From Patescibacteria group bacterium (lineage in GTDB: Bacteria > Patescibacteriota > Microgenomatia > UBA1400 > PJMF01), in assembly GCA_041747555.1 (NCBI GenBank), contig JBGTEY010000007.1, positions 11,426 through 75,425 of the forward strand: a DNA stretch of 64,000 nucleotides. The letters run 5' to 3'. A program made the position numbers and the translations under genes. Numbering within the stretch: position 1 is the stretch's first letter; each line of letters begins with the position of its first letter. Of this stretch, positions 1 to 64,000 are shown in pieces. Below the pieces are notes generated by a model, which saw only the letters and a list, made by a program, of their open reading frames with translations, had not been told where the DNA came from and searched no databases.

Positions 1-1217
1 ACGGCATCTGAAAGAGACGTGATCTGATGACTTATGAGTGTGGGAGCCGTTTGCCCACTCCCTGGACTGGCAGTTGGTCCTGGAGTTGAGCCGAGCCCAT
101 CACAGAGGTCGTTGTGAGGGTTCTCGCTATTTCGACACCGCCCCACGTCCATTCGACAGTAATTTGAATTGCACTCACTATCCGAACTGCAAAGCTCATT
201 ACATGATTTTTTCTCTGGAGTGGCAGGATTCTCATCGGGGGAGTCATATTGGAATGTTTTGGTGACTTCAGAGTCAGCGGTGCTTGAGGGCGCAGTGATT
301 CTTGCAGCGGTCGTCCAATTAACCGAACTTGTGCCTGTGTATCCACCTGTTTCTAGTGTAAATTGAACAGTTTGACCTACAGTATTAGCAGGGACATTTG
401 AAATACTCCAAGTGATTGTGCGGTTTACCGTATCAATGACGGGAGTTGTGCCACCATATGCGGTGGATGCGGAGCCATTGACGTAGCTAACAACTTCAAC
501 AGAAGGTGTACCTTGACCAGAAATAGTGCCAAGACTCCATTCGGCCTGAACAGTGAGATTGGTTGAGTAGGCTAATTCTGAACCATAGGTAATTTCATAG
601 ACAACATCCTGATCTTGACTAAAGGTTGTCCCCGAGGTTAGAGCTGTAAGCTGTGCACTCAAGTCGTTCGTGTCAGCTGCTACAGTCGCAGTTACACCAA
701 TTTGATCAAACGAGACGACTGATACTTTTGGGGCAGCTGTATCTACAGTGCTTCCAAGTGATCTGGTGGCAAGGTACCATTGGTATCCCGTGCCACTTCC
801 TGCAGCAGGATTAGTGGTGATTCCGCCCGTAATATAAAAACCATAGAGTGTTCCTGGGGCAATATTTCCACCCGGAAAACTAACTGTAGATCCACTGACG
901 CCAGTGGCAGTAACTATGCCTGGATAGGCAGTTACTCCAGGCGGGAGAGATGCAGTTGAAACTGTGTAATTACTAGCAGTAGGGCTGATGTTCCAGGCTG
1001 AGCCGACTGTAACGTCGATACCATCCTCAACGGCAGTGCTAGTTGGGGTTACAAGTATTAAAATTGGTGTAGGAGTTTCACCTGATGCTTGTCTTTGAAG
1101 TCGTATAGCAGCACTAGTAAGGTCAGCTGCCATGATTGAACTTGCCAGACTAAAACTAGTGAGTAACAGTGCAAAAAAAACAACACAACCAAGCCAGATT
1201 TTTTCTGGGAATTTCAT
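1..1217 (-). CDS. Partial secreted surface protein; the N-terminal ~405 aa are in the window and the C-terminus lies beyond position 1. Thr/Ser/Gly-rich, with a repetitive beta-rich ectodomain.
   Basis: Manual translation of the minus strand from ATG at 1217-1215 gives MKFPEKIWLGCVVFFALLLTSFSLASSIMAADL, a signal peptide. The frame stays open to position 1. The ORF track omits it because there is no in-window stop. Composition is T/S/G/V-rich. Confidence 0.6.
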   Translation of the reverse strand, partial: MKFPEKIWLGCVVFFALLLTSFSLASSIMAADLTSAAIRLQRQASGETPTPILILVTPTSTAVEDGIDVTVGSAWNISPTASNYTVSTASLPPGVTAYPGIVTATGVSGSTVSFPGGNIAPGTLYGFYITGGITTNPAAGSGTGYQWYLATRSLGSTVDTAAPKVSVVSFDQIGVTATVAADTNDLSAQLTALTSGTTFSQDQDVVYEITYGSELAYSTNLTVQAEWSLGTISGQGTPSVEVVSYVNGSASTAYGGTTPVIDTVNRTITWSISNVPANTVGQTVQFTLETGGYTGTSSVNWTTAARITAPSSTADSEVTKTFQYDSPDENPATPEKKSCNELCSSDSECNSNYCRMDVGRCRNSENPHNDLCDGLGSTPGPTASPGSGQTAPTLISHQITSLSDA

Positions 1218-1338
1218 TACTCTATGATGACACAATACACACCCTCGCGTAAAGACACACCAGACATAAAAAAATCTTATAAAATGAGTATCTTTGGTGC
1301 TAGTAGATATGACACTCGACCTATGTATAATGGTGAAT

Positions 1339-2085
1339 ATGATGGCAAAAATTAAGAACGTAATAATGGGCGGCACAGGTGCTAGAGTACTCGTCGTAGT
1401 CATAGTATTACTATCACTTGCTACAGCAGGTTATTTTTACTGGCAGTATGAAAAAGAGCGGACCCAAAACCCATCGCATGAAATAGAAGAGGTGATCCAA
1501 CAAGTGGGCCGTCACATGGTTTTACCAGAAGGCACACCTGTATTAGCAACTGTCACCGACAAAGAAGCGCTTTCAGAGCAAGCCTTTTTCCAGAAAGCCG
1601 AAAATGGTGATAAGGTACTTATTTACCCTGATTCACAGCGTGTAATACTTTATCGTCCGAGTTTAGGAAAAATAATCGATGTCACTTCTGTCCGCACTCA
1701 GCAGACAGATACTGAAAACGACACAGGCACATCTGTATCTGTAGAATCAATTTCAAGCGGGAGTGAAACTGTCTCTGAACCTCAGGCAGAGGGTGATGCA
1801 GTGCGAATTGCAATTTATAATGGAACGTTGAGGTCTGGACTCACCAGACAGGTTCAAGATTTAGTTGAGGCGAGTATTTTTGATGTTTCAATTGTACGAC
1901 GAGAAAACGCAGCCAGGCAAGATTATACAGAAACACAAATTGTCAATCTTTCAGCCACAAATCAAGAGGCGCAATCATTAGCAGAATCACTCGGAGGAAC
2001 ACTGGGGAGTCTGCCAGAAGGTGAGTCACAACCCGAAGCTGATATTTTAATAATTGTTGGTAGCTCGTTTGGTTCAGGAGAATAA
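1339..2085 (+). CDS. LytR_C-domain membrane protein, with an N-terminal TM helix plus the C-terminal domain of the LytR/CpsA/Psr family
   Basis: N-terminal TM (VLVVVIVLLSLATAGYFYW). The C-terminus VRIAIYNGTLRSGLTRQVQDLVEASIFDVSIVRRENAARQDYTETQIV matches the LytR_C pattern. A TATAAT at 1326-1331 argues that the true start is ATG 1339/1342 rather than ORF-track 1294. Confidence 0.55.
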   Translation: MMAKIKNVIMGGTGARVLVVVIVLLSLATAGYFYWQYEKERTQNPSHEIEEVIQQVGRHMVLPEGTPVLATVTDKEALSEQAFFQKAENGDKVLIYPDSQRVILYRPSLGKIIDVTSVRTQQTDTENDTGTSVSVESISSGSETVSEPQAEGDAVRIAIYNGTLRSGLTRQVQDLVEASIFDVSIVRRENAARQDYTETQIVNLSATNQEAQSLAESLGGTLGSLPEGESQPEADILIIVGSSFGSGE

Positions 2086-2088
2086 GGT

Positions 2089-2454
2089 ATGACAAGCGCG
2101 AATAACACGCCTCAACATCGTGAATCTAAAACTGACGATTTTGTAACTGAAAAATCACAAGAACGCGATACATCAGGAAAACACCTGAAAGATTTGGAGC
2201 ACGCGCTCAGCACTTTGACAATGAGTGTTGATGCGCTTAGGAGGGATGTTGACCGACTCAATTCCTTCAGATTTGCATTTGGCACGTCTGTTTTGAGGGG
2301 TGTCGGGTATGCACTTGGTGCAACAGTGGTGGTCAGTTTGGTTGCAGCTGGTTTAGTGAGAACGGTAGAGTCAGTGGACTTTGTTCCTGTTGTACAAACT
2401 TTTTTTGATTCAGACTTTTTTCAGCAACTCCTTCTTGAGCTGAACCAACTGTAA
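2089..2454 (+). CDS. Hypothetical small membrane protein, with a coiled-coil N-terminus and a C-terminal TM helix
   Basis: ORF with GGAG 8 nt upstream. Hydrophobic segment VGYALGATVVVSLVAAGLV. Confidence 0.45.
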   Translation: MTSANNTPQHRESKTDDFVTEKSQERDTSGKHLKDLEHALSTLTMSVDALRRDVDRLNSFRFAFGTSVLRGVGYALGATVVVSLVAAGLVRTVESVDFVPVVQTFFDSDFFQQLLLELNQL

Positions 2455-2490
2455 TCTACCTTTAAGAATGCTGTGTGTACTGTCGCTGTA

Positions 2491-2519
2491 TTGAGCATAC
2501 GAACGCGTTGGCGTACAAT
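2491..2519 (+). promoter_or_regulatory. Sigma70-like promoter (TTGAGC-N17-TACAAT) firing into a convergent intergenic region. Candidate sRNA or antisense promoter.
   Basis: TTGAGC at 2491-2496, a 17-nt spacer, TACAAT at 2514-2519. There is no convincing CDS downstream, since the 76-aa ORF at 2475..2705 lacks an RBS. Confidence 0.3.
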
Positions 2520-2711
2520 GCTGTGGTAAGCATGGAGTACCCGCCACTACATCAATCGCCTATTCTGTATTTTCAGACATCGTCATTCAGAGCCGGAATT
2601 CAGTCACCCCCGCACTATCGATACTTCCATTCACCAGAATTACTTGAAAACCAGGAACAAGCAGCTAAAGAAGGTGAGCATTCAGAGGGTTTGTCAGTAG
2701 AGTGAGTATCC

Positions 2712-3191
2712 TCAAATTCGCTCGATAATCTCATCGAGTGATCCACCGAGCCATTTGGAGGAAATATTCATATTTTCGTCAAGAACTACGAAGGTATGTT
2801 GATTGACAATTTCATATTGCTGGACGAGTTCAGCTTCTGTGTCGTAATCAACTTTAAAAATTTTGACGTTCTCTGGAATTGAGTCCATTCTGGAAACAAT
2901 GTCTTTTTCGGCAGCGCGGCATGTTGAGCACCATTCAGCGTGGAAGAATAATACCGTTGTGTTGCCCATTGCTACGGATGATTCAACTTCGGACTGACTG
3001 TAATCTTGGAATGTGCCGGGGGTTTTAACTACTGACGGTGTGTCACTAACTGTGTCTAGTGGGGCCACAGGTGTCGTGTCAGCAGCGCTTGGCTCCTGAT
3101 TTTGTGAGGCCTGGGGTGTACACCCGGCGAGCAATACACTTGAGATTAGAGCAGTGGTAAAAAATAGTATTTTGTGGTGATAGTGTTTCAT
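2712..3191 (-). CDS. Thioredoxin-fold thiol-disulfide oxidoreductase lipoprotein (TlpA/ResA-like)
   Basis: Lipoprotein signal MKHYHHKILFFTTALISSVLLAGC. WCSTC active-site motif (WCxxC). Confidence 0.7.
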   Translation of the reverse strand: MKHYHHKILFFTTALISSVLLAGCTPQASQNQEPSAADTTPVAPLDTVSDTPSVVKTPGTFQDYSQSEVESSVAMGNTTVLFFHAEWCSTCRAAEKDIVSRMDSIPENVKIFKVDYDTEAELVQQYEIVNQHTFVVLDENMNISSKWLGGSLDEIIERI

Positions 3192-3205
3192 ATCGCAACT
3201 ATACC

Positions 3206-3958
3206 TTATTTTCTTGATAAAACCAAAAAACGAACCTTACCAAATGAGTCCTGCAACTGCGTTGCGGACCATTGAGCTGCGTGTTCGGTTCTCAAAATAT
3301 CATCGACCGTATGAATTTCATTAATTTCAAAAAAAAGTGTTGTATCCTGATGCGTGAACGGCATGACTGTAGTAAGGAGTTGGTGAAAGAGCTCTGTACC
3401 GTTTTGCCCCCCGTCGAGTGCTAGATGTGGCTCATGGTTACGCACAGAGTCAGGGAGCGTAGTCATTTCTGATGAAGTCACATATGGCAGATTGGCACTG
3501 ATAATATCAAAGGTTTCACCGGCTGGGATATTTTCAAGTACATTGCTATGAATGAATTGAATCGAATAGTCTTTAGATAGTAGTGCAGCTCTATTTTGAC
3601 GCGCTACATCAAGTGCAGCGGGCGAAATATCAGTGAGCATTACAGTAATCTGATGTGCAGGAAAGCGTCGAGCCACAGAAATGCCGATTGCCCCAGTTCC
3701 GGTACCGACATCAAGGAGTGAAGCTGGTTCAGTGCCAAATTTTTCTTCAATGTGGGTGCAGATATAATCGACGAGTTCTTCAGTTTCAATCCGTGGAATG
3801 AGCGTGTCCGGTGTGCACATAAATTCGCTGTCACAAAAGGTAACGCGCCCTGTAATGTACTCAACCGGCGTGGTATCAGCGTCATGAAACTTGGTTGGAT
3901 TAATGCCAGCTCGAGCGAGTTGGGTAAGTTCGTATGGTGAAAAGCGTCGCTGTGGCAT
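3206..3958 (-). CDS. prmC: HemK/PrmC-family class I SAM-dependent methyltransferase. Probably release-factor glutamine N5-methyltransferase.
   Basis: SAM motif LLDVGTGTGAIGIS. Catalytic FDIISANLPYV is an NPPY-like motif in the HemK position. 250 aa. Confidence 0.5.
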   Translation of the reverse strand: MPQRRFSPYELTQLARAGINPTKFHDADTTPVEYITGRVTFCDSEFMCTPDTLIPRIETEELVDYICTHIEEKFGTEPASLLDVGTGTGAIGISVARRFPAHQITVMLTDISPAALDVARQNRAALLSKDYSIQFIHSNVLENIPAGETFDIISANLPYVTSSEMTTLPDSVRNHEPHLALDGGQNGTELFHQLLTTVMPFTHQDTTLFFEINEIHTVDDILRTEHAAQWSATQLQDSFGKVRFLVLSRK

Positions 3959-4107
3959 ATGTGACTTATTCGTAGAGTTGACATTAGTGGTTGAGTGTTA
4001 AATACTACAACATGTAGTAATAAATACTCGATCACTGCATATTTTTTCCACGAGTGTGGATTTCTACAGACAAAGTATACAGCAACGGCGTACAATACGA
4101 ATCTATC

Positions 4108-4848
4108 ATGCCACAACTCATATTTGATGGCTCACAAGTTACCATACTCATCGCTTTCTTAGGCGGAATTTTGACGTTTTTTGCCTCGTGTCTTTTGCCG
4201 TTGGTACCTACATACCTGGCATATTTAAGCGGTGTACAGCTCAAAAGTGATTCGAAAGGTCGTAGGACTGTGTTTCGGGCTGCATTGTTTTTTGTGTTTG
4301 GGTTCATTTCTGTCTTCATCCTACTTGGCTTGGCAGCCTATCAATTTGCTGCGATTGTCGCTCCGTATCGAGAGATAGTGAGTCGAATGAGTGGGGTTCT
4401 TTTTATTGCAATGGGGCTCTTTATGCTCGGCGTGTTCAAGCACTTTGGTCAGACTGAGAGAAAATTACATCTGGAAAACTTATTTCAAAATCACGTCCAC
4501 ATCCATGCACTACTCACTGGTGTCGCATTTGGTTTTGGGTGGAGTCCTTGTATTGGGCCGGTATTAGCAGTCATTCTGTTTTGGTCGGCTGCACAAGAAA
4601 CTATGTTGATGGGCACGCTACTTTTACTCGTGTATGGTTTTGGTCTAGGTTTGCCATTTTTGTTAGCCGCGCTTGGTCTAGAAAAGGTTTTAAAAAAGAT
4701 TACACAGAACCCGTCAATTGCGCGAAATCTCAATCTTTTCTCAGCAGTATTGATTATCCTTGCAGGATTGGCATTGTTGACTGGAACACTCGACGCAATC
4801 AGCTTTTGGGTGTTATCACGCTTTAACCTGAGCGCACTAGCAGCATGA
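4108..4848 (+). CDS. ccdA: Cytochrome c-type biogenesis/thiol-disulfide transporter CcdA (DsbD transmembrane-domain family)
   Basis: Polytopic membrane protein with the two conserved Cys motifs FASCLLPLVPTYLAYLSG and GFGWSPCIGPVLAVIL. Start moved to ATG 4108, which follows a TACAAT at 4091-4096 and is near-leaderless. Confidence 0.75.
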   Translation: MPQLIFDGSQVTILIAFLGGILTFFASCLLPLVPTYLAYLSGVQLKSDSKGRRTVFRAALFFVFGFISVFILLGLAAYQFAAIVAPYREIVSRMSGVLFIAMGLFMLGVFKHFGQTERKLHLENLFQNHVHIHALLTGVAFGFGWSPCIGPVLAVILFWSAAQETMLMGTLLLLVYGFGLGLPFLLAALGLEKVLKKITQNPSIARNLNLFSAVLIILAGLALLTGTLDAISFWVLSRFNLSALAA

Positions 4849-4925
4849 GTGATGCCAGCGGTCTTATTTGCTCCGAGTGTGTTACAATTTCAGCATACAA
4901 ACGGTGTTTTTAGTAAGAAAAAAAT

Positions 4926-5357
4926 ATGTCTACGCTCCAATTAAAACTCCAAGATGATATGAAAACCGCACTGCGAGCACATGATTCTGTGCGGCTCGGT
5001 GTTATTCGATTCGCACTTTCTTTGATAAAAAATGCAGAAATCGATGGCGGCCCACAATCCGACGATCAAATAGTCTCACTCCTCTCAAAAGAAGTTAAAA
5101 AAATGTCTGAGGCTACCGAGCAGTTTGCGGTTGCGGGTCGAGATGAATTAGTGAAAGAAGAATTGGTTAAAATCGATATTCTCAAATCCTATCTCCCAGA
5201 AAAAATGGACGAATCAGAATTGAGAGCAATCGTAACCACCGTACGAGAAAGCATGCCTGATGCACAGATTGGTCAAATAATCGGTGCAGTAATGAAGCAA
5301 GTTGGCAGTAAAGCCGATGGTGGAATGGTATCTAAATTGGTACGAGAACTACTTTAA
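4926..5357 (+). CDS. yqeY: GatB/YqeY-domain protein
   Basis: 143 aa. Typical YqeY pattern: LKDDMKTALRAHD..RLGVIRFALSLIKNAEID ... QIGQIIGAVMKQVGSKADGGMVSKLVRELL. Confidence 0.8.
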   Translation: MSTLQLKLQDDMKTALRAHDSVRLGVIRFALSLIKNAEIDGGPQSDDQIVSLLSKEVKKMSEATEQFAVAGRDELVKEELVKIDILKSYLPEKMDESELRAIVTTVRESMPDAQIGQIIGAVMKQVGSKADGGMVSKLVRELL

Positions 5358-5363
5358 ATTCCC

Positions 5364-6008
5364 ATGCGCACAAAAAGTATCGGAGAGGTACTGAGGGAGG
5401 AACGGACATCGCATCGTTTTCCATTGGATAAACTTTCTAAACAAACGAGAATACGACTTGAATACCTCAAAGCACTCGAGAATAATCAGTTTGATTTACT
5501 ACCTGCCGCTACGTTTGTGAAGGGGTATATTAAGACCTATGCCAAAGTGTTTGGTTTTGATCACCAACCTGTTTTGGCATTGCTCAGACGTGATTATCGC
5601 GAAAGCGCCAAAGGCAAGCTTGTTCCTAGGGAGTTTATAAAACCCGTCCTTAAGCCACGAATGCGAAATCACCGGGTGACTGGGGTCGTAGTTGGCGCTG
5701 TATTCGTCTTTTTTACCTTGCTGGGGTATGTTGGTGTGCAGTGGTATCACTTGCAACAGCCTCCTTCGCTCTCAATATCTCTCCCAGAAGATCATGCAAC
5801 CGTTGCGGCGACAGTCCCCATTGTTGGCAGAACCACCCCAGAAGCGACCGTACACGTTAATCAAGAACCTGTTGCTATCCAGCCTGACGGTAGCTTTCAA
5901 ACTCAGATCAATATTCCGAAAGAAGGTATAGCATTTATTGAAGTCACTGCTGTTGATCGACGTGGGAAAGAAAATAGCATTATTCGCACGGTAACTGTCG
6001 AATTTTAA
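5364..6008 (+). CDS. RodZ-like protein with an N-terminal HTH (HTH_25), a TM helix and a C-terminal beta domain
   Basis: N-terminus SIGEVLREERTSHRFPLDKLSKQTRIRLEYLKALENNQFDLLPAATFVKGYIKTYAKVFGFD matches the RodZ HTH. A TM helix follows at VVVGAVFVFFTLLGYVGV. Confidence 0.6.
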   Translation: MRTKSIGEVLREERTSHRFPLDKLSKQTRIRLEYLKALENNQFDLLPAATFVKGYIKTYAKVFGFDHQPVLALLRRDYRESAKGKLVPREFIKPVLKPRMRNHRVTGVVVGAVFVFFTLLGYVGVQWYHLQQPPSLSISLPEDHATVAATVPIVGRTTPEATVHVNQEPVAIQPDGSFQTQINIPKEGIAFIEVTAVDRRGKENSIIRTVTVEF

Positions 6009-6092
6009 TCAAGCTCGAAGCTGCCAGCTGACAAGAGAGTCCAATCTGTAGTAGGATGGTGCTGAGCTGTACTTACTCAAAAAAAGGTTTTT

Positions 6093-6359
6093 ATGGAAAT
6101 TGTTCCCATTGTATTTTCGGTTGTGCTGGTGATTTTGGCTATTGTTTTAAGCGTGGTTGGAATTCAGGTAATTCTGGTGCTGATGGAAGTTCGAAAAACT
6201 CTAACTCGAGTAAATACGACTATTGATTTGGCAGAAATGAAGTTGCAATCAATAGTACAGCCTCTCCAAAGTTTAGGAGGAGCAGCTGCTGGACTCAAAA
6301 CTGGTCTAAAGGTATTCGAAACCTTCGTTACCTGGCTAAGACGCGATGAAAAAGAATAA
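6093..6359 (+). CDS. Small membrane protein (DUF948-like), overlapping the next gene
   Basis: 88 aa with an N-terminal TM helix then a coiled-coil. Overlaps the YtxH-like gene by 14 nt, as in the DUF948/YtxH pairs of Firmicutes. Confidence 0.35.
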   Translation: MEIVPIVFSVVLVILAIVLSVVGIQVILVLMEVRKTLTRVNTTIDLAEMKLQSIVQPLQSLGGAAAGLKTGLKVFETFVTWLRRDEKE

Positions 6360-6714
6360 TTCTACCGATGATTCAGGATCATTTTTCTCAGGACTGACAA
6401 TTGGCCTTTTTGCTGGGGCAGTCGGGTATTATCTGTTTGCGTCAGAAAAAGGGTCAAAATTGGTTAAAAAAGTCTCTTCAGAATGGGAAAAAGCTCAAAA
6501 AGAGTTTCCTGCAAAAGTTGAAGAGAGTGCTCCAGCCACAACCATTAAGACAGGAGTGCTGAGTTTTATACACGAATTGATTTCCAGTTTAGAGGATGCG
6601 AACGAGTCGCAAATTACTAGAAATAATTCAAACGACGACGATTCGCTAACTAATAGTGCATCCAAGCGAGTTCGAAAAAAATCTACGAAGTCCCAGTTTA
6701 AAAACACAAACTAA
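6346..6714 (+). CDS. YtxH-like small membrane protein
   Basis: FFSGLTIGLFAGAVGYYLFASEKGSKLVKKV matches the YtxH signature (G..G...G.LFAPKSG). Acidic, Ser-rich tail. Confidence 0.4.
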   Translation: MKKNNSTDDSGSFFSGLTIGLFAGAVGYYLFASEKGSKLVKKVSSEWEKAQKEFPAKVEESAPATTIKTGVLSFIHELISSLEDANESQITRNNSNDDDSLTNSASKRVRKKSTKSQFKNTN

Positions 6715-6757
6715 CTACTTCAGTTTTAATTTTTAACTTTAATACATCAAAAAAATG

Positions 6758-7360
6758 TTATTGTTGATCTAATTCTTGCTGAAATTGGCCAGCTTCTCGA
6801 CAATACTTACCTAATAGATCTGGATCCAAACCGAAAAATTGATTTTCTAAAGTAAGCTCACCTTCGGTGAGAGGAACTAGGCAGGTATAGGGATTAACAA
6901 TTGTTTCAATGACAGATTCAACATTCAGCGCGCAATACTCCGTGGTACCTGTGGACGACTGAACTGGTCGAATGCCATGAACTTCATATGTAGTAGTGGT
7001 ATTTGTGTCTGCGCCATTGAGCGTGTAGGTGCGAGGCTCGCACGTTTTGAAATCTAATACTAAGCTTTCCGCAACGTACTCATTATAGGGTTTATCTGGC
7101 TCGATTATTCCGAGTGGATTCTCTGGCCCAGGTGGATGTTCTTCATCGGGCAAGAAATCATTGCCAGGTATAAAAAGAATAACGCCGATGACCAGAAGCA
7201 CTATCAAAAGGCCGGTGAGTATTTGAGTGGTGCGATGTTTTTTAGGTGTTGAGGGTGAGGCATCAGTCATTGCTGCTTGAGTGCTTGCGACCTCATGGTG
7301 TTGCTGTTGTGTTTCTTGCATTTTTTCTTGGTCTTTGTGGTATGTCCCTATTTTACACAT
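6758..7360 (-). CDS. Hypothetical single-pass membrane protein, with a Pro-rich ectodomain
   Basis: ORF with TM ILTGLLIVLLVIGVILFI. Start uncertain; MQETQQQ at 7321 is possible. Confidence 0.4.
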   Translation of the reverse strand: MCKIGTYHKDQEKMQETQQQHHEVASTQAAMTDASPSTPKKHRTTQILTGLLIVLLVIGVILFIPGNDFLPDEEHPPGPENPLGIIEPDKPYNEYVAESLVLDFKTCEPRTYTLNGADTNTTTTYEVHGIRPVQSSTGTTEYCALNVESVIETIVNPYTCLVPLTEGELTLENQFFGLDPDLLGKYCREAGQFQQELDQQ

Positions 7361-7389
7361 TTGACACGCTGTATCACAAGGACTACAAT
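7361..7389 (+). promoter_or_regulatory. Consensus sigma70 promoter for alaS (TTGACA-N17-TACAAT), leaving an mRNA with almost no leader
   Basis: TTGACA 7361-7366, a 17-nt spacer, TACAAT 7384-7389. The ATG is at 7401 with no SD. Confidence 0.5.
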
Positions 7390-7400
7390 TCCCTCAAGAA

Positions 7401-9263
7401 ATGACCATAAATGATATTCGAAAATCCTATTTAGACTTTTTTGAGGCCCAAAGTCACGCAGTAGTGCCTTCTTCAAATATTGTTCCAGAAAATGACCCCA
7501 CGACATTATTTACCGGTTCTGGCATGCAACCAATGGTGCCGTACCTACTCGGTGAAACCCATCCAAAGGGTACGAGGATTGTCGATTCACAAAAATGTTT
7601 TCGGACGCAAGATATTGAAGAAGTCGGAGATAATCGACACACTACCTTTTTTGAAATGCTGGGAAATTGGTCATTAGGGGATTATTTTAAGAAAGATCAA
7701 CTTACTTGGCTTTTTACATTTCTGACAAGTGAACTTGGTCTTCCCGCAGAGCGATTGTATGCGACGGTGTTTAGTGGGAACAAATCCCTTGGAATTGATC
7801 AGGATGATGAATCGGTTGACATCTGGAAAAAGCTTTTCTCTGATGCAGGGGTGCGCGCAGAAGCCAAGAAACATGCAGAAGAAAAAGGCATGCAGGGAGG
7901 TCGAATTTTTTACTACGATGAAACCAAAAACTGGTGGTCCCGTGCGGGTGTGCCAGACAACATGCCGCCCGGTGAGCCAGGAGGTCCTGATAGTGAAGTT
8001 TTTTACGATTTTGGTGAGGATCGTGGATTTCACGAGCTTTCTGAATGGAAAGATCAGCCGTGTCACGTGAATTGTGATTGTGGACGGTTTATTGAAATTG
8101 GAAATTCTGTGTTTATGGAATTCCAAAAGCAAGAAGATGGGTCGTTTGAACCGCTAGCGCATAAGAATGTTGATTTTGGTGGTGGACTTGAGCGAATCGG
8201 TGCTGCTGTGCTTGATAATCCAGACGTGTTCAGGACCACAGGCTTCATGCCAATCATTCGATTTTTAGAAGAAAAAACAAAGAGAAGTTATGATGAAATA
8301 GAAGTCCAGCATAGTTTTCGGGTGATTGCAGATCATGTTCGTGCTGCAGTTATGATGGCATCCGACGGCGTACGTCCATCAAACAAAGAGCAAGGCTATT
8401 TTTTGAGACGGGTAATTCGTCGCGGTATTCGGTATGCAAAATTGGTCAATATAGATGAATCCATACTTTCTGACCTGGTTCCAATTGTGGCTAAGATCTA
8501 TGCGGACGTCTATCCAGAGGTTGCAGTAAACGCACAAGAGCTTGCAACCGTATTGAGCCAAGAAGAAGCAAAATTTTCCAAGGCTCTCGATAGAGGTTTA
8601 GCAGAAATTGAAAAACTCCCCAAAATTGACGGCGTCATGGCGTTTAAGCTCTATGAAACGTATGGATTTCCTTTTGAATTAACCCAAGAAATCGCAGCAG
8701 AGAGAGGTCAACCTCTAGAAAGAAGAGAATTTGATGACGCCAGAGCTGCTCATGCCAAGAAGTCGCGGACAGCATCTGCGGGTAGATTTAAAGGTGGTCT
8801 CCAAGACAGCAGTGAAATCACAACGCAGTATCACACCGCGACGCATCTCTTGCATGCCGCACTCAGAAAAGTACTAGGGGACCACGTGCAACAAAAGGGC
8901 TCTCATATCACTGCTGAACGGGCTCGATTTGATTTTTCACATGGCCAAGCACTTTCAGAAGATGAATTAAATGCCGTTGAAAGCCAAATTAATAAGTGGA
9001 TTGCAGCCGCGTTACCAATGACTGCACAAACTCTTCTCAAACAAACCGCACTCAAAGCAGGTGCACTTGCTTTTTTTGTTGAAAAGTACCCTGACGAAGT
9101 AACCGTGTACACAATTGGCAAGGATCCAGACACGGATTGGATCTCAAAAGAGCTTTGTGGCGGTCCGCATGTCGAGAACACAGGTGAAATACCACCTATT
9201 GAAGTATTCAAAGAACAAGCTAGCAGTAGCGGTGTTCGTCGTGTGTATCTCAGGGCTCGCTAA
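7401..9263 (+). CDS. alaS: Alanine--tRNA ligase, a short 620-aa form. It has the catalytic, tRNA-recognition and editing domains but no C-terminal C-Ala domain.
   Basis: N-terminus FFEAQSHAVVPSSNIVPENDPTTLFTGSGMQPMVPY ... FEMLGNWSLGDYFK is the class II AlaRS core. Editing-domain motifs HTATHLLHAALRKVLGDHVQQKGSHI and CGGPHVENTG are present. The protein ends about 30 aa after the editing Cys. Confidence 0.9.
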   Translation: MTINDIRKSYLDFFEAQSHAVVPSSNIVPENDPTTLFTGSGMQPMVPYLLGETHPKGTRIVDSQKCFRTQDIEEVGDNRHTTFFEMLGNWSLGDYFKKDQLTWLFTFLTSELGLPAERLYATVFSGNKSLGIDQDDESVDIWKKLFSDAGVRAEAKKHAEEKGMQGGRIFYYDETKNWWSRAGVPDNMPPGEPGGPDSEVFYDFGEDRGFHELSEWKDQPCHVNCDCGRFIEIGNSVFMEFQKQEDGSFEPLAHKNVDFGGGLERIGAAVLDNPDVFRTTGFMPIIRFLEEKTKRSYDEIEVQHSFRVIADHVRAAVMMASDGVRPSNKEQGYFLRRVIRRGIRYAKLVNIDESILSDLVPIVAKIYADVYPEVAVNAQELATVLSQEEAKFSKALDRGLAEIEKLPKIDGVMAFKLYETYGFPFELTQEIAAERGQPLERREFDDARAAHAKKSRTASAGRFKGGLQDSSEITTQYHTATHLLHAALRKVLGDHVQQKGSHITAERARFDFSHGQALSEDELNAVESQINKWIAAALPMTAQTLLKQTALKAGALAFFVEKYPDEVTVYTIGKDPDTDWISKELCGGPHVENTGEIPPIEVFKEQASSSGVRRVYLRAR

Positions 9264-9299
9264 AACGTCCTATTCTCATAACGCCTAGAGTTTGGTTAA

Positions 9300-11711
9300 A
9301 TGGTAAGGATGGCCAAAACTACTTCTGAACCTGTTGCTCAAAATAGAGGGCATGTACTGTGCGTGATTCTTTCTGAAAACCAAGTGCAGTCGTTTCTCGT
9401 TGCGTACGGCTCAGATGGAGTTGAAATTCTAGAACAATCTCAAGCGGTGCCGTATGGCGACACCAAGTCTGTTGTCAAAAGAGTTGATGACAGCCTCCAA
9501 GATCTGGGCAAGGAATCAGAGAACATAGATCAAGTTATTTTTGGTGTTGAGCATACCTGGATTACACGAGGAGATTTAGCACCAGAGAAACAAAAAATTA
9601 TCACCACCATTGCAGACGCACTTTCATTGAAGCCACAGGGCTTTGTAGACTCACTCGAATCATTAATTCAGAAGCAACTTCATATCAGTCCTAGAAGTTC
9701 AGAAATTATGGTGGAAATTAGTCAGGCATCGATTTCTATAGGAGTTGTTATCCATGGAGACCTTCGTGGAATAGAGGTCATTGGTAGATCAGCATCTATT
9801 GTTGACGACATTGGTGAAGGATTTGCGCGTTTTGCGGTAAATTTAGAGCCTGATGGTGTGTATTTGCCTACTAAAATAGTCCTGTCATCACTCGATGTTC
9901 CTGAAGATACGCTTCGCAAATTTCAGCAGGAGTTGTTGGCAATCGACTGGCCATCTCAGTCGAGGTTTTTGCAATCCCCAGCGATTGATGTGTTGTCGCG
10001 AAACTTAAGTGTAACGATTATTGCTGAAGAAGCAGGTAAAGGAGTTGCGCTCGCGAATGATATTCCAGTTGCTGCTGATTTGAGCAGTTCAGGAGAAGTC
10101 AACGAGGTGGTGAATGCAGATGAGGACGAGCCTTCCGAAGACTTTGATTTTAAACCTGTTGCCACCAGTGTGACACCTGTTGCAGCAGCGACTACAGGTG
10201 CAGCTGTCGCAACAGCCAGTTCAGTCACAGCGGGTGAAGCTGTAGTGAGCCCTGATTTACTCGACACTAAATCGGGAGAACCTAAAACTGCACGCCCTAA
10301 AGCTGAATTCTCTGAAGCAAAAACTTTTGGAGTGCCTATTACCTCGAAGCAATTAGCCGAAATAGAACTACAAGCAGTGCGCAAGGGTGAGCTACCTGAC
10401 GATAGTGAAGCGACAGCAGTTGAAACCACGTCAGTCTGGTCAAAGGTATTATCTGGAGTAACCACGCTTTTTAGTCGATCTCAGGCAACTGCTCGACCTG
10501 CGTCAGGGTCACATGCTCATAATCCAAAACGATTTATAGTAATTGGGGTATTGGCTGGCTTGATAGCACTTTTGGGATTGAGTGTCTTGGGGACAGTATT
10601 TTTCTCATCAGCTGTGGTCACAATTATCCCAAATAAACAGTTAGTTAGTAAAACACTATCGCTCACCTTGGATGAATCTGCAACTTCACCAGATGCAGCT
10701 TCACTAACACTTCCTGCAAAACAAGAAACGGCATCACTTTCTGATGAAAGCACCGCACCGACAACAGGCACGACATTGGTAGGAGAATCTGCAAAAGGTA
10801 CGATAGAAATAATAAACAAGACTACATCTAACAAAATATTTGCTGCTGGTACTGAGGTTACAACTGGCGAGCTTACCTTTACGTTCGATGAAGAAGTTGA
10901 AGTACCAGCAGCAGTTGTTGAAGAGGATCCAGAAGAAAAAGAAGAGGTCAAAAAATTTGGTGAAGCAACGGTTGCAGTCACTGCCTCAATAATTGGATCT
11001 GACAGCAATATCGAGGGCGGCACGGAGTTGACCGTAGCATCATTTGATAGCTCGACTTACACTGCGCGCGCAACTGAGGCATTTACTGGAGGAGAAGAGC
11101 GAGAAGTAAAAGTTGTTTCTGAGAAAGATCGCACCGACATCCAAACCGCTATGCTCCAATCATTATTGGAGGAAGTCAATAAAGAATTTAGAGAAAAAGA
11201 ACAAAATGGCACTCGATATTTACCTATCGAGCGTGTTGAGGTAGTAAGTGCTGAATTTAATAGAGAAGTTGGTGATGAAGCCAATGAAATAACACTCAAA
11301 CTTGAGGTGACCGCCGAAACACTTTCATACGATATCTCTGATCTAAAGCTTATTACCCAAGAAGTCTTACAATCTGAAGTTCCAGAAGGATATGCTCTGG
11401 TGAATAAAGAGCCAGATATTCTATCTCAACCCATCGATCCCTCTGAAAATGAAGACGATGAGGAAGGAGTAGACTCGTTTTTAATCAAGGGAGACGTTAG
11501 TTCAGCAGCAGTACCTACATTTGAAAATCAAAATCTTGCGCAAGATATCGCGGGCAAATCTATAGAAGAAGCAACCAGGCAACTCAGAGAACTAGATTCG
11601 GTGAAATCTCTCAGCATCACACTCAGACCCTCTCTGTTACAAAATTTCTATTCGCGGTTACCCAAAGACCAGCAGCGAATTGAAATCAAAGTGTTGGTAG
11701 AGGAGGAGTAG
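9300..11711 (+). CDS. Hypothetical 803-aa bitopic membrane protein. It has a ~400-aa N-terminal cytoplasmic domain, possibly a degenerate actin-like FtsA/PilM fold, then one TM helix and an acidic Thr/Ser/Glu-rich ectodomain.
   Basis: Long ORF with a TM helix at FIVIGVLAGLIALLGLSVLGTVFF, about aa 405-428. N-terminal patterns HVLCVILSENQVQSFLVAYGSDGVEIL and DDIGEGFARFAV loosely resemble actin-fold phosphate loops. The alternative start at 9309 has a better SD. Confidence 0.45.
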   Translation: MVRMAKTTSEPVAQNRGHVLCVILSENQVQSFLVAYGSDGVEILEQSQAVPYGDTKSVVKRVDDSLQDLGKESENIDQVIFGVEHTWITRGDLAPEKQKIITTIADALSLKPQGFVDSLESLIQKQLHISPRSSEIMVEISQASISIGVVIHGDLRGIEVIGRSASIVDDIGEGFARFAVNLEPDGVYLPTKIVLSSLDVPEDTLRKFQQELLAIDWPSQSRFLQSPAIDVLSRNLSVTIIAEEAGKGVALANDIPVAADLSSSGEVNEVVNADEDEPSEDFDFKPVATSVTPVAAATTGAAVATASSVTAGEAVVSPDLLDTKSGEPKTARPKAEFSEAKTFGVPITSKQLAEIELQAVRKGELPDDSEATAVETTSVWSKVLSGVTTLFSRSQATARPASGSHAHNPKRFIVIGVLAGLIALLGLSVLGTVFFSSAVVTIIPNKQLVSKTLSLTLDESATSPDAASLTLPAKQETASLSDESTAPTTGTTLVGESAKGTIEIINKTTSNKIFAAGTEVTTGELTFTFDEEVEVPAAVVEEDPEEKEEVKKFGEATVAVTASIIGSDSNIEGGTELTVASFDSSTYTARATEAFTGGEEREVKVVSEKDRTDIQTAMLQSLLEEVNKEFREKEQNGTRYLPIERVEVVSAEFNREVGDEANEITLKLEVTAETLSYDISDLKLITQEVLQSEVPEGYALVNKEPDILSQPIDPSENEDDEEGVDSFLIKGDVSSAAVPTFENQNLAQDIAGKSIEEATRQLRELDSVKSLSITLRPSLLQNFYSRLPKDQQRIEIKVLVEEE

Positions 11712-11712
11712 C

Positions 11713-12669
11713 GTGAGTACAAACCCTGTCGACATGCATGAACAGTTGGTGTCACTCTATCGGAGAGCGCTTCTTAGTGGAATTGACATGTCAGAGGTTG
11801 ATGACAAGATCTCAGAGTTTTCAGTTCGGCAAGATGCGAGTGAAAAAGTAGAAGAATTCCATGATGCAGAGCGAATCGGTCGAACGAAACGCGCTCTACC
11901 GACGCTGATGCGGGTAGGATCATTCTCGATTCCAGCACTTTTTATTGGAGTTGGCCTGTATTTGGTTGGGACTGCGGTTGTTCCAATCTTGGGATCATAT
12001 ATTTCGGCAACGTCTCAGTTGCAAGCTGCACAACTGATGGCGCCTATTCCTCAAGAAGAAGTTCTTGATGTTACGCCATTAGTGATCACTCAAGAACAAC
12101 CGAGTGAAAAAAGTCAGGTAGATTTGCAATCTGAGCCACAAATTATTGACGAGGCACTTGACTACACCAACTTAAATAATTGGTTTGCAGACGCAACCTT
12201 GCCAGAGTTGGCAAATGCAAAAGAAGTTGAAGGCGAAGAATATATTGTCGATATACCTAAGCTTAATGTAAGCAACGCTCGAGTGAAGGTTGGTGGTACC
12301 GACTTGGATGAGAGTTTAATCGCGTATCCAGGCACTGCGCTCCCAGGCGATGTTGGAGCACCTGTAATTTTTGGACACTCAGTGTTACGGGCCTACTACA
12401 ACCCTAGTGAAAAGAATTCACGCCGCTACAATTCCATATTTAGTACCATTATGACGCTCAAGGCCGGTGATGAAATCTTTGTCACCCAAGATGGGGTAAA
12501 ATATAAATATCTGGTTCAAGAAAAAACAGAAGTAAAACCAGAGGATGTGTATATCCTGAAACAAAACTACTCGGTGAAGCAGCTCAAATTAGTAACGTGC
12601 ACTCCTGAGGGAACATACCTTCGACGCGGCGTGGTTACTGCAACTTTGGTCCCGTTTGCTGAAGAATAA
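11713..12669 (+). CDS. Sortase-family transpeptidase, membrane-anchored
   Basis: GTG start 1 nt after the upstream stop and preceded by AGGAGGAG. N-terminal TM helix. Catalytic His in VIFGHSVLRAYY. The TLxTC motif appears as KLVTCTPEGTYLRRGVVTA, with the active-site Cys and the conserved Arg. Confidence 0.75.
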   Translation: MSTNPVDMHEQLVSLYRRALLSGIDMSEVDDKISEFSVRQDASEKVEEFHDAERIGRTKRALPTLMRVGSFSIPALFIGVGLYLVGTAVVPILGSYISATSQLQAAQLMAPIPQEEVLDVTPLVITQEQPSEKSQVDLQSEPQIIDEALDYTNLNNWFADATLPELANAKEVEGEEYIVDIPKLNVSNARVKVGGTDLDESLIAYPGTALPGDVGAPVIFGHSVLRAYYNPSEKNSRRYNSIFSTIMTLKAGDEIFVTQDGVKYKYLVQEKTEVKPEDVYILKQNYSVKQLKLVTCTPEGTYLRRGVVTATLVPFAEE

Positions 12670-12672
12670 ATC

Positions 12673-13074
12673 ATGACAATCCCACCCAAAACTCTCGGAA
12701 TTGATTTTGGAACCAAGCGAATAGGTTTGGCTGTTACGTATGCGTCACTGGTAGAACCACTTGAGGTGATCAGCTATCAGGAAATTGGGCAAGCTCTAAA
12801 CCGAATAGTGGAAATCTGTGAAGAACATCATGTTGAGCAAATCGTGATCGGAATTTCTGAGGGTGAAATGGCTGACAAGACAGAGGTCTTTATTGGATCT
12901 CTGAGAGAAAAATTAACGCTACCAATTTTCACCACTGACGAGACACTCTCTTCCCAAGAAGTTCTGAGCAAGCTCGCTAGTCAAGGAAAGCAACATAGTG
13001 GTCCCAAGTCAGGACCTATCGACCATTATGCCGCAGCAATAATTCTTGACGAATGGTTGTCTACTCGACCATAA
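12673..13074 (+). CDS. ruvX: Holliday-junction resolvase-like nuclease RuvX/YqgF
   Basis: LGIDFGTKRIGLAVT at the N-terminus is the YqgF signature. 133 aa. Confidence 0.8.
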   Translation: MTIPPKTLGIDFGTKRIGLAVTYASLVEPLEVISYQEIGQALNRIVEICEEHHVEQIVIGISEGEMADKTEVFIGSLREKLTLPIFTTDETLSSQEVLSKLASQGKQHSGPKSGPIDHYAAAIILDEWLSTRP

Positions 13075-13090
13075 TGTTTCATGTAAAATA

Positions 13091-13486
13091 TTATTCGTCT
13101 GAGGTTTTTCGGTGTGACTCTAGTTTTTTTAGAAATTTGTCGTGGATTGCAACATATTCTTGATGAAGGTCTTCTAGCTCGCTATCTGCAAGATCTTCTA
13201 TTTCCAGCAAATGTAGTCTTGCGCCTTTCACCGCGCGAATGAGCTCGTCTAGTTTGAGGTGCACTGCCTTGGTATCTCTGTTTTGCGTATTTTGAATCAG
13301 AAATACCATTAAAAACGTAACAATTGTTGTCATGGTGTTGATAAACAACTGCCAGGTGCTCGAATAATTAAATACGGGTCCGAGAGAGAACCAGATTACA
13401 ACTATGGCAACAGCAGTGAGTGACGCCCAAACTGAGCCGGTAATTCGAGAGACTGTAGATGCTATTTTTCTGAAAGTATCATTCAT
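13091..13486 (-). CDS. Low-affinity iron permease family small membrane protein (PF04120-like)
   Basis: WFSLGPVFNYSSTWQLFINTMTTIVTFLMVFLIQNTQNRDTKAVHLKLDELIRAV matches the conserved core of that family. Confidence 0.6.
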   Translation of the reverse strand: MNDTFRKIASTVSRITGSVWASLTAVAIVVIWFSLGPVFNYSSTWQLFINTMTTIVTFLMVFLIQNTQNRDTKAVHLKLDELIRAVKGARLHLLEIEDLADSELEDLHQEYVAIHDKFLKKLESHRKTSDE

Positions 13487-13580
13487 GCTTACTACTATAG
13501 CATGACATGGAAAACTTGTTCCTGCTGAGATTTATGAGCGCTCCTGGTATACTCGTTTGGTATCAAATTAGGGATTTCAG

Positions 13581-14606
13581 ATGAACGATATTTACTCTGA
13601 TGAATCAATTCCACCTCAACTTACAAGGCCAACACCATGGGCAAGGCTTTTGATTGCACTCGTGATGTTTCTACTGGTAGTGGGTGCAGGCGTCGCTTTT
13701 TTAAGTTTTGAACTTTTGCAACCTACCAATTCTAGTCAAGAGTCAGTCAATTTTATAATTCCAAAAGGTCAGTCGGTTGCAGTTATAGCTCAACGGCTTG
13801 AAGACCAAGGGCTTATTTCTCATCCTTTGGTATTTAGAATAGTTGCACGCTACAAAGGTATTGAACAACAGATACAGGCTGGGACGTTTGAATTGTCTTC
13901 GAGTCAGTCTGTGTTCGAAATAGCAGATACCCTTACCCAAGGTACGGAAGATCTATGGATCACACTGCTTGAGGGATGGAGAGATGAGGAAGTAGCTGAG
14001 TATTTAGCGTCGCAGGATTTGCCACTATTTGATGAATCTGAATTTTTGAACCTCGCCAAAACTACGCCAGGCAGGCTTTTTCCGGATACGTACCTGATTC
14101 CACATGAGATGACCTCCACACAAATTCATTCGTTGCTCGTGAATACCTTTGAGACCAAAGTTATTGAAGGCCTCGAGGCAGAAATTGCAGATAATCCTCG
14201 AGATTTTCAAGATGTGCTCGTTATGGCTTCTTTAGTCGAGCGCGAGGCACGAGAGTATGAGCAGATGAGACACGTAGCTGGCATCCTCTGGCACAGAACA
14301 AACATTGGAATGGCGTTGCAAGTGGATGCAACGTTGCAGTATACACGCGGGTTTGATCCAGCAGCTGATTCCTGGTGGAGTCCACCAAGAGCTACAGACA
14401 AGACAATCTCGTCACCATACAATACATATGCGTCACCAGGTTTGCCACCTACTCCAATTTCAAATCCAGGCCTCAATGCCATCAAAGCGACCCTTGACCC
14501 AATCGACAGTAATGATTTATTCTATCTTCATGCTCGGTCGGGAGAAATGTACTACGCCGAGACGCTACAAGAGCATAACGCAAATATAGATAGATACTTG
14601 CGTTAA
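13581..14606 (+). CDS. mltG: Endolytic murein transglycosylase MltG (YceG family)
   Basis: N-terminal TM helix. MASLVEREAR and the C-terminal YNTYASPGLPPTPISNPGLNAIKATLDPIDSNDLFYL are YceG hallmarks. Confidence 0.8.
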   Translation: MNDIYSDESIPPQLTRPTPWARLLIALVMFLLVVGAGVAFLSFELLQPTNSSQESVNFIIPKGQSVAVIAQRLEDQGLISHPLVFRIVARYKGIEQQIQAGTFELSSSQSVFEIADTLTQGTEDLWITLLEGWRDEEVAEYLASQDLPLFDESEFLNLAKTTPGRLFPDTYLIPHEMTSTQIHSLLVNTFETKVIEGLEAEIADNPRDFQDVLVMASLVEREAREYEQMRHVAGILWHRTNIGMALQVDATLQYTRGFDPAADSWWSPPRATDKTISSPYNTYASPGLPPTPISNPGLNAIKATLDPIDSNDLFYLHARSGEMYYAETLQEHNANIDRYLR

Positions 14607-14626
14607 TTTTGAGTGTTTGTTACAAT
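14599..14626 (+). promoter_or_regulatory. Promoter of the rpoBC operon with an extended -10 (TTGCGT-N16-TGTTACAAT)
   Basis: -35-like TTGCGT 14599-14604. TGn plus TACAAT at 14618-14626. The -10 and start region GTTACAATCAACGTTTCAA is shared almost verbatim with the rpsL promoter. Confidence 0.5.
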
Positions 14627-14702
14627 CAACGTTTCAATGTAGCAGTACCTAGCGGAGTATCTCTTGCTGACGAATACGTTTTTTCAATTACAGAGTTCTG
14701 AA

Positions 14703-14740
14703 AAAGAACCATTTTTTAGTGGTTCTTAATCTGTTTTTTA
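14703..14740 (+). terminator. Hairpin plus U-tract in the rpoB leader. Likely an attenuator or partial terminator.
   Basis: AGAACCAttttttaGTGGTTCT stem-loop followed by CTGTTTTTT, about 100 nt upstream of the rpoB ATG. Confidence 0.4.
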
Positions 14741-14840
14741 ACCGCAATCCAGAAATAAGGGTTGTGGGTCGTCTGCGTCAGTCAAATTTACTGCCAATAC
14801 TACCGCTTGAATTACATACAATCAGATTAGAGAGGAGCGC

Positions 14841-17800
14841 ATGAATCATTCGCCAAGACAAAACTGGGGTAAAACATACAAGCTTCTTCCCGAGCTTGAT
14901 CTCGTCAAGCTACAAATAGATAGCTACTCTCAATTCTTAGACCATGGTATCCGAGAATCCTTACAGGAAGTTAACGGAGAAAATGGCATAGAAGATTACA
15001 CCGGGAAAAACTGGTCACTCCGATTTGGTGAATATCGCTTCGCACTTCCAAAATACACAATTTCACAAGCCAAGAAGAAAGGTGTTACTTACGACATTCC
15101 TTTATATGTCGAGGCAACGCTCGTAAACAAAAAAACTGGTGAAGAGCAAACTCAAGAAGTCTTTTTGGGCGATATGCCTAAGATGACACCGACTGGCACG
15201 TTTGTCGTTAACGGAATTGAGCGCGCAGTTGTGACACAATTAGTGCGTTCACCTGGAGTATTTTTCTCTAGTGATGTTGATTCCAGCACTGGTCGAGAAC
15301 TTTTTCAGGCAGAACTTCGTCCCAAACGTGGCTCATGGCTTGAAATAACTGTTGGTAAGCGAGACATTATCACCGTTAAAATTGACCGTCGACGAAAAAT
15401 GCCGGTGTCCGTTCTGCTCAGAGCCATTGGTTTAAGCAGTGACGAAGAGTTGTTGGAGGCGTTCAAAGACGAGCTTTCAATGGACGAATTTAATTTACTT
15501 CAAAACACCTTAGAAAAAGACGCTACTAAATCTCGAGAAGAAGCTCTTATCGAAATCTACGAAAAAATGAGACCTGGTGAGCCAGCAGTGCTCGACACAG
15601 CCCGCGAGTTCTTAAAGCAATTGTTCTTCGATCCTAGACGGTACGATCTAGGTGGAGTTGGTCGATACAAATTGAATCGCAGACTTTCAGTCACCGTCGA
15701 TCCAGAAACGACCACCCTTTCACCCGATGACATTATTGCTTCAGTCAAATACTTGATTCGATTGCAAAATGGTCAAGGTAAAGTCGATGACATTGACCAC
15801 TTAAGCAATCGACGAGTTCGTCAAATTGGTGAGTTGGTAAAAGACTCAGCACTGAGAATTGGACTTATTAGATTAGAGCGATCAATCCGTGAAAAAATGT
15901 CTTTAACCAAGACAGACGAGTCACTCAGTCCAGCGGCCCTCGTCAACGCTCGACCACTTATCGCCACTATTTCAGAATTCTTCAGAAGAAATAGACTTTC
16001 TACAATCTTGGATCAAACCAACCCACTTTCAGAAATTGATAACTTACGTCGGTTGTCTGTTATGGGTTCTGGTGGTGTTACCAGAGAGCGCGCTTCATTT
16101 TCTATGCGTGATATTAATGCGTCACAGTATTCTCGTATTGACCCGGTTCGTTCTCCAGAAGGTCCAAATATTGGACTCGTTACCTATCTCGCACTCTATA
16201 CCAAGGTCAATGACTTCGGTTTCTTGGAGTCTCCATACCATCCCGTCAAACGGATTGGTGAAAAAATGAAAATCGAAGATGAAATTGTCTACATGGCTGC
16301 AGACGAAGAAGAAGACTACAAAATTACTCACGCTGGTGTAGAAATCAGTGACGCTCGATACATTACCCAAGAGTGGGTCCCGATGCGTCATATGAACAAC
16401 TTTATTGAAGGTCCAATGACAGACGTTCAATATGTTGACGTTGTGCCTCGACAAGTGATTGGTACTTCAGCATCACTCATTCCATTTATTGCTCATGATG
16501 AGGCCAACCGTGCGCTCATGGGAACCCACATGCAATGTCAAGCTGTGCCGCTCATCATGCCTCAAGCACCAACTGTTGGTACGGGTATGGAGCGAGCAGT
16601 TGCAATTTCTATGGGAAGAACAGTTGTTGCTCGACATTCAGGAAAAGTTACCTACGTTGACGCAAATAGAATTGAACTCACTTTGAGCAAAAAAGACGCA
16701 GACGCCGCCAAAAAAGAAATCAGAGACGAAGGTGACGAGAGCACTAAGCTCGATGGAACTGTAGAAACCTACTTCGTCACAAAATTCTTCAGAACCTCAC
16801 AGAGCACCTGTTACTCACAAAAACCAATTGTCAATTTAGGCGATGAAATAACTGCAGGAGACGTTATTATTGATGGTCCATCCGCAGATAATGGTGAGTT
16901 AGCACTTGGTGCAAACCTTGTGATCGCATACGCATCATTCGATGGACTTGGTTATGAAGACGCTATTGTTATTTCTGACCGATTGGTTCAAGAGGATGTC
17001 TTAACCTCAATTCAAATTAACGAATACAAATCACGAGTCATGGACACCAAACTCGGTGTTGAAGAACTCACCAATGACATTCCAAATGTCAGTGAAACCT
17101 ACCTCAGTAACTTAACTGCAGAAGGTATCATTAGAGTTGGAAGTGTTGTTAGCGCAGGCGACATCCTTGTTGGAAAGATTGCTCCTAAAGGTGAAACTGA
17201 ATTGACTCCAGAAGAGCGATTGCTCCGTGCTATCTTTGGTGAAAAATCCCGAGAAGTACGCGATACCTCACTGAGACTCCCTCATGGAGAATCTGGAACA
17301 GTCATTGACGTCCAGGTTCTTGATAGTGATCTTGGTGATGAGCTCGATCCAGGCACACTCAAAGAAGTGATCGTCAAAGTTGCACAAACCAGAAAAATCA
17401 CCGTTGGTGACAAGCTTGCTGGTCGCCATGGTAACAAAGGTGTTATTTCAAAAATCGTGCCAACAGCAGATATGCCTCATTTAGATGACGGTACTGCAGT
17501 CGACATTATTATTTCACCACTTTCTGTGCTTGCTCGTATGAACCTTGGGCAATTGCTCGAGTCTCATGCGGGATGGGCAGCGTCTAAACTTGGGTACAAA
17601 ATTGCCGTTCCAGCCTTTGAACAGTTCGATGAAAAACGAATTTGGGATGAATTGGAGCGCGCAGGTTTGCCAGTCACCGGAAAAGCAACCCTTATCGACG
17701 GCCGAACAGGTGAAAAATTCAGCGAACCAACAACAGTCGGTATCGGATACATCTTGAAACTTTCACACATGGTGGAAGACAAGATGCATGCTCGATCAAC

Positions 17801-18341
17801 TGGTCCATACTCACTCGTTACCCAACAGCCACTCGGTGGTAAAGCACAAATGGGTGGACAGCGACTGGGAGAAATGGAAGTCTGGGCACTCGAAGCACAT
17901 CGTGCAGCGCATACGCTTCAGGAAATGTTGACTATAAAATCTGATGACGTCACCGGACGTGCCAAAGCGTTTGAAGCAATCGTTAAAGGTCTCGAGATTC
18001 CTGCACCAACCGTGCCTGAGTCGTTCAGGGTCTTGATGCGCGAGCTCAATTCACTTGGTGTGAACGTTGTCCCTCATGAAGCCCAAGAAGAAGAGGAAAT
18101 CATCCCGGTAGTTGTTTCAGATGATGATCAGGGTGACGATCCAGTCAGCGATGATCAGTCAGATGATGATGACACCGACGATGACGATTCAGAAGATGAG
18201 CTCATCGATGAGGATACTGATGAAGAAAAGAGCGAACCAGACGAAGACGAAATCAAACGCCTGGAAGACGGAGACATCGATGACGAAACTGAAGACGATG
18301 TTGAAGTTGAGAGTGAACAAGATGAGGAAGTAAGGGAGTAA
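14841..18341 (+). CDS. rpoB: DNA-directed RNA polymerase subunit beta, with a ~110-aa strongly acidic C-terminal extension
   Basis: 1166 aa. Canonical beta motifs are present, for example NMQRQAVPL-like MGTHMQCQAVPL, GDKLAGRHGNKGVISKI and GGQRLGEMEVWALEAH. The tail DDDQGDDPVSDDQSDDDDTDDDDSEDELIDEDTDEE... is lineage-specific. Confidence 0.97.
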   Translation: MNHSPRQNWGKTYKLLPELDLVKLQIDSYSQFLDHGIRESLQEVNGENGIEDYTGKNWSLRFGEYRFALPKYTISQAKKKGVTYDIPLYVEATLVNKKTGEEQTQEVFLGDMPKMTPTGTFVVNGIERAVVTQLVRSPGVFFSSDVDSSTGRELFQAELRPKRGSWLEITVGKRDIITVKIDRRRKMPVSVLLRAIGLSSDEELLEAFKDELSMDEFNLLQNTLEKDATKSREEALIEIYEKMRPGEPAVLDTAREFLKQLFFDPRRYDLGGVGRYKLNRRLSVTVDPETTTLSPDDIIASVKYLIRLQNGQGKVDDIDHLSNRRVRQIGELVKDSALRIGLIRLERSIREKMSLTKTDESLSPAALVNARPLIATISEFFRRNRLSTILDQTNPLSEIDNLRRLSVMGSGGVTRERASFSMRDINASQYSRIDPVRSPEGPNIGLVTYLALYTKVNDFGFLESPYHPVKRIGEKMKIEDEIVYMAADEEEDYKITHAGVEISDARYITQEWVPMRHMNNFIEGPMTDVQYVDVVPRQVIGTSASLIPFIAHDEANRALMGTHMQCQAVPLIMPQAPTVGTGMERAVAISMGRTVVARHSGKVTYVDANRIELTLSKKDADAAKKEIRDEGDESTKLDGTVETYFVTKFFRTSQSTCYSQKPIVNLGDEITAGDVIIDGPSADNGELALGANLVIAYASFDGLGYEDAIVISDRLVQEDVLTSIQINEYKSRVMDTKLGVEELTNDIPNVSETYLSNLTAEGIIRVGSVVSAGDILVGKIAPKGETELTPEERLLRAIFGEKSREVRDTSLRLPHGESGTVIDVQVLDSDLGDELDPGTLKEVIVKVAQTRKITVGDKLAGRHGNKGVISKIVPTADMPHLDDGTAVDIIISPLSVLARMNLGQLLESHAGWAASKLGYKIAVPAFEQFDEKRIWDELERAGLPVTGKATLIDGRTGEKFSEPTTVGIGYILKLSHMVEDKMHARSTGPYSLVTQQPLGGKAQMGGQRLGEMEVWALEAHRAAHTLQEMLTIKSDDVTGRAKAFEAIVKGLEIPAPTVPESFRVLMRELNSLGVNVVPHEAQEEEEIIPVVVSDDDQGDDPVSDDQSDDDDTDDDDSEDELIDEDTDEEKSEPDEDEIKRLEDGDIDDETEDDVEVESEQDEEVRE

Positions 18342-18351
18342 GAAAGGGATT

Positions 18352-21300
18352 ATGCAGAACACAAATCAAACCGGAACCGCCGTAAAGCACATAGTCGATT
18401 TTGCTGCTCTTGAGATTCGAATCGCATCTCCCGACACAATCAAGTCATGGTCTTATGGTGAGGTTAAAAAACCAGAAACAATCAATTACCGATCTTTAAA
18501 AGCAGAAAAAGACGGACTTTTTGATGAAAAAATCTTTGGACCGATCAAAGACTATGAATGTTACTGCGGAAAGTACAAGCGAATTCGCTACAAGGGTATT
18601 ATTTGTGACAAATGTGGTGTCGAAGTGACTCAATCACGAGTACGTAGAGAGCGCATGGGACATATTACACTTGCAGCTCCCGTTGCTCACATCTGGTACT
18701 TCAAGGGTGCTCCCTCAAAATTATCACTTCTTCTTGGAATTTCACCAAGAAATCTTAATTCAATCATCTACTTCTCAAAATACATCGTACTCGATGTTGA
18801 TCAAGACGAAAAAATTGCCGTCATGGATCAGCTCGTGGTCGACGCAGAAGCAGCACAAGATGAATTAAAAGATTCAACCAAGCTCCAGATGGAGAACGTA
18901 ACCAAACAGCTCGATCAAGACGTTGTCAAACTAAAAGAAAAAGTTACCAACAAAGAAACACTCCAGCTCAAGGTTAGCGAACTCCAGCTCAAAGCCAAGA
19001 ACAAACTGATGTCACTCAAGAAGCAACTTGAGACACAATTAGAGCAGACTGATGAAATCTACAAACAGCTACAACAAATGGTCAAGAGAATTAAGACCGG
19101 CACTATCCTCAGTGAAGATGAGTACATCAAGCTCTCTGAGTACGATGCCGCCAGTCATGTTCGAGTCGGCATGGGTGCTGAAAGTATTCTAGAAATGGTT
19201 GAGGCGCTTGATCTTGATCAGCTTACCGATGACTTGAGAGAAGAAATGGTCGAGGCCAAAGGTGTTAAGAGAATCAAAGCAACCAAGAGACTTAGGGTTA
19301 TAGGTGGATTTACTAAAGCGCATATCAAACCAGAATGGATGTTCTTAAACATCTTGCCCGTCATCCCTCCAGATTTGAGACCGATGGTTCAGCTTTCTGG
19401 TGGTCGATTTGCTACTTCTGACTTGAACGATCTGTATCGTCGCGTCATTAACAGAAATAATCGCTTGAAGCACCTCATTGATCTTGGCGCACCTGAAATT
19501 ATTTTGAGAAATGAAAAGCGAATGCTTCAAGAGGCAGTTGACTCATTGATTGATGGCACACAAGCTCGACAATCACGACGACGTTCAAATAGAAGACCGC
19601 TCAAGTCCCTCTCAGAAATGCTTAAGGGTAAGCAAGGTCGATTTAGACAAAATCTTCTCGGAAAACGTGTTGACTACTCAGGTCGTTCAGTCATCGTTGT
19701 GGGTCCAGAGCTCAAATTAAACGAGTGTGGACTTCCAAAAGATATGGCTCTTGAGATGTTTAAGCCATATGTGCTTCGAGAACTCATTGTCCACGGTACC
19801 GCGCCAAACGTGAAAAGTGCCAAGCATTTAATCGAGCGACGAGAGCCGGTAGTGTATGACATTCTTGAGCAAGTTACTGCCAATCATCCCGTGATTTTGA
19901 ACCGTGCACCAACACTTCATAAGTTGGGTATGCAGTCATTTTTCCCAATTTTGATCGAGGGAAATGCTATCCAGCTCCATCCTTGTGTCTGTTCTGGATA
20001 CAATGCTGACTTTGATGGTGACCAAATGGCTGTTCATGTTCCGCTGACGCAGCAAGCTCGAGAGGAATGTTCGACATTGATGATGTCTTCACATAACTTA
20101 CTCAAGCCTGCAAACGGTGAGCCAATCACAGTGCCTAATAAAGAAATGGCAATGGGTGTCTACTATCATACTGTGCTTGATACCGATCAAGAAAAGTTTA
20201 GCTCAGTGTTTGCATCAGAAGATGAAGCATTCCATGCGCATCAAACTGACAGAGTTAAACTACGACAGCCAATCAGTGTTCGCGTTCAGACTCCAGAAGG
20301 TGCAAAAATCGTTGATACATCTATTGGTCGACTTGAGTTTAATACACTCTTGCCAGCATCAATGAGATTCATCAACGAAGAAGTAGGTGACAAGAAGATC
20401 AAAGAATTAGTGACGTTTGCCATTCAGACCCAACCTCGAGAAGTTGTGGCTCAATTAATTGACGACATCAAAAATCTTGGATTTAGAGCTGCCACCATCT
20501 CAGGTCTCTCAGTTTCTGTTGCAGACTGCGAAATGATCGTCGAAAAGAAGCAAATTGTTGCTCAAGCCAACAAAAAGGCAGAGGCAATTCAAGAGCAATT
20601 CCAAGATGGTCTGATTTCTACAGAAGAGCGAAAGAAAATGTCCTTCGACGTCTGGATCGACACCACCGAAGAAGTTGCAGAAAAGACTTGGGATTCTTAT
20701 TCAGACAAGAATGCAGTCAAGGTTATCATCAACTCAGGAGGTACTCGTGCTTCTAAAGATCAGGTGAAACAGCTTGCCGCTATGCGGGGACTCGTTGTTG
20801 ATCCGCTCGGAAATATTGTGGAAATGCCTACAAAATCCAACTTTAGAGAAGGTCTCACCATTTTTGAATATGTGACATCTGCTCGTGGATCACGAAAAGG
20901 TCTGACTGACTCAGCAATTAAAACTGCTGACGCCGGATATCTCACTCGTCGTCTCTGTGACGTATCACATGACGTGATTATTCGACTTGAAGATTGTGGA
21001 ACCAAAACTGGTGTTCGATTTAGCACCAAGAACAGACCTACAGTCTTTAGCACTCGAATCTCAGGACGCGTGGCACTCGAAGACATAAAAGATGGTCGCA
21101 AGGTATTGGTAAAAGCAGATGAGTACATTACTCCAGAATTAGCCAAACAGATCACTGAAGCTGGTATTGACGAGGTCTATGCTCGATCACCACTCACCTG
21201 CGAGGCAGAAAAAGGAATGTGTGCTAAGTGTTATGGTTGGGATTTCTCAACCAGAGACAAGGTTTCAATCGGTGTTCCGGTTGGAATTGTTGCTGCACAA

Positions 21301-22077
21301 TCAATCGGTGAGCCGGGTACTCAGCTGACTATGCGTGTCAAGCACTCAGGAGGTATCGTTGGACTCGACGTGACGCAAGGTTTGCCACGTGTCGAGGAAA
21401 TGCTCGAGGCCAGAAATCCAAAGCGACCAGCAGTAATTAGCGAGTTGGCAGGTAAAGTTTTGATCGAAGAAGGTGATAAAGAAACCATCATCACTGTTCG
21501 TACCACAACCAAGCCTGTTGAGGAAGTTACTTACAAGGTCAATACCAATATTCCACTTCAAGTAGAATCTGGTGATTTGGTAGGAATTGGTCAGCAGCTT
21601 TCAGAAGGTTCAATCGATCTTCAGGAGTTACTGCAGATCAAAGGCTTGCAACACACCCAGCTCTATGTGCTCGATCAAGTTCAACACGTGTACGAGTCAC
21701 AAGGTATTCCAATTCATGACAAACATTTTGAAGTCATCATTCGTAAAATGAGTGACAAACTTCAAATCGAGCAGTCAGGTGATACCGATTATCTGCCAGG
21801 TGAAATTGTTGAGCGAAGTCGCTTCATCCAATCCAATGATGAAACCATGGCGGCAGGTGGTGAGCCAGCAACAGCTAAGATTCTCTTCCTCGGAATTACC
21901 CGCTCGTCACTCTTCACCTATTCCTGGTTATCAGCTGCATCATTCCAGCACACCAAAAATGTGTTGACCGACGCCGCGTCATCAGGAGCAATAGACGAGC
22001 TCGAAGGCCTCAAGGAAAATGTGATTATTGGTCGGTTAATTCCAACCACTCCAGAGAGGGCATCAATAGAAATGTAA
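18352..22077 (+). CDS. rpoC: DNA-directed RNA polymerase subunit beta', with a coiled-coil insertion near the N-terminus
   Basis: 1241 aa. Zn-finger [23 protein letters not shown]. Catalytic [15 protein letters not shown]. Insertion at about aa 150-260 is rich in heptad-like KLQ repeats. Confidence 0.97.
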
Positions 22078-22084
22078 ACGATCA

Positions 22085-22112
22085 CGGCACTCGACTTTGA
22101 AAAGCCGAGTGC
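22085..22112 (+). terminator. Stem-loop with no U-tract after rpoC, overlapping the rpsL promoter. Partial terminator or processing site.
   Basis: GGCACTCGactttgaaaagcCGAGTGCC, an 8-bp stem, lies immediately before the TGTTACAAT -10. Confidence 0.35.
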
Positions 22113-22124
22113 CTGTGTTACAAT
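22097..22124 (+). promoter_or_regulatory. Promoter of the str operon (TTGAAA-N16-TGTTACAAT)
   Basis: TTGAAA 22097-22102. Extended -10 TGTTACAAT 22116-22124. The downstream region CAACGATTCAA is nearly identical to the rpoB promoter. Confidence 0.5.
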
Positions 22125-22142
22125 CAACGATTCAAACAACCT

Positions 22143-22556
22143 ATGCCAACAATTAATCAACTCATCAGAAAAGGTCGCAAGTCGAAGCCAAATAAAGTTA
22201 AGGCAACAGCACTGCGACGCAGCTACAACTCAAACACGGGAAGAATGGTTAAAACCACTAACCCACAAAAAAGAGGTGTCTGTACAGTAGTTAAAACCAT
22301 GACTCCAAAGAAACCGAACTCAGCGCTTCGTAAAGTTGCGCGTGTTCGACTTTCAAACAAAATGGAAGTCACCGCTTACATCATGGGAGAAGGTCACTCA
22401 CTCGCAGAGCACAGCATTGTGCTCATCAGAGGCGGAAGAGTCAAAGACTTACCTGGCGTGAAATACCATGTTGTTCGAGGTAAATATGACGCTGCTGGCG
22501 TTGATGGTCGTAAGACTAGCCGCAGTAAATATGGAGTAAAAAGACCTTCAGCATAA
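22143..22556 (+). CDS. rpsL: 30S ribosomal protein S12
   Basis: [28 protein letters not shown] ... [18 protein letters not shown]; 137 aa. Confidence 0.97.
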
Positions 22557-22613
22557 AACGTATTACTATGTAGGAGTATTGCCTCGCGCTAGCGAGGTGA
22601 GAATGGAACTACT

Positions 22614-23090
22614 ATGAGAACCAAACGAGCGCCGAAACGAACGGCAGCCCCCGATGCTAAATACGGCTCAGTCAGAGTCGCAAAGTTAATCAACTATGTC
22701 ATGCGAGATGGCAAAAAGCACGTTGCTATGAAGCACGTGTACAACTGTCTTGATGCATTGGCAAAAGCCACCAACAAAAAACCTATTGAAGCGTTCGAAG
22801 AAGTGATTAAAAACGTCACTCCTCAAATGGAAGTTCGCTCAAGACGTGTCGGTGGTGCAGCCTATCAAGTTCCAATGCCAGTGCATCCAAAACGAGGATA
22901 TTCACTCGCATTGAGATGGCTTGTTCTTGAAGCACGCAAGCGACCAAACAAACAATTCCATACCTTTGGTGAAAAACTTTTTGTAGAAATGCAAGACGCC
23001 CTTGATAACCAAGGTGGTGCTATACAAAAGAAGATCAATTCGCATAAAATGGCTGATGCTAATAAAGCATTCGCACATTTCAGATGGTAA
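22614..23090 (+). CDS. rpsG: 30S ribosomal protein S7
   Basis: 158 aa. S7 pattern KYGSVRVAKLINYVMRDGKK ... RRVGGAAYQVP. Confidence 0.95.
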   Translation: MRTKRAPKRTAAPDAKYGSVRVAKLINYVMRDGKKHVAMKHVYNCLDALAKATNKKPIEAFEEVIKNVTPQMEVRSRRVGGAAYQVPMPVHPKRGYSLALRWLVLEARKRPNKQFHTFGEKLFVEMQDALDNQGGAIQKKINSHKMADANKAFAHFRW

Positions 23091-23114
23091 AGTATTCATA
23101 CTAGGAGAACAGAT

Positions 23115-25262
23115 ATGGCAGCCCAGACGGTTAGCGCGAGTGATCGCGGTAAGATTCCACTTAAACGAATTAGAAACATCGGTATTATCGCGCACATTGA
23201 TGCCGGTAAAACTACCACCACAGAGCGTATTCTCTATTTCACCGGTCGCTCATACAAAATGGGAGAGGTTCACGAAGGTGAAGCAACCATGGACTGGATG
23301 GAGCAAGAGCAAGAGCGTGGAATTACTATCGTATCTGCGGCTACAACCACATTTTGGACACCACATTTTGGCGTGCATCTAGAGGAGCTTCCTTATCGGT
23401 TTAATATTATTGACACCCCAGGACACGTCGACTTTACAGCAGAAGTAGAACGAAGTTTGCGCGTGCTAGACGGTGGTGTAACGGTGCTCGATGCTTCAGA
23501 AGGTGTGCAGTCACAATCAGAGACTGTCTGGAGACAAGCCGACAAATATAACGTTCCAAGAATTTGTTTTGTCAATAAAATGGACAAATTAGGTGCTGAT
23601 TTTATGGCCACTGTCCAAGACATTATCGATAAATTTGGTGTCAAGCCAGCTGTCATGGTCATGCCGATGGGTGCTGAGAATGATTTTAGAGGAGTTATCC
23701 AATTACTCGAAGAAAAAGCATTGTTCTGGAAAGACACCGCAGCAGACACAGAGCCAGAAGTTATGGAAATTCCAGAAGAATATCGTGAAAAAGCCGCTGA
23801 AATGCGAAAGACATTGGTCGAAGCAATTGCAGAAACTGATGACGCATTAATGGAAAAATTCTTCGCAGATGAAGAGCTATCACTCACTGAACTCAAAGTA
23901 GCACTGCGAAAAGCAGTTATTAACTACGATCTCGTGCCAGTATACGCCGGTTCTTCACTTAAAAACACTGGTGTACAGCCACTTTTGGACGCTGTTGTTG
24001 AATATTTGCCTTCACCAGTTGATATCGATCACATTAGCGGAGAAAACCCTGATACCAAAGAAGAAGAAGATCGACAACTCGTACCAGAAGAAAATTTCTG
24101 TGCGTTATCTTTTAAAATTCAAACTGATCCGCACGTTGGTAAGTTAACCTACACTCGTGTTTACTCAGGAGTGCTGAAGGCAGGTTCATACACGTACAAT
24201 TCAACACGTCAAGAAAAAGAGCGCGTTGGTCGATTGTTACTCATGCACGCCAATCAACGAGAAGAAATTGATGAGGCTCGCGCAGGAGAAATTGTTGCGG
24301 TCGTTGGACTCAAAAGCACTAAAACTGGCGACACACTTTGTGATGACAAACACCCAATTGTACTCGAGGGAATTACCTTTGCAGATCCAGTTATTTCCTT
24401 GGCAATTGAACCAAAAACCAAGTCAGACCAAGAGAAAATGGGTATGGCGCTAGCCAAGCTCAGCGAAGAAGATCCAACCTTCACGATCAAGTCCAATCCA
24501 GAAACAGGACAAACCATTATCGGTGGTATGGGAGAGCTTCATCTTGAAATTTTGGTAGATAGATTGAAGCGTGAATTTAAAGTAGACGCCAACGTTGGAG
24601 CACCTCAAGTTGCGTACCGTGAAACCATCACTAAAGCAGCAGAGGGAGAAGGTAAGTACATCAAGCAAACTGGTGGACGTGGTCAATACGGTCACGCACT
24701 TGTTAAAATTGAGCCGAAAGATCGTGGCACAGGATATGAATTTGAAAATGCTATTACAGGTGGAACTATTCCTCGAGAGTTTATCGAGCCAACCAACAAA
24801 GGTATTATCGAATCATTAGAACGAGGTTTTGTTGCTAATTACCCAATGTCAGATATCAAAGTTACGCTCTACGATGGTTCATATCACGATGTTGACTCGA
24901 GTGAAATTGCCTTTAAGATGGCAGGTTCATTAGCAATGCGTGATGGTGTAGCAAAAGCTGCTCCAGTACTACTTGAACCTATCATGAAAATCGAGGTCTC
25001 AAGCCCAGAAGAATACATGGGAGATGTGATCGGTGACCTAGGTTCACGCCGCGCTCAAGTGCAAGGTACAACGCAAAGAGGTCCCGTAGTCATCATTACT
25101 GCACTCGCACCCTTGGCGGAGATGCAGGGCTATGTTACAATTTTGAGAAGCATGACGAAAGGTCGGGCGTCTTCAGTGATGCTTCCAAGTCATTATGAGC
25201 CAGTTCCACAGAATATAGCCGCGCAAGTCATTGCAGAGCGAAAAGGGGCTGAGCACAGGTAG
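23115..25262 (+). CDS. fusA: Elongation factor G
   Basis: 715 aa. G-domain motifs [23 protein letters not shown] and NKMDK. Confidence 0.97.
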
Positions 25263-25374
25263 TAATATACTGTATACGTTGCTGTAGCGGTGTGATAAAA
25301 TCATCGTTTGCTTACATCGGCATATACTGTACAAGTAAATACGCGTAAAATCGCATAAAAAACAGGGAGGAATC

Positions 25375-26571
<1,197 letters not shown>

Positions 26572-26577
26572 GAAATT

Positions 26578-26633
26578 GCCCCGCCGCAGGCGGGGCAAAC
26601 CCACGTAAACCCCGCCATTGTGCGGGGTTTACT
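26578..26633 (+). terminator. Tandem GC-rich hairpins after tuf. Rho-independent terminator.
   Basis: GCCCCGCCgcagGCGGGGC, then AAACCCCGCcattgtGCGGGGTTTACTTCT. A TAGTATAAT -10 for rpsJ follows at about 26648. Confidence 0.7.
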
Positions 26634-26698
26634 TCTGGGGGACGATCTAGTATAATCTCCTCCTATCGCATGGCACTAAAGAAATACATTAACAACAT

Positions 26699-27028
26699 AT
26701 GGCAAACAAGAAAAAAACCCAAGCATCATACAAGATTAGAGTTCGGCTTAAGTCGTACGATCATCGAGTAATTGATGATGCAAGTCGAAAAATTCTTGAA
26801 ACCGCACTTTCAACAGGTGCTCAGGTAGTAGGTCCAGTACCGCTTCCAACACATCTCAAGGAATTCACAGTTTTGGTTTCGCCACATGCTGACAAGAATG
26901 CTCAAGAGCATTATGGAATGAGAACACATAAGCGTTTGATTGACATTGTCAATCCAACAAGTAAAACAATTGATTCGCTTATGCATTTGGAACTCCCTGC
27001 CGGTGTTGCCATCCAAATAAAGATGTAA
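26699..27028 (+). CDS. rpsJ: 30S ribosomal protein S10
   Basis: [39 protein letters not shown]. Confidence 0.95.
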
Positions 27029-27130
27029 CAGAACGCAGGACACAAGAAACAATAACTACTAACGGAGTTACTCTGCTAATAGTAAAGAATAAACTAATAA
27101 TACAAAACGAAAATCAGTGGGTACACACTA

Positions 27131-27940
27131 ATGCTACAGGATATTTTTGCGACCAAAATCGGCATGACACAAGCCTGGACCAAAACAGGAAAGCGTCTTG
27201 CGGTAACTCGTTGTGCAGCTGACAACAATATGATTGTTGGTGTGCAGCACGCCACTTCCAAGAACGGTGATCAAACACAAGATATTTCAATTTTTGAACT
27301 TGGATACGGATCAAAGAAACTCAAAAACATAGCTAAACCACTCAGAGCACGATTGCAGAAGAGTGGTTTTTCAGTTGGTCCCACAGGAATCGTCGGAACT
27401 CGTGCTACAGAAACCAACGAAGATGGCACGCCAGCTAGAGTCGCTGTTGGTGATACAGTCACTGCTCTCGACGTTTTAGAAGTCGGGGACATCGTCAAGG
27501 TGCAAGGTGTAACCAAAGGCCGTGGATTTGCTGGTGGCATGAAGCGACATGGATTTCATGGCGGCCCAAAGACACATGGTCAATCAGACAGAGCTCGTGC
27601 AGTTGGTTCAATCGGTGCAGGTACTGATCCAGGAAAAGTCTGGAAAGGTAAAAAAATGCCTGGTCGATATGGAAATGACACTCAGACAGTTAAAGGTTTG
27701 GTCGTCGTTCATATTGACGCAGACGCCAATGAAATTTGGCTCAGTGGCCCAGTTCCAGGTGTTATCTCATCAAGCGTTAAAATTACCAAAACTGGCTCAC
27801 AAAAAACAATCGAACTTGACGCAAAAGCCTCAGGTTTATCAGAGAAAGTCGTCGAACCAGAAATTGCTGTTGAAACAGAGGTAGAACCTGCAGTTGAAGA
27901 AACCGCAGAAACCGTTACCAAAGACGGAGCACAAGCATGA
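27131..27940 (+). CDS. rplC: 50S ribosomal protein L3, with a ~55-aa acidic C-terminal extension
   Basis: FATKIGMTQAWTKTGKRLAVT at the N-terminus. 269 aa against about 210 typical. Confidence 0.93.
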   Translation: MLQDIFATKIGMTQAWTKTGKRLAVTRCAADNNMIVGVQHATSKNGDQTQDISIFELGYGSKKLKNIAKPLRARLQKSGFSVGPTGIVGTRATETNEDGTPARVAVGDTVTALDVLEVGDIVKVQGVTKGRGFAGGMKRHGFHGGPKTHGQSDRARAVGSIGAGTDPGKVWKGKKMPGRYGNDTQTVKGLVVVHIDADANEIWLSGPVPGVISSSVKITKTGSQKTIELDAKASGLSEKVVEPEIAVETEVEPAVEETAETVTKDGAQA

Positions 27941-28755
27941 AATTAGTATCACACACCAAAACAGGCAACGAAGGTTCAGTTACCGTCAGTGACGCACTCT
28001 TTGGCGCTCCTGTAAATCAAACACTCTTGGCACAAGCAGTGAGAGTGTATCGAGCAAACGCTCGACAAGGGACAGCTAAAGTTAAGACTCGATCAGAAGT
28101 TGCTCGAACCAAGAAAAAATGGTACAAGCAAAAAGGTACAGGCAACGCTCGACATGGCGCACGATCCGCTCACATTTTTGTTGGTGGAGGTGTTGCGCAT
28201 GGTCCAGATGGTACACAGAATTGGTCACTCTCACTTTCACAACGCATGAAGCATAAAGCACTTATTTCTGCATTGAGTGCACAAGTAGAACAATCCAGTG
28301 TTTGTGATGCAGTTACAGAGTTAAGCGGAAAAACAAAAGAAGCAGTTGCGTTGTTCGAATCAATGGGATTGGCAGATCAACGAATACTCGTTATCGTTCA
28401 CGAACAAGTTGAAGAACTCCGCAGAGCAACACAAAATTTACAAAATGTGTTCGTTACTACCGCATACAGAACAAATGCTTTTGAAGTTGCGCAGGCAAAT
28501 CACATTGTCTTTACCAGTGAGGCAATTTCAGCACTCGAAAATCGAGTAGCAGACAAAAAGCAGTCAGCTCCGAAGTCAACTGCGCCAAAAGCATCAAAGA
28601 TAGATGCAGCAGAAAAAACATCAGAGAAAAAAGCTACCAAGAAAACATCTACCAAGGCAGAACCCAAAAAAGCCGCACCTAAGAAAGTTGCAACCAAGAA
28701 ACCAGCCACAAAAACCGCAGCAAAACCAAAGAAAACAGAAAAAACTGAGAAATAA
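27937..28755 (+). CDS. rplD: 50S ribosomal protein L4, with a Lys/Ala/Thr-rich C-terminal extension
   Basis: ATGA overlap with rplC. L4 core. The tail is KKQSAPKSTAPKASKIDAAEKTSEKKATKKTSTKAEPKKAAPKK... Confidence 0.93.
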   Translation: MKLVSHTKTGNEGSVTVSDALFGAPVNQTLLAQAVRVYRANARQGTAKVKTRSEVARTKKKWYKQKGTGNARHGARSAHIFVGGGVAHGPDGTQNWSLSLSQRMKHKALISALSAQVEQSSVCDAVTELSGKTKEAVALFESMGLADQRILVIVHEQVEELRRATQNLQNVFVTTAYRTNAFEVAQANHIVFTSEAISALENRVADKKQSAPKSTAPKASKIDAAEKTSEKKATKKTSTKAEPKKAAPKKVATKKPATKTAAKPKKTEKTEK

Positions 28756-28757
28756 TC

Positions 28758-29066
28758 ATGAATCCATATATTTTAAAACGACCAATCATTACTGAAAAAT
28801 CTCTCAGACTTGCTGAAACTGAAAACAAGTACACGTTTGAGGTGGATCCAAATGCTACGAAGAATCAAGTCGTGGCTGCAGTTGAGGAATTATTCAGCGT
28901 GAACGTACTGGGTGTTAGAACAATCAAACTCCAGCCAACCACCAGACGAACAGGCAAAAAACGCGTTGAGGTCAGAACTGGTAAAACCAAAAAAGCCGTT
29001 GTTCATTTAGCGGCAAAACAAACCATCGATCTCTTTGATCTTGGTGGAGGTGAAAACGAAGCATAA
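28758..29066 (+). CDS. rplW: 50S ribosomal protein L23
   Basis: 102 aa. ILKRPIITEKS ... L23 pattern. Confidence 0.93.
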   Translation: MNPYILKRPIITEKSLRLAETENKYTFEVDPNATKNQVVAAVEELFSVNVLGVRTIKLQPTTRRTGKKRVEVRTGKTKKAVVHLAAKQTIDLFDLGGGENEA

Positions 29067-29080
29067 TTCGAAAGTATACT

Positions 29081-29914
29081 ATGGTAATTACACGAAAACC
29101 TACCAGCAGTGGACGAAGACATCAAGTCGATATCGATCGATCTGAGCTTCACAAGGGTAGCCCAGAGAAATCACTCCTCGTGCCTGGTCACAAAAAACGA
29201 CAGGGTCGGGGGTTTAAAGGTCAAATCACCGTTCGACATCGTGGTGGTGGTGTCAAGAAACGAATGAGAAAGATTGATTGGCGTAGAGAGAAACATGGTG
29301 TACCAGCAAAAGTCGATCGTATTGAATACGACCCAATGAGAAGCGCACACGTTGCACTTTTGGTATACGCAGATGGTGAGAAACGATATATACTTCGACC
29401 TCAGAATCTAGAAGCTGGTGCCACAATCGAATCGGGTCCAGATGCTGAAGCACGTGTCGGCAATGCACTTCCGCTTAAATCAGTGCCAATCGGTATGTTT
29501 ATACACAACATCGAAATGAGTATTGGTAAGGGCGCACAATTGGTGCGCGGTGCAGGAACTGGCGCCATTGTTCAATCCAAGGAAGGAAAGTACGTTACCG
29601 TTCAGCTTCCATCCAAAGAGCTACGATTGATAAATGCCGAGTGTTTCGCTACAATCGGCGAGGTCGGTAATCAAGAGTGGAAAAATCGAAAAATTGGTAA
29701 GGCTGGTCGAAAACGACTAATGGGTATTCGTCCAACAGTTCGAGGAACTGCACAACACCCTGGTAGCCACCCACATGGAGGTGGTGAGGGTAAAACTGGC
29801 GTTGGTATGAAGTATCCAAAGACTCCATGGGGTAAGCATGCCCACGGTACCAAGACACGCAAGCGAAATCACCGCTCTAACAAGTGGATCGTTCGCGATC
29901 GGAGAGTAAAATAA
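29081..29914 (+). CDS. rplB: 50S ribosomal protein L2
   Basis: 277 aa. [16 protein letters not shown] ... HPHGGGEGK. Confidence 0.97.
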
Positions 29915-29915
29915 T

Positions 29916-30200
29916 ATGTCAAGATCAAGTAAAAAAGGACCATTCGTTGATCCAAAATTGCTCAAAAAAGTCCACGCTCAAAAAGCAAGCGGTGACAAAA
30001 CAGCAATTAAAACTTGGAGTCGTTCATGCGTGATCACTCCAGACTTTGTGGGTCACACCTTTGCAGTACATCAGGGTAAAAACTTTATTGATGTGTATTG
30101 TACTGAGGCGATGGTGGGACACAAACTTGGTGAATTTTCGCCAACAAGAACGTTTAGAGGGCACGGTAAGATTGTAAAACGGGTCTTAACCAAGACGTAA
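29916..30200 (+). CDS. rpsS: 30S ribosomal protein S19
   Basis: [19 protein letters not shown] ... [15 protein letters not shown]. Confidence 0.97.
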
Positions 30201-30204
30201 TCTG

Positions 30205-30717
30205 ATGATAATCAAAGCAACACAAAAAAATACCAGACAAGCACCCCGAAAAGTTCGATTAGTCGCCAACGCGGTTAAGAACATGAGTCTTGAGGATGCA
30301 CTCAGAAATCTTGCGGTTATTGAGCGTCGCTCAACCATAGTGGTCCTCAAAACGCTCAGACAAGCTATTGCAAATGCTGTCAACAACTATGGTCATGCAC
30401 CTGAGAATTTAATCCTAAAGAACATTTTGGTTACCGAGGGTCCAAGATTCCGCAGATTTCGCGCAGTAAGTCGAGGTCGAGCGCACACTGTTATCAAGAA
30501 AACAAGTCATGTGACGGTTGAGCTCGAAGTAAAAGATGCAGTAATGGCTGATAAAAACAAAACTGCAACAGAAAAAACACAATCTGCAGAGACAAAAAAG
30601 TCAGAAACAACCAAAGTTGCAAAGAAACCAGCCACCAAAACAGCTGGTAAGAAACTTACAAAAACACCAGAGAAAAAATCAACGACAAAAAAAGTAACAT
30701 CTAAGGCTAAAAAGTAA
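30205..30717 (+). CDS. rplV: 50S ribosomal protein L22, with a Lys/Thr-rich C-terminal extension
   Basis: L22 core, about 110 aa. The tail is KNKTATEKTQSAETKKSETTKVAKKPATKTAGKK... Confidence 0.93.
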   Translation: MIIKATQKNTRQAPRKVRLVANAVKNMSLEDALRNLAVIERRSTIVVLKTLRQAIANAVNNYGHAPENLILKNILVTEGPRFRRFRAVSRGRAHTVIKKTSHVTVELEVKDAVMADKNKTATEKTQSAETKKSETTKVAKKPATKTAGKKLTKTPEKKSTTKKVTSKAKK

Positions 30718-30749
30718 TAAAAAGTATTGTATAATACAGAGTTCAATTT

Positions 30750-31400
30750 ATGGGACAAAAAGTACATCCTACCGGCTTTCGACTTGGCACCACATTTACC
30801 TGGAAGTCTCGTTGGTTTGCAGACAAAGGTAAGTACTCTGATAAGGTGCTTGAAGACTACAAACTGAGACAATACTTTAAGCAAAAACTCGACAGTGCCG
30901 GACTAGTCCGTGTCGATATCGAACGATCATTAACAGCGCTAAAGATTTTCATCCACGTTGCCAAACCCGGTGTCGTGATCGGTAAAGGTGGATCAAACCT
31001 GGAAGATGTTAAAAAAGACGTTAATAGACTCTTAAACATTGGTAAGCAGAAAAAAGATCAAGTAAAAATTGATCTCAGAGTCGAAGAAGTACAAAAGCCA
31101 GATTTAAGTGCAAAATTAGTTGCAGAGCGAATCGCTCAGCAATTAATGAAGCGCTACCCACATCGCAGGGCAGTTTCACAAGCACTCGACAAAGTCACGC
31201 AAGCGGGTGCCAAGGGTGTAAAGATCGTCCTCTCTGGAAGAATCGGCGGATCAGATATTGGAAGAACAGAAAAATACTTCAATGGCAGTGTGCCAACACA
31301 AACATTGAGAGCAAATATTGATTATCATCAGTCCCCAGCGCTCACCCGCTCAGGATATGTCGGAATCAAAGTTTGGATATATAAGGGTCAGGTAATTTAG
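30750..31400 (+). CDS. rpsC: 30S ribosomal protein S3
   Basis: MGQKVHPTGFRLGTTFTWKSRWFADKGKYSD; 216 aa. Confidence 0.97.
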   Translation: MGQKVHPTGFRLGTTFTWKSRWFADKGKYSDKVLEDYKLRQYFKQKLDSAGLVRVDIERSLTALKIFIHVAKPGVVIGKGGSNLEDVKKDVNRLLNIGKQKKDQVKIDLRVEEVQKPDLSAKLVAERIAQQLMKRYPHRRAVSQALDKVTQAGAKGVKIVLSGRIGGSDIGRTEKYFNGSVPTQTLRANIDYHQSPALTRSGYVGIKVWIYKGQVI

Positions 31401-31401
31401 C

Positions 31402-31806
31402 ATGCTACAACCAAAAAAGAGCAAATACCGGAAAGAATTTCGAGGCAAGCGACGCGGCTTAGCACAGCGTGGTGCTGACATCGCTTTTGGAGAATATGGT
31501 CTGAAAGCCACAACCAGAGGTTGGGTGTCTGCACGACAGATTGAGGCCGCACGTAAGAAAATTACGTACATGACCAAGCGTGCAGGAAAGTATTGGATCA
31601 GAGTCTTTCCATCTAAGCCAATCACCAAAAAACCTGTTGGTGTGAAAATGGGTTCTGGAAAAGGCGCAATAGAAGAATATGTAGCAGTAGTAAAACCTGG
31701 AATGATTTTGTTCGAACTATCTGGCGTAACACCAGAAGTTGCAAGTGAAGCATTCAGAAAAGCAGGTCACAAAATATCAGTCAAAACTGAATTGGTTCAA
31801 AAATAA
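31402..31806 (+). CDS. rplP: 50S ribosomal protein L16
   Basis: MLQPKKSKYRKEFRGKRRGLAQRG; 134 aa. Confidence 0.97.
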   Translation: MLQPKKSKYRKEFRGKRRGLAQRGADIAFGEYGLKATTRGWVSARQIEAARKKITYMTKRAGKYWIRVFPSKPITKKPVGVKMGSGKGAIEEYVAVVKPGMILFELSGVTPEVASEAFRKAGHKISVKTELVQK

Positions 31807-32015
31807 TGAAACGAAACGACATAACAGCACTACACACCATGACTGCTGCAGAGCTCCAAACCAAGCTCTCAACGTTGCAGCAAGAACTGGCAACTGCTCG
31901 ACTTGGCCACCGAGTTGGTAAAGCATCAGTCACAACTATTGCGCGAGTCAGAGATGACATCGCTCGCATCAAAACAGTCTTAAGAGAGCAACAATTAGCA
32001 AAAAAAGTAGCATAG
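31806..32015 (+). CDS. rpmC: 50S ribosomal protein L29
   Basis: TAATG overlap with rplP. 69 aa. ELQTKLSTLQQELATARL. Confidence 0.9.
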   Translation: MKRNDITALHTMTAAELQTKLSTLQQELATARLGHRVGKASVTTIARVRDDIARIKTVLREQQLAKKVA

Positions 32016-32024
32016 AGTGATTTT

Positions 32025-32258
32025 ATGAAACAAATACAAGGCAAAGTCATCGCATTACACACACCAAAAACTGCAAAAGTTGAGGTGACGAGACAGTGGC
32101 AGCATCCAATTTATCTTAAGAGGATGAACCGCACCAAAGCATATGCTTGTCACGTTGATGGCATTGAAATTGCGGTAGGAGACACCGTACACATTGAACC
32201 GTGTCGTCCTGTCAGCAAAACCAAAAAATTTGTGGTTACAGGAAAAGTAGAGAACTAA
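32025..32258 (+). CDS. rpsQ: 30S ribosomal protein S17
   Basis: 77 aa. [28 protein letters not shown]. Confidence 0.93.
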
Positions 32259-32262
32259 TTAT

Positions 32263-32637
32263 ATGATACAACTACGATCAGTACTCCATGTGGCTGACAA
32301 CAGCGGTGCCAAGCGGCTTCGCGTCATCCAGGTCTATGGCGGCTCAAAACGAAGGTTTGGCGGTGTAGGTGATGTGGTGATCGCATCAGTCATCGTTTCT
32401 GATCCAGGTGGTACGGTCAAACGTGGCGAGATGGTCAAAGCTGTCATTGTTCGAACCAGAAAAGAACAGCGAAGACCAAACGGTGGATACATTCGATTTG
32501 ACGACAACGCTGCAGTAGTTATTGAATCACTTAAGAATCCAAACCCAATTGGCACTCGAGTGTTCGGACCCATTGCTCGTGAAGTTAAGAACAGAGGATT
32601 TAATAAAATAGCGAGTTTAGCACCAGAGGTTCTATGA
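32263..32637 (+). CDS. rplN: 50S ribosomal protein L14
   Basis: [24 protein letters not shown]; 124 aa. Confidence 0.97.
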
Positions 32638-32969
32638 AATTCAAAGTAGGCGACACAGTTCGCGTCACAGCTGGCAAAGACAAGGGTGTTACAGGAGAAA
32701 TCTTGGCAGTTGATGCAACTGCGAACACCGTTATCGTCCAAGGTGCAAATCTCTACACCAAGCACATCAAGCCTATGGCAGGACGAGCTGGTGACAAGGT
32801 AAGACGAGAGCGACCTCTCTCCACTGCCAAAGTCGCACTCTTGAATGATAAAGGAGAATTAGATCGAGTTGGATACGTGATTGCCAAAGATGGCACCAAA
32901 TCAAGAGTTTTTAGGAAAACGGGAAAAGCTGTTCCAGCACCTAAGAAAACAGAGAAAAAGAAGAAATAA
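32634..32969 (+). CDS. rplX: 50S ribosomal protein L24
   Basis: [26 protein letters not shown]; overlaps rplN by 4 nt. Confidence 0.95.
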
Positions 32970-32972
32970 TAT

Positions 32973-33533
32973 ATGTCAGACACACGTTTAGTACACTACT
33001 ATCAGAACACTGTTGTTCCAGAGCTCAAGAAGGAGCTGAAGAGAACGTCTTCATTTGCAGTGCCTCGGATTACCAAAATTGTGGTTAACACTGGTGTAGC
33101 AGATCCACAAGAACCTCGTGCTCGTCAAACAGTACTCGAGAACATTGCAGCACAGTTTTCACAAATCACAGGTCAAAAAGCACAAATCACGGTTGCCAAA
33201 AAATCTATTGCAAACTTCAAACTTCGTGAGGGTGATCCCTTGGGAGTTCGTGTTACACTACATGGTCAGCGAATGTGGGAGTTTATTGAAAAATTAATTT
33301 CGGTTGCATTGCCTCGGGTTAAAGATTTTAGAGGTGTGTCACGGACTGCTTTTGATGGACAGGGAAACTATAGCCTTGGCCTTGAAGAGCAAATCGTATT
33401 CCCAGAAATTGACTACGATACAATAGAGAGTGTCAGAAGTTTGCAAATCACATTTGTAACAACTGCAGAGACCAATGAAGAAGCATTCTTGCTCCTAGAG
33501 AAACTAGGAATGCCGTTTGCAAAAGAAGAGTAA
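32973..33533 (+). CDS. rplE: 50S ribosomal protein L5
   Basis: 186 aa. L5 pattern [13 protein letters not shown] ... [28 protein letters not shown]. Confidence 0.97.
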
Positions 33534-33541
33534 AGGGATTT

Positions 33542-33772
33542 ATGGCAAAAACATCTAAAATTGTTAAATCAAGAAAACTATTAAAGAAACGAAGCGAATA
33601 CCTTCTCAAAGGTGACCGAAAGACAAATAAGGTCTCGACTCGAGGAGTAAATCGGTGTAAAATCACAGGCCGACCCAAAGGATACATGAGATTCTTCGGT
33701 TTGAGCCGATTAACTTTTCGTGAATTAGCTTCAAAGGGTGAATTACCAGGAGTCGTAAAACTCAGTAAGTAA
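33542..33772 (+). CDS. rpsN: 30S ribosomal protein S14, a short 76-aa form with a single Cys, so apparently non-zinc
   Basis: Position between rplE and rps[13 protein letters not shown] ... [36 protein letters not shown]. Confidence 0.9.
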
Positions 33773-33780
33773 AGAAACGT

Positions 33781-34170
33781 ATGACCGATCCGATCGCAGA
33801 TTTCATCATCAGAATAAAGAACGCATTCCTCGCAAAGCGTCATGAGGTTCTCGTTCCGTACTCAAAAATGAAGCATTCACTTGCAGAAATTTTGATAAAA
33901 GAGGGATACTTGGATTCTGTTGCAATTGATGAGACAGGTCCATTCAAACAAATTGTATTGCAGCTTAAGTATGTAAAGGATTTGCCATCAGTCACTGATG
34001 TAAAAAGACTTTCAAAACCAGGACGCAGACTCTATTCAACAGCAGCGGATATTCCCCGAGCACTGGGTGGATACGGAATCACCATCGTTTCAACCAGCCG
34101 AGGAATCATGACCGATAAACAAGCTAAGAAACAAAATGTTGGTGGAGAATTACTTTGTCAAGTTTGGTAA
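33781..34170 (+). CDS. rpsH: 30S ribosomal protein S8
   Basis: MTDPIADFIIRIKNAFLAKRHEV; 129 aa. Confidence 0.97.
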   Translation: MTDPIADFIIRIKNAFLAKRHEVLVPYSKMKHSLAEILIKEGYLDSVAIDETGPFKQIVLQLKYVKDLPSVTDVKRLSKPGRRLYSTAADIPRALGGYGITIVSTSRGIMTDKQAKKQNVGGELLCQVW

Positions 34171-34182
34171 CAGAAAATATAT

Positions 34183-34719
34183 ATGTCAAGAATTGGAAGA
34201 AAATCAATCCCAGTCCCCTCCGGCGTCACTGTTACCCAAACAGCTGATGAAGTTGTGGTTAAGGGACCAAAAGGACAGCTTAAAGTACAGCTTTTGCCCA
34301 AAATTGTACTCGAAATAACTGCAACTGAAGTCACGGTAACCAGAAAAAATGAAGAAAAGCAGACCAAAGCATTTCATGGTTTGATCAGAAGCTTACTTCA
34401 AAACTGCATCATCGGTGTTACAGAAGGCTACAAGAAAACATTAAAATTAGTAGGTACTGGCTACAGAGTCCAGGCAAAAGGAAAAGGTGTTTCGCTCGCG
34501 GTTGGATATTCACATCCAATCGAATTCACACCGATTGATGGCGTTAATCTTCAAGTTGAAGGAAACGACACCATTCATATTGAAGGAATAGACAAACAAG
34601 CTGTTGGCCAAACAGCAGCCAACATTAGAAAACATCGCCCACCAGAACCTTACAAGGGTAAAGGAATTCGCTACAGTGATGAAGTTGTCAGAAGAAAACA
34701 AGGTAAAACAGCAGCATAA
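34183..34719 (+). CDS. rplF: 50S ribosomal protein L6
   Basis: MSRIGRKSIPVPSGVTV; 178 aa. Confidence 0.97.
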   Translation: MSRIGRKSIPVPSGVTVTQTADEVVVKGPKGQLKVQLLPKIVLEITATEVTVTRKNEEKQTKAFHGLIRSLLQNCIIGVTEGYKKTLKLVGTGYRVQAKGKGVSLAVGYSHPIEFTPIDGVNLQVEGNDTIHIEGIDKQAVGQTAANIRKHRPPEPYKGKGIRYSDEVVRRKQGKTAA

Positions 34720-34742
34720 TAGCAACTGAAAAAAAACACATA

Positions 34743-35102
34743 ATGCCAAGAATAAGCCATCATCAAACACCAGCACAAAAACGAAAACTACGCGTTCGTC
34801 GTGAGCTCAAGGGCACTGCAGAACGACCACGAGTTTCTGTGCATCGATCAAATCAACATATTTTCGTTCAGGCAATTGATGATGTTGCACAAAAGACAAT
34901 TGCTTCAGCACACGACACAATGGTGGCAGGAAAGAAAAAACAAACCAAAACAGAAAAAGCGATAGCAACTGCTCAGCTCATCGCTCAACTTTTAGAAAAA
35001 AACAAAATATCCAAAGTCATTTTTGACAGAGGGTCACATCGGTATCATGGCAGAGTCAAAGCTGTCGCAGAAGCATTACGAGAAGCAGGCATAACGCTGT
35101 AG
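34743..35102 (+). CDS. rplR: 50S ribosomal protein L18
   Basis: 119 aa. RPRVSVHRSNQHIFVQAIDD ... FDRGSHRYHGRVKAVAEALREAG. Confidence 0.95.
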   Translation: MPRISHHQTPAQKRKLRVRRELKGTAERPRVSVHRSNQHIFVQAIDDVAQKTIASAHDTMVAGKKKQTKTEKAIATAQLIAQLLEKNKISKVIFDRGSHRYHGRVKAVAEALREAGITL

Positions 35103-35112
35103 AAAGGTCTAT

Positions 35113-35880
35113 ATGGCTCGTCCGAGTCAACCAACATCAGAATTTGATGAAAAAGTAATCCAGATCTCCCGTGTTTCAAAGAAAACCAAGGGTGGTAATA
35201 AGATTGGCTTTTCGGTACTCATGGTTGTGGGCGACAAAAAGGGTAACGTTGGCGTTGGGCTTGGAAAAGCCGGCGACGTGTTATCTGCCATCAAAAAAGG
35301 CGTCAAAAAAGCAAAGAAGAAAATGATTAAGGTTCCATTAAATGGAACAACAATCCCATTCCCAATCACTGCCAAAAAAGGTGCAGGCAGAGTCATGCTC
35401 AAGCCCGCTCCCAAAGGTTCTGGAGTTATTGCAGGTGGACCAGTTCGTGCAGTGGTAGAAGCTGCAGGCGTTAGAGACATTTCTAGCAAAATTCTTGGTT
35501 CAGAAAATCAAGCATCAAGTGTGTACGCAACTTTTGAAGCATTGCACCAAATTGAAAGAATCGTAACGCTTAAAGGTATCTCGCTCAAATCAATCGCAGA
35601 AACAGAAGCAGAAGAAGAAAAACGACTCGAAGCGATGCAAGAGAAGCACAAAAAGAGAGCTGAAGGTAAAGATCAAGACGCCAAGGACGCAAAGCAAGTC
35701 AAAGACGTCAAAACAAAAGACAGCAAAAAAACCAGTAAACAGGGAGCTGAAAAAAAGACTGCAAAAAATGAGTCAAAACCAGCACCGAAAGCTGAAAAGA
35801 AAACAGAAGCAAAAGTACCATCAGAAAAACCAGCAGCAAAAACTCCAGCCAAAAAAGAAACGACCAAAAAAGCAAAGTAA
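35113..35880 (+). CDS. rpsE: 30S ribosomal protein S5, with a ~95-aa Lys/Asp/Ala-rich C-terminal extension
   Basis: S5 core VIQISRVSKKTKGGNKIGFSVLMVVGDKKGNVGVGLGKA. The tail is AEEEKRLEAMQEKHKKRAEGKDQDAKDAKQVKDVKTKDSKK... rplO begins 6 nt later, so there is no rpmD. Confidence 0.95.
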   Translation: MARPSQPTSEFDEKVIQISRVSKKTKGGNKIGFSVLMVVGDKKGNVGVGLGKAGDVLSAIKKGVKKAKKKMIKVPLNGTTIPFPITAKKGAGRVMLKPAPKGSGVIAGGPVRAVVEAAGVRDISSKILGSENQASSVYATFEALHQIERIVTLKGISLKSIAETEAEEEKRLEAMQEKHKKRAEGKDQDAKDAKQVKDVKTKDSKKTSKQGAEKKTAKNESKPAPKAEKKTEAKVPSEKPAAKTPAKKETTKKAK

Positions 35881-35886
35881 GGAACC

Positions 35887-36327
35887 ATGTCATTACTACA
35901 CCGACTCAAATCCATCACTGATCGACAAAAAAAACGTGTCGGGCGTGGGTATGCATCTGGAAAAGGTGGCCATACTTCTGGTAAGGGAACCAAGGGTCAA
36001 AAATCACGACAAGGTGGAAGTATTCCATTATGGTTTGAAGGTGGACAATTGCCACTCATCAAACGAATGCCAATGCTGAGAGGTAAGGGATTGCTCAAGG
36101 CGGTTCGTCCAACAGCAGAAGTTTCACTGAAGAAACTTGAAAACATGGAAGCTGTCACAATCACGCTAGAAACACTCAAACTTGAAAAGGTCATTGATAA
36201 AAGATTTAAAAAGGCTAAAATAATTGGTCCAGGTCCTGTATCGAAGAAACTTACTATCAAAGGTCTGCCTGTTTCAGCCGGTGCTCGCGCGGAGATAGAA
36301 AAAGCAGGTGGTCAGATCGAGTCATAA
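35887..36327 (+). CDS. rplO: 50S ribosomal protein L15
   Basis: 146 aa. KKRVGRGYASGKGGHTSGKGTKGQKSR. Confidence 0.95.
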   Translation: MSLLHRLKSITDRQKKRVGRGYASGKGGHTSGKGTKGQKSRQGGSIPLWFEGGQLPLIKRMPMLRGKGLLKAVRPTAEVSLKKLENMEAVTITLETLKLEKVIDKRFKKAKIIGPGPVSKKLTIKGLPVSAGARAEIEKAGGQIES

Positions 36328-36329
36328 CT

Positions 36330-37616
36330 GTGTTTAACTCAGTGATACAAACACTACAAAAGGTGTACCAAACTCATGAGCTCCGTCGTAAACTTCTGTT
36401 TACTCTAGGTGTCTTCTTTATTTTTAGATTTTTAGCACACATTCCACTTCCGTCGATTAATTTAGATCAACTTCAGATACTTTTTAATTCAAATCAACTT
36501 CTCAATTTACTCAATGTATTTTCCGGTGGAACGTTAGCTAACTTCTCGGTTGCAGCGGTGGGTATTAGTCCTTACATTACAGCATCAATTATTATGCAGC
36601 TTGGGGGAATGGTAATTCCGCAGATCAAGGAATTGCAAAAGGATGGAGAGTCAGGAAGAGAACGTCTCAATCAATATACTCGTCTGATGACTGTACCATT
36701 AGCTATTGTCCAGAGCATATCAGTGCTTGCTTTGCTGAGGACGCAGGGATTATTGCAAACAAATGATCCAATCGCACTCGCAGCAATGATTATGAGTTTA
36801 GTTGCAGGTGCCATGATTGTAACTTGGCTTGGAGAAATGATTTCTGAGTACGGCATTGGGAATGGTATCTCGATGATCTTATTTGGAGCTATTATTAGTC
36901 AACTCCCTGCAAGTTTGTCACAAGCACTCTTTTCTGTGACATCTGACCAGACCCTAACGATCTTAACCTTCGGTGCTTTATTCATCGCGATTATTGGCTT
37001 AATCGTATTTATGAATGAAGCGATCAGAAAAGTCACGATTCAATATGCCAAACGGCAGCGAGGCAGTCGAGTATATGGTGGGCAAATGACCCATCTTCCG
37101 ATTCGAGTAAATGTCGCGGGCGTGATGCCAATTATTTTTGCAGTTTCGATTTTGATGGTGCCGCCGTTTTTCGCAGGATTTATGATTTCGAGTGGACAGA
37201 GAGAGCTGGTTGAAATTGGTCAGTGGTTAACAATTAACTTTGCACAAACTGCTCCAGTATTTATGATCACTTATTTTGTCGTTGTGTTTTTCTTCACGTT
37301 TTTCTCAGCACTGATTTTCTTTAATGCTGAAAATATTTCTGATGAACTCAAGAAAAGTGGCGCATTTATCCCCGGAATTAGACCAGGTGCCGCCACCAAA
37401 AAATATCTTGAATTCGTGGTATCTCGCATAACGTTAGCAGGTGCGTTTTTCTTGGGTGTAATTGCGTTGCTCCCTTCATTTGCTCAAGTGTTTACCAATA
37501 TTGGTACGCTTGCAATTAGTGGAACAAGCGTACTTATTGTGGTTTCGGTCATTCTTGAAACCATGAAACAGGTGGATAGTATGCTTGTTGAACAAGACTA
37601 CGAGCGGTACTTGTAG
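36330..37616 (+). CDS. secY: Preprotein translocase subunit SecY
   Basis: GTG start. 428 aa, 10-TM. LRRKLLFTLGVFFIFRFLAHIPLP, and the plug and hinge regions are conserved. Confidence 0.95.
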   Translation: MFNSVIQTLQKVYQTHELRRKLLFTLGVFFIFRFLAHIPLPSINLDQLQILFNSNQLLNLLNVFSGGTLANFSVAAVGISPYITASIIMQLGGMVIPQIKELQKDGESGRERLNQYTRLMTVPLAIVQSISVLALLRTQGLLQTNDPIALAAMIMSLVAGAMIVTWLGEMISEYGIGNGISMILFGAIISQLPASLSQALFSVTSDQTLTILTFGALFIAIIGLIVFMNEAIRKVTIQYAKRQRGSRVYGGQMTHLPIRVNVAGVMPIIFAVSILMVPPFFAGFMISSGQRELVEIGQWLTINFAQTAPVFMITYFVVVFFFTFFSALIFFNAENISDELKKSGAFIPGIRPGAATKKYLEFVVSRITLAGAFFLGVIALLPSFAQVFTNIGTLAISGTSVLIVVSVILETMKQVDSMLVEQDYERYL

Positions 37617-37640
37617 CAGTAACTTACGGGAGGCGACCTC

Positions 37641-38198
37641 ATGCGACTCATTCTTATTGGCATTCAGGGTGCTGGTAAATCAACACAGGGCAATTTCTTG
37701 TCTGAAAAGTATCAAATACCCTACCTTTCTTCTGGTCATATCTTTCGAGAAATGTCTAAGGAGAAGAATAAGTTAGGACGATGGCTCAAAGAGACCATGA
37801 ATTCTGGAGCGCTCATCCCCGATGAGACGACTTTAGAGATCGTCTTAACCTATCTCGAAAATCCCGAATACAAAACAGGGTTTATTCTTGACGGTTTCCC
37901 TCGAACTGTGCCTCAGGCAGAAGCATTTAATGGTGGAATTGATTACGTCGTTTTCCTCGAAGTTTCTGACAAAGAAGCGCTTTGGAGAATTGCTGGTCGA
38001 GTCAGTGATCGAGAAGATGAGACACTTTCTGCAATCAGAACCCGAATACAGCTCTTTCACGATGTTACCGAGCCGGTGATTCGATACTATGAAAAAGAAG
38101 GTAAGTTAATATCTGTAGATGGTGAACTCGATATGGATGGCGTATTTGCGCAGATCGTAGAGAAAATCGAGAAAGCTGAAGCAAAAAAGAAAAAATAA
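37641..38198 (+). CDS. adk: Adenylate kinase, short form with no zinc LID
   Basis: 185 aa. P-loop GIQGAGKSTQ. DGFPRTVPQAEAF. Confidence 0.93.
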   Translation: MRLILIGIQGAGKSTQGNFLSEKYQIPYLSSGHIFREMSKEKNKLGRWLKETMNSGALIPDETTLEIVLTYLENPEYKTGFILDGFPRTVPQAEAFNGGIDYVVFLEVSDKEALWRIAGRVSDREDETLSAIRTRIQLFHDVTEPVIRYYEKEGKLISVDGELDMDGVFAQIVEKIEKAEAKKKK

Positions 38199-38211
38199 TG
38201 GAAGATACTAG

Positions 38212-38241
38212 AAAAGCGAGCTGATTCTCAGCTCGCTTTTT
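38212..38241 (+). terminator. Rho-independent terminator after adk
   Basis: AAAAGCGAGCTGAttctcAGCTCGCTTTTT. Confidence 0.65.
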
Positions 38242-38275
38242 GGTAGGCACAACCATATCAGGCAGAAAACAAACC

Positions 38276-39016
38276 ATGGACACACAAAAAATTCCCAGCA
38301 TGATTGAAGGCGGTAAGCGACTCGCCAAGGTCAAGCGTGCGTTAGTTGATTTTACCAAACCAGGTGTCACATTTGAAGAAATCGAAGCGCTCGCACAAAA
38401 AAGCATTCGAAAAACGGGTGACGTGCCTAGTTTTTCAACTGTGAAAGGCTACGACTGGGCAACGTGCATCATGATTAATGAAGAGCTCTGCCATGGCATT
38501 CCTGTGGATGGTGTTATTGAAAAAGGAGACATTGTTACCATTGATGTGGGCCTTATTCATAATGGGTACCATCTCGATACCACTACAACATTTGCTGCAG
38601 GTGATGTTGCACCAGATGTGCTTGATTTTCTAGAGAGAGGGAGAAAGATTCTTGATGCATCGATCGCCCGCGCTACGGTTGGTAATTCCGTATATGGGAT
38701 TAGTCATGAGATGGAGTCTGGGCTAAAAAAATACGGGTATGGAGTTGTGAGGCAGCTCACAGGGCACGGTATCGGCAAAGAACTGCATATGTATCCTTCA
38801 ATTCCATGTTTTGCACAACGGGCAGACAAGCGAATTATCTTAGAAGAAGGTCAAACATTAGCAATAGAGGTCATGTATACGATGGGAAGCCCGGTTGTTG
38901 TTGAAGCAGAAGATGGATGGACATTTGTGACAGATGATGACTCGTTGTCTGCGATGTTTGAGGAGACAGTGTTGGTATCCAAGGATGGGCCAAAAATTCT
39001 AACTGCAGCTGAGTAA
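38276..39016 (+). CDS. map: Type I methionine aminopeptidase
   Basis: Metal ligands sit in the conserved order. The residues are D (DVGLIHNGYHLD), D, H (HGIGKELH), E (LAIEVMYT) and E (FEETVLVSKDG). The ORF-track start at 38240 is TTG, so ATG 38276 is preferred. Confidence 0.9.
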   Translation: MDTQKIPSMIEGGKRLAKVKRALVDFTKPGVTFEEIEALAQKSIRKTGDVPSFSTVKGYDWATCIMINEELCHGIPVDGVIEKGDIVTIDVGLIHNGYHLDTTTTFAAGDVAPDVLDFLERGRKILDASIARATVGNSVYGISHEMESGLKKYGYGVVRQLTGHGIGKELHMYPSIPCFAQRADKRIILEEGQTLAIEVMYTMGSPVVVEAEDGWTFVTDDDSLSAMFEETVLVSKDGPKILTAAE

Positions 39017-39071
39017 TCGGATTATGTTAGAAATCTGACGTTCATGGTATCCTTGGTCTAATAAGGATTAT

Positions 39072-39752
39072 ATGGCGGGTGGAGAAAAAAAATCAGAGTA
39101 TGTACCGGGAACGCGACTCGCTGAAAAAACTCAGAAGAATGTTGACAAAATACTCAGAAAGATGCTCAATCATATTGGAGCACAAAATTTTGCAAAACTT
39201 GATCCTGCCGCTACACCTAAGGAAGTTGAATACTATGTTTCATACCATTTGAAGACCTTTGATATTGAAGCTTTGCGCGACTCATATTCACCTGGCGAAA
39301 TCATGCATGCTTTGCGGCAAATAGGCCAACGTCTGCAGGAAGAAGCGCTAGAAAACGAGCGTAAGATATCAAAAGCTAGTAGGGTAGTTAGCACTCTCAA
39401 ATCGTACTTTCCTTGGGCTGAAACATCTGTTGAGAAAGCAAAAAAAGAGTTTGAGTTAAAGGAGATACAGAGAAAATTACTTGAGCGCGTGCTACCTCCA
39501 GGGGCAGACGAATCTATGAAATCAATTGTGTTATTTGTGCATGCACTACTCGCAGATGAGGACTTTCCGAACCAGATCGACAATTGGAAGAGTGGTGGTA
39601 AAGGGTTCAGCGGCTATGCTGCGAAGGTTTACTTTGATCTTTTTAAGCGCTCACGCGACCCAGTGTTTTCTACAGAAATACTTGGACGCATTACCAAAGT
39701 CGCCATGGATTTGTACGAAGATCAAACTCAACAACAGAGACGTAGACGCTAA
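39072..39752 (+). CDS. Hypothetical soluble 226-aa protein inserted between map and infA. Basic C-terminus ending QQQRRRR.
   Basis: Clean ORF on the same strand as the flanking genes, with SD AAGGA 6 nt upstream. No TM helix and no recognisable motif. Confidence 0.55.
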   Translation: MAGGEKKSEYVPGTRLAEKTQKNVDKILRKMLNHIGAQNFAKLDPAATPKEVEYYVSYHLKTFDIEALRDSYSPGEIMHALRQIGQRLQEEALENERKISKASRVVSTLKSYFPWAETSVEKAKKEFELKEIQRKLLERVLPPGADESMKSIVLFVHALLADEDFPNQIDNWKSGGKGFSGYAAKVYFDLFKRSRDPVFSTEILGRITKVAMDLYEDQTQQQRRRR

Positions 39753-39804
39753 TTCACCCCCGTGACATCCCCTGACTAATTTGGTATAATAAAGAGTTCT
39801 AAAT

Positions 39805-40134
39805 ATGGGAAAAGTACAAGATCATAAACGAGCAGCCAAGGCCAAACGCCAAGTTGATCAAACCGACAAGAAGTCTAAGCAGACTGACCGGTTTGCAATT
39901 GAGGGTGTGGTTGAAGAATGCTTGCCAAATACTATGTTTCGAGTCAAGGTAACTGACTCTGAGGTGCCTCAGATGGTTGACCGAATTTTGCTCGGGACAT
40001 TGGTTGGAAAAATGAGATTGTTTCGAATTCGGGTCATGCCTGGCGATGTAGTCAAGGGCTATGTCACAAAATATGACCTCGATAAATGTAAAATAACCTA
40101 TAGATCAACGAAAAATAGCTCGCAGTCAATTTAA
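39805..40134 (+). CDS. infA: Translation initiation factor IF-1, with a ~30-aa Lys-rich N-terminal extension
   Basis: Core EGVVEECLPNTMFRVKVTDSEVPQMVDRILLGTLVGKMRLFRIRVMPGDVVKGYVTKYDLDKCKITYR is the S1-like IF-1 fold. 109 aa against about 72 typical. Confidence 0.85.
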   Translation: MGKVQDHKRAAKAKRQVDQTDKKSKQTDRFAIEGVVEECLPNTMFRVKVTDSEVPQMVDRILLGTLVGKMRLFRIRVMPGDVVKGYVTKYDLDKCKITYRSTKNSSQSI

Positions 40135-40196
40135 TACTTTTCAATTAGCTGTTTCTGAGGTATAGTCGTACCCTATTCGTTTGACTTGAGGAAATA

Positions 40197-40328
40197 ATGA
40201 AAGTAAGAACGTCAGTAAAAAAAATGTGCATGCACTGCAAACTAATCCGTCGAAAAGGAGTAGTCCGAGTGATTTGTACCGATCCAAAACATAAACAACG
40301 TCAAAAAAGTAAACCAAATACAAAGTAA
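40197..40328 (+). CDS. rpmJ: 50S ribosomal protein L36
   Basis: Found by manual translation; it is below the ORF-track size cutoff. [43 protein letters not shown], with the C..C...C....H zinc ribbon. Confidence 0.9.
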
Positions 40329-40334
40329 TCAATT

Positions 40335-40745
40335 ATGCCTAGAATACTCGGTGTCGACATCCCAGAAAATAAGAAAATACTGTTCTCTCTACAGTATATC
40401 TATGGAATTGGACCAAAACGCGCAGAATACGCGCTCAAACAAGCCAGTGTCGACCCAGAAAAGAGAGCAAATGAAGTTACCAGAGATGAAGTTAGTCGCA
40501 TTACTCGAGCACTTGAGCAGTATCCCCTTGAGGGAGACCTGAGACGTCAAGTAAACGACAATGTTGATCGACTCAAAAGAATTAAGGCATATCGTGGTAT
40601 TAGACATATCATGAAATTGCCGGTTCGTGGACAACGAACTAGAACCAACTCTCGTGTTTCACGATCAAGTGCAGGACGAAGACGAACAGTCGGTTCGATG
40701 ACAAAAGAAATGGCATCAAAACTAGAAACAGCAAAAAAGAAGTAA
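40335..40745 (+). CDS. rpsM: 30S ribosomal protein S13
   Basis: MPRILGVDIPENKKILFSLQYIYGIGPKRAE; 136 aa. Confidence 0.97.
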   Translation: MPRILGVDIPENKKILFSLQYIYGIGPKRAEYALKQASVDPEKRANEVTRDEVSRITRALEQYPLEGDLRRQVNDNVDRLKRIKAYRGIRHIMKLPVRGQRTRTNSRVSRSSAGRRRTVGSMTKEMASKLETAKKK

Positions 40746-40753
40746 AGTAATCT

Positions 40754-41164
40754 ATGGCACGGACAAAAGCGACCACCAAATCAAAAAAACCAACCAAGAA
40801 AAAGGTACAAAAAGCTGTACCAAAAGGTCGGTTGTACGTCACAGCGACATTTAATAGCACTCTCGTCAGCATCACTGACGATACTGGAAATGTCCTCTGC
40901 TGGTCTTCAGCTGGCGAATCTGGTTTCTCTGGTTCAAGAAAATCAACCCCATACGCAGCAACTATTACTGTAGAAAATGCAGTCAATAAAGCTCGAAACT
41001 ATGGAATGAATCAAATGGATGTCTTCATCAAGGGTCCAGGACCTGGACGCGACGTTGCGCTCAGAGTACTCAAGGCTCAAGGCATTCGCGTATCAATGAT
41101 TGCTGATGTGACTCCAATTCCACACAATGGAACTCGACCACGCAAGGCAAAGCACAATAAATAA
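40754..41164 (+). CDS. rpsK: 30S ribosomal protein S11
   Basis: GRLYVTATFNSTLVSITDDTGNVLCWSSAG ... GPGPGRDVALRVLKAQGI. Confidence 0.97.
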   Translation: MARTKATTKSKKPTKKKVQKAVPKGRLYVTATFNSTLVSITDDTGNVLCWSSAGESGFSGSRKSTPYAATITVENAVNKARNYGMNQMDVFIKGPGPGRDVALRVLKAQGIRVSMIADVTPIPHNGTRPRKAKHNK

Positions 41165-41186
41165 TAGTTTAATTAAGAGGTAGATC

Positions 41187-41795
41187 ATGGCTCGATACAC
41201 AGGACCAAAAAACAAGCTCGCACGAAAAATCGGTGAAGATCTTGGACTCAAGACAAACGCACTGAAGGTTGCGCGTCGATTAATGGTTCGACCCGGTCAG
41301 CATGGTATGCGCGGTCGAAGAAAATTATCTGACTTCGGTATTCAGCTCAAAGAAAAGCAAAAAATTAAATATATTTATGGAATTTTAGAGAATCAATTGA
41401 GAAGACAGTACGATGCTGCGAGCAAGAATCCAGCAGCTACAGGCTCGGTACTTTTGAGTCTTCTTGAACGACGACTCGACAACGCGGTGTATAGGGCAGG
41501 ATGGACCAATACACGAGCTCAGGCTCGTCAATTAGTCGGTCACGGTCATGTACAAGTAAACGGTAAGAAAATGGATGTCCCATCATACAGAACACAAGTT
41601 GAAGATGTAATCACACTCAGCAATAAAGCAGTTAAGATTCCGTATGTCGCTGATTTACTTAAGGAAGATGATAAAAATTTGCCATCTTGGATTGAACGAA
41701 AAAGTGGCGTCGCTAAAATAACACGATTACCAGTCAGAGACGACGTGACTGAAACAATCGAGGAACAACTAGTCGTCGAGTATTATAGTCGGTAG
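41187..41795 (+). CDS. rpsD: 30S ribosomal protein S4
   Basis: MARYTGPKNKLARKIGEDLGLK; 202 aa, with an S4 domain. Confidence 0.97.
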   Translation: MARYTGPKNKLARKIGEDLGLKTNALKVARRLMVRPGQHGMRGRRKLSDFGIQLKEKQKIKYIYGILENQLRRQYDAASKNPAATGSVLLSLLERRLDNAVYRAGWTNTRAQARQLVGHGHVQVNGKKMDVPSYRTQVEDVITLSNKAVKIPYVADLLKEDDKNLPSWIERKSGVAKITRLPVRDDVTETIEEQLVVEYYSR

Positions 41796-41817
41796 TAGAT
41801 AGTAGTAAAAATAGTAA

Positions 41818-41838
41818 GCGCGTGCCGCAGGCACGCAC
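41818..41838 (+). other. Short GC hairpin between rpsD and rpoA with no U-tract. Possible processing or attenuation site.
   Basis: GCGTGCCgcaGGCACGC. Confidence 0.25.
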
Positions 41839-41892
41839 CCACTAGTAACGGATTCCTGAAAATCAGGGAGATGAAACAAGGAGGAACAATAT

Positions 41893-42840
41893 ATGGCAAG
41901 AGACATAACTCTATACCCGGTGATGACACCAACCTTTGAAGTAACCGCAGAAGCTGGCGCAACCCCTACGGTCGCAACAATTTCTATGGAACCACTTGAG
42001 CAAGGATATGGTCATACAGTAGGAAACGCGCTTCGACGCGTACTGCTTTCATCACTTCCAGGTTCAGCAATCACAGAAGTTCACATTGATGGAGCAGATC
42101 ATCTTTACTCAACACTCGATGGAATGAAGGAAGATGTGCTTGAGCTCGTACTCAACCTCAAATTGGTTCGCGTACATGCAGAAACAGAAGAAGAGGGCAC
42201 ACTCCGATTGCAAGCAAAAGGTCCTGGAGTTGTAACGGCTAGCAGCATTGAATGTGGTGCAGGCTATAGCATCGTTAACCCAGATCAACACATCGCCACC
42301 CTAGAAAAAGGCTCTAATCTTGATATCACCATGACTGTCAGTTCTGGAGTTGGATACATGGTTGTTGGTGATGAAAAATCATCCCAAGTTGGTCAGATTA
42401 AAGTTGATGCATTGTTTTCACCAGTCGAAAAGGTTTCTTACAGAGTTGAGGCAACTCGTGTTGGAAGAAGAACAGACTATGATAAACTGGTTCTCGAAAT
42501 TCAAACCGATGGTACTATTGAACCACTCGAAGCAGTTAGACAAGCAGCACAGATTTTGCAGAGACAATTTAGTCAAATTGTGAATCCAGTTATCCCCGTT
42601 ACAGAAGAGCCAGAAGTATCTTTGAGTCCAGAAGAGGCAGAAGTACTTCGACTTACCGTAGAAGAGCTTGATTTACCAACCAGAATTGCTAACGCACTTC
42701 GAAAAGGTGGATTCAAGACAGTCGGAGATTTGGTTACCACAAGTCGATCGGTTGTTTCTAAAGTCAAGAATCTTGGTGGTAAAAGTGTAGAAGTTATTGA
42801 CGAAGCGCTTCAGAAAAAAGGCGTCAGTCTTTCTGAGTAA
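41893..42840 (+). CDS. rpoA: DNA-directed RNA polymerase subunit alpha
   Basis: 315 aa. The N-terminal domain has EPLEQGYGHTVGNALRRVLLSSLPGSAITEV. The C-terminal domain has LDLPTRIANALRKGGFKTVGDLV. Confidence 0.97.
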   Translation: MARDITLYPVMTPTFEVTAEAGATPTVATISMEPLEQGYGHTVGNALRRVLLSSLPGSAITEVHIDGADHLYSTLDGMKEDVLELVLNLKLVRVHAETEEEGTLRLQAKGPGVVTASSIECGAGYSIVNPDQHIATLEKGSNLDITMTVSSGVGYMVVGDEKSSQVGQIKVDALFSPVEKVSYRVEATRVGRRTDYDKLVLEIQTDGTIEPLEAVRQAAQILQRQFSQIVNPVIPVTEEPEVSLSPEEAEVLRLTVEELDLPTRIANALRKGGFKTVGDLVTTSRSVVSKVKNLGGKSVEVIDEALQKKGVSLSE

Positions 42841-42843
42841 ATC

Positions 42844-43446
42844 ATGAGACACAGAATAGCAGGTAAAAAATTTAATCGAGACACGAACGCGCGCAAGAAT
42901 TTGCTCAGCGGGTTGGTGAGAAGTCTTGTTGAGCACGGTAAAATCGTGACTACACAAGCGAAAGCCAAAGAAGTGAAGCGTCTCACAGATAAACTCGTCT
43001 CAATTGCACAGCGGGATGACAATGTCGCTGCACGCAGACTCCTCCACCGTTTCTTTGGAAAGAGAGACGTGGTAAATACCTTGGTTGATCGAATTGCACC
43101 GCTCTTTACCGACAGAGTTTCTGGTTTTACTACCATTAAATCTGCGGGAGTCAGACGTGGTGACAACACCGCACTGTTTCAGCTCAGCTTTATAAAAATG
43201 CCAGAAGTAACTGGAGTTCTGAAAGCACCGGCCAGCGTCAAAGAAGCAGCCGCTGCATCGAGAGCAACTGGTGCCAAGAAATCTTCAAAGGCTGCGCCAA
43301 AAGCAACCAAAAAAGATTCGGTAGAAAAAACTGCTCCAGCAGCAAAAAAAGTCGAAGCCAAACCAAAAAAAGCAGCTCCAAAAAAGACTGCACCAAAACC
43401 AGCAGCAAAGAAGAAATCGGCACCCAAAAAGGAAGCTAAGAAGTAA
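42844..43446 (+). CDS. rplQ: 50S ribosomal protein L17, with an Ala/Lys-rich histone-H1-like C-terminal extension
   Basis: MRHRIAGKKFNRDTNARKNL core. Tail AAKKVEAKPKKAAPKKTAPKPAAKKKSAPKKEAKK. Confidence 0.95.
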   Translation: MRHRIAGKKFNRDTNARKNLLSGLVRSLVEHGKIVTTQAKAKEVKRLTDKLVSIAQRDDNVAARRLLHRFFGKRDVVNTLVDRIAPLFTDRVSGFTTIKSAGVRRGDNTALFQLSFIKMPEVTGVLKAPASVKEAAAASRATGAKKSSKAAPKATKKDSVEKTAPAAKKVEAKPKKAAPKKTAPKPAAKKKSAPKKEAKK

Positions 43447-43449
43447 ATC

Positions 43450-43893
43450 ATGCAAAAAACGTATCAACAGAAAACAAGTGAAGTGGTGAGAGCATGGCAT
43501 ATGATTGATGCAAAAGGCCAAATTCTCGGTAGAGTAGCAACAGAAATTGCCAAACACTTAATCGGCAAGCATAAACCCACCTACACTCCTCATATTGATG
43601 CAGGGGATTATGTTGTAGTGCTTAACGCTGCAGACATTACGGTCACCGGAAACAAAGCAACCCAAAAACAATACTTCCGTCACTCTGGATATCCAGGTGC
43701 ACTCAAGGGAGAAAATTTCGAAGAATTGCTTGAAAGACAACCAACTAAAATTATTGAGAAAGCGGTATATAATATGCTTCCTAAGAACAAACTTAGAAGT
43801 GATCGTATGGCCCGACTCAAGATTTATGCTGACGATCAACACAAGCACTCAAGCCAATTGGGAAATACATCTACAACACCTGAGGCAGAATAA
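43450..43893 (+). CDS. rplM: 50S ribosomal protein L13
   Basis: VVRAWHMIDAKGQILGRVATEIAKHLIGKHKPTYTPHIDAGDYVVVLNA. Confidence 0.97.
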   Translation: MQKTYQQKTSEVVRAWHMIDAKGQILGRVATEIAKHLIGKHKPTYTPHIDAGDYVVVLNAADITVTGNKATQKQYFRHSGYPGALKGENFEELLERQPTKIIEKAVYNMLPKNKLRSDRMARLKIYADDQHKHSSQLGNTSTTPEAE

Positions 43894-43901
43894 GGATCAC
43901 T

Positions 43902-44417
43902 ATGGCACTTAAACTAAGCAAAAAGAATAAAAAAGTCAAAAAAATAATCAAAAAAGCCAATACCTCGCAGCGACAAGCTCGAGCTCATGAGGCAGATCCA
44001 TTGGCAAATCTTAATGTGCCAACCGGTACTTACACTGGTGCAGTTGGACGACGTAAAGTTGCTACCGCTCGAGTCAGAATCTATGAATCCGAAGGTGATT
44101 TTATTGTGAACAACCAGCTGGCTCGTGATTATTTTGACACCATCCCACATGCTGCAGTTCGATACATGGAACCATTCGTAGTTACAGAGACTAAAGGTAA
44201 ATTCTCTGTCAGAGTCACGGTCAATGGATCAGGAATGTCTGCACAGCTCGATGCCATGGTACATGGAATTGCTCGTGCATTAATCGCTTTTGACCCAGAT
44301 TTGAGACCTTCTCTCAAAGAAAAAGGTCTTCTCACCAGAGACGATCGCATGAAAGAAACACGAAAAATCGGTACGGGTGGAAAAGCTCGACGCAAGAGAC
44401 AGTCACCAAAACGATAA
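43902..44417 (+). CDS. rpsI: 30S ribosomal protein S9, with a Lys-rich N-terminal extension
   Basis: GRRKVATARVRIYESEGDFIVNNQ ... C-terminal GGKARRKRQSPKR. 171 aa. Confidence 0.95.
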   Translation: MALKLSKKNKKVKKIIKKANTSQRQARAHEADPLANLNVPTGTYTGAVGRRKVATARVRIYESEGDFIVNNQLARDYFDTIPHAAVRYMEPFVVTETKGKFSVRVTVNGSGMSAQLDAMVHGIARALIAFDPDLRPSLKEKGLLTRDDRMKETRKIGTGGKARRKRQSPKR

Positions 44418-44461
44418 TCTGGCCAGAAATTCTTTTATTTTTTCAGTTTTTGAAACTTTTT

Positions 44462-45259
44462 TTAAGAGCTTGCACTTGAGTATTGTTTGAGTCCCCATTT
44501 CCATAGCCAGAGACTGCCTAGGAGGGATCCAACACCGACTCCAAACGCGAGCAAAATGCTGTAAGAGGGTGTGACATTCATCAATACTTCAGCCGGTACC
44601 GTCACCATCATTCCAACAGGAATTAAGAAAAAAAGTGCAAGTCTAATCGGCTCAAGATAGACGCTCACGGGGAATCTCGCTAGTTGCATCATGTCTCGAT
44701 ACAGCCAAATTACCCCATCTACCTCTGTAGTCAAAATTCCTACAACTAGCACTACAATATGGAGTGAAGTAGCAATGAGCAAGCTATTAAACATGAGAAC
44801 ACCAAACAAAAAAAGTGAGACTGGGGTCAGTGTTACCGTGAGTTGAGAAATAATCCACGCACACGCCGCTACGGTTGGAATTAAGAAGAGCGCATCATTG
44901 ACATCTGGTTTTCCAGTGAGCGCTTGAAACAATGGACTGATTGGTTTTGCTAAATAAAAATCAAAGTTCCCATCGCGTACTAAATTGCTAAATAAATAGA
45001 CACCCCGATAAAAAATTTGTGCGATTGTATCAACGATCGTATATGTCAGGAAAAATACCACCAACTGATCAGTCGTATACCCCTGAAAGCTTGTAACATT
45101 TTCTTTAATAATATAGAGAAACACCAGCGTCATGATAAATCGAATAGTTTTACCAAGCATAAACAGCAGATTTGATCCACGGTTCACAAACGCTTCCTGA
45201 AAAGCGTTAATGGCAGTTATTGACCACACGGTCCAGTATTTTTTGAGTGTTTTAATCAT
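44462..45259 (-). CDS. ABC-2 family transporter permease, type A copy 1
   Basis: 6-TM permease ending GLKQYSSASS. Paralogous to 47132..47932. Confidence 0.75.
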   Translation of the reverse strand: MIKTLKKYWTVWSITAINAFQEAFVNRGSNLLFMLGKTIRFIMTLVFLYIIKENVTSFQGYTTDQLVVFFLTYTIVDTIAQIFYRGVYLFSNLVRDGNFDFYLAKPISPLFQALTGKPDVNDALFLIPTVAACAWIISQLTVTLTPVSLFLFGVLMFNSLLIATSLHIVVLVVGILTTEVDGVIWLYRDMMQLARFPVSVYLEPIRLALFFLIPVGMMVTVPAEVLMNVTPSYSILLAFGVGVGSLLGSLWLWKWGLKQYSSASS

Positions 45260-45260
45260 G

Positions 45261-46052
45261 TTAGTGACCTGCGGAGCTGTAGTTCTTGATACCCTTTTTC
45301 CAAATATACCAGACCATGAGCCAAAGTATCGCGATCCAGAATGAAAGTGTCATTGTGTGTTGAAGTGCGGTTGTGGTATCGAATCGTTCTAAAAATACTT
45401 GCGTCGGTACAAAGGTGAAGAATGGCAATGGCGTCAGAAAAATAATCTTTTGAATAAATTCTGGGAAAATATCAAGCGGAAATAGCTTGCCAGCGGTGAA
45501 ATCTACGATCATAAAGAAGATAAATCGGGGTCCCCACGTATCAGGACTCCAAAAACCAATCGCACCAAAGAGCAATGTAATCAAAAAATTAAGCACAATC
45601 GCACCGCCTGTGAGTAGCAAAAAAAATAAGCCATTGATCAGTGAAGGCAGTACTAATTGTGGCAGAAACAGAAAGTACAGTGCTAACGATTCAAGAATCA
45701 GAAAAAAGAAATTTTTTAGTTTATCAGCGGCTTCTTGTGACGCTAAGTATCCATACATGTTAACGGGTTTGAGTAGCTGATTGCTAAATTCCCCAGAGTA
45801 AATAGTATTTGCTAATCCCATCAGTGCCGATGACAGTACCACAGACTGCAGCATGCTTGCCAAAAAAACGTACGTAATCATCGAACTTTGGGTGTAGCCA
45901 AGTGTATCGGTAGTGCCTTGGTAAATGACTTGCCAAACGGTGAGTGCCATCAGGGTACTCATCAGTTGTCGAAACCGCCATAATAGCACACTGGTGCGGT
46001 AGACCAACCCATTTTGCCAGTTAATCAGGAAGAGATTTGCGTACTTTCGCAT
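45261..46052 (-). CDS. ABC-2 family transporter permease, type B copy 1
   Basis: 6-TM permease beginning MRKYANLFLINWQNGLVYR. Paralogous to 47929..48711. Confidence 0.75.
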   Translation of the reverse strand: MRKYANLFLINWQNGLVYRTSVLLWRFRQLMSTLMALTVWQVIYQGTTDTLGYTQSSMITYVFLASMLQSVVLSSALMGLANTIYSGEFSNQLLKPVNMYGYLASQEAADKLKNFFFLILESLALYFLFLPQLVLPSLINGLFFLLLTGGAIVLNFLITLLFGAIGFWSPDTWGPRFIFFMIVDFTAGKLFPLDIFPEFIQKIIFLTPLPFFTFVPTQVFLERFDTTTALQHTMTLSFWIAILWLMVWYIWKKGIKNYSSAGH

Positions 46053-46058
46053 TACGTA

Positions 46059-47078
46059 TTATTTTGCTTTCGAACCATTTACGCCATCACTACTAGAAAA
46101 GACTTCTCTAATGATTGCTTCAATAGGGGGTTCTTCAATATTGAGGTCTTGCACGGGGAGTTTTTTGAGCAAATTACCCGCAACTTTGGTTGCGTCAGTT
46201 CGGTCTACCAGGAGAGTTGCGGTATATGCAGATCCATCTTCTGTAAATTCCTTGATAATCCCAAAAGGCTTAAGATCAGTTTTGGTGACTGGTTTGCTAA
46301 AGACTACAGATAAAATTTTATTGCGTGCGTAACGATCGATAATGTCTTGGAGTGCGCCGTCAAAAATTTTATGGCCTGTGTCTATAATAATGGCACGCTT
46401 GCAGAGTTCTTTGACATCATCCATGTAGTGACTGGTGAGAATAATTGTTGCATTAAATTCTTTATTGTACTGTTTGATAAAGTCACGGAGTGTTTTTTGC
46501 ATAATCACGTCAAGACCGATCGTTGGTTCATCGAGGAATAACACTTGAGGGTTGTGAAGGAGTGCGGCAATTAGTTCGCACTTCATGCGCTGGCCAAGTG
46601 AAAGTTTGCGGACTTGGACGTTGAGTACTTCAGATACATCGAGTAAATTGACGAGCTTGTCGAGTGTTTTCTTAAACACTGAATCAGGGACTTCGTAAAT
46701 AGCTTTATTGAGTAAAAAAGTCTCCATAGCAGGCAAATCCCACCAGAGTTGGTTTTTTTGACCCATGACTAATGAAAATTGCTTTTGAAATGCTGCCTGG
46801 CGATCCCAAGGATTGTAGCCAAGTACGCTCACCTCACCTGCGGTGGGATAGAGAAGGCCTGACAAGACTTTGAGTGTGGTGGTTTTGCCGGCGCCATTTT
46901 GACCGATAAATCCGACGACTTCACCGGGTTCGATTTCAAAAGAAATGTCGTCTACTGCTTTGACCGTTTCGTATTTCCTGTTCCAGAGTGAGGTGATAGA
47001 ACCCATGAGTCCCGGTTGTTTTTGATAGACCTCATAGTACTTCTTGAGATTTTTGACAGAGATAGCTGAAGATGACAT
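46059..47078 (-). CDS. ABC transporter ATP-binding protein, with a ~100-aa C-terminal extension
   Basis: Walker A GQNGAGKTTTLKVLSG. Signature LSLGQRMKCEL. Walker B VLFLDEPTIGLD. 339 aa. Confidence 0.9.
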   Translation of the reverse strand: MSSSAISVKNLKKYYEVYQKQPGLMGSITSLWNRKYETVKAVDDISFEIEPGEVVGFIGQNGAGKTTTLKVLSGLLYPTAGEVSVLGYNPWDRQAAFQKQFSLVMGQKNQLWWDLPAMETFLLNKAIYEVPDSVFKKTLDKLVNLLDVSEVLNVQVRKLSLGQRMKCELIAALLHNPQVLFLDEPTIGLDVIMQKTLRDFIKQYNKEFNATIILTSHYMDDVKELCKRAIIIDTGHKIFDGALQDIIDRYARNKILSVVFSKPVTKTDLKPFGIIKEFTEDGSAYTATLLVDRTDATKVAGNLLKKLPVQDLNIEEPPIEAIIREVFSSSDGVNGSKAK

Positions 47079-47131
47079 AGGTTTTTATTGTACCACTACT
47101 GATCGCATGCGAACGTTTGATCTGAAAGTAA

Positions 47132-47932
47132 TTAAGAGCTAGCAGAGCTATAGTGTTTAAGGCCTTCCTTCCAGGCTTTTTGATTGATAAAAAAAAGAAT
47201 TACCATGAGTAAAATTTCACTCGGGAGAAACCACCAGATCTCCTTGCCCAGCAAAAAAGAAGTGGGCACATAGCCAAAAAATGCAATTGGAATTAAAGTA
47301 AATGCAAACCACCGCAAACTGACCGGAAAAATTGATGTGGGGTATTGGGCAAAGTCTGAAGTTTTGTCAAAAAATTCAATCACTTGTGAGGCGCGAGTCA
47401 TTTTAAAACCCAGCGTCATAAGTGTGGAGCTTGATAAATACATAAGTATTAGTCCAAGCGTAAATGAAACCGCAAATAACAGCACACTCTGTAGTGTAAA
47501 AAGCTCTTGCATCACCCAAACTTGCCTCACAAAAAATACAGTGATTGCTGCTAGAAGTGGTAATTGTTGTACGTCAGGTTTGCTAAAGGTGACGATGAAC
47601 TGAGTGTTGACCGGTTTGGTCAGCATCATGTCCAGATCACCTCTGCGTAAACCTTCCCACAAAAAGTGGCGCACTCCTTTGAGAAAAACCACGATTCCAA
47701 TGACATAGAGTAGTTGAAATGAAAGGAAAAGGAGCACTCCTTCAGTTTTTGACCAACCACCAAGCTCCCCAGCGCGATCAAATGCAAGAGATAGAATGCC
47801 GTACATCATCCCTACATATGCCGGTCCATGCAGAATTTGTAAGATAAAATTTAGTCGATATTCCATAAGGGACTTGGTGCTGAAAACGAAAAAATTCCAT
47901 GCAAGTGACGTATAGCGGGTAATTTTTCTCAT
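47132..47932 (-). CDS. ABC-2 family transporter permease, type A copy 2
   Basis: Ends GLKHYSSASS, the same C-terminal motif as 44462..45259. Confidence 0.75.
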   Translation of the reverse strand: MRKITRYTSLAWNFFVFSTKSLMEYRLNFILQILHGPAYVGMMYGILSLAFDRAGELGGWSKTEGVLLFLSFQLLYVIGIVVFLKGVRHFLWEGLRRGDLDMMLTKPVNTQFIVTFSKPDVQQLPLLAAITVFFVRQVWVMQELFTLQSVLLFAVSFTLGLILMYLSSSTLMTLGFKMTRASQVIEFFDKTSDFAQYPTSIFPVSLRWFAFTLIPIAFFGYVPTSFLLGKEIWWFLPSEILLMVILFFINQKAWKEGLKHYSSASS

Positions 47933-48711
47933 AATCCAGTGCCCTCAAAGTGCCTCAATCCTTGACGCCATATAAATGATCTAAGGAGGGTGAATACGAT
48001 TAACCAGACAGCTAGAATTCCGAGACTTTGTAAACCAACAGGTACAGTCATTTCACCCTGGAGTAATCTAATTGGGGTAAATGCAAGATGTTGGAATGGT
48101 AGGTAAAATGAAACGTTCTGAAATGCTTCCGGAAAAAATGAAATTGGAATCAGCGTCCCGGCCAAAAAACGATTTGTGCTGGTAAGCGCCCAGCGGAGCG
48201 AATAGATTTCAGTAAACCAAAATGTGAAAATTGAAATTAAACTCAAAAAAGTAAAAGAAAACAGAAAGATCAGGGGCGCAAAGACTGTTGCAAGAAGTAT
48301 GTGCTGCAGTGATGGAGGCGTCCAGGCATTGAGCAAGATGAGAGCGGGTAAAAGTATGACCACCTTCATCAGCGTTTCAACGACAACTTTAGCAGTCTCG
48401 AATGACACATAGTACCCAAGTGGAGAAATTGGTTTAACTAAATATTTGGTGAGATGTCCCAATCGAATGTCGTCCTCGATATACCAAGGATGCATATTTG
48501 AAAGACTATAAAGCATCGCAGAAAACACAAAGTAGGTGATGGTTTCAGATTGTGAGAAGGTACTCCCTGGATTGCTGGATTCAACAGCCAGCCATACAAA
48601 CGTCATCATCAAAACCATGCCAGCGTACTTAAAGGTACTCAAAAACAAGTCTGCGCGATACGTTAGTACATCCTGAAAACTAGAGAAAAACACCAACCAA
48701 TACTTTTGCAT
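47929..48711 (-). CDS. ABC-2 family transporter permease, type B copy 2
   Basis: Begins MQKYWLVFFSSFQDVLTYR. Overlaps the next gene by 4 nt. Confidence 0.75.
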   Translation of the reverse strand: MQKYWLVFFSSFQDVLTYRADLFLSTFKYAGMVLMMTFVWLAVESSNPGSTFSQSETITYFVFSAMLYSLSNMHPWYIEDDIRLGHLTKYLVKPISPLGYYVSFETAKVVVETLMKVVILLPALILLNAWTPPSLQHILLATVFAPLIFLFSFTFLSLISIFTFWFTEIYSLRWALTSTNRFLAGTLIPISFFPEAFQNVSFYLPFQHLAFTPIRLLQGEMTVPVGLQSLGILAVWLIVFTLLRSFIWRQGLRHFEGTGL

Positions 48712-48815
48712 CAGAAGCGTATTGTACCAGGGAATATCGGGTGGTTGAAACGGTAGGTTGCGTCAGCCACAAAAAACTGCCGTAGCGTTTTTATTGAATA
48801 AGAAAAGCTATAGCT

Positions 48816-49091
48816 TTACCAAACTTTTTTCTTGAGAGGTTTACCTACGCGGAAGTTGACAACTCGGTGGCCTTTGATGATCTGGCGTTTCTTCTCATTG
48901 CCGAACGGTACGACTTCTTTGTCCTTTACACCGCTGACATAAAACGTGCCAAAGCCTGATATGACAACTTTTTCACCCTTTTGGAGGGCTCTGATAATTT
49001 CATCAAAAAGTGCTTCGACTGCTTCAGTGGCTGCACGTTTGGTGAGGTGAGCTTTTTTGGCAACGATGGCGATGAGTTGTGATTTGGTCAT
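48816..49091 (-). CDS. hup: HU-family nucleoid-associated DNA-binding protein
   Basis: 91 aa. MTKSQLIAIVAKKAHLTKRAATEAVEALFDEI ... GFGTFYV ... RVVNFRVGKPLK. Confidence 0.93.
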   Translation of the reverse strand: MTKSQLIAIVAKKAHLTKRAATEAVEALFDEIIRALQKGEKVVISGFGTFYVSGVKDKEVVPFGNEKKRQIIKGHRVVNFRVGKPLKKKVW

Positions 49092-49147
49092 TAATCCTTT
49101 CTAAAAAGATTATGTGCTATTAGTAAAAAAAGACCGTTGAGACTGGC

Positions 49148-49175
49148 ATTATAGCGACTGTGGGTGAGGTGTAAA
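49148..49175 (-). promoter_or_regulatory. Sigma70 promoter for hup (TTTACA-N16-TATAAT on the minus strand)
   Basis: Plus-strand ATTATA at 49148-49153 and TGTAAA at 49170-49175. Confidence 0.5.
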
Positions 49176-49199
49176 GACTCAGTCCACCTGTAATTTGAA

Positions 49200-49634
49200 T
49201 CATCTGCTTGTTTTGAATACGTTTGATCGTATCATAACTGATAGCGATGCACCAATCATGTCATAACCGACGTCGTAGATACTCGCGAATCTACCGGGCG
49301 TGAAAGATTGGTGGTATTCATCTGAAGCTGCATAGAAGAGGCAGATCAAAAGGCTGGTGAGTCCAATTATTTTTGGTTTGAGTGAAGTTGAGATATGTAG
49401 TGCTCGTTGCAAAAGCCAAGCTAGTACAAAGTAGACAAAAATATGTGCTGATTTTTTAAACAGATAATCGAGAGCGGAAACTGACGGGCCAGGGAGCGTT
49501 TGCTGAGAAGAAAGAAAAAATATGAGGGCTGCCCACGCAATTGGGGGGAGGTATGCAGAAAGTATGGTTCTCAAAGATGTTGAGATTAGGATTGGAGAAT
49601 GATTTGAAGATTTGCTAGGTGAGTGTTTCGACAT
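49200..49634 (-). CDS. VanZ-like family membrane protein
   Basis: FKKSAHIFVYFVLAWLL and DEYHQSFTPGRFASIYDV are VanZ signatures. Start taken at the internal M, MSKHSPSK, to avoid a long overlap. Confidence 0.6.
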   Translation of the reverse strand: MSKHSPSKSSNHSPILISTSLRTILSAYLPPIAWAALIFFLSSQQTLPGPSVSALDYLFKKSAHIFVYFVLAWLLQRALHISTSLKPKIIGLTSLLICLFYAASDEYHQSFTPGRFASIYDVGYDMIGASLSVMIRSNVFKTSR

Positions 49635-50838
49635 ATAGGGCTGGCAACGTTTTTTTACGATTTTGAGTTGGTTGATAGAGTAGTATTGCTGCGCTTGCAA
49701 GCAGGAGCGACCCACCAAGTATAACACTTTGGATACCGAGGAGTGAGGGTTCGCGTTTGATCCATATTTTTTCATAAGAAGTAGTTAAATCATCCTGAGT
49801 GAGTGAGTAGCTGTCTGTTGTGGGTGGAGTTAGATGGGCACTATACTTTTGGTAGTCGCGGGCAAAGGTAGATTTTGAGAGTGTTCGAGGGAGCTTGGTA
49901 TCTGACTGGCTGTTTGAACTAGGTGAATCGAAACTATTTCCTGATACTGTGGCAGAACTGGTGGCGACCGAATCAGGGACATGGGTAGTAAAGATTTCTC
50001 CAGTGCACGTTTGGTAGGCAGCTGACGCGATCAACTCAGATTGTGCGGTGTGTACTGCAAAACTGTCTCCGGAGTTATTAAGTAGAGCTCCCGACCAATC
50101 TAGTTTTGTTTTCTGATTAGGAACGAGTGTGCCTGCAAGCGTACGGGTGTTTCCTGATTCATCCGTTATGATCCAGTCATTGAAGGTGTGGAGTGCTGGT
50201 CCAGTATAGTTGAGTGATAGCCATTCCTTTTCACCACTGGGAGGACAAGGATGGTATGAAGTCAGGGAGATTGTTGAAGAATCGAGATTCTGTGAGGCGG
50301 GACTGGGTGTTGGCGATGGAGTGGGTGGTGGTGTTGTTGTCGGAGTTGGTGATGGCGATGGACTGGGAGAAGGAAGAGGTGACGCAAAATGAAATGGGTT
50401 AGGGTCGGTTTCGAAGTAGTTTTCAAAATCAGATGCAGTAAGACTCCAGGTTTTTCCCGGAGTTGAGCCTGAATAGCTCATCGAGGCGACTAGTTGATAT
50501 TCGCTGTTAAAGAGTGTCACACCATCTCCACTGTTATTTAGTTTCGCAGAACTGAGTGACACTACAAAAAATGCATTGGGAGATAGCAGCCACTTATCTG
50601 GCTGAGAGACATCATGCGCAAAATCAAAAATTCGTGCAGGACTTGCCAGATGATCCTCCAGATACCATTCGGTCAGGTCAACGACCTCTGGTCCGCTATT
50701 ATAGAGCTCGACCCATTCAGGTCCGGCTGTGGGTGCGGGGGCTACCTCGGATATAATGATGGCGGCTTGTGCATGATCAACAGCTAGTATCATGAACAAC
50801 GCACAAGCTGTCAGCCAATACAGGATTTTCCAGAGCAT
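49615..50838 (-). CDS. Secreted, membrane-anchored protein with two lamin-tail domains (LTD) separated by a Pro/Ser/Thr linker, and a C-terminal TM helix
   Basis: Signal peptide MLWKILYWLTACALFMILAVDHAQA. First LTD IIISEVAPAPTAGPEWVELYNSGPEVVDLTEWYLED. Linker PSPSPSPSPTPTTTPPPTPSPTPSP. Second LTD-like EKEWLSLNYTGPALHTFNDWIITDESGN. C-terminal TM LLGIQSVILGGSLLLASAAILLY. Confidence 0.65.
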   Translation of the reverse strand: MLWKILYWLTACALFMILAVDHAQAAIIISEVAPAPTAGPEWVELYNSGPEVVDLTEWYLEDHLASPARIFDFAHDVSQPDKWLLSPNAFFVVSLSSAKLNNSGDGVTLFNSEYQLVASMSYSGSTPGKTWSLTASDFENYFETDPNPFHFASPLPSPSPSPSPTPTTTPPPTPSPTPSPASQNLDSSTISLTSYHPCPPSGEKEWLSLNYTGPALHTFNDWIITDESGNTRTLAGTLVPNQKTKLDWSGALLNNSGDSFAVHTAQSELIASAAYQTCTGEIFTTHVPDSVATSSATVSGNSFDSPSSNSQSDTKLPRTLSKSTFARDYQKYSAHLTPPTTDSYSLTQDDLTTSYEKIWIKREPSLLGIQSVILGGSLLLASAAILLYQPTQNRKKTLPALYVETLT

Positions 50839-50926
50839 GTGCTGAGTATGACAAGGAATTCTTACACTCAGCTGACAGTAACTAAAAATGAGCGCTTCTA
50901 TCCGGAAGTGTGAGTATAAAGAAAAT

Positions 50927-53900
50927 TTATCCCAACACTTTGCGCACATTCTGTTGCACTTCACGAGATCGAGAGAGGTGGGTGCGTGGCAGGGTTACAG
51001 GTTGTTGTCTGGTAGCCACAATCAACCATCCAAAAATAATTGGCAATACCAACAAACCTATTAGTTCCAAGTACTGCGGCCAAAAAAGCATTGTAATAGT
51101 TACTGTTTGCGCGCCATCATCAGCTCCTGGTGAAATCACCCAAGCATTCTGCCAACCATTGGCAACTGTATGAGGGTACGGTCGCCAGAATTGAAATCCG
51201 GAAAATGCAATCCAGCCAGCATCATACGATTGAGAGAGTAGTAGTGTGGTTTCTGACACGGGATCTATTTGAACGTCGGCTGAATATCTAGTTGGAGTAA
51301 TTTTCTGGGAAGTGTTTACCACTGCCGTTGTCGTGTGCTCGACAGTTGCTGCTGGCTCAAGTCTAATCCCAGACAAGTACTCTAGAGTAACTGGGAGTGA
51401 GTAGCTTTCTGCTACGAGGAGCGTATTCACTGAATCCTCACCCGCTACAGAACGATTTTCAACCGATGCCCAATATGAACCGGCATACATTCCTCCCCAA
51501 TTGGGTATAGTAAACACTTCATCGAAATCACCCCCACTACCCAAATGTTCTAGCTCAAGTCGCTGATTATTATTATTTTCGAGATATAACTTAAGACTCC
51601 TACCCACGTCGTTGTACCCGATCATGCGAATAATTTGCGTACCCGGCAATTCGACGGTCGAGCCGAGACATACTGCACCGTTATCTTCTGAAGATAAAAC
51701 AAGTGCAGACCGAATCCGATCTTTGCCAACAGAAATATTTCCCCGTTGATACAAATCACAATTAAGCGGTGTAATTTGTGCAAAGTTAGCCAAAATATTA
51801 TTTCTTTGAAGGGGCGCAAATAGTAATTCAAGTGATCCAGTTCCTGAAGTATCAAGTGCAAACCGCTGCTCACTGATGAGGTCATTCCATATTGTGCCTG
51901 CAAAATCTTGCGAAAGAATTCCGCTTACTGGTAACTCAACCATCACAGAAACGGACTCACCGACTTGCAGTCCTTTTAGTTGCTTAGTTTCAGACTGATC
52001 TGTAGTAACCGTAAATTGTGTATCACCTATGGTGATCTGTGCAGCAGAGATTGGTTCCGCAGTCTGTATTTCAAGACTAGGAAGGTGGCCAACGGGATAG
52101 GTTTTTTCTCCTTGCTTCACTAGGGCAAGCGGGGAGAAGGTGATTTCTATTCCAGAAGCAGTCACGGCTGCAGTTGCCACAGGATAGACCATCGTCCCAG
52201 CTTCAAGTGCAGGTACCACGAGATCGTCAGATACAGATATTTCACTCGATGCATTGAGAAGTAAATCACCCGATTTATCGAAGGTGTGTGCTACCCGATG
52301 TTCGGTAATTTTTGAAAACGGAAATGTGCTAGCTTTTTCGGAAAAAAAAGGCTGGCGATATTCCCCAAGAGTAGCAGAAACAGGATCAAATCGAGTAAAC
52401 TCGGTATCAGATTCAACTACCGTCACGGTAGTAGGAATTGAAACTGCACCTTGTTCAGAGCTTGGTAGCTGATAGACAGTCAATAAATCCTCAGACCAAA
52501 CAGGCCGTGCTCCAATCTCTGCCAGGAGTGTCTTGCTCCCAGAAATCCACACTACCGATTGCGACCGCCGTTGCGGGGCAATGATACTCTCATCAAGCAC
52601 AAAATAATCAATATCATATTGATGAGCAGTAGTTCTAAATCCTTCGGCATCTAGCTCGTACAAATTGGTTGAAAGTTGTTTGTACAGTGTTTCATTGGTA
52701 GCGTTCCATCGGTCGAAATCTCGAACGACCGTCGCTTGTGGTAACCCAAACCAAATAAATCCTGGGCCTTCATATCCCCAAGACATATAATCCCAGCCAT
52801 GGAGCGTTTGCATTGGTAACTGCACGACCCGACTTTCCTCAGGTTGAGTTTTCATGAACTCAAAGAGCGTGCTGTAGCTCTGCGGAATGTCATTATGAAG
52901 TTTGGGCGATATCAATTCTCCAGACAGCAGCGGGTATCCAAAGTACATAAGCATACCTACAAAAATACCCGCAACCAGCGAACTACCAGGCACAGCATCA
53001 GATTTTTTCTCAATTTTTTTAATCCCTGTGAGTAAGAATGCAGTGGATACACTTAGCAATAGCGCTGTCGCAATCATAAATACCAGTGAAAATTTTGTAA
53101 ACGGAAACCGCAAGCCTTCCTCAAAAAAGCTGTTATTAGTTCTTAAAAAATTAAAAATGCTCGTAAATGGTGGGTTTTCATTGATCAACATAAATACAGA
53201 AAATACCCAAGCTGGGACAATCAGAAACAATGCACGCCATTTTTTTAACAATACTATTGAAAAAGAGAGGAGCACCGTCAATGCCACGAGCAATCCAATA
53301 GCACTTACCCCAAATCTTCCCAGATGCGTAATCCAAGGCTCGAGTAGTGGACCAAACGCATGTTCTTGGTTGTCATACACCGACCAATTAAACAAAAAAT
53401 TTCTCAACAGCGGTAAATGCTCAAAAGTGCCAAACGCTTTATTCTGCAAAAATGCCTCTGTACTAAATAATTCATTAATATGTGCATTTTTGGGATTTGC
53501 AGAAGCCCCAGAAAATAAAAAATAAAAATTAGGCAGTAACCAAAATAAATTTGTCATCACCAACACAATTCCAACTTGTGTAGCACTCCAAAAACGTTTC
53601 AAAGATTTCGTCAATATTGCCCGAAACACCACCGTCATTCCCAACGCCCCTGCAAACGCAAACCACAGCGTACTCGCATAGGCCATAGGCGCTGCCAAAA
53701 GACTCACTACCGCAAAATACAACAGCGTCCGCTTGTCGCGATCCTCCAAGTATTTCAGTGCATAATAAAACAACCACCCAATCGCCGCATACTGCACCGC
53801 AAACATTTCAAACACCACATAAAAATGCTGGACCGCTCCCAGATTAAAAATATACCAAACCCCAGCAACGAGCGCCGACAATTCGGCAATTTTTCTAGAA

Positions 53901-54283
53901 GTCTTCGCATAGTTTTGCAACGCAAAACGAACCAATTGAAACACCCCAATCGGCCCGAGCACCAGACAAATCAATACATATATTTTTTTTACCGTATAAA
54001 TCGGTGCAATAAGAGACAAAAGCCACAAGATAGCCACCCGCGGTAAATCACTCATATGCGCATGAGCCGCCACCGCTCCAAGACCTTGATCCTCGCGCCA
54101 GACTCCAAACAAAAGTCGCTTGAAGTTCAGTGCAAAATCAAATTCTGGATGCAGCGTATCCCAGCCCGTCAGCCAAGTAGAACCATCAAAATTACGCACT
54201 GCCACAATAAACGCAATAAAAAACAACACCATCAACGGTATCTCACCCTTTAGAAAACGGAAAAATCTGGACAGGACTTTCAT
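50927..54283 (-). CDS. Giant polytopic membrane protein, 1118 aa, with a GT-C-fold-like architecture. It has an N-terminal multi-TM block, a large extracytoplasmic domain and a C-terminal TM helix. Putative polyprenyl-phosphate-sugar-dependent glycosyltransferase (YfhO/PMT-like).
   Basis: At least 12 predicted TM helices in the first ~560 aa, about 500 aa of soluble domain, and a final TM helix LIGLLVLPIIFGWLIVA. Start ATGA-overlaps the upstream BNR gene. It sits directly downstream of a GT2 polyprenyl-phosphate glycosyltransferase. Confidence 0.45.
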   Translation of the reverse strand: MKVLSRFFRFLKGEIPLMVLFFIAFIVAVRNFDGSTWLTGWDTLHPEFDFALNFKRLLFGVWREDQGLGAVAAHAHMSDLPRVAILWLLSLIAPIYTVKKIYVLICLVLGPIGVFQLVRFALQNYAKTSRKIAELSALVAGVWYIFNLGAVQHFYVVFEMFAVQYAAIGWLFYYALKYLEDRDKRTLLYFAVVSLLAAPMAYASTLWFAFAGALGMTVVFRAILTKSLKRFWSATQVGIVLVMTNLFWLLPNFYFLFSGASANPKNAHINELFSTEAFLQNKAFGTFEHLPLLRNFLFNWSVYDNQEHAFGPLLEPWITHLGRFGVSAIGLLVALTVLLSFSIVLLKKWRALFLIVPAWVFSVFMLINENPPFTSIFNFLRTNNSFFEEGLRFPFTKFSLVFMIATALLLSVSTAFLLTGIKKIEKKSDAVPGSSLVAGIFVGMLMYFGYPLLSGELISPKLHNDIPQSYSTLFEFMKTQPEESRVVQLPMQTLHGWDYMSWGYEGPGFIWFGLPQATVVRDFDRWNATNETLYKQLSTNLYELDAEGFRTTAHQYDIDYFVLDESIIAPQRRSQSVVWISGSKTLLAEIGARPVWSEDLLTVYQLPSSEQGAVSIPTTVTVVESDTEFTRFDPVSATLGEYRQPFFSEKASTFPFSKITEHRVAHTFDKSGDLLLNASSEISVSDDLVVPALEAGTMVYPVATAAVTASGIEITFSPLALVKQGEKTYPVGHLPSLEIQTAEPISAAQITIGDTQFTVTTDQSETKQLKGLQVGESVSVMVELPVSGILSQDFAGTIWNDLISEQRFALDTSGTGSLELLFAPLQRNNILANFAQITPLNCDLYQRGNISVGKDRIRSALVLSSEDNGAVCLGSTVELPGTQIIRMIGYNDVGRSLKLYLENNNNQRLELEHLGSGGDFDEVFTIPNWGGMYAGSYWASVENRSVAGEDSVNTLLVAESYSLPVTLEYLSGIRLEPAATVEHTTTAVVNTSQKITPTRYSADVQIDPVSETTLLLSQSYDAGWIAFSGFQFWRPYPHTVANGWQNAWVISPGADDGAQTVTITMLFWPQYLELIGLLVLPIIFGWLIVATRQQPVTLPRTHLSRSREVQQNVRKVLG

Positions 54284-55404
54284 GCAGTCTGTACAGTATA
54301 GGGCATTTTAACCATTTTGTGTGGTTCGTCCATCCATGTTCCCTGACTGCAGAGCAAGATTCCAGACGTGCCGTCCTCGGACGTTGGGACGAGCGTGGGA
54401 TAGCTATACCAAACGTCGCCTTCTTTGCGTTGGTCGTGTGAAGTTGGGAAGGAAAGCATTTGCTTGGGTTGGGTCCAGGTAATGCCATATACAGAGGTGC
54501 AACTATAAAATCCATTACTTGATTCGAAGCTGAGGAGATAGCAATCTTGATCTGGCACATACTGGATTCCCGCCAGAGATTTATATGCCTCATGTACTCC
54601 ATCAACGACTCCAGGCTCAAGCTCTAGTTGTGATTCGAACGATTCCCAGGCATCGGGTTGGTCCACTTGATCAATTAATGCGCGTTTTATTTGTATCGAA
54701 TGCATAGAAGCTGCCCACTCAGTGTGATAGACATAGACGTATGGACCAATAATTATGGCTGAGGGCTGACCAACTCCACTCACTGCAGTTGGCTCTTCAT
54801 CGGGAAATGGGGCGGTGATAATCGGTTGTGTTTCGCTCCAAGTTTGCCCACTGTCTGAGGAAATGGTAATGGCAATTTGAGCATGAAAGGGAAAACTACC
54901 ATTATCACCATGAAATTCTTGATGGACGAAGCCAATGCGAATATTTGGGGTAGGCGCGACAACAGAGCTGATCGCTGAGTAGCGCAATCTTCCGTACCCT
55001 GATGTTTGTTCATAGTTAGGTGACGTGATCACGACAGGATCAGTAATTTGCTCAATCGCTCCTTCTTTAGAAATATCCCATTCAGCGCGATATCCACGAG
55101 TGCCCGCAGAAAAATACACCTCAGCCTGATTAGGATTAGATGGATTTGGAATGACGCTCGTATGCGTATCGGGGTAATGGGTGAGCTCAGGGATTGGCAC
55201 TTCTTCAAGCTGTGAAACGTCAACTATAATTTCCAGGTTAGGTGGCGTGCGCGTTACTTCTGGTGTAGGAATTGAGATTTTTCTATCAAATCCACAGCCA
55301 GTGCCCAACAGACCAGCTAATGCACTTCCAAAGAGTAATTTAAGTGCGTTTCTTCGCGATATTCGTTCGGGTAGTACAGTAGATCGCCCAGATTTTTCAT
55401 CCAT
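54280..55404 (-). CDS. Secreted BNR/Asp-box-containing beta-propeller-like protein (sialidase-like fold), with a twin-arginine signal and a possible lipobox
   Basis: N-terminus RISRRNALKLLFGSALAGLLGTGCG, with an RR motif and a Cys. An Asp-box SSDSGQTWS is present, and a second, degenerate GITWT. Confidence 0.45.
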   Translation of the reverse strand: MDEKSGRSTVLPERISRRNALKLLFGSALAGLLGTGCGFDRKISIPTPEVTRTPPNLEIIVDVSQLEEVPIPELTHYPDTHTSVIPNPSNPNQAEVYFSAGTRGYRAEWDISKEGAIEQITDPVVITSPNYEQTSGYGRLRYSAISSVVAPTPNIRIGFVHQEFHGDNGSFPFHAQIAITISSDSGQTWSETQPIITAPFPDEEPTAVSGVGQPSAIIIGPYVYVYHTEWAASMHSIQIKRALIDQVDQPDAWESFESQLELEPGVVDGVHEAYKSLAGIQYVPDQDCYLLSFESSNGFYSCTSVYGITWTQPKQMLSFPTSHDQRKEGDVWYSYPTLVPTSEDGTSGILLCSQGTWMDEPHKMVKMPYTVQTA

Positions 55405-55438
55405 GCGTTTTAGTATACCTCATCTGGAGAACTGAGTA

Positions 55439-56182
55439 TTAGGCTTGCGCTACTGCCTGAATCATGGCTCGCTTAATCAACCGTGCTCTCAACATAAACG
55501 TTTCACGCACAGCCTTGAAAATCACTCCCAGATTAGATCCAGTTGGATTTCCAAAACGACGCTCATAGTGGGTCACCCCAACTTGTTCGTAGTGAAAGCC
55601 TGCATGATATGCCTTGAGCAGCAATTCTGTAGAGATCATAGCTCCGTCAGAGAAGAGCGGCTCGATAGCACGCAGGACGTCTTTGTGAATTAATTTAAAG
55701 GCACAGTCGGTGTCTTTGATGTTGCTTGGGAATCCAAGCAGTACACGACTCCAGATTTTGAGCATTTTCGCGAGCATGGCTCGTTTGAAGCCTTCTGCGC
55801 GATTTTTGCGGAATCCTAAGACCATGTCATTATGCTGGGAATGTTTCAGAAATTTACCGAGTTCTCGCAGGTTAAACTGCAAGTCACTATCGGTAAAGAA
55901 TACCCAGTCATACTTGGCGGTCTTGAAGCCGCGTTTGAGCGCGCCACCGTACCCAAGATTCTTCTGGGAAATGACACGAACGGTTTTATATTTTTTAGCC
56001 AAGGCCTTAGCGCGATGAAAAGTTTCATCGGTACTGCCGTCATTGACTACGATAATCTCGTATTTTTTGGCAATGGTTGGCAAGACCTGAAGCGCTTGCT
56101 TGACTGCTGGCCCGATATTCTCCTGCTCATTGTAGGCAGGGAAAAACAGGGACAGTGATGATAGTTTTGGGTATTTTGGCAT
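55439..56182 (-). CDS. GT2 family polyprenyl-phosphate glycosyltransferase, Dpm1/GtrB/ArnC-like soluble form
   Basis: LSLFFPAYNEQENIGPAV ... EIIVVNDGSTDET ... FFTDSDLQF, which supplies the DxD. No C-terminal TM helices. Confidence 0.75.
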   Translation of the reverse strand: MPKYPKLSSLSLFFPAYNEQENIGPAVKQALQVLPTIAKKYEIIVVNDGSTDETFHRAKALAKKYKTVRVISQKNLGYGGALKRGFKTAKYDWVFFTDSDLQFNLRELGKFLKHSQHNDMVLGFRKNRAEGFKRAMLAKMLKIWSRVLLGFPSNIKDTDCAFKLIHKDVLRAIEPLFSDGAMISTELLLKAYHAGFHYEQVGVTHYERRFGNPTGSNLGVIFKAVRETFMLRARLIKRAMIQAVAQA

Positions 56183-56213
56183 AGTGCCTTTCTACAATCT
56201 CTCTTGAGATTGG

Positions 56214-56429
56214 TTATAACCCCTTATCTTTAAGACATTTTGTATACATGTCGGCTACTGGGTACCAGACTTCGACTCCATCTGCACTTCTGGTGAGATA
56301 GCGCGAACTCTGGGCACATTGGTAGCGAGCTTCGTTATTGACCTGCATTTGGTAGAGGTAAAGACCAAAACCAACGAGACCAGCGAAAATCAAACCAATG
56401 ATGAGGGTGGGTATTGTATTATTTTGCAT
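56214..56429 (-). CDS. Small single-pass membrane protein, 71 aa, first gene of the GT2 operon
   Basis: MQNNTIPTLIIGLIFAGLVGFGLYLYQ then a Cys-containing tail. It lies 31 nt upstream of GT2. The ORF-track N-extension was rejected. Confidence 0.4.
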   Translation of the reverse strand: MQNNTIPTLIIGLIFAGLVGFGLYLYQMQVNNEARYQCAQSSRYLTRSADGVEVWYPVADMYTKCLKDKGL

Positions 56430-56626
56430 GTTTTTCTTTCTGTTTTCTTTGTACAGACACCGGATGCTCGTTGCTTTGTGCCTTGTGCTGGGTCTGCTTC
56501 TATTGAAGTAGATTGTCCAGCGCCTTGTGGCGTGAGCATTGAGCAAGCCTGGTGTTCCGAGACCACCTCTTTTTGGAGATGAGCTCAGAACACCAGGCTA
56601 CAGGGTTGTAGTGGTGTTTTGTTACT

Positions 56627-56658
56627 AACCAGGTGACGGCTTTTAGGCCGTCACCTGG
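56627..56658 (-). terminator. Bidirectional rho-independent terminator
   Basis: ACCAGGTGACGGCttttaGGCCGTCACCTGGT. Confidence 0.65.
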
Positions 56659-56672
56659 TACCTCATAGAGGC

Positions 56673-57842
56673 CTAGGGGGTAGGGCGTTCGTAATCGACT
56701 TCTCCGTGAATCAGGACTTCGATACCTGACGTCACGAAAAACTGATTATTTACACCGAGACAACCTTCAATAAAGCTGCAGTTGCCTCCCGCATTCGCGA
56801 GTTCCGTTGGGTTTAACTCACTGACACCATCTGTCATGTTCCACGTTGCGTGGGCCATGACGGCAGTAATTGCCTCGGGGAGGTGATCCCCATGGAAATA
56901 ATTGCCAGTGACAATGAAAGTGTTATCCAGGGTACCCGTAAATTCGGCCGAAGCGTAGCCCACATTTACGATGAGCAACGCGCAACCCAAGGGTTGATCT
57001 TCAGTAGTTACACAAGATCCCAGCCCGTCTAAGGACCAAGACCCTGTTACGAGCGTGTAATGCTCGCCCGCAACTACCAAATCACACTGGTCATTAGCCG
57101 CCCCACAGAATTGAGTTTGGTCCTGTGCGTAGTACATACCCCATTCGGCCGGAAAATCGGCTTCGGGGTTGTCTACGTCAGGGAACTCAACCCACAGGGG
57201 GGGATCCAGTGTGGGGAAGGCTGCCCAAGGGATTGAGCCTTGTCCGAGCATCTGGAGGGTTGCACCCTCGAAATACTCGACATACCAGCCGTTCACATCT
57301 GCTACCTGAGCGGCAGCAGGTAAACTGCTAGTTGTAACGTTTGTGTCGGTCGTGGTCGTGACTTTTACGCCATTCTCAACCTTCACCTCAGTTTCCAGAC
57401 CTCTCGCTTCCTCTACTTGATCCCGATACTCCTCAAGGGAGCTGGGAATACCACCGAGAATGCCGTTTGAGCTTTCAGTGGTTTCGGTCGAGGGTTGTGC
57501 GGGGGTTAGCGCAAGCGCCACTTGGTTTGAAACATCCTCTAAGAATTCCGTGTCCGTAATGATACGGGCGACGATCTCCTCAGTGTCAGCATCTTCACCG
57601 TCGGCACCTGCAACGCCTTGTGTACCGCGAGGGCCCTGAGGGCCTTGTGGGCCGGTTGTCGGCTCGATTTTCTCAAGCTCGGCAACCCTTTGGTACAAAT
57701 CATTAACTGCTACACGGTTTTCCGTGATTGCAGGGTTGGCCTCTGCCTGGTTTTCATTCCAGAACCACAGACCAACCATTGCCAGTACCAAGAAAAAAGA
57801 GAGAAGGGCGAAGCTAATCGCCAGGTTTACTTTTGCGTTCAT
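56673..57842 (-). CDS. Membrane-anchored protein with a short collagen-like (Gly-X-Y)7 stalk and a ~250-aa Cys-containing C-terminal globular domain
   Basis: Start at MNAKVNLAISFALLSFFLVLAMVGLWFW, with GGAGG 8 nt upstream. GPQGPQGPRGTQGVAGADGED. Confidence 0.55.
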   Translation of the reverse strand: MNAKVNLAISFALLSFFLVLAMVGLWFWNENQAEANPAITENRVAVNDLYQRVAELEKIEPTTGPQGPQGPRGTQGVAGADGEDADTEEIVARIITDTEFLEDVSNQVALALTPAQPSTETTESSNGILGGIPSSLEEYRDQVEEARGLETEVKVENGVKVTTTTDTNVTTSSLPAAAQVADVNGWYVEYFEGATLQMLGQGSIPWAAFPTLDPPLWVEFPDVDNPEADFPAEWGMYYAQDQTQFCGAANDQCDLVVAGEHYTLVTGSWSLDGLGSCVTTEDQPLGCALLIVNVGYASAEFTGTLDNTFIVTGNYFHGDHLPEAITAVMAHATWNMTDGVSELNPTELANAGGNCSFIEGCLGVNNQFFVTSGIEVLIHGEVDYERPTP

Positions 57843-58405
57843 TTTTTTGCCTCCTTGACAATTGATGAACATGGTCGCCGAGATCATGGTGGCGACCAAA
57901 GTTGACGTGCCGGATACCATCCGGCCATTTTTTCCTTCCGCGAAAACCGCGGATCGTCTAGCATCAAAGCGGGGCGGAAGGGGTACCAGACGTGCGATCG
58001 TTTGATCACACACCTAATGCCCCTTCCGCGAGGAGAACATGAACGTGCATTTACCCTTTTGTAATAAAAAACACTATAAATACATTCATCACTCGTAACT
58101 TAATACGCGTGATTCCCTGTAGCCTGTTAAAGATCGACTGTTTCGAACCGAAGTTCAATTCAGTCAATTTGTTTGTTTAAGCCGAAGCTTAAACGCTGCT
58201 CTGTCCCGTTTCGCCAAACATCGGCGCGATGCCGAGCTGGCAAGTGAGCTGAGCAGGGCAGTGGTTGTATCGCTCTTCAAAACTTACAACCACTGCTCTA
58301 CGCAGCTTGGTGTCGCTCTAAAATTCATGAAATGGGGTCGGGGTTTGAAGAGCGACTGACAGTTTTTTATTTAATGTACGTACTCATTGAGTACCACTAT
58401 GAATA

Positions 58406-58434
58406 ACTATATCACTGTATAACTAACTTGTCAA
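58406..58434 (-). promoter_or_regulatory. Sigma70 promoter on the minus strand (TTGACA-N17-TATAGT) within the shared CCCATAGTATTGACA motif
   Basis: Plus-strand ACTATA at 58406-58411 and TGTCAA at 58429-58434. It fires toward the collagen-like gene about 560 nt away. Confidence 0.45.
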
Positions 58435-58687
58435 TACTATGGGATGTAAAAATGGGTTATCCAGGCTAAATCAGTCTATTTTGCTTGGTTTATTGGTTGA
58501 TTTGTGGTGCTGGTTTGCCTGGGAAGGGAAACCAGAGTGGACCGGAGTTGAGTTAAGCCTTTTTTAGGGGCACAGGTGTTTTTAGGCACCTGCTCAAGCT
58601 CCGGTCCGGTGGGATCCTCGCCGTTACGACTTGCCTAGCGCGAGGCTAGGCTGGCGTGCGGGGGAGGAGTTCTGGTAAGTTGGGGAA

Positions 58688-59308
58688 TTAATCGCTTATC
58701 GTGATCTCGAAGGGGAAGCTTTGGCTACCAAGTGTCAGTAGTCCGTCAAAGCTTTTGGTACCTCCCGGGGTGTAGGAATACCAGTGACTCGTTTGTGCTG
58801 AGCCATTAGTAAATTCCACATCTGTTTCCGTTCCGTCTCCAAAAGAAACATTTCCCCACCCATTGGTGGTTGGGGAGCAGTTAAAATTGATGACGATATG
58901 GTTAACAGCTTGACCCTGAGAAGTGACGGTTGTGCAGTTGTTTATTGGGGGGGAGTCGTCAATCACAACTTTGTAGTGAAACGTGCTGTTTCCTACAGTA
59001 AAGAATGTGTTGTACTCCATGATACCACCAGGCGTGTAGCTGTAGTCATGGCTTGTCGTTCCGGGAGGAACGCTAAGCCCGGTGCCAGTACCGTCTCCAA
59101 AATCAAGGAAACCTTCAACATCCCCATCGCACTCGACGGTGAAATTGAAGCTGTTGATAGTCCCTTGTTTGACGACAGCAGTTGAGGTACAGCTGAGCCC
59201 ACCTACTGTTTCAGCTTGGGCTGTTTGAGTTCGAGTTGCGCCTGCAAGCAGTGCAATTAAACCCAAAAGTAGCACTAAAAATGCGATTTTTTTCACTATT
59301 TGTTTCAT
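58688..59308 (-). CDS. Secreted protein with two tandem PKD-like domains
   Basis: Signal peptide MKQIVKKIAFLVLLLGLIALLAGA. Repeat 1 FLDFGDGTGTGLSVPPGTTSHDYSYTPGGIMEYNTFFTV. Repeat 2 VSFGDGTETDVEFTNGSAQTSHWYSYTPGGTKSFDGLLTL. Both fit the PKD pattern FGDG ... H.Y ... G.Y. Confidence 0.65.
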   Translation of the reverse strand: MKQIVKKIAFLVLLLGLIALLAGATRTQTAQAETVGGLSCTSTAVVKQGTINSFNFTVECDGDVEGFLDFGDGTGTGLSVPPGTTSHDYSYTPGGIMEYNTFFTVGNSTFHYKVVIDDSPPINNCTTVTSQGQAVNHIVINFNCSPTTNGWGNVSFGDGTETDVEFTNGSAQTSHWYSYTPGGTKSFDGLLTLGSQSFPFEITISD

Positions 59309-59782
59309 TTTCTTACTTTTTTCCTTTTTCAGAATATTGTTGTCTTCTAATGAAACCCCAAGTATTGAACTTGAGTCAGGGAATCACACCCCGTCTGCCA
59401 AACGCCCGGCTAGGCCTTGAGTCATTTACACCTCCTTTTGGTTTTTCTGTAGACTCGTCATAAACTCCAGTTTCCTCAAGTACATGACGAGTCTACCGAA
59501 TTGCCGAAGGAAGTCCCTTTGATCAATCCTTTTTCCTTACCAGATGTTAAAGAGCGGCGATGCGTGTGCATCGCGTCCTACGCGCGCGACTCAACACCAG
59601 ATGCAATATCTGGGTGAGGGTTGCGAGCAGGCGGATGGGGACAACGTTTGTTGTTTGGTTGGGGAGATGGAGGCGAATTGGTTGTCTCCAACCGTGTGCT
59701 CACAGTGTATATAAGCGTATCACCTCTAGGTCTATAAGTCAATACTATGGGATGTTAAAGAGAAATGTCTTGACCAAAAAAA

Positions 59783-59812
59783 TGACCGCCCCCTCGAGAG
59801 AGGGCGGTCTGT
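59783..59812 (-). terminator. Bidirectional GC-rich terminator, a member of the repeated CCGCCCCC-core family
   Basis: AAAAAAATGACCGCCCCCtcgagagaGGGCGGTCtgtt. Confidence 0.65.
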
Positions 59813-59817
59813 TAGTT

Positions 59818-60162
59818 CTATCTGCGAATCACACCTCCTTTTGGTACCTTGTGTATGACCCAAGTACCAAATATGGTTGCAAGAGGTACGACCCCTGCTA
59901 TGCCACAAGAAAAAAGTCCCAGTCCAAGTAGTTGTAGCCCCATTATTAGTAGGTTGCTTGTACTGGCGGTCATCGCGGTCGTAGCGCTCAATCCCAGACC
60001 ATATGTCGCTGCGAAACCAGCAACGTACGATAGTATGAGAATAAACCACCACCTACCTCTTTTTTCTTTGGTAAAAATGGTGGCACAAACGAGCCACCAC
60101 ATCACCCCTGTCCAGAGCCCAAACCAATAAGGCCAGTTCTCTGGATTAAAAATTGATAGCAT
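59818..60162 (-). CDS. Small 3-TM membrane protein, 114 aa, in the WWF family shared with 60453..60725 and 62963..63235
   Basis: SD AAGGAGGT 7 nt upstream. MLSIFNPENWPYWFGLWTGVMWWLV ... RGRWWFILILSYVAG. Confidence 0.5.
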   Translation of the reverse strand: MLSIFNPENWPYWFGLWTGVMWWLVCATIFTKEKRGRWWFILILSYVAGFAATYGLGLSATTAMTASTSNLLIMGLQLLGLGLFSCGIAGVVPLATIFGTWVIHKVPKGGVIRR

Positions 60163-60420
60163 ATAGCTACCTCCTTCGAATAATCTCCTCCGAAGAGGGA
60201 AGCTCTACGCACCGTAATGCGCACAGCTCCCCTCTTCGAGAGATCGTTTGGAGGTCCAGAGGTGAAATGTTAAATAGCAGATAGATGATGCAAGCTCAAA
60301 CTCCACGACTTTTGACGCAAATGTCAGGATCGTTTTGTGCAAACTTCATCAGGATAATTATACAGGAAGTAGTATTAGAATGTACTATGGGATGTATTAA
60401 AAGTGTTTTTGAGCAAAAAA

Positions 60421-60464
60421 ATGGCCGCCCCCCTTGGGGAGCGGCCGTAGCTCTATTTTTTTTC
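60421..60464 (-). terminator. Bidirectional terminator, near-identical to the copy at 62926..62966
   Basis: AAAAAAATGGCCGCCCCCCttggGGAGCGGCCgtagctctaTTTTTTTT. Confidence 0.7.
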
Positions 60465-60725
60465 ACCTCTTCTCAGACTAAGAAACGCCACGCCAACAGA
60501 TATTACGATTGGCGTCAATTTTTGGACAATTTCCAGCCAGCCGCCGTCGGCGGCGGGTGAAACCTGTAAAATTGTGTTTTCAATGTTGATCATTGAAAAC
60601 CATAAAGATGTGGCAATTGCTACAAACCACCATTTAGAACTATTTTGTCGCAGGCCAATCTGTATGGTGATATAGACTAATGCCAGTGTACTAATTGCTG
60701 TCAAAAAATAAACTAAAAAAATCAT
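60453..60725 (-). CDS. Small 3-TM membrane protein, 90 aa, paralog of 62963..63235
   Basis: GGAGG then ATG at 60725. MIFLVYFLTAISTLALVY ... KWWFVAIATSLWF. The ORF-track N-extension to 60887 was rejected because it runs through the conserved leader. Confidence 0.5.
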   Translation of the reverse strand: MIFLVYFLTAISTLALVYITIQIGLRQNSSKWWFVAIATSLWFSMINIENTILQVSPAADGGWLEIVQKLTPIVISVGVAFLSLRRGEKK

Positions 60726-60990
60726 TTGTTTCCTCCATGAGAGTTTTATTCCCTTTCCTCGTGAAAGGGCCACCAAACACGATGATGCAGATACATCATG
60801 TGCAGCGTCCCTTTCTCGAGATGGAGGCGTGGTTTTATGAGCCTTAGTGAAAAGGTGTTTTAAAGAGCTAAATCGATAGATGCTCATTTATATGTAACAG
60901 TATCTGATGCGATTTCAGGCTGTTCCACACAAACTACATCAATTCTATTATGACATTAAACGGCCAAGTGTCAATACTATAGGACTATAA
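60726..60990 (-). repeat. Conserved promoter-plus-leader repeat, copy 1. It holds TTGACA-N16-CATAAT and a ~215-nt structured 5' UTR.
   Basis: About 85% identical to 63236..63492. Anti-SD CCUCCAU at plus 60821-60827 can pair with the SD region at 60732-60738. Alternative GAAAGGG/CCCUUUC pairings are possible. Confidence 0.55.
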
Positions 60991-61016
60991 GAGATATTTT
61001 GTGAAATGGCTCGATC

Positions 61017-62870
61017 TCAGGCCGCTACTGCCCCATACCCAATCGTCGACTCTAAACACCGCATCCAGTTGCAGTGCGGGTACGAAATTATTTTTTTATA
61101 AAATCCCCAATTTTCTGCAGCTTTAAAGAGTTTTGCGGTCTGCGAGTCATTTTCCAGCTCAAAACGGTGTACTCCAGAGGAAATCACTGCACTTGGTTCT
61201 TCAAGTAAGTGCATAAATAATTTAGCAAATGTCTTGAAATCATCAACGGGGTGCGAGCCCACAACAGGCACATACACCTCATTAAGAAACGTAAAGAAAC
61301 TATCTATTACCTGTTGTTCTGGAGCAAAGGTAAGCGTCGACTTATGGAGCGGCCGGTGACCCGTTAGCTCCCAGGCGGGGGAGGCTTCTCGCTTTGAAAG
61401 TCCAATAAATGATGCAAACGCGAGATGATTGGGGTTATTTTGATCAAATTGAGCTTGAGTGCGAGTCTCGATTGCTTCACGACCCAAATCATACACTGAT
61501 CGCGCATATATCATGCCTGTCCTTAACTGAAATTGCGTAGAAAACTCAAGTTGCGTCACGGTTGCTTCTGTTTTTCTGGTTATGTGGAGTAGTTCGTCGC
61601 CTTGTTCTTTAAATTTTTTTGCAGTTTGTAGGAGTGAGGCTGCTTGTTCGTCGCCATTTTTGGCCTTTTGATCAAGTAATTTTATAAATTTAGGATTACT
61701 GAATTGATCGAGCACAAAATGTTTGATGCCTTCTGGTGAATTGTATGTTTCTATTGTTTTTTGGAGCGCTAATTCTTCAATAAGTTCGCGCTTAGAACTG
61801 TATGAACTTGCGCCTTGTTGATAACTTATTTCTGTCACGTGTGACCAATATGCCGTTGTTCTTACAAACTGATATCCATCGACGCGTGTTTCTGAATCGG
61901 TCAGAAAATTCCTCAAGAATTCTGGATTTTGAAGGGAAGTAAGCAACGATTGATACTGTGTAGACTCGAGATCTTTTGCAATCTGCTCAGATTTAGCATT
62001 GAAGCGATAAAACTCGACTAAAAGATCAGGCATAGTGGTGAGAAATTCAGGAGCTTGCGCATGGATTTGCTTGAAGAGTGTACCCCAGCCTTGGGAGTTC
62101 ATATCTCTAAAATATGCAATAGCTTTTACAACTTCTATAAGTTCAATATCATGAATACCAATGGATTGGGGACCTTCGGCTCGGGGAAGGGAGTAATAAA
62201 CACCGTCTGAGATATGCCTGGTAGATGCCAGGAGTTCTGCAACTGCTTTTTCACCAATGAGAATTGTAGCCACACCCGTGCCAACTCGAGCAGTTTCTGC
62301 AACGACGTCAAGATTGTATGCCTTGATGGAGTTGGTATTTGCTCCGGAAATCTGGAATGCCATGAGGGCTGCTTCTGGTGGGATATCGGTCAGCGATGCA
62401 TATTGAAGAAAAAGTTCCATGAAAACCTGTAAATATTCTTGAAACTCTTGATCTTGCTCTGTTTGCGTTTCAGTTTGAGGGTAAAAATAGAGCGTAGCGA
62501 GGCGCGCAACTCTAGGGAGGAGGACAGCGATAGCTTTTTTTCTTTGTTCTGAAAGTGTTGTATTTTCTTCTAGTAGGCTAAGAAAATGGTGTTTCGCTTC
62601 TTCACTTATGATTTTAGATGGATCTAAGGGGGTGTATGAGTCTTTTTTAAGTCGTAAACGGCGTTCATTCATGGATTCGAGTACAGGGTCGATTTCAGCA
62701 TGATTAATCCCTAGCCGAGCGGTCGCGTAGGCAGCAGCACCTATTGCAGCGCGGCCAAACAGACCTCGTCTACTCACCTTAATTAGGTTGAGTGCGCGAC
62801 TAATGGGACCAAGTTGTTTATCTGGATGATCTGATGGTGGGGAGGAACTTGTTTCTACTGATGAATTCAT
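61017..62870 (-). CDS. Hypothetical 617-aa exported protein with a twin-arginine (Tat) signal
   Basis: VSRRGLFGRAAIGAAAYATARLG at aa 30-52. No other recognisable motifs. Confidence 0.5.
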   Translation of the reverse strand: MNSSVETSSSPPSDHPDKQLGPISRALNLIKVSRRGLFGRAAIGAAAYATARLGINHAEIDPVLESMNERRLRLKKDSYTPLDPSKIISEEAKHHFLSLLEENTTLSEQRKKAIAVLLPRVARLATLYFYPQTETQTEQDQEFQEYLQVFMELFLQYASLTDIPPEAALMAFQISGANTNSIKAYNLDVVAETARVGTGVATILIGEKAVAELLASTRHISDGVYYSLPRAEGPQSIGIHDIELIEVVKAIAYFRDMNSQGWGTLFKQIHAQAPEFLTTMPDLLVEFYRFNAKSEQIAKDLESTQYQSLLTSLQNPEFLRNFLTDSETRVDGYQFVRTTAYWSHVTEISYQQGASSYSSKRELIEELALQKTIETYNSPEGIKHFVLDQFSNPKFIKLLDQKAKNGDEQAASLLQTAKKFKEQGDELLHITRKTEATVTQLEFSTQFQLRTGMIYARSVYDLGREAIETRTQAQFDQNNPNHLAFASFIGLSKREASPAWELTGHRPLHKSTLTFAPEQQVIDSFFTFLNEVYVPVVGSHPVDDFKTFAKLFMHLLEEPSAVISSGVHRFELENDSQTAKLFKAAENWGFYKKIISYPHCNWMRCLESTIGYGAVAA

Positions 62871-62925
62871 TTAGCTAGTATGTCAGGGATTCAAGGAGAT
62901 GTAAATTATTGTGCGTTTTTGTCAA

Positions 62926-62966
62926 AAAAATGGCCGCCCCCCTTGGGGAGCGGCCTGTAGCTCTAT
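62926..62966 (-). terminator. Bidirectional terminator, copy of 60421..60464
   Basis: AAAAAAATGGCCGCCCCCCttggGGAGCGGCCtgtagctctaTTT. Confidence 0.7.
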
Positions 62967-63235
62967 TTATTATTACCTCCTATGAGTCCTAACAAGACTA
63001 TGAGTCCAGCCGCCGAAACAGGGGCCAAGACCATTACCAAATAAGCTTCCCAACCCTCGTTGGGAACTTGATTTGTTGTCAAAGCGACCCATTCTAGGGC
63101 CTCAACGGCAAGTAGATACAGTGCTACGGTGGTTGCCCACCATAGCAATCCGCCCGTTCGCGCAATCTTCCATGCGGAAAAATAGAGCCCTATAAGGGAG
63201 GTGACAGCTACAATGACCGAAAACATAAAAATCAT
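62963..63235 (-). CDS. Small 3-TM membrane protein, 90 aa, paralog of 60453..60725
   Basis: GGAGG then ATG at 63235. MIFMFSVIVAVTSLIGLY ... LLWWATTVALYLL. Same length as its paralog and the same Trp-Trp position. Confidence 0.5.
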   Translation of the reverse strand: MIFMFSVIVAVTSLIGLYFSAWKIARTGGLLWWATTVALYLLAVEALEWVALTTNQVPNEGWEAYLVMVLAPVSAAGLIVLLGLIGGNNK

Positions 63236-63492
63236 TTTTTTGCCTCCAAAGTGTATTCCTTTCTCAAGAAAGGGCCACTAAACACGAAAAAGAAGTACTC
63301 GTGCGCAGCGTCCCTTCCTCGAGATGGAGGCGTGGTTTTATGAGCCTTAGTGAGAAGGTGTTTTAAAGAGCAAATCGAAAGATGCATGTTAGTGTCTTAC
63401 AGTGTCTGATGCTATATCAGGCTGTCTAACACAAACTACATCTATTCTATTATGACATTAAACGGCCAAGTGTCAATACTATAAGGACTTAA
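63236..63492 (-). repeat. Conserved promoter-plus-leader repeat, copy 2
   Basis: TGTCAA at 63471-63476 and ATTATG at 63449-63454 on the plus strand. Anti-SD ATGGAGG at 63324-63330. Confidence 0.55.
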
Positions 63493-63542
63493 AATAGCGC
63501 AAGTAACATGTAAGCTACTTTCACATTGGTATCACACCAAAA

Positions 63543-63570
63543 ACCGCCCCCTAAGGAGCGGTTTGATTTG
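63543..63570 (-). terminator. Terminator downstream of 63612..63950
   Basis: AAAAACCGCCCCctaagGAGCGGTTTgatttg. Confidence 0.55.
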
Positions 63571-63611
63571 TAAATTTGGTACTCAAGCCGAAGGGCCAAG
63601 TAAAGTGAGGT

Positions 63612-63950
63612 TTAGCTCAATTTTCGTTTGATGACGAGTGCGCCAACGCCTGACAACATGCTTACAGCAGCGGTTGCAGTGGTTTGGGCATCGAGGGCTG
63701 TGTCAGCGGGAGTGTGTGTTTTCCCAAGGACTTGGCCTTCACGAAACTTAATTGATTGCTCTTGTTCACCGAATTGTTCTGCTTTGGCTTTACATTTTGA
63801 TGTTTGGCCATAAGCGCCAACTTCGCATTCAATCTCGATTTCTTGTTCGAGTGTTTGCTTTTGTGTGGCATCGGTTTCAGCTTGGGCCTGTGCAGGAGCA
63901 CTGACCATAAGTGCTGAAATGAGCAGAGCGGCAACGATAAGTTTGTTCAT
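63612..63950 (-). CDS. Small secreted protein, 112 aa. N-terminal signal peptide, a Cys pair, and a C-terminal hydrophobic segment plus KRK tail.
   Basis: AAGGAG upstream. MNKLIVAALLISALMVSAPAQAQA ... the C-terminal AAVSMLSGVGALVIKRKLS resembles the TM-plus-basic tail of cell-wall sorting signals, but no LPXTG is present. Confidence 0.5.
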   Translation of the reverse strand: MNKLIVAALLISALMVSAPAQAQAETDATQKQTLEQEIEIECEVGAYGQTSKCKAKAEQFGEQEQSIKFREGQVLGKTHTPADTALDAQTTATAAVSMLSGVGALVIKRKLS

Positions 63951-64000
63951 AGTGCTCCTTTTTTGTCTTACTACTTGACTACGCGGTTGATAATAAAAAT

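Follow-up and report, generated by a model that had tools for sequence, protein, structure and literature searches.

A putative FtsA-like pseudo-ATPase domain and a phage baseplate-like ectodomain joined in a membrane protein paired with a sortase in Microgenomatia

The window analysed here is a 64,000-nucleotide stretch of a Patescibacteria contig (Microgenomatia; JBGTEY010000007.1, positions 11,426 to 75,425). Within it, an 803-aa open reading frame (9300-11711), hereafter X803, and a sortase gene (11713-12669; GTG start, 318 aa, PF04203 at 1.2e-19) lie between alaS and ruvX-mltG, with all five genes on the plus strand. The upstream border is a short-form alaS of 620 aa (7401-9263; tRNA-synt_2c 1.2e-120, NF002436 1e-196), while ruvX/yqgF (12673-13074; RuvX 1.9e-25) starts 3 nt past the sortase stop and mltG/yceG (13581-14606; YceG 2.3e-68) forms the downstream border. 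A low-affinity iron permease gene (13091-13486) sits on the minus strand between ruvX and mltG, and some 3 kb upstream the window contains a RodZ-like gene; the neighbours of X that were called or identified, here and in related loci, are housekeeping genes. ORF coordinates and family matches thus bear out the initial annotation, which had described two genes inserted into a conserved alaS-ruvX-mltG block, and both ORFs are real genes: X803 has 9,006 representative homologues at E<=1e-3 and the gene order is conserved across dozens of species.

The order alaS-X-sortase-ruvX-mltG was kept in all 72 informative Microgenomatia loci, from about 70 related species, and the adjacency of X and sortase held in 72/72 loci down to 26% protein identity; failure of the two genes to co-occur in other genomes, which would have spoken against a module, was therefore not what we found. 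In Saccharimonadia, all 81 loci read alaS-ftsA-like-Xshort-ruvX-mltG with no sortase. The short homologue there carries a STAS/SpoIIAA-like N-domain and directly follows a separate, intact FtsA/PilM-like gene (TIGR01174 3e-35, PilM_2 6.6e-11; PDB FtsA 4e-15, PilM 5e-10), whose relatives are about 421 aa long and keep the DxG and DxGGG motifs. X803 is thus the Microgenomatia form of a bitopic envelope family present in at least two Patescibacteria classes. Judging from gene order, the wider and older association of X is with a separate FtsA/PilM-like paralog and with ruvX-mltG, not with a sortase. Since the Saccharimonadia loci have no sortase, the sortase pairing is a lineage-specific addition rather than the core function, and sortase positioning cannot be the ancestral role of the family. 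mltG belongs to the block in both classes, and a LysM-CHAP hydrolase gene lies downstream in Saccharimonadia. Pairwise divergence of X correlates better with that of the sortase (r 0.89) and of MltG (r 0.87) than with that of alaS or ruvX, an only suggestive pattern that is confounded by shared phylogeny and by rate effects in envelope proteins.

X803 is predicted to be bitopic, with an FtsA-like pseudo-ATPase domain, a disordered linker, one transmembrane helix and a Baseplate J-like ectodomain. Its acidic N-domain (net charge -15) contains a minimal cytoplasmic ASKHA (actin-like) domain at residues 17-255 (9348-10064, plus strand), which AlphaFold models as two tandem RNase H-like beta-beta-beta-alpha-beta-alpha-beta-alpha subdomains (pLDDT >95). 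Foldseek matched this model to Ppx/GppA, BT_3980, PilM, FtsA, YeaZ and EutJ at about 1e-8 to 1e-6 with probability 1.0, placing the predicted domain in the actin-like fold. At the sequence level, no X803 match to FtsA, PilM_2, TIGR01174 or TIGR01175 was found at E<=0.1 in Pfam and NCBIfam, and the sole significant link to FtsA/PilM is a profile-profile match to the Saccharimonadia paralog (HHalign probability 95.2%, E 2.8e-8, 140 columns; controls were negative, P 0.017 to 0.68), with which X803 shares the signature L..DW....F..P.I. The suggestion that the N-domain might be a degenerate actin-like fold therefore holds up, and the structure prediction that could have revealed an unrelated fold gave an actin-like one, with the nucleotide motifs lost. 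In particular, the phosphate-1 DxG, phosphate-2 DxGGG and adenosine GGG motifs do not occur in the N-domain, the partner's DVGGGTTD and LCGGGAS align in HHalign to non-conserved, glycine-free X803 segments, and no conserved DxG was found in strand 1 of a 60-member family alignment. With these motifs lost, the N-domain is best described as a pseudo-ATPase. As the N-domain matches the separate Saccharimonadia paralog, the long form is most likely a gene fusion: the actin-like partner would have been joined to the membrane protein, replacing the STAS-like N-domain of the short form, and ATPase function would have been lost afterwards.

The same homology raises the question of whether X803 works in cell division or elongation. 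Canonical FtsA resembles X803 in being membrane-held and in its homology, through the Saccharimonadia paralog, to the X803 N-domain. On the other hand, Saccharimonadia encode canonical FtsA separately, and X803 has none of its nucleotide motifs. The 240-residue minimal fold modelled for X803 also leaves out the SHS2/1C insert, through which canonical FtsA contacts later division proteins. Likewise, X803 does not have the C-terminal amphipathic membrane-targeting helix and is attached by a true transmembrane helix (residues 409-434) instead.

A functional view of the short form comes from Southlakia epibionticum, for which Wang et al. (2023, Cell, Tables S1, S2) list SEML1_0655 as a 'baseplate J/gp47 family protein' and SEML1_0656 as 'PilM' (KO K03590), both flagged as core and Patescibacteria-enriched, the latter with SHS2-domain structural matches. 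We equate the two with the short-form pair by synteny, length and annotation, not by sequence comparison, so that SEML1_0655 is a presumed homologue. The pair occupies the same position (alaS ... X - ruvX - mltG); by annotation, SEML1_0655 belongs to the same family of transmembrane proteins with a Baseplate J-like ectodomain, and relatives of SEML1_0656 are homologous to the X803 N-domain by HHalign. It differs from X803 in being two genes, with the actin-like protein separate and intact, in the STAS/SpoIIAA-like N-domain of the membrane protein and in having no sortase. Tn-seq insertions in SEML1_0655 fell from 25 to 7 to 2 (calls NE, ES, ES), those in SEML1_0656 were called NE, NE, GD, and MltG was non-essential (Wang et al. 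2023). By these calls the presumed short form is fitness-essential after passage, although the 'essential' call of SEML1_0655 may stem from polarity on ruvX, which overlaps it and is itself essential. Because a canonical FtsA is encoded beside FtsZ elsewhere in the Southlakia genome (SEML1_0174/0175; Wang et al. 2023), the Saccharimonadia neighbour of X is a paralog.

These data make it rather unlikely that X803 is a divisome or elongasome component, tied to FtsZ/FtsA or MreB, whose ectodomain regulates septal or lateral wall synthesis and for which the sortase is a passenger. Homology of the N-domain to an FtsA-family protein, the downstream MltG (plus the LysM-CHAP hydrolase in Saccharimonadia), the RodZ-like gene in the window and the Tn-seq phenotype of the presumed short form would all fit. 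However, the neighbour is a paralog of canonical FtsA and nearly dispensable in Southlakia, the long-form domain has lost both the 1C/SHS2 domain and the ATP-binding motifs, and the tight, conserved overlap with the sortase speaks against a mere passenger.

Between the N-domain and the membrane lies a disordered cytoplasmic linker (residues 256-408, 10065-10523) rich in A, S, T and V, with pLDDT <50 save around residues 341-362 and 380-391. It holds a conserved short linear motif, TFGVPI (residues 342-347, 10323-10340), followed by a short helix at 349-362; F343 and G344 are at least 90% conserved among 60 family members, and the short form P0004 has an equivalent G-A-P-I motif, making TFGVPI a candidate docking peptide. 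The protein has a single hydrophobic span (approximately residues 409-445) preceded by K/R residues, and hydropathy, these basic residues on the N side and an AlphaFold helix agree on one transmembrane helix (residues 409-434, 10524-10601) with its N-terminus inside.

The outer part had been described as an acidic, Thr/Ser-rich ectodomain, and in composition it is (net charge -41; E 15%, T 10%, S 9%); it is more than that, since residues 437-803 (10608-11708) form a folded, complete extracytoplasmic Baseplate J/gp47/gp6-like wedge module (model pLDDT 88) with the family signature GGEEREVKVVSEKD. Against Baseplate_J (PF04865) the window protein scores 1.3e-3 and 18.5 bits, below the cut-off of 21.1, while its homologue P0002 reaches 22.2 bits and 31 of 60 family members match at E<=0.01 (best 1e-6). 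Foldseek against PDB returned wedge chains of phi812, A-1(L), diffocin, Pa193, Mu and phiCD508 at 2e-6 to 1e-3 over 350-390 columns, and against BFVD it returned baseplate J-like proteins (best 1.7e-8). The module thus has the multi-domain fold of wedge proteins; the low TM-scores (about 0.2) reflect relative domain orientations that differ or that the model does not fix.

The likeness to P2 gpJ, Mu gp47, T4 gp6, the diffocin and phi812 wedge subunits and T6SS TssF extends over some 350-390 aligned columns and includes the Pfam Baseplate_J signature around GG..RE in the X family. Could X803 then be a domesticated phage or tailocin remnant, either as a baseplate gene left behind or as a component of a surface device, similar to a contractile injection system, that acts on or against host cells? 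Structural matches to myophage and tailocin wedge proteins over nearly the whole ectodomain, together with Baseplate_J hits in 31 of 60 family members, speak for such an origin. In contrast to the wedge proteins, however, X803 is a lone gene, and the annotated parts of the loci showed neither a wedge partner nor further genes for a tail, sheath, tube or spike. The protein is anchored by a transmembrane helix, held outside the cytoplasmic membrane and fused to or paired with an actin-like domain. Its fixed position between housekeeping genes, kept across over 150 loci, is a sign of vertical inheritance, and the absence of any PHROGs match at E<=0.01 sets it far from present-day phage sequences. 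We regard a phage or tailocin remnant as improbable.

In overall plan, X803 resembles GspL and the PilM-PilN pair: a cytoplasmic actin-like domain, one transmembrane helix and an extracytoplasmic domain, in the logic of a trans-membrane adaptor. The actin-like domain of GspL is likewise fused and binds no ATP. X803 could accordingly be read as a GspL-like PilM+PilN fusion serving as alignment factor for a type IV or other pilus or a secretion system, with the sortase anchoring or polymerising pilus subunits. This architecture, the PilM structures among the N-domain fold matches and the Saccharimonadia partner (PilM in the tables of Wang et al., PilM_2 by Pfam) are in keeping with it. Yet the ectodomain is Baseplate J-like and not of the ferredoxin-like fold of PilN, GspL and GspM, and the Pfam models T2SSL, PilN and PilM gave no X803 match at E<=0.1. 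No pilin, PilB/T ATPase, PilC or prepilin peptidase gene, nor any other secretion or pilus gene, lies within the conserved block itself across about 150 loci, and Southlakia and TM7x have complete, separate pilM-pilN-pilO sets in their type IV pilus loci. A pilus or secretion role is thus unlikely. Furthermore, the statement that sortase-dependent assembly of pilus or S-layer-like proteins is known in CPR found no support in the papers we read, and we found no paper discussing the X-sortase module.

The sortase follows X803 with a gap of 1 nt: the strong Shine-Dalgarno sequence GAGGAGGAG (11700-11708) lies inside the final codons of X803, followed by TAG (11709-11711), C (11712) and GTG (11713). 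In 58 of 71 related loci the gap is between -10 and +9 nt, and in most loci the genes overlap by 4 or 8 nt or stand less than 10 nt apart. The two genes look translationally coupled, as had been proposed. The protein consists of a cytoplasmic N-extension of about 65 aa, a transmembrane segment (approximately residues 66-95), a conserved extracytoplasmic linker and a catalytic domain (180-313). Its place in the sortase superfamily rests on PF04203 (70.7 bits, cut-off 26.6), TIGR01076 (40.3, cut-off 39.35), PDB sortase matches down to 2.6e-7 and an intact catalytic triad (H222, C296 in LVTCTPEG, R304) conserved in 70 orthologues. With the classes A-F it shares the fold, the His-Cys-Arg triad, a TLxTC-like motif (LVTCTPEG) and an N-terminal membrane anchor, while it stays below the cut-off of every class-specific NCBIfam model A-F (C 40.1/160; E 32.2/160; D 29.3/165; F 28.1/166) and differs by its conserved extension and by additional conserved segments (SPIP..., LDYTNLSNWF) between the membrane and the catalytic domain. 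To our knowledge, such a cytoplasmic extension is normally absent from sortases. It contains the motif LxxLYRxAL (residues 12-20, 11746-11772), in which Y16, R17 and A19 reach at least 95% conservation across 70 X-adjacent sortases, and which is a candidate contact site for the cytoplasmic domain of X803. X803 itself is not a classical sortase substrate, as had been noted: it has no LPXTG, no C-terminal hydrophobic segment and no basic tail, and its conserved C-terminal P...R.I motif also occurs in short forms without an adjacent sortase. No substrate or sorting motif could be defined for the enzyme.

Operon hitch-hiking would explain the pairing without any shared function, X803 and the sortase simply occupying the same compact housekeeping operon. 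In the compact genomes of CPR, overlaps between unrelated genes are common; alaS, ruvX and mltG are themselves syntenic yet functionally unrelated, and X occurs without a sortase in Saccharimonadia. Against this stand the invariant adjacency even at the lowest identity, the overlapping or near-abutting junctions, the conserved cytoplasmic extension of the sortase and the fact that sortase insertion and actin-domain fusion arose in the same lineage. Hitch-hiking therefore seems to us a poor explanation.

X803 and the sortase probably belong to cell-envelope assembly, and the best overall explanation, to which we give a probability of roughly 45%, is that X803 is an envelope-spanning adaptor or scaffold that positions the sortase in Microgenomatia. 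X803 would act as a transmembrane adaptor in the manner of GspL or the PilM-PilN pair: the pseudo-actin domain and the linker peptide would bind a partner or self-associate, and the baseplate-like ectodomain would oligomerise on the wall-facing side. The co-translated sortase, by its N-extension, would be recruited to this scaffold and anchor surface proteins where peptidoglycan is made or trimmed. The earlier suggestion of a scaffold for surface assembly by the sortase is plausible. Such sites would fit the mltG gene in the block, but this adjacency may have no functional meaning because alaS-ruvX-mltG occurs in many bacteria without X. A broader and doubtful extension is that at least two classes share an undescribed envelope-spanning machine built from a dedicated actin-like protein of the cytoplasm and a membrane-bound ectodomain derived from phage baseplates, which in Microgenomatia became a pseudo-ATPase fusion and captured a housekeeping sortase through its N-peptide. 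If true, it would be a cytoskeleton-like system that directs wall-anchoring sites or builds an epibiotic attachment structure.

A large part of bacterial diversity consists of Patescibacteria, whose conserved, lineage-enriched membrane proteins mostly lack a known role. The X module, which occupies an unchanging place in the genome across two or more classes, is among them. It unites an FtsA/PilM-like fold with a baseplate wedge fold of phage type outside the membrane and, in Microgenomatia, with a dedicated sortase, parts that we have not met in combination elsewhere. X803 would be a case of gene fusion followed by ATPase loss, and one in which cells have put a structural fold of phages to new use. 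In the only genome-wide Tn-seq data we found for the group, sustained growth requires its presumed homologue from Saccharimonadia. The module offers a testable entry point to the surface organisation of ultrasmall, wall-bearing cells, and experiments are feasible now, since Southlakia and TM7x, which are Saccharibacteria amenable to genetics, have the two-gene version.

Two smaller features of the locus concern expression. The best sigma-70-like match in the region, TTGACA-17-TACAAT (7361-7389, plus strand; 11/12 matches), lies just 5' of alaS and is a possible promoter for alaS-X-sortase-ruvX, though only a suggestive one since the total of such sites in the region is not above that in shuffled sequence. 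The true start of X803 may be the ATG at 9309, because Met4 is the conserved Met of the family alignment.

The gene for the bitopic 803-aa protein X803 (9300-11711, + strand) lies between alaS (7401-9263, +) and a run of genes for a sortase (318 aa, GTG start; 11713-12669, +; PF04203, 1.2e-19), RuvX (12673-13074, +) and MltG (13581-14606, +), after which rpoB and rpoC come next; Pfam and NCBIfam confirm alaS, ruvX and mltG (YceG/MltG). The positions that the initial annotation gave to X803 and the sortase coincide exactly with our ORF calls, and it also read their junction correctly: the sortase GTG follows the X803 stop after one nucleotide, with a strong Shine-Dalgarno sequence within the X803 3' end (GAGGAGGAG-TAG-C-GTG). 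Short intergenic gaps (36 nt for alaS-X803, 1 nt for X803-sortase and 3 nt for sortase-ruvX), together with the only good promoter-like site, at 7361-7389 in a promoter scan that was statistically uninformative, suggest that alaS-X803-sortase-ruvX form a single transcription unit. Two in-frame ATGs mark the start of X803 (9300 and 9309) and, because Met4 is the conserved methionine of the family alignment, the protein may be 800 aa instead of 803 aa long. Between ruvX and mltG, the opposite strand carries a gene for a low-affinity iron permease (13091-13486, -), which was found only in the closest relatives (L001-L003 and L066) and is missing from other Microgenomatia loci.

A word-index protein search, using X803 and then a 60-member alignment as query, found four relatives only, and an exhaustive profile search over 1.84 billion cluster representatives was therefore needed. 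It returned 9,006 homologues at E<=1e-3 and 1,949 at E<=1e-30, counting together the long form typified by X803 and a short form found in Saccharimonadia, and included more than 100 full-length homologues of 700-820 aa. The AlphaFold2 model of X803, built on a 60-sequence alignment, is confident (mean pLDDT 84.7) and predicts two successive beta-beta-beta-alpha-beta-alpha-beta-alpha units (residues 17-255, pLDDT >95), a disordered linker (256-408) with short elements at about 341-362 and 380-391, a transmembrane (TM) helix (409-434) and a mostly beta, multi-domain ectodomain (437-800, pLDDT >90). In the hydropathy profile a single hydrophobic stretch, at about 409-445, is flanked N-terminally by K/R, and the linker carries a conserved peptide, TFGVPI (342-347). 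The earlier guess of an actin-like N-domain was borne out once the structure was predicted: AlphaFold2 and Foldseek assign an ASKHA/actin-like fold, with PDB matches to Ppx/GppA, BT_3980, ROK kinases, PilM, FtsA, YeaZ and EutJ at E of about 1e-8 to 1e-6 and no subfamily clearly ahead. A PDB sequence search with the family profile gave 0 matches.

The ectodomain had been described as acidic and Thr/Ser-rich, which stands (net charge -41; rich in E, T and S) and is incomplete, as Foldseek also points to a folded baseplate-wedge-like module that the initial annotation lacked. An ectodomain-only model (pLDDT 88) aligned over 350-390 columns (E 2e-6 to 1e-3) with PDB wedge proteins from phi812, cyanophage A-1(L), diffocin, Pa193, Mu and phiCD508, and matched the GlxA beta-barrel domain as well; in BFVD, the named matches, led by one at 1.7e-8, were nearly all annotated as 'baseplate J-like' or as wedge proteins. 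Pfam Baseplate_J was matched by 31 of the 60 family members (best 1e-6), the window's X803 falling just under the gathering score, and a PHROGs search gave no match. TM-scores to wedge proteins are low (about 0.2), and the likeness seen in the models is one of domains and domain order, not of a fixed global shape. Judged by its predicted structure, the ectodomain is a member of the Baseplate J/gp47 family that occurs without any injection-system context among the genes annotated around it; membership and context both bear on the rival explanation that X803 is a domesticated part of an injection device.

The initial annotation held that its reading would be refuted if the two genes did not occur together in other genomes; the pairing of X803 with a sortase clearly does extend to other genomes. 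Scanning one genome per GTDB species with a 10-member alignment of X803 and its orthologues (X) gave 75 loci at 26-38% identity to X803, titled nearly all as Pacebacteria, Woesebacteria, Microgenomates or Patescibacteria, and three loci from close relatives of the window were added. By tblastn with the window proteins, the order alaS-X-sortase-ruvX-mltG-rpoB was present in every locus reaching far enough, and in all 72 informative Microgenomatia loci the gene after X is the sortase gene. With start codons picked heuristically, 58 of 71 loci have the sortase gene beginning -10 to +9 nt from the X stop, and many show 4- or 8-nt overlaps. Record titles of these loci look unreliable as taxonomy: many MAG records among L007-L078 that contain this Patescibacteria-type block bear the title 'uncultured Pseudomonadales bacterium', and the complete genome CP011212.1 (L062), titled 'candidate division TM6', has the alaS-X-sortase-ruvX-mltG-rpoB block.

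In two distant relatives from Saccharimonadia, loci L004 and L079, the homologue is the short form of about 550-570 aa, which has the same TM helix and ectodomain and differs in its N-terminal ~90 aa. The short-form gene directly overlaps ruvX, there is no sortase, and an FtsA-like gene lies 1-6 nt upstream. A metagenome scan with the short-form alignment added 80 loci and, with L079, all 81 have the order ftsA-like-Xshort-ruvX(-mltG), preceded by alaS wherever the contig reaches. The N-terminal domain is strongly conserved among short forms (KDTIYIDIDDE...; L079 6482-8131, P0004, P0131 and P0152) and has a SpoIIAA/STAS-like fold according to Wang et al. 2023 (PMC10633639). Profile-profile comparison found no similarity between long-form and short-form N-domains, so this domain was not kept in the long form. 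The FtsA-like neighbour clearly belongs to the FtsA/PilM family: it matches TIGR01174 at 3e-35, under that model's cut-off, and FtsA (4e-15) and PilM (5e-10) in the PDB, and is about 85% identical across Saccharibacteria.

This neighbour helps to explain where the X803 N-domain came from. HHalign of a profile of 59 long-form N-domains against one of 63 FtsA-like neighbours gave a probability of 95.2% (E 2.8e-8) over 140 columns (X803 102-244 against FtsA-like 195-379), with a common signature, L..DW....F(L/T)..P.I; controls with ruvX (itself of RNase H-like fold), mltG, sortase, alaS and a reversed FtsA-like alignment gave P of 0.017 to 0.68. The link is detected only by profile-profile comparison and not by direct sequence comparisons, as BLASTP of the N-domain gave no match to the L004 FtsA-like fragment and the FtsA-like model, run as an HMM against sequences, failed to pick up X803. 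The FtsA-like motifs DVGGGTTD and LCGGGAS align to non-glycine, unconserved X803 positions, and the 240-residue N-domain has no room for an SHS2/1C insert; it is thus a degenerate, minimal derivative of the FtsA/PilM-like neighbour, descended from that family without its defining motifs. In the simplest history, the ancestor would have been a two-gene module pairing an actin-like ATPase with a bitopic Baseplate J-like protein; the Microgenomatia lineage would have fused these genes, lost the STAS-like domain and ATPase function, and gained a sortase gene by insertion downstream. The direction of change, from two genes to a fusion, is one that we infer from motif loss in the sequences. We put the probability of the statements on X803 architecture and fusion at about 0.9.

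Published data from a cultivated relative bear on the short form. Table S1 of Wang et al. 2023 (Cell, PMC10633639) covers the Southlakia epibionticum block running from alaS to ExoI, in a gene order identical to L004, with HMM calls for passages P0, P1 and P2 in that order: alaS (SEML1_0657; ES, ES, ES), a 'baseplate J/gp47 family protein' (SEML1_0655; NE, ES, ES, insertions going from 25 to 7 to 2), RuvX (SEML1_0654; NE, ES, ES), MltG (SEML1_0653; NE, NE, NE), a LysM-domain protein (LysM plus CHAP; SEML1_0652; GD, ES, ES), ObgE (SEML1_0651; GD, ES, ES) and ExoI (SEML1_0650; NE, NE, GD). SEML1_0655 was equated with the short form by synteny, size and annotation rather than by sequence comparison, and its ES call may stem from polar effects on ruvX, which the gene overlaps. 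Both SEML1_0655 and the actin-like neighbour SEML1_0656 are flagged core and Patescibacteria-enriched (PMC10633639). A rival explanation makes X803 a divisome or elongasome factor, which raises the question of whether the neighbour is the divisome FtsA. This was rejected: the canonical Southlakia FtsA-FtsZ (SEML1_0174/0175) and type IV pilus (T4P) PilM (SEML1_0104) are encoded elsewhere in the genome (PMC10633639), so the neighbour is a third actin-like paralog. In TM7x, pilM1 and pilM2 lie within T4P loci.

Turning to the sortase, H222, C296 (LVTCTPEG) and R304 are conserved in 70 orthologues, as are an LxxLYRxAL motif in a cytoplasmic N-extension of about 65 aa and further segments between the TM and catalytic domains. 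To our knowledge, such an extension is unusual for sortases. The enzyme passes only the general sortase model of NCBIfam, under every class A-F cut-off, and its nearest relatives of solved structure belong to classes D and C. Meheust et al. 2019 found a sortase family near ubiquitous in Microgenomates and patchy in the rest of CPR, which matches a sortase linked to X in Microgenomatia loci only. X803 itself was rejected as a substrate, in agreement with the initial annotation: it lacks both an LPXTG motif and a hydrophobic tail at its C-terminus. Two scans of C-terminal tails, covering the window plus about 160 loci, turned up TLPESGALE..., HTPADTALD... and ILPELSGE..., too few candidates to define a sorting motif. 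A 112-aa protein (63612-63950, -) has a signal peptide and a C-terminus of HTPADTALD..., about 20 hydrophobic residues and KRKLS, and small secreted proteins in L057 (1078-1575) and L064 (1206-1691) end in comparable TLPESGALENT...KSKN tails; by sequence, all three are candidate sortase substrates. A partial Thr/Ser/Gly-rich secreted protein at the window start (3-1217, -) has an N-terminal signal peptide and no Pfam match, and its C-terminus lies beyond the window edge, as noted earlier.

Starting from the observed domain architecture, homologies, conserved gene order with its overlaps and lost nucleotide-binding motifs, we propose that X803 would act as a transmembrane adaptor in the manner of GspL or the PilM-PilN pair. 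The pseudo-actin domain and TFGVPI peptide would bind a partner or self-associate in the cytoplasm, and the baseplate-like ectodomain would assemble on the wall-facing side. In Microgenomatia, X803 would recruit the co-translated sortase, perhaps via its cytoplasmic peptide, thereby linking the anchoring of surface proteins to places of peptidoglycan synthesis or trimming. We hold the scaffold role for the sortase tentatively, at somewhat less than even odds. The presence in the block of MltG in both classes, and of the LysM-CHAP hydrolase in Saccharimonadia, is consistent with an envelope role. Pairwise divergence of X shows its highest correlations with that of the sortase (r 0.89; 0.71 as a partial correlation given alaS) and of MltG (r 0.87; partial 0.69), which is suggestive only. 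Mere operon hitch-hiking is a rival explanation here. Another rival, that X803 is a pilus alignment factor, touches on the likeness to GspL and PilM-PilN, which by analogy appear closest to X803 in mode of working; X803 differs from them in its ectodomain fold, in having no adjacent pilus or secretion genes and in showing no sequence match.

We rate X803 as an instance of actin-fold transmembrane adaptors. The X sequence family is already known, the short form being named 'baseplate J/gp47 family protein' in the tables of Wang et al. 2023 (PMC10633639), whose supplementary table reports its conservation and Tn-seq behaviour and whose main text does not discuss these genes. The literature searched on baseplate with Saccharibacteria, Patescibacteria or PilM held no paper discussing the module, and the fused pseudo-actin form, the homology of the N-domain to the neighbouring paralog, the invariant X-sortase coupling in Microgenomatia and the reading of the whole as a single envelope module appear undescribed in the literature searched. 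The function of the module is now testable in cultivable Saccharibacteria.

Additional observations concern the surroundings of the block. About 3 kb upstream of X803, a 214-aa protein (5364-6008, +) combines an HTH_25 domain, one TM helix and a Glucodextranase-B/Big-like domain, which we take to be a RodZ-like architecture. Downstream, RpoB (14841-18341, +) ends in about 90 residues (last ~270 nt) that are nearly all Asp/Glu, and the region 18000-46000, with rpoC, translation-factor and apparent ribosomal-protein genes on the + strand, shows a sustained positive AT skew of up to +0.34.

Follow-up and report, generated by a model that had tools for sequence, protein, structure and literature searches.

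An orphan gene with one distant homologue between map and infA in the ribosomal gene cluster of a Patescibacteria genome

The ribosomal gene cluster in the window (the whole 64,000-nt stretch of DNA analysed) carries between map and infA a 226-codon gene, here called ORF X, which on sequence grounds is an orphan (taxonomically restricted) gene with one homologue, located in the closest genome. The reading that we favour, at somewhat better than even chances, is that ORF X encodes a lineage-specific, weakly constrained accessory protein, possibly the product of a young gene, placed at the tail of the map transcript and tolerated at a permissive junction. The kind of gene is familiar, a taxonomically restricted and domain-less gene in a CPR genome; unusual are its location and the measurable identity contrast with its neighbours.

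Gene order and coding potential of the map-infA interval

The gene order in the window is secY-adk-map-X-infA-rpmJ-rpsM, and the public gene calls for the same contig give the string L2...L15-SecY-Adk-Map-X-IF-1-S13. A model's earlier reading of the same DNA (the original prediction) had placed a same-strand ORF of 226 aa between map and infA, which was borne out by the ORF coordinates and by the Pfam matches of the neighbours:

38300..39016, + strand: map, type I methionyl aminopeptidase (Peptidase_M24, Pfam PF00557, E 1e-35)
39017..39071, + strand: map-ORF X spacer, 55 nt, not alignable with the 66-nt spacer of the homologous locus L050 (see below)
39072..39752, + strand: ORF X, intact, 226 codons from ATG 39072 to TAA 39752
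39805..40134, + strand: infA, encoding IF-1 of 109 aa (Pfam PF01176, E 7e-14), with the L36 and S13 genes downstream

The public record calls map as 238 aa, which sets its start at 38300. The mechanical start of the map ORF, TTG 38240, falls within a terminator-like hairpin, and the true start is probably ATG 38276 or ATG 38300. This hairpin (38212-38241, AAAAGCGAGCTGA-TTC-TCAGCTCGCTTTTT; -22.8 kcal/mol in a 41-nt context) sits between the adk stop (38198) and the true map start and was not listed by the consensus terminator scan; in the closest relative the adk-map gap is only 8 nt and contains no hairpin.

The deduced ORF X protein has a theoretical pI of 9.27, is hydrophilic (GRAVY -0.67) and Cys-free, and ends in ...QTQQQRRRR. 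As originally proposed, it has no transmembrane helix, the 19-residue Kyte-Doolittle maximum being 0.88, with no hydrophobic segment. Its composition is native, with a GC content of 0.427 vs 0.42-0.43 in the flanks and a GC3 like that of the neighbours. In-frame codon usage gives a log-likelihood of +0.216 per codon, inside the range of well-identified genes of the window (0.17-0.47), while the other five frames are all negative and spurious antisense ORFs in the window score about 0. By this host-like codon usage, together with the two orthologues both open at 226 codons and the codon-position gradient described below, ORF X is a genuine protein-coding gene and not a chance ORF. Nor is it a frameshifted fragment of a known gene, which the original prediction had named as an outcome that would speak against it. 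Internal duplication within ORF X was not significant (z 1.8), and neither repeats or paralogues nor any tRNA or Rfam element were found in the window.

A single homologue in the same slot of the closest genome

Searches of Pfam, NCBIfam, PHROGs, PADLOC and PDB sequences with ORF X gave no significant match, and the absence of a recognisable domain noted earlier was thus upheld in Pfam, NCBIfam and PHROGs; such a state is common in the window, where five of ten tested non-ribosomal ORFs other than ORF X also lack a Pfam domain. Only ORF X itself was returned when 5.8 billion clusters were searched with a word index and when 1.84 billion representatives were scanned exhaustively with phmmer. 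The PHROG matches were noise only (E >= 0.08), tblastn vs phages and plasmids yielded no match at E <= 1, and no homologue was found in JGI metagenome contigs, IMG/VR, GenBank phages or PLSDB plasmids; the phage or mobile-gene homology that the original prediction regarded as contrary evidence was therefore not encountered in these collections.

The one relative was found by searching with the neighbouring Map as query instead of ORF X. In GCA_049289655.1, a 'Microgenomates group bacterium' MAG and the closest genome available (Map 83% identical), the same map-infA slot (locus L050) harbours an unannotated 226-aa ORF, P0122, so that the search for same-slot homologues suggested at the outset succeeded in the nearest relative. 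ORF X and P0122 share 25% identity and are, as judged by alignment, clearly homologous: BLASTP aligned them collinearly across 209 residues (E 1e-8), the Smith-Waterman score was 112 vs 33 +/- 5.3 for shuffled sequences (z 14.8, with 0/2000 shuffles reaching it), and the sense frames were the top-scoring pair among the 36 frame pairs. A profile built from the two members retrieved only these two in the word-indexed search, no third family member was found among about 15 billion proteins, and exact-sequence look-ups of the window's L36 and IF-1 led to the same two genomes only. As far as these searches reach, ORF X and P0122 make up a new family without known relatives; literature searches on unknown genes in CPR ribosomal operons and on CPR ribosome structure yielded nothing relevant.

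Both proteins are 226 aa long, Cys-free and basic (pI 9.27 and 9.24 for ORF X and P0122, respectively), and this conserved basic pI and exact length hint at a defined function, possibly nucleic-acid binding. The basic QQQRRRR tail emphasised in the original prediction is present in ORF X and missing from P0122. Conservation is concentrated in residues 16-40 and 151-185 and is highest in the following segment:

39522..39581, + strand: best-conserved patch of ORF X, residues 151-170, I-x-x-FV-x-AL-x-ADEDF, 10/20 identical to P0122

Residues W172, S174 and G181-Y182-A183 are invariant too (up to nt 39620), which gives the pair the conserved C-terminal motif I-x-x-FV-x-AL-x-ADEDF-x6-W-x-S-x6-GYA.

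Evolutionary rate of ORF X relative to its neighbours

Comparison of the window with GCA_049289655.1 gave the following protein identities:

SecY (C-terminal part): 98.5%
Adk: 93%
Map: 83%
ORF X: 25%
IF-1: 95%
L36: 100%
S13: 93%
S11: 96%
S4: 93%
RpoA: 93%
L17: 74%
L13: 83%
S9: 93%
ABC-2 membrane protein: 91%

The neighbouring proteins are thus 74-100% identical, mostly above 90%, vs 25% for ORF X. Its dN is 1.04 vs 0.00-0.12 in the neighbours, a non-synonymous rate at least 9 times that of the fastest neighbour and more than 20 times that of most of them, and the slow evolution of the adjacent ribosomal genes is not shared by ORF X. The limits of this divergence are sharp at the DNA level: as far as the map stop codon 75-90% of positions are identical, through the map-X spacer and the entire ORF X identity drops to background level (about 35-45%), and right after the ORF X stop it is 98% again (from 39773 onward). 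Of the faster neighbours, L17 (200 aa, 42844-43446) owes its 74% identity mostly to its C-terminal tail; like S5 (255 aa, 35113-35880), it carries a long tail rich in Lys, Ala and Glu.

A non-functional ORF X, either a decaying remnant or a chance open frame in spacer DNA, appears very improbable. It would agree with the lack of homologues beyond the pair, with a non-synonymous rate near neutral and with the low confidence of the AlphaFold models (pLDDT 50-61). However, a random frame at the composition of ORF X contains about 6% stop codons, or one per about 17 codons, and would stay open over 226 codons with a probability of about 1e-6. Both copies are open and of equal length, whereas the silent sites of the neighbours are near saturation (4-fold identity only 41-82%, dS about 0.3-2). 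Identity between ORF X and P0122 is graded by codon position (0.50 at position 2, 0.38 at position 1 and 0.30 at position 3), which, like the host-like codon usage, fits translation. Since both copies are open and their homology is detectable at z 14.8, whereas neutral sequence would be unrecognisable at dS about 1.5, the frame has probably been kept by selection.

The omega of ORF X is roughly 0.5-0.7, a value not properly measurable from two sequences with saturated dS. Weak constraint alone would be enough to explain the divergence, and neither diversifying selection nor cassette exchange is required; two sequences with saturated dS do not tell relaxed constraint apart from strong diversifying selection or from the exchange of ORF X for a distant allele.

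The map-infA slot in other relatives

The slot was examined at about 55 loci, drawn from GTDB species representatives, JGI metagenomes and Logan/ENA assemblies, in which Map is 43-69% identical to that of the window and IF-1 up to 80%. In about 50 relatives, i.e. almost all, map is directly followed by infA, with spacers of about 10-140 nt. ORF X, present in two genomes and missing from about 50 relatives with Map 54-69% and IF-1 70-80% identical, thus lacks wide conservation across the lineage that shares its ribosome. The exceptions to the short spacer are:

L051/L052 (next-closest lineage, Map 69%): about 400 nt, with a 56-aa ORF without similarity to ORF X
L020: 737-1145, 409 nt, no convincing ORF
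L023 (a more distant relative): 2897-3322, an unrelated 141-aa ORF
L012: secDF after map

In L051 the slot spans 4736-5136, and read-through of an in-frame TAG would extend the 56-aa ORF to about 104 codons; it may be an independent insert or a decaying gene. The L020 spacer begins with a terminator-like hairpin (AAAAAACCACCTGCAGGTGGTTTT) and has on its minus strand a tRNA-like 3' half (GCGGGTTCAGTTCCCGCCACCTCCA), although no gene is recognised there by ARAGORN or Rfam; the spacer may be what an integration event left behind. The 141-aa ORF of L023 has a sub-threshold match (E 0.002) to LPD3, a domain associated with large polyvalent proteins and typical of mobile elements. No Rfam element was found in the four related loci scanned (L020, L023, L050 and L051). 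Judging from these loci, extra DNA enters the slot now and then, and ORF X is restricted to a single genus-level clade. Sporadic, unrelated slot content in relatives, as in L023, L051, L020 and L012, is what the original prediction had listed as evidence against a ribosomal role. The outgroup slots hold spacers of 20-140 nt or unrelated 400-nt inserts, and at this divergence (dS saturated) any ancestral non-coding sequence behind a de novo origin of ORF X would be unrecognisable. Several of the MAGs (L002, L004, L006, L008 and L011-L013) have Patescibacteria-like ribosomal clusters in records titled 'Pseudomonadales' or 'Gammaproteobacteria', which looks like a taxonomy-labelling artefact.

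The predicted infA promoter and the probable operon junction

The short interval between ORF X and infA contains a predicted promoter that matches the consensus at 11/12 positions plus the TG extension:

39762-39790, + strand: predicted infA promoter, GTGACA-17-TGGTATAAT, extended -10

In all relatives examined a TGnTAnAAT extended -10 box lies shortly upstream of infA, usually only a few bases from the map stop; the -35 hexamer either coincides with the codons for the conserved (V/I)LT motif at the C terminus of Map or lies just past the stop. Between the window and L050, the -10 box and the 5' UTR are identical, with few changes upstream. By this conservation, infA-rpmJ-rpsM... is predicted to be a transcription unit of its own in this clade, and ORF X, placed upstream of the promoter, would lie at the junction of two transcription units and not embedded with infA. 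The original prediction had ORF X co-transcribed with translation factors; the conserved promoter in front of infA weakens this argument of guilt by association. No terminator-like site was found after ORF X, and read-through into infA, and with it co-transcription, is therefore possible, though not needed for infA expression.

Two further features of this region were noted. IF-1 carries a clade-specific N-terminal extension (39805-39910) of about 35 residues, rich in Lys and Gln (MGKVQDHKRAAKAKRQVDQTDKKSKQTDRF...); the extended form is conserved at 70-95% over its full length in the nearer relatives (Map at least 53% identical), and the more distant ones have the usual IF-1 of about 72-82 aa. 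The infA-rpmJ spacer (40133-40192), 60 nt of non-coding DNA, is 100% identical to that of the relative, while the flanking 4-fold sites are only 41-82% identical, which suggests a constrained leader or promoter; it holds a promoter-like TTTTCA-17-TATAGT and the rpmJ Shine-Dalgarno (SD) sequence, and has no Rfam match.

A hairpin over the Shine-Dalgarno sequence of ORF X

The spacer upstream of ORF X contains the inverted repeat on which the original prediction had based a proposal of translational control:

39049..39068, + strand: hairpin AUCCUUG (39049-39055) / UAAGGAU (39062-39068), 6-nt loop

The predicted hairpin covers the AAGGA SD sequence of ORF X (39063-39067), and an outer CAUG/UAUG stem pairs the start codon too. 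The pairing itself was thus found as described, with -6.4 kcal/mol for the hairpin alone and -12.3 kcal/mol for the 41-nt 5' context, which ranks third of the 70 gene starts in the window. The 84 nt from 39017 to 39100 fold at -18.7 kcal/mol (z -2.0), and 4/200 shuffles were as stable. The hairpin is real but only slightly beyond chance, given that one or two such cases are expected among 70 genes. It is not shared by L050, whose 66-nt spacer is AT-rich, without SD and unstructured (-2.3 kcal/mol); there, a TATAAT box precedes the ATG by 14 nt. In the genome of the window, translation of ORF X may be damped by the hairpin, but the comparison with L050 lends no support to the regulatory element originally proposed.

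Structure prediction and comparison with known proteins

Structure prediction, likewise suggested at the outset, yielded all-helical AF2 models for ORF X with pLDDT values of 50 and 61 for one and two input sequences, respectively, and an all-helical fold can be proposed only tentatively at this confidence. Foldseek comparison of the model with PDB and BFVD gave no fold match (best E 0.27, TM at most 0.3), the best E in the BFVD fold search being 0.8.

Several identities were considered and rejected. ORF X is similar in length to map and is followed in frame, past its stop, by a map-like 'V-T-x-x-x-stop' relic, which had raised the idea of a diverged tandem duplicate of map. BLASTP vs Map gave E 1.4, PF00557 was not matched, and hhalign of the two-member profile vs 20 Map sequences returned a probability of 0.2%. 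The in-frame relation of the relic does not hold in L050, and no duplication of the map 3' end is needed because in the outgroup L002 the promoter already lies wholly downstream of the map stop. A recent horizontal insertion was set aside: composition and codon usage are native, and the gene was already present before the divergence of two genomes whose synonymous sites are now near saturation. The match to DUF445 (PF04286; 14.7 bits, E 0.03, residues 21-174) is far below the gathering score of 33.8, and P0122 has none; DUF445 proteins are membrane proteins of about 370-400 aa, unlike ORF X with its lack of any hydrophobic segment.

A partial parallel is presumably offered by ybzG of Bacillus subtilis, which we take to be a small KOW-type RNA-binding protein gene annotated between map and infA in Firmicutes. 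Both ybzG and ORF X are additional genes placed, on the strand of their neighbours, between map and infA in a ribosomal cluster. The ybzG product has about 70-75 aa and a KOW/S4-like beta fold, whereas ORF X has 226 aa, is predicted to be helical and has no KOW or other Pfam match. The Bacillus locus (L014) showed no match to ORF X above noise, and no paper on ybzG in connection with infA turned up in a literature search.

The last candidate was subunit A of PD-lambda-5, suggested by a weak match of P0122 to the PADLOC profile PD-Lambda-5_A (PDLC04000; 18.5 bits, E 2e-4, profile positions 207-319 of 428). PD-lambda-5 has been described (PMC9519451) as compacted RM+Abi, with a methyltransferase. 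This anti-phage, RM+Abi-like system of E. coli prophages comprises two genes, whereas the neighbours of ORF X are map and infA; the ORF X family protein is only half as long as the profile. ORF X itself lacks a PADLOC match, a methyltransferase domain and a partner gene.

The same observations bear on the possibility, which we regard as unlikely, that ORF X was captured from a mobile element, phage or defence/conflict system, settled at a permissive junction and evolves fast in an arms race. Unrelated DNA does sometimes occupy the slot, including the L023 ORF with its weak LPD3 match, P0122 has its weak PADLOC match, and extreme divergence is typical of conflict genes. Against this, ORF X has no PADLOC, PHROG, phage, plasmid, viral-contig or viral-fold match, its composition and codon usage are native, and no integrase, repeat, tRNA or partner gene accompanies it; moreover, the methyltransferase domain of PD-lambda-5 (PMC9519451) is absent here, and the part of P0122 that matches is the least conserved one in the family.

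Discussion

The original prediction had assigned ORF X a ribosome- or translation-associated role. Such a clade-specific protein might act with Map on nascent chains, with IF-1 at initiation, or as an extra ribosomal protein, and the location has arguments to offer: ORF X lies on the same strand within the ribosomal cluster, tightly spaced and with no terminator before infA, its two members agree in length and basic pI (9.3 and 9.2), it has been retained since the divergence of the two genomes, and in this genome a hairpin masks its SD as in autoregulated ribosomal-protein operons. A role of this kind is nevertheless distinctly unlikely and was not supported by the comparative data. About 50 relatives have this ribosome and the extended IF-1 but lack ORF X, whose dN of 1.04 compares with 0.12 in the fastest neighbour and exceeds that of most neighbours more than 20-fold; confinement to two genomes and 25% identity beside conserved neighbours are unlike a component that docks on conserved translation machinery. 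ORF X also lies upstream of a conserved, self-contained infA promoter, its hairpin, SD and basic tail are not conserved in the homologue, and elsewhere unrelated inserts use the same slot.

Under the accessory-protein reading that we favour, ORF X would be a genus-restricted gene of a two-member family, lying between the map stop and the self-contained infA promoter. Its product would be soluble, basic (pI 9.3), Cys-free and probably all-helical. The reading frame would have been kept open by selection in both genomes, with weak amino-acid constraint except in an N-terminal helix (about residues 16-40) and in the C-terminal patch FVxALxADEDF...W.S...GYA. Expression may come from the map transcript, with ORF X as its last cistron, or else from a weak separate promoter, and in this genome the hairpin that masks SD and AUG may damp initiation. 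The gene would encode a non-core accessory protein, possibly from a young gene, that persists because the junction tolerates extra DNA, and would not be part of the translation apparatus.

It is improbable, though of interest, that the pair represents a new-born family, arisen de novo or otherwise without ancestry in one Microgenomates-type genus, in the spacer that separates map from the infA promoter, and recruited to a function tied to its neighbours (for instance modulation of Map or IF-1, or rRNA binding by its basic helices); if so, it would be a rare, datable gene birth inside the ribosomal superoperon. If the accessory-protein reading is right, ORF X is mainly a cautionary example: a place in a conserved ribosomal gene string does not by itself signal a translation function where a conserved promoter within the string turns the site into an operon junction with tolerance for extra DNA.

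ORF X resembles other CPR/Patescibacteria orphan genes in its narrow clade, absence of domains, fast evolution, native composition and low structure-prediction confidence. What sets it apart from typical CPR orphans is its place in a gene string that is among the most conserved of bacteria, together with a positional orthologue, which makes the rate contrast with its neighbours measurable. It does not open a long-standing question; it is a cleanly bounded case of extreme rate heterogeneity and a candidate young gene in a CPR genome.

Elsewhere in the window, five minus-strand ORFs are without a Pfam match at E <= 0.001, namely 50927-54283 (1117 aa), 56673-58013 (445 aa), 58688-59308 (205 aa), 60453-60887 (143 aa) and 61017-62870 (616 aa). 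Next to them lie genes for a Lamin-tail-domain protein and a GT2 glycosyltransferase, and together they may make up a gene cluster for the cell surface or envelope.

Follow-up and report, generated by a model that had tools for sequence, protein, structure and literature searches.

The gene cluster analysed here, from a bacterium of the Microgenomates group (CPR/Patescibacteria), can be interpreted with moderate confidence as a system for extracytoplasmic glycosylation that depends on a lipid carrier. It lies in a 64-kb window, i.e., the whole stretch of DNA that was analysed, and the host is an uncultured, ultra-small Microgenomates/CPR bacterium. As described previously in a sequence-only reading, six co-directional open reading frames are present on the minus strand, from 56429 to 49200 (Table 1). 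Two gene starts were corrected. The small TM gene, first read as 110 aa, begins at ATG 56429 and encodes 71 aa with one TM helix; the TTG at 56546, the start of the 110-aa ORF, is spurious and lies inside the leader hairpin. For the LTD gene, GTG 50964 was replaced by a start at ~50838, where the signal peptide begins. Both gene overlaps proposed earlier were recovered. The ATGA shared by the propeller and GT-C genes is real at 54280-54283, provided that GT-C starts with MKVLSR, an N-terminus that is kept in the alignment of its homologues, and the 20-nt overlap between the LTD and VanZ genes was read directly from the VanZ ATG and the LTD stop codon (49615-49617). In one public gene call, GT-C starts at Met18, in which case the ATGA overlap would vanish. 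The remaining intergenic gaps of the cluster are 31, 34 and ~88 nt.

Table 1. Coordinates of the genes, first-listed reading frames and RNA elements of the cluster.
Feature	Coordinates	Strand	Remarks
up446	56673..57845	-	likely start MNAKVNL at 57845; ORF reaches GTG 58013
Terminator-like hairpin	56628..56659	-	13-bp stem, 6-nt loop, without U-tract
Leader RNA motif	56538..56612	-	5' flank CCTGTAGCC followed by TG, then long hairpin 56546-56599
Small TM ORF	56214-56546	-	as first listed, before start correction
Small TM gene, corrected	56214..56429	-	71 aa
GT2	55439..56182	-	247 aa; Pfam PF00535, E 3e-28
Propeller ("BNR")	54280..55404	-	374 aa
GT-C	50927..54283	-	1118 aa
LTD ORF	49615-50964	-	as first listed, before start correction; PF00932, E 1e-18
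LTD gene, corrected	49615..50838	-	signal peptide MLWKIL...
VanZ ORF	49200-49775	-	as first listed; PF04892 5e-12, NCBIfam vanZ_1 2.5e-22
VanZ gene	49200..49634	-	ATG 49634

The suggestion that the 1118-aa protein is GT-C-like was examined with an AF2 model (pLDDT 89, pTM 0.88) and Foldseek. The best PDB match of the model was AftD (Mycobacterium arabinofuranosyltransferase D; PDB 6w98, 6wbx; Pfam PF11847 GT-C_AftD), with an E of 1.6e-16 for 6w98, and the next significant matches were all GT-C enzymes, namely STT3/OST, AglB, PglB, EmbA/B/C and ArnT. Hence, an AftD-like GT-C fold can be assigned to this protein. It is regarded as a putative AftD-like GT-C glycosyltransferase, with the fold taken from the model and the activity predicted from it. 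About 12-14 N-terminal TM helices (residues 1-450) are followed by an extracytoplasmic alpha/beta plus beta-sandwich region of ~600 aa (~455-1069) and by a single C-terminal TM helix (1070-1093). This order, from a polytopic GT-C domain through a large beta-sandwich ectodomain to C-terminal membrane anchoring, is shared with AftD. Neither the single sequence searched against Pfam, NCBIfam and PDB nor a profile of the N-terminal domain searched against PDB sequences gave any match. Because the sequence matches no GT-C model or PDB entry, the correspondence of catalytic residues between GT-C and AftD is inferred rather than aligned. The sole significant PDB match of the family profile was the membrane-proximal region of AftD (E 7e-4), where the last beta-sandwich of GT-C shares the motif NGWxxxW; one further match was at chance level (E 3.2).

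In an alignment of 46 relatives (29-77% identity), D42, E159, K397 and D524 are invariant; R392 and R525 are likewise invariant. The invariant acidic and basic residues of the membrane domain argue for catalysis. The first loop after TM1, where an acidic motif had been expected, contains the invariant Asp D42 (GWDTLHPEF). The positive charge of the N-terminus predicts an outward-facing D42 loop. In AftD, residues K39, D41, E251, K361 and D474 are essential (10.1101/2019.12.22.885152), and D41 occupies a position after TM1 nearly equal to that of D42. Nevertheless, overall identity between the two proteins is 12%, GT-C is ~300 residues shorter, and its C-terminal membrane part has a single TM helix where AftD has five. 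Therefore, the acyl-carrier-protein-binding module described for AftD (10.1101/2019.12.22.885152) is probably absent from GT-C. Their hosts also differ, as AftD homologues have been reported across Actinobacteria only (10.1101/2019.12.22.885152), whereas GT-C belongs to a CPR bacterium.

On the donor side, the GT2 protein was proposed to act on polyprenyl phosphate. DPMS, GtrB and ArnC charge polyprenyl phosphate with a sugar taken from a nucleotide sugar, and these three are the only PDB entries matched over the full domain by the GT2 ortholog profile (5.6e-25 for DPMS, 2.8e-23 for ArnC and 1e-22 for GtrB), in line with that proposal. The single sequence matched the same entries (1.8e-15, 1e-14 and 5e-11 for DPMS, ArnC and GtrB, respectively), and the best NCBIfam model was ArnC-type, far under its cutoff. 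GT2 contains a DSD motif (D98-D100). Judged from its sequence, it is a candidate polyprenyl-phosphate sugar synthase. However, hydropathy shows no TM segment in GT2, unlike DPMS, GtrB and ArnC with their TM helices, which speaks against the glycosylation reading. Lipid-carrier glycosylation systems with three components are exemplified by GtrA/GtrB/GtrC, CsbB/GtcA/YfhO, ArnC/ArnT and Ppm1/PMT. The present cluster shares with them a DPMS/GtrB/ArnC-type GT2 encoded beside a polytopic GT-C that would act outside the membrane. It differs from them by a GT2 free of TM helices, by partners consisting of a 71-aa membrane protein, a VanZ protein, an LTD protein and a GH183-like propeller, and by the lack of a GtrA/GtcA-type flippase, a search for a GtrA-like flippase within the 64-kb window having found none.

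The protein first labelled "BNR" is indeed a beta-propeller, but the label itself, which rests on a single Asp-box (SSDSGQTW), was not retained. It carries a TAT-like signal (SRRNALKLL) plus a Cys of lipoprotein type, and its only Pfam match was DUF4185 at sub-threshold level (21.2 bits vs a cutoff of 39.5). Within its family, 23 of 46 members match DUF4185 (PF13810; best E 5.5e-13) and 7 of 46 match TAT_signal; P0124, a homologue with 29% identity (E 6e-35), is a genuine member of PF13810. The counterpart of DUF4185 among glycoside hydrolases is GH183, whose endo-D-arabinanases come mostly from Actinobacteria (PMC10509167). The AF2 model (pLDDT 79) matched GH117, GH43, sialidases and EndoMA1 (GH183, PDB 8hhv), the latter with the top query TM-score (0.52). 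The beta-propeller fold and the extracytoplasmic location are common to both proteins, whereas our propeller stays under the Pfam cutoff, has no CBM domain and bears the TAT/lipoprotein-type signal; its family profile did not match the EndoMA1 sequence. D79 and E163 are invariant in the family alignment, and no match could be made to the GH183 constellation D33, D51 and E243 (PMC10509167). The propeller is considered a GH183/DUF4185-like candidate surface glycanase. It had been viewed as a plausible substrate or partner of GT-C; owing to its relation to DUF4185/GH183, an enzyme partner is more likely than a substrate. Members of its family adjoin GT-C in 8 of the 80 loci scanned, as well as in L001, L002 and L086, in varying orientations.

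Such resemblances raise the question of whether GT-C is an arabinofuranosyl- or other furanosyltransferase and the propeller an endo-arabinanase, the two jointly assembling and reshaping an arabinan-like polymer in the wall of a CPR bacterium. Among PDB entries, AftD ranks first by fold and is alone in matching GT-C by sequence, DUF4185 is an arabinanase family, and genes of the GT-C and propeller families stand side by side at no fewer than 9 loci. Yet DPA, which donates the arabinofuranosyl group, is the product of a phosphoribosyltransferase and the DprE1/DprE2 epimerase, not of a GT2, whereas the strictly linked donor-side enzyme here is a DPMS/ArnC/GtrB-like GT2, which does not make decaprenyl-phospho-arabinose. 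The Pfam AftD model, which has a cutoff of 26 bits, gives GT-C relatives 22.9-25.8 bits and the window protein no score at all. Besides, the propeller misses the DUF4185 cutoff with fold matches that are generic among GH propellers, and the C-terminal membrane part differs from that of AftD. Arabinan machinery is therefore very improbable.

The cluster is preceded by a structured leader. The 12-bp inverted repeat AGCCTGGTGTTC...GAACACCAGGCT noticed earlier is present at 56599-56588 and 56557-56546, as part of the longer hairpin. Folding of the 146-nt leader gave a z of -8.7, and none of 200 shuffles folded as well. Across loci, the consensus of the 5' flank is YCTGTATGCC followed by TG. The consensus helix of 9 loci comprises 19 pairs, 13 of them covarying with both sides changed; 93.6% of cells pair, compared with 43-57% in slid controls, and none of 500 shuffles equalled this value. 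A covariance model (R1) revealed more sense-strand copies in L012, L023, L083, L018, L011 and L021, invariably just 5' of the gene that opens the GT-C module. No Rfam family was matched by the leader. It probably acts after transcription, through stability, processing or attenuation, which is a guess. The terminator-like hairpin lies directly 3' of the up446 stop codon. Its stem is preserved in the closest relative (L086) through several compensatory changes, and counterparts occur 3' of up446-like genes at other loci.

Gene order was then compared with the 10 closest orthologous loci (GT-C identity 31-52%, best tblastn segment). The order GT2, GT-C, LTD, VanZ and HU was the same in all ten, with GT2 directly 5' of GT-C each time; inversion or loss of the propeller gene, and insertion of a gene for 633 aa further downstream, leave this arrangement intact. 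In the 80-locus scan, the commonest neighbours of GT-C were a membrane-anchored Cys-rich protein (here up446) and the small TM protein, together with a sortase in a separate context. By HMM, up446 homologues stand co-directionally 5' of GT-C in 26 of 59 loci, and 23 of 59 have a sortase gene no more than 3.5 kb upstream. The small TM protein adjoins GT-C in 24 of ~70 loci, some without a neighbouring GT2. The conserved module reaches upstream to up446. Across the wider family, a GT2 of the orthologous type is found beside GT-C in only ~12 of 69 loci and another GT2 type in ~5; that most GT-C genes lack an adjoining GT2 counts against the glycosylation reading.

Because the cluster adjoins a ribosomal-protein region in a genome backbone that is generally syntenic among relatives, the shared gene order could in part be a historical legacy. 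GT-C would then be functionally independent of GT2, LTD and VanZ, or a non-catalytic scaffold, and its neighbours would be kept through the CPR backbone. Indeed, the succession of the ribosomal-protein region with ABC-2 transporter genes, the cluster and unrelated genes recurs in relatives, as does HU, a gene without obvious connection to glycosylation that is just as well conserved downstream and possesses its own promoter-like site (49175-49148); the rarity of a GT2 neighbour in the wider family points the same way. Against this stand the stop/start codon overlaps and short gaps, the persistence of the GT2 adjacency in all ten orthologous loci despite propeller inversion or loss and the insertion, the invariant residues of the membrane domain, and a dedicated leader RNA conserved 5' of whichever gene leads the module. 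Such a merely positional association is improbable.

Every partner in the proposed glycosylation system except GT2 has a signal peptide, a signal-type motif or a TM anchor at its N-terminus. The LTD protein is secreted, with two lamin-tail domains, a PS/PT linker between them and a C-terminal TM anchor. Its second domain, claimed earlier, is uncalled by Pfam yet homologous to the first (BLASTP E 2e-9), and the linker was likewise borne out, a 30-aa window of at least 70% S/T/P being kept in 10 of 11 orthologs vs 3.6% of background ORFs. VanZ, a small membrane protein of the VanZ family, is kept 3' of LTD at orthologous loci. The single-pass small TM protein had no significant Pfam match but shows a conserved C-terminal motif with two Cys (QCA..SRY...YP..D.Y.KC). 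In up446, an N-terminal TM anchor and a collagen-like GPQGPQGPRG stretch precede a Cys-rich C-terminal domain of ~210 aa, which matched nothing in Pfam or PDB sequences and in which N, H, C and C are invariant. LTD, VanZ, the 71-aa protein and up446 form a conserved set of envelope partners encoded with GT-C.

The linkers could also be the substrates themselves. GT-C would then be a PMT/GT39-like protein O-glycosyltransferase, passing the lipid-linked sugar made by GT2 to Ser/Thr of the PT/PS stalks of LTD and up446-like proteins. The conservation of the LTD linker agrees with this, and so do the T/P-rich stretches of 9 of 33 up446-like proteins (6% in the background), the secreted Cys-rich protein being the commonest gene directly 5' of GT-C, the upstream sortase, and the rank of protein-acting GT-Cs (STT3, PglB, AglB) right behind AftD. 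In Caldicellulosiruptor, a GT39 GT-C is encoded near its Thr/Pro-linker substrates and needed for their glycosylation (PMC6151902). Proximity to secreted proteins with PT-rich linkers is thus shared with GT39 (Cbes_1864; actinobacterial PMT), but the fold of our GT-C matches AftD and OST, its ectodomain is far larger, and linker glycosylation here is putative. PMT structures are absent from the top 50 fold matches, the up446 of the window is collagen-like instead of T/P-rich, and many secreted proteins that are not glycosylated also have PT linkers. Moreover, GT-C is translationally coupled to a glycosidase-like propeller, and AftD, its closest structural relative with a similarly large ectodomain, acts on a glycan. 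The extra beta-sandwich CBMs of AftD were explained by its authors through this glycan acceptor (10.1101/2019.12.22.885152). Protein O-glycosylation of the stalks is accordingly possible but rather unlikely, and the AftD-like beta-sandwich ectodomain speaks for a glycan as acceptor no less strongly than for a protein.

In the favoured lipid-carrier-dependent system, which supports the two-step logic of the earlier reading, GT2, soluble or peripheral at the cytoplasmic face, would load polyprenyl phosphate with a single sugar taken from a nucleotide sugar. The lipid-linked sugar would presumably be flipped across the membrane. The GT-C membrane domain, with D42 in its first outer loop, would then attach the sugar to an extracytoplasmic acceptor, so that GT-C may extend or decorate this acceptor and the propeller trim or remodel it. 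Given the AftD-like beta-sandwich ectodomain and the overlap with a GH183/DUF4185-like propeller gene, the likeliest acceptor is a glycan or glycoconjugate at the surface of this bacterium, either a polymer associated with the wall or the glycan chains of surface proteins.

According to structural modelling, the 1118-aa protein has a GT-C fold that is closest to AftD. As a single query, it gave no Pfam, NCBIfam or PDB sequence match. Relatives were nevertheless found (257 among 185,579 species genomes) and those with an informative organism label were Microgenomates-group CPR bacteria. An AlphaFold2 model built on a 46-sequence alignment (pLDDT 89, pTM 0.88) comprised about 12-14 helices up to residue 450, a stretch of mixed alpha/beta and beta-sandwich structure (455-1069) and a TM helix at 1070-1093. 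When this model was compared with the PDB using Foldseek, the top match was AftD from M. abscessus (E 1.6e-16), followed by STT3, AglB, PglB, EmbA/B/C and ArnT. The 16 best matches were all GT-C enzymes (AftD, STT3, AglB, PglB and Emb, E 1.6e-16 to 1.6e-4), with ArnT at rank 50. The polytopic N-terminal domain with a GT-C core, suspected when the locus was read from its sequence as a glycosylation operon, is thereby borne out. Besides, a profile of the GT-C family matched AftD alone among PDB sequences (E 7e-4); the matching segment is the final beta-sandwich, ahead of the C-terminal helix.

In AftD, 11 TM helices and a soluble GT-C domain are followed by three CBMs, a beta-sandwich, TM12 and finally TM13-16, to which ACP is bound. 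The window protein has its parts in the same order and its last beta-sandwich is homologous; however, the window protein is about 300 residues shorter and has a single C-terminal TM helix where AftD has five. No individual CBM was delimited in it by domain-level search. The protein is not a member of the Pfam AftD family: PF11847 (GT-C_AftD) matched neither it nor a 77%-identical relative even at E up to 10, and two other relatives, P0031 (22.9 bits) and P0033 (25.8 bits), stayed below the cutoff of 26. A conserved acidic residue is present in the first loop, namely D42 (GWDTLHPEF), just past TM1 (residues 11-29), and is invariant or nearly so in two sets of relatives (46 and 12). Since the N-terminus is positively charged, this loop would face outward. 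The invariant residues of the family include D42, E159, R392, K397, D524 and R525, while those essential in AftD are K39, D41, E251, K361 and D474 (10.1101/2019.12.22.885152). A correspondence between the two sets is plausible; a profile of the N-terminal 610 residues had no PDB sequence match by which they could be mapped residue by residue onto AftD.

The features of the locus and of its surroundings are listed in the table. The assignments of the GT2, LTD, VanZ and HU genes were all backed by Pfam and NCBIfam searches.

Coordinates of genes and other features in the window
Feature	Position	Strand	Remark
Upstream ORF (up446)	56673-58013	-	446 codons
Small TM ORF	56214-56546	-	ORF extent before start correction
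GT2	55439-56182	-	247 aa; PF00535
Propeller ("BNR")	54280-55404	-	374 aa
GT-C	50927-54283	-	1118 aa
LTD protein	49615-50964	-	ORF extent; PF00932
VanZ	49200-49775	-	ORF extent; PF04892 / NF037970
HU, then ABC-2 transporter genes		-	after VanZ in minus-strand order
Promoter-like site between VanZ and HU	49148-49175	-	TTTACA-16-TATAAT (11/12)
Leader hairpin	56546-56599
13-bp hairpin	56628-56659		3' of up446 stop codon
Non-coding stretch	57990-58440	-	about 420 nt
Secreted protein	58688-59308	-	206 aa
Stretch of short ORFs	59309-61016		about 1.7 kb
Small hydrophobic ORF	59818-60162		114 aa
Region of protein before sortase	9300-12669	+	803 aa

Reading of the junctions in the sequence bore out both overlaps claimed earlier, i.e., the ATGA overlap of the propeller and GT-C genes (54280-54283) and the 20-nt overlap of the LTD and VanZ genes (VanZ ATG at 49634, LTD stop at 49615). 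One public gene call places the GT-C start at Met18, which would abolish the ATGA overlap; however, the longer, positively charged N-terminus is kept in relatives, counter to such a start. The small TM gene proposed by the sequence-only reading exists and encodes one TM helix, but its start is not the ORF start at 56546: it is the ATG at 56429, conserved in 24 homologues, which gives a protein of 71 aa. Likewise, the LTD gene starts at about 50838, at its signal peptide, and not at the ORF start, and up446, the gene upstream of the small TM gene, probably starts at 57845 (MNAKVNL). The strong promoter-like site between VanZ and HU indicates that HU is probably transcribed apart from the glycosylation genes, though its position is conserved.

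The GT2 protein (PF00535, E 3e-28) had DPMS, ArnC and GtrB as best solved relatives by single-sequence search. When a profile was built from eight sequences, namely the window GT2 with six close orthologs and a more remote GT2 from L052, these were the only PDB matches covering nearly the whole domain (E 5.6e-25 to 1e-22), spanning positions 10-230, 5-222 and 10-183 of 255, respectively. Other GT2 enzymes matched only over about 4-126, the N-terminal nucleotide-binding half. The DXD motif of the GT-A domain is present, D98 and D100 (DSD) being invariant. Hydropathy revealed no TM segment in the 247 residues. C-terminal TM helices are not universal among such GT2s, since the mycobacterial polyprenyl-phosphate sugar synthases Ppm1 and PpgS, also of GT2, lack TM helices as well. 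The protein fits a candidate polyprenyl-phosphate sugar synthase acting at the membrane surface. This adjacent DPMS/ArnC/GtrB-like enzyme is only an indirect pointer to a polyprenyl-phosphate-linked sugar as the donor used by the GT-C enzyme. A donor other than decaprenyl-phospho-arabinose, and hence different from that of AftD, is argued for because the linked donor-side enzyme is a GT2; no DPA-pathway gene was found among the window ORFs scanned. A true arabinan-like pathway, against which the GT2-type donor enzyme speaks, is considered very improbable.

The pairing logic of a GT2 with a GT-C enzyme is well known. Here, the GT2 would produce a polyprenyl-phosphate sugar, some further component would flip the lipid-linked sugar across the membrane and the AftD-like GT-C would transfer the sugar outside the membrane. 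We consider this whole reading slightly more probable than its negation. The small membrane ORFs of the window included no GtrA-like flippase.

The 374-aa protein had been taken for a BNR propeller. GH33/BNR proteins are expected to carry several Asp-boxes (S-x-D-x-G-x-T-W), one per blade, whereas the protein has one only (residues 182-189), and its matches to sialidases in the PDB were limited to this segment. Because the Asp-box is single and not repeated per blade, the BNR/sialidase (GH33) identity was rejected. A word-indexed homology search retrieved only 3-4 proteins, whereas an exhaustive profile search retrieved 590 representatives. Against PF13810 (DUF4185), the protein scored 21.2 bits, below the gathering cutoff of 39.5; however, PF13810 was matched by 23 of 46 relatives at E up to 0.01 (best 5.5e-13), and one homologue, P0124 from another locus, L001 (29% identity, E 6e-35), is a true DUF4185 member with PF13810 among its precomputed hits. 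DUF4185 corresponds to GH183, i.e., retaining endo-D-arabinanases with a five-bladed propeller found mainly in Actinobacteria, whose catalytic residues are Asp33, Asp51 and Glu243 in EndoMA1 numbering (PMC10509167). The predicted model (pLDDT 79, from a 4-sequence alignment) matched glycoside-hydrolase propellers generally, with GH117, GH43, sialidases and EndoMA1 about equal and EndoMA1 giving the best query TM-score (TMq 0.52). D79 and E163 are invariant; matching them to the GH183 triad did not succeed at residue level. At the N-terminus, a conserved Cys comes after a twin-arginine-like motif, and 7 of 46 relatives had a TAT signal score. We conclude that the propeller is a surface-anchored, glycosidase-like protein related to GH183 and a candidate glycanase.

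Pairing of a synthase with a hydrolase occurs in other polysaccharide systems. As acceptor of the sugar, a glycan or glycoconjugate is favoured, on the one hand because of the translational coupling between the GT-C gene and that of a glycosidase-like propeller, and on the other hand because the ectodomain is similar to the one in AftD, where a glycan acceptor accounts for the extra beta-sandwich modules (10.1101/2019.12.22.885152). The alternative, O-glycosylation directly on the PT/PS stalks of co-encoded surface proteins, has neighbourhood statistics in its favour, as well as a precedent in the GT39 of Caldicellulosiruptor (PMC6151902), and is regarded as rather unlikely. Indeed, the PS/PT-rich linker of the LTD protein is kept in 10 of 11 orthologs, against 3.6% of background ORFs. 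The double LTD architecture of this protein also held, with a first domain scoring 67.7 bits for PF00932 (cutoff 34.3) and a second recognised only by its internal similarity to the first (E 2e-9). The same is true of the VanZ identity (PF04892, 47 bits against a cutoff of 30.1; NF037970, 79.6 bits against 20).

Conservation of the neighbourhood was surveyed with the window proteins and iterated profiles; 80 loci of species-representative genomes were covered, as were further loci surrounding selected homologues. In all ten loci whose GT-C is closest (best tblastn segment 31-52% identical), the GT2 lies immediately upstream of it, and LTD, VanZ and HU lie downstream wherever the contig reaches. 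The placement of the propeller varies: it is co-directional and overlapping in the window and in its closest relative L086, divergent in L001, displaced by about 3.8 kb in L002 and L012, and undetected in others. Its family adjoins the GT-C in 8 of the 80 scan loci, in addition to L001, L002 and L086. Family-wide, an orthologous GT2 next to the GT-C is the exception (about 12 of 69 loci), another type of GT2 being found there in about five more. The commonest partners are the 71-aa membrane protein (24 of about 70 loci) and the membrane-anchored, Cys-rich up446 homologue (26/59), for whose C-terminal Cys-rich domain neither Pfam nor the PDB gave a relative. In 23/59 loci, a co-directional sortase gene is located upstream at a distance of up to 3.5 kb. 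A second context recurs (L004, L005, L035, L037, L056, L060, L061, L064, L077, L085 and others), in which an S1-domain protein, a RadA-like ATPase, a sortase and a membrane-anchored Cys-rich protein precede the GT-C in this order. Many public MAGs carrying the locus (L007, L010, L012-L015, L020 and many others) are labelled Gammaproteobacteria, Pseudomonadales, Eubacteriales, Bacteroidota or Nanoarchaeota; these labels look unreliable, since gene content and neighbours match Microgenomates-group genomes.

Just upstream of the small TM gene, the inverted repeat seen in the leader proved real and is part of a longer hairpin. It lies 28 bases past the 13-bp hairpin, which looks like a terminator without U-tract and whose stem is kept via compensatory changes in L086. 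Similar hairpins occur at the same position as the leader in other loci, with a conserved 5' flank, YCTGTATGCC|TG or TGATGATGCC|TG. When nine loci were aligned, 19 pairs made up the consensus helix, 13 of them changed on both sides; 93.6% of cells are paired, a value reached by none of 500 shuffles and to be compared with 43-57% in slid-partner controls. This helix is better on the operon strand, as illustrated by 19 G-U against 4 A-C cells, which favours an RNA over a palindrome in the DNA. With a covariance model, sense-strand copies were detected in six more loci, and the copies lie just before the first gene of the module, be it the small TM gene, the propeller gene (then GT2) or the GT-C gene itself. 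Rfam 15 gave no match at gathering thresholds anywhere in the window, the leader hairpin included; at E up to 1 within 48700-58500 the leader was again unmatched, and the one hit, to a miRNA elsewhere, was due to chance. Searches for tRNA and tmRNA were negative as well. Neither a conserved -35 box upstream of the leader motif nor a sigma-70-like site between 56672 and 56430 was detected. The position fits a 5'-UTR element acting in stability, RNase III-type processing or attenuation. A dedicated leader, together with the gene overlaps and the invariant charged residues, argues against mere backbone synteny or a non-catalytic large protein, an explanation that we judge quite improbable.

The near-identity of the leader to that of L086 was rejected as evidence for an RNA, covariation over more distant loci being the real evidence. 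Alone, it is uninformative because a DNA identity of 90-97% extends over the entire block from the leader through the small TM gene to the GT2 gene (window 55440-56600, L086:5650-6820). In this block, identical codons make up 0.75-0.85 of identical residues, i.e., synonymous divergence is low, whereas the adjoining genes show 55-71% DNA identity and a codon figure of 0.34-0.55. Such a mosaic suggests recent recombination between lineages, or strong or unusual constraint. Separately, metagenome contigs were scanned for the exact stem of the inverted repeat; the one hit lay in an unrelated high-GC contig and was judged a chance match.

Other non-coding stretches are also structured. In three Levybacteria-type loci (L027:7243-7688, L034:7247-7691 and L047:7248-7691), a spacer of about 440 nt between the up446-like and small TM genes is conserved among all three and strongly structured (z -5 to -8), with the leader motif at its 3' end. 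The window itself has a non-coding stretch between up446 and the gene for the 206-aa secreted protein, beginning at a sigma-70-like promoter (58434-58406; TTGACA-17-TATAGT with TG) that is the best in the region. Its identity to L086 is 95-100% (5/7 60-nt bins at 100%), compared with only 40-60% for the flanking genes, and it folds with z = -7.0 and several UUCG-type tetraloops. Rfam, tRNA and tmRNA searches gave no match to this stretch, a candidate for a novel structured RNA or for a long, structured 5' UTR belonging to up446. Within the secreted protein, which had no Pfam match, two repeats were seen (...FGDGTGT...YSYTPGG... and ...FGDGTET...YSYTPGG...). Next to it, the 1.7-kb stretch holds only short, odd-looking overlapping ORFs and has no Rfam match; the 114-aa ORF has several hydrophobic stretches and no family match. 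Elsewhere, the 803-aa protein, directly followed by a sortase gene, is unassigned to a family, with one central TM helix and a weak Baseplate_J-like match. Considered as a GT-C paralogue, it proved unrelated.

What appears to be new is a CPR-wide GT-C family, AftD-like in fold and not covered by Pfam or NCBIfam models, together with its association with a GH183-like propeller, its CPR-specific partner proteins and its conserved leader RNA; a literature search returned no paper tying AftD, DUF3367 or DUF4185 to CPR. A bolder reading, in which the arabinan machinery of Actinobacteria has deep homologues in Microgenomates (a GT-C of AftD type and an endo-glycanase of GH183 type acting on a furanoside-containing polymer, with CPR-specific partners and a hitherto undescribed leader RNA), seems improbable. 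If true, CPR bacteria thought to be minimal in envelope would make and remodel an arabinan-like wall or surface polymer. To our knowledge, almost nothing is known experimentally of the CPR/Patescibacteria cell surface outside Saccharibacteria, although these cells are host-dependent and the surface is where partners are met. In this respect, the locus offers testable items, i.e., a proposed lipid-carrier glycosylation pathway, a candidate glycanase, candidate surface substrates and a structured leader RNA. The AftD-like architecture and the GH183-like propeller are extended beyond Actinobacteria, their reported home, and the locus therefore bears on the evolution of the mycobacterial cell-wall machinery.
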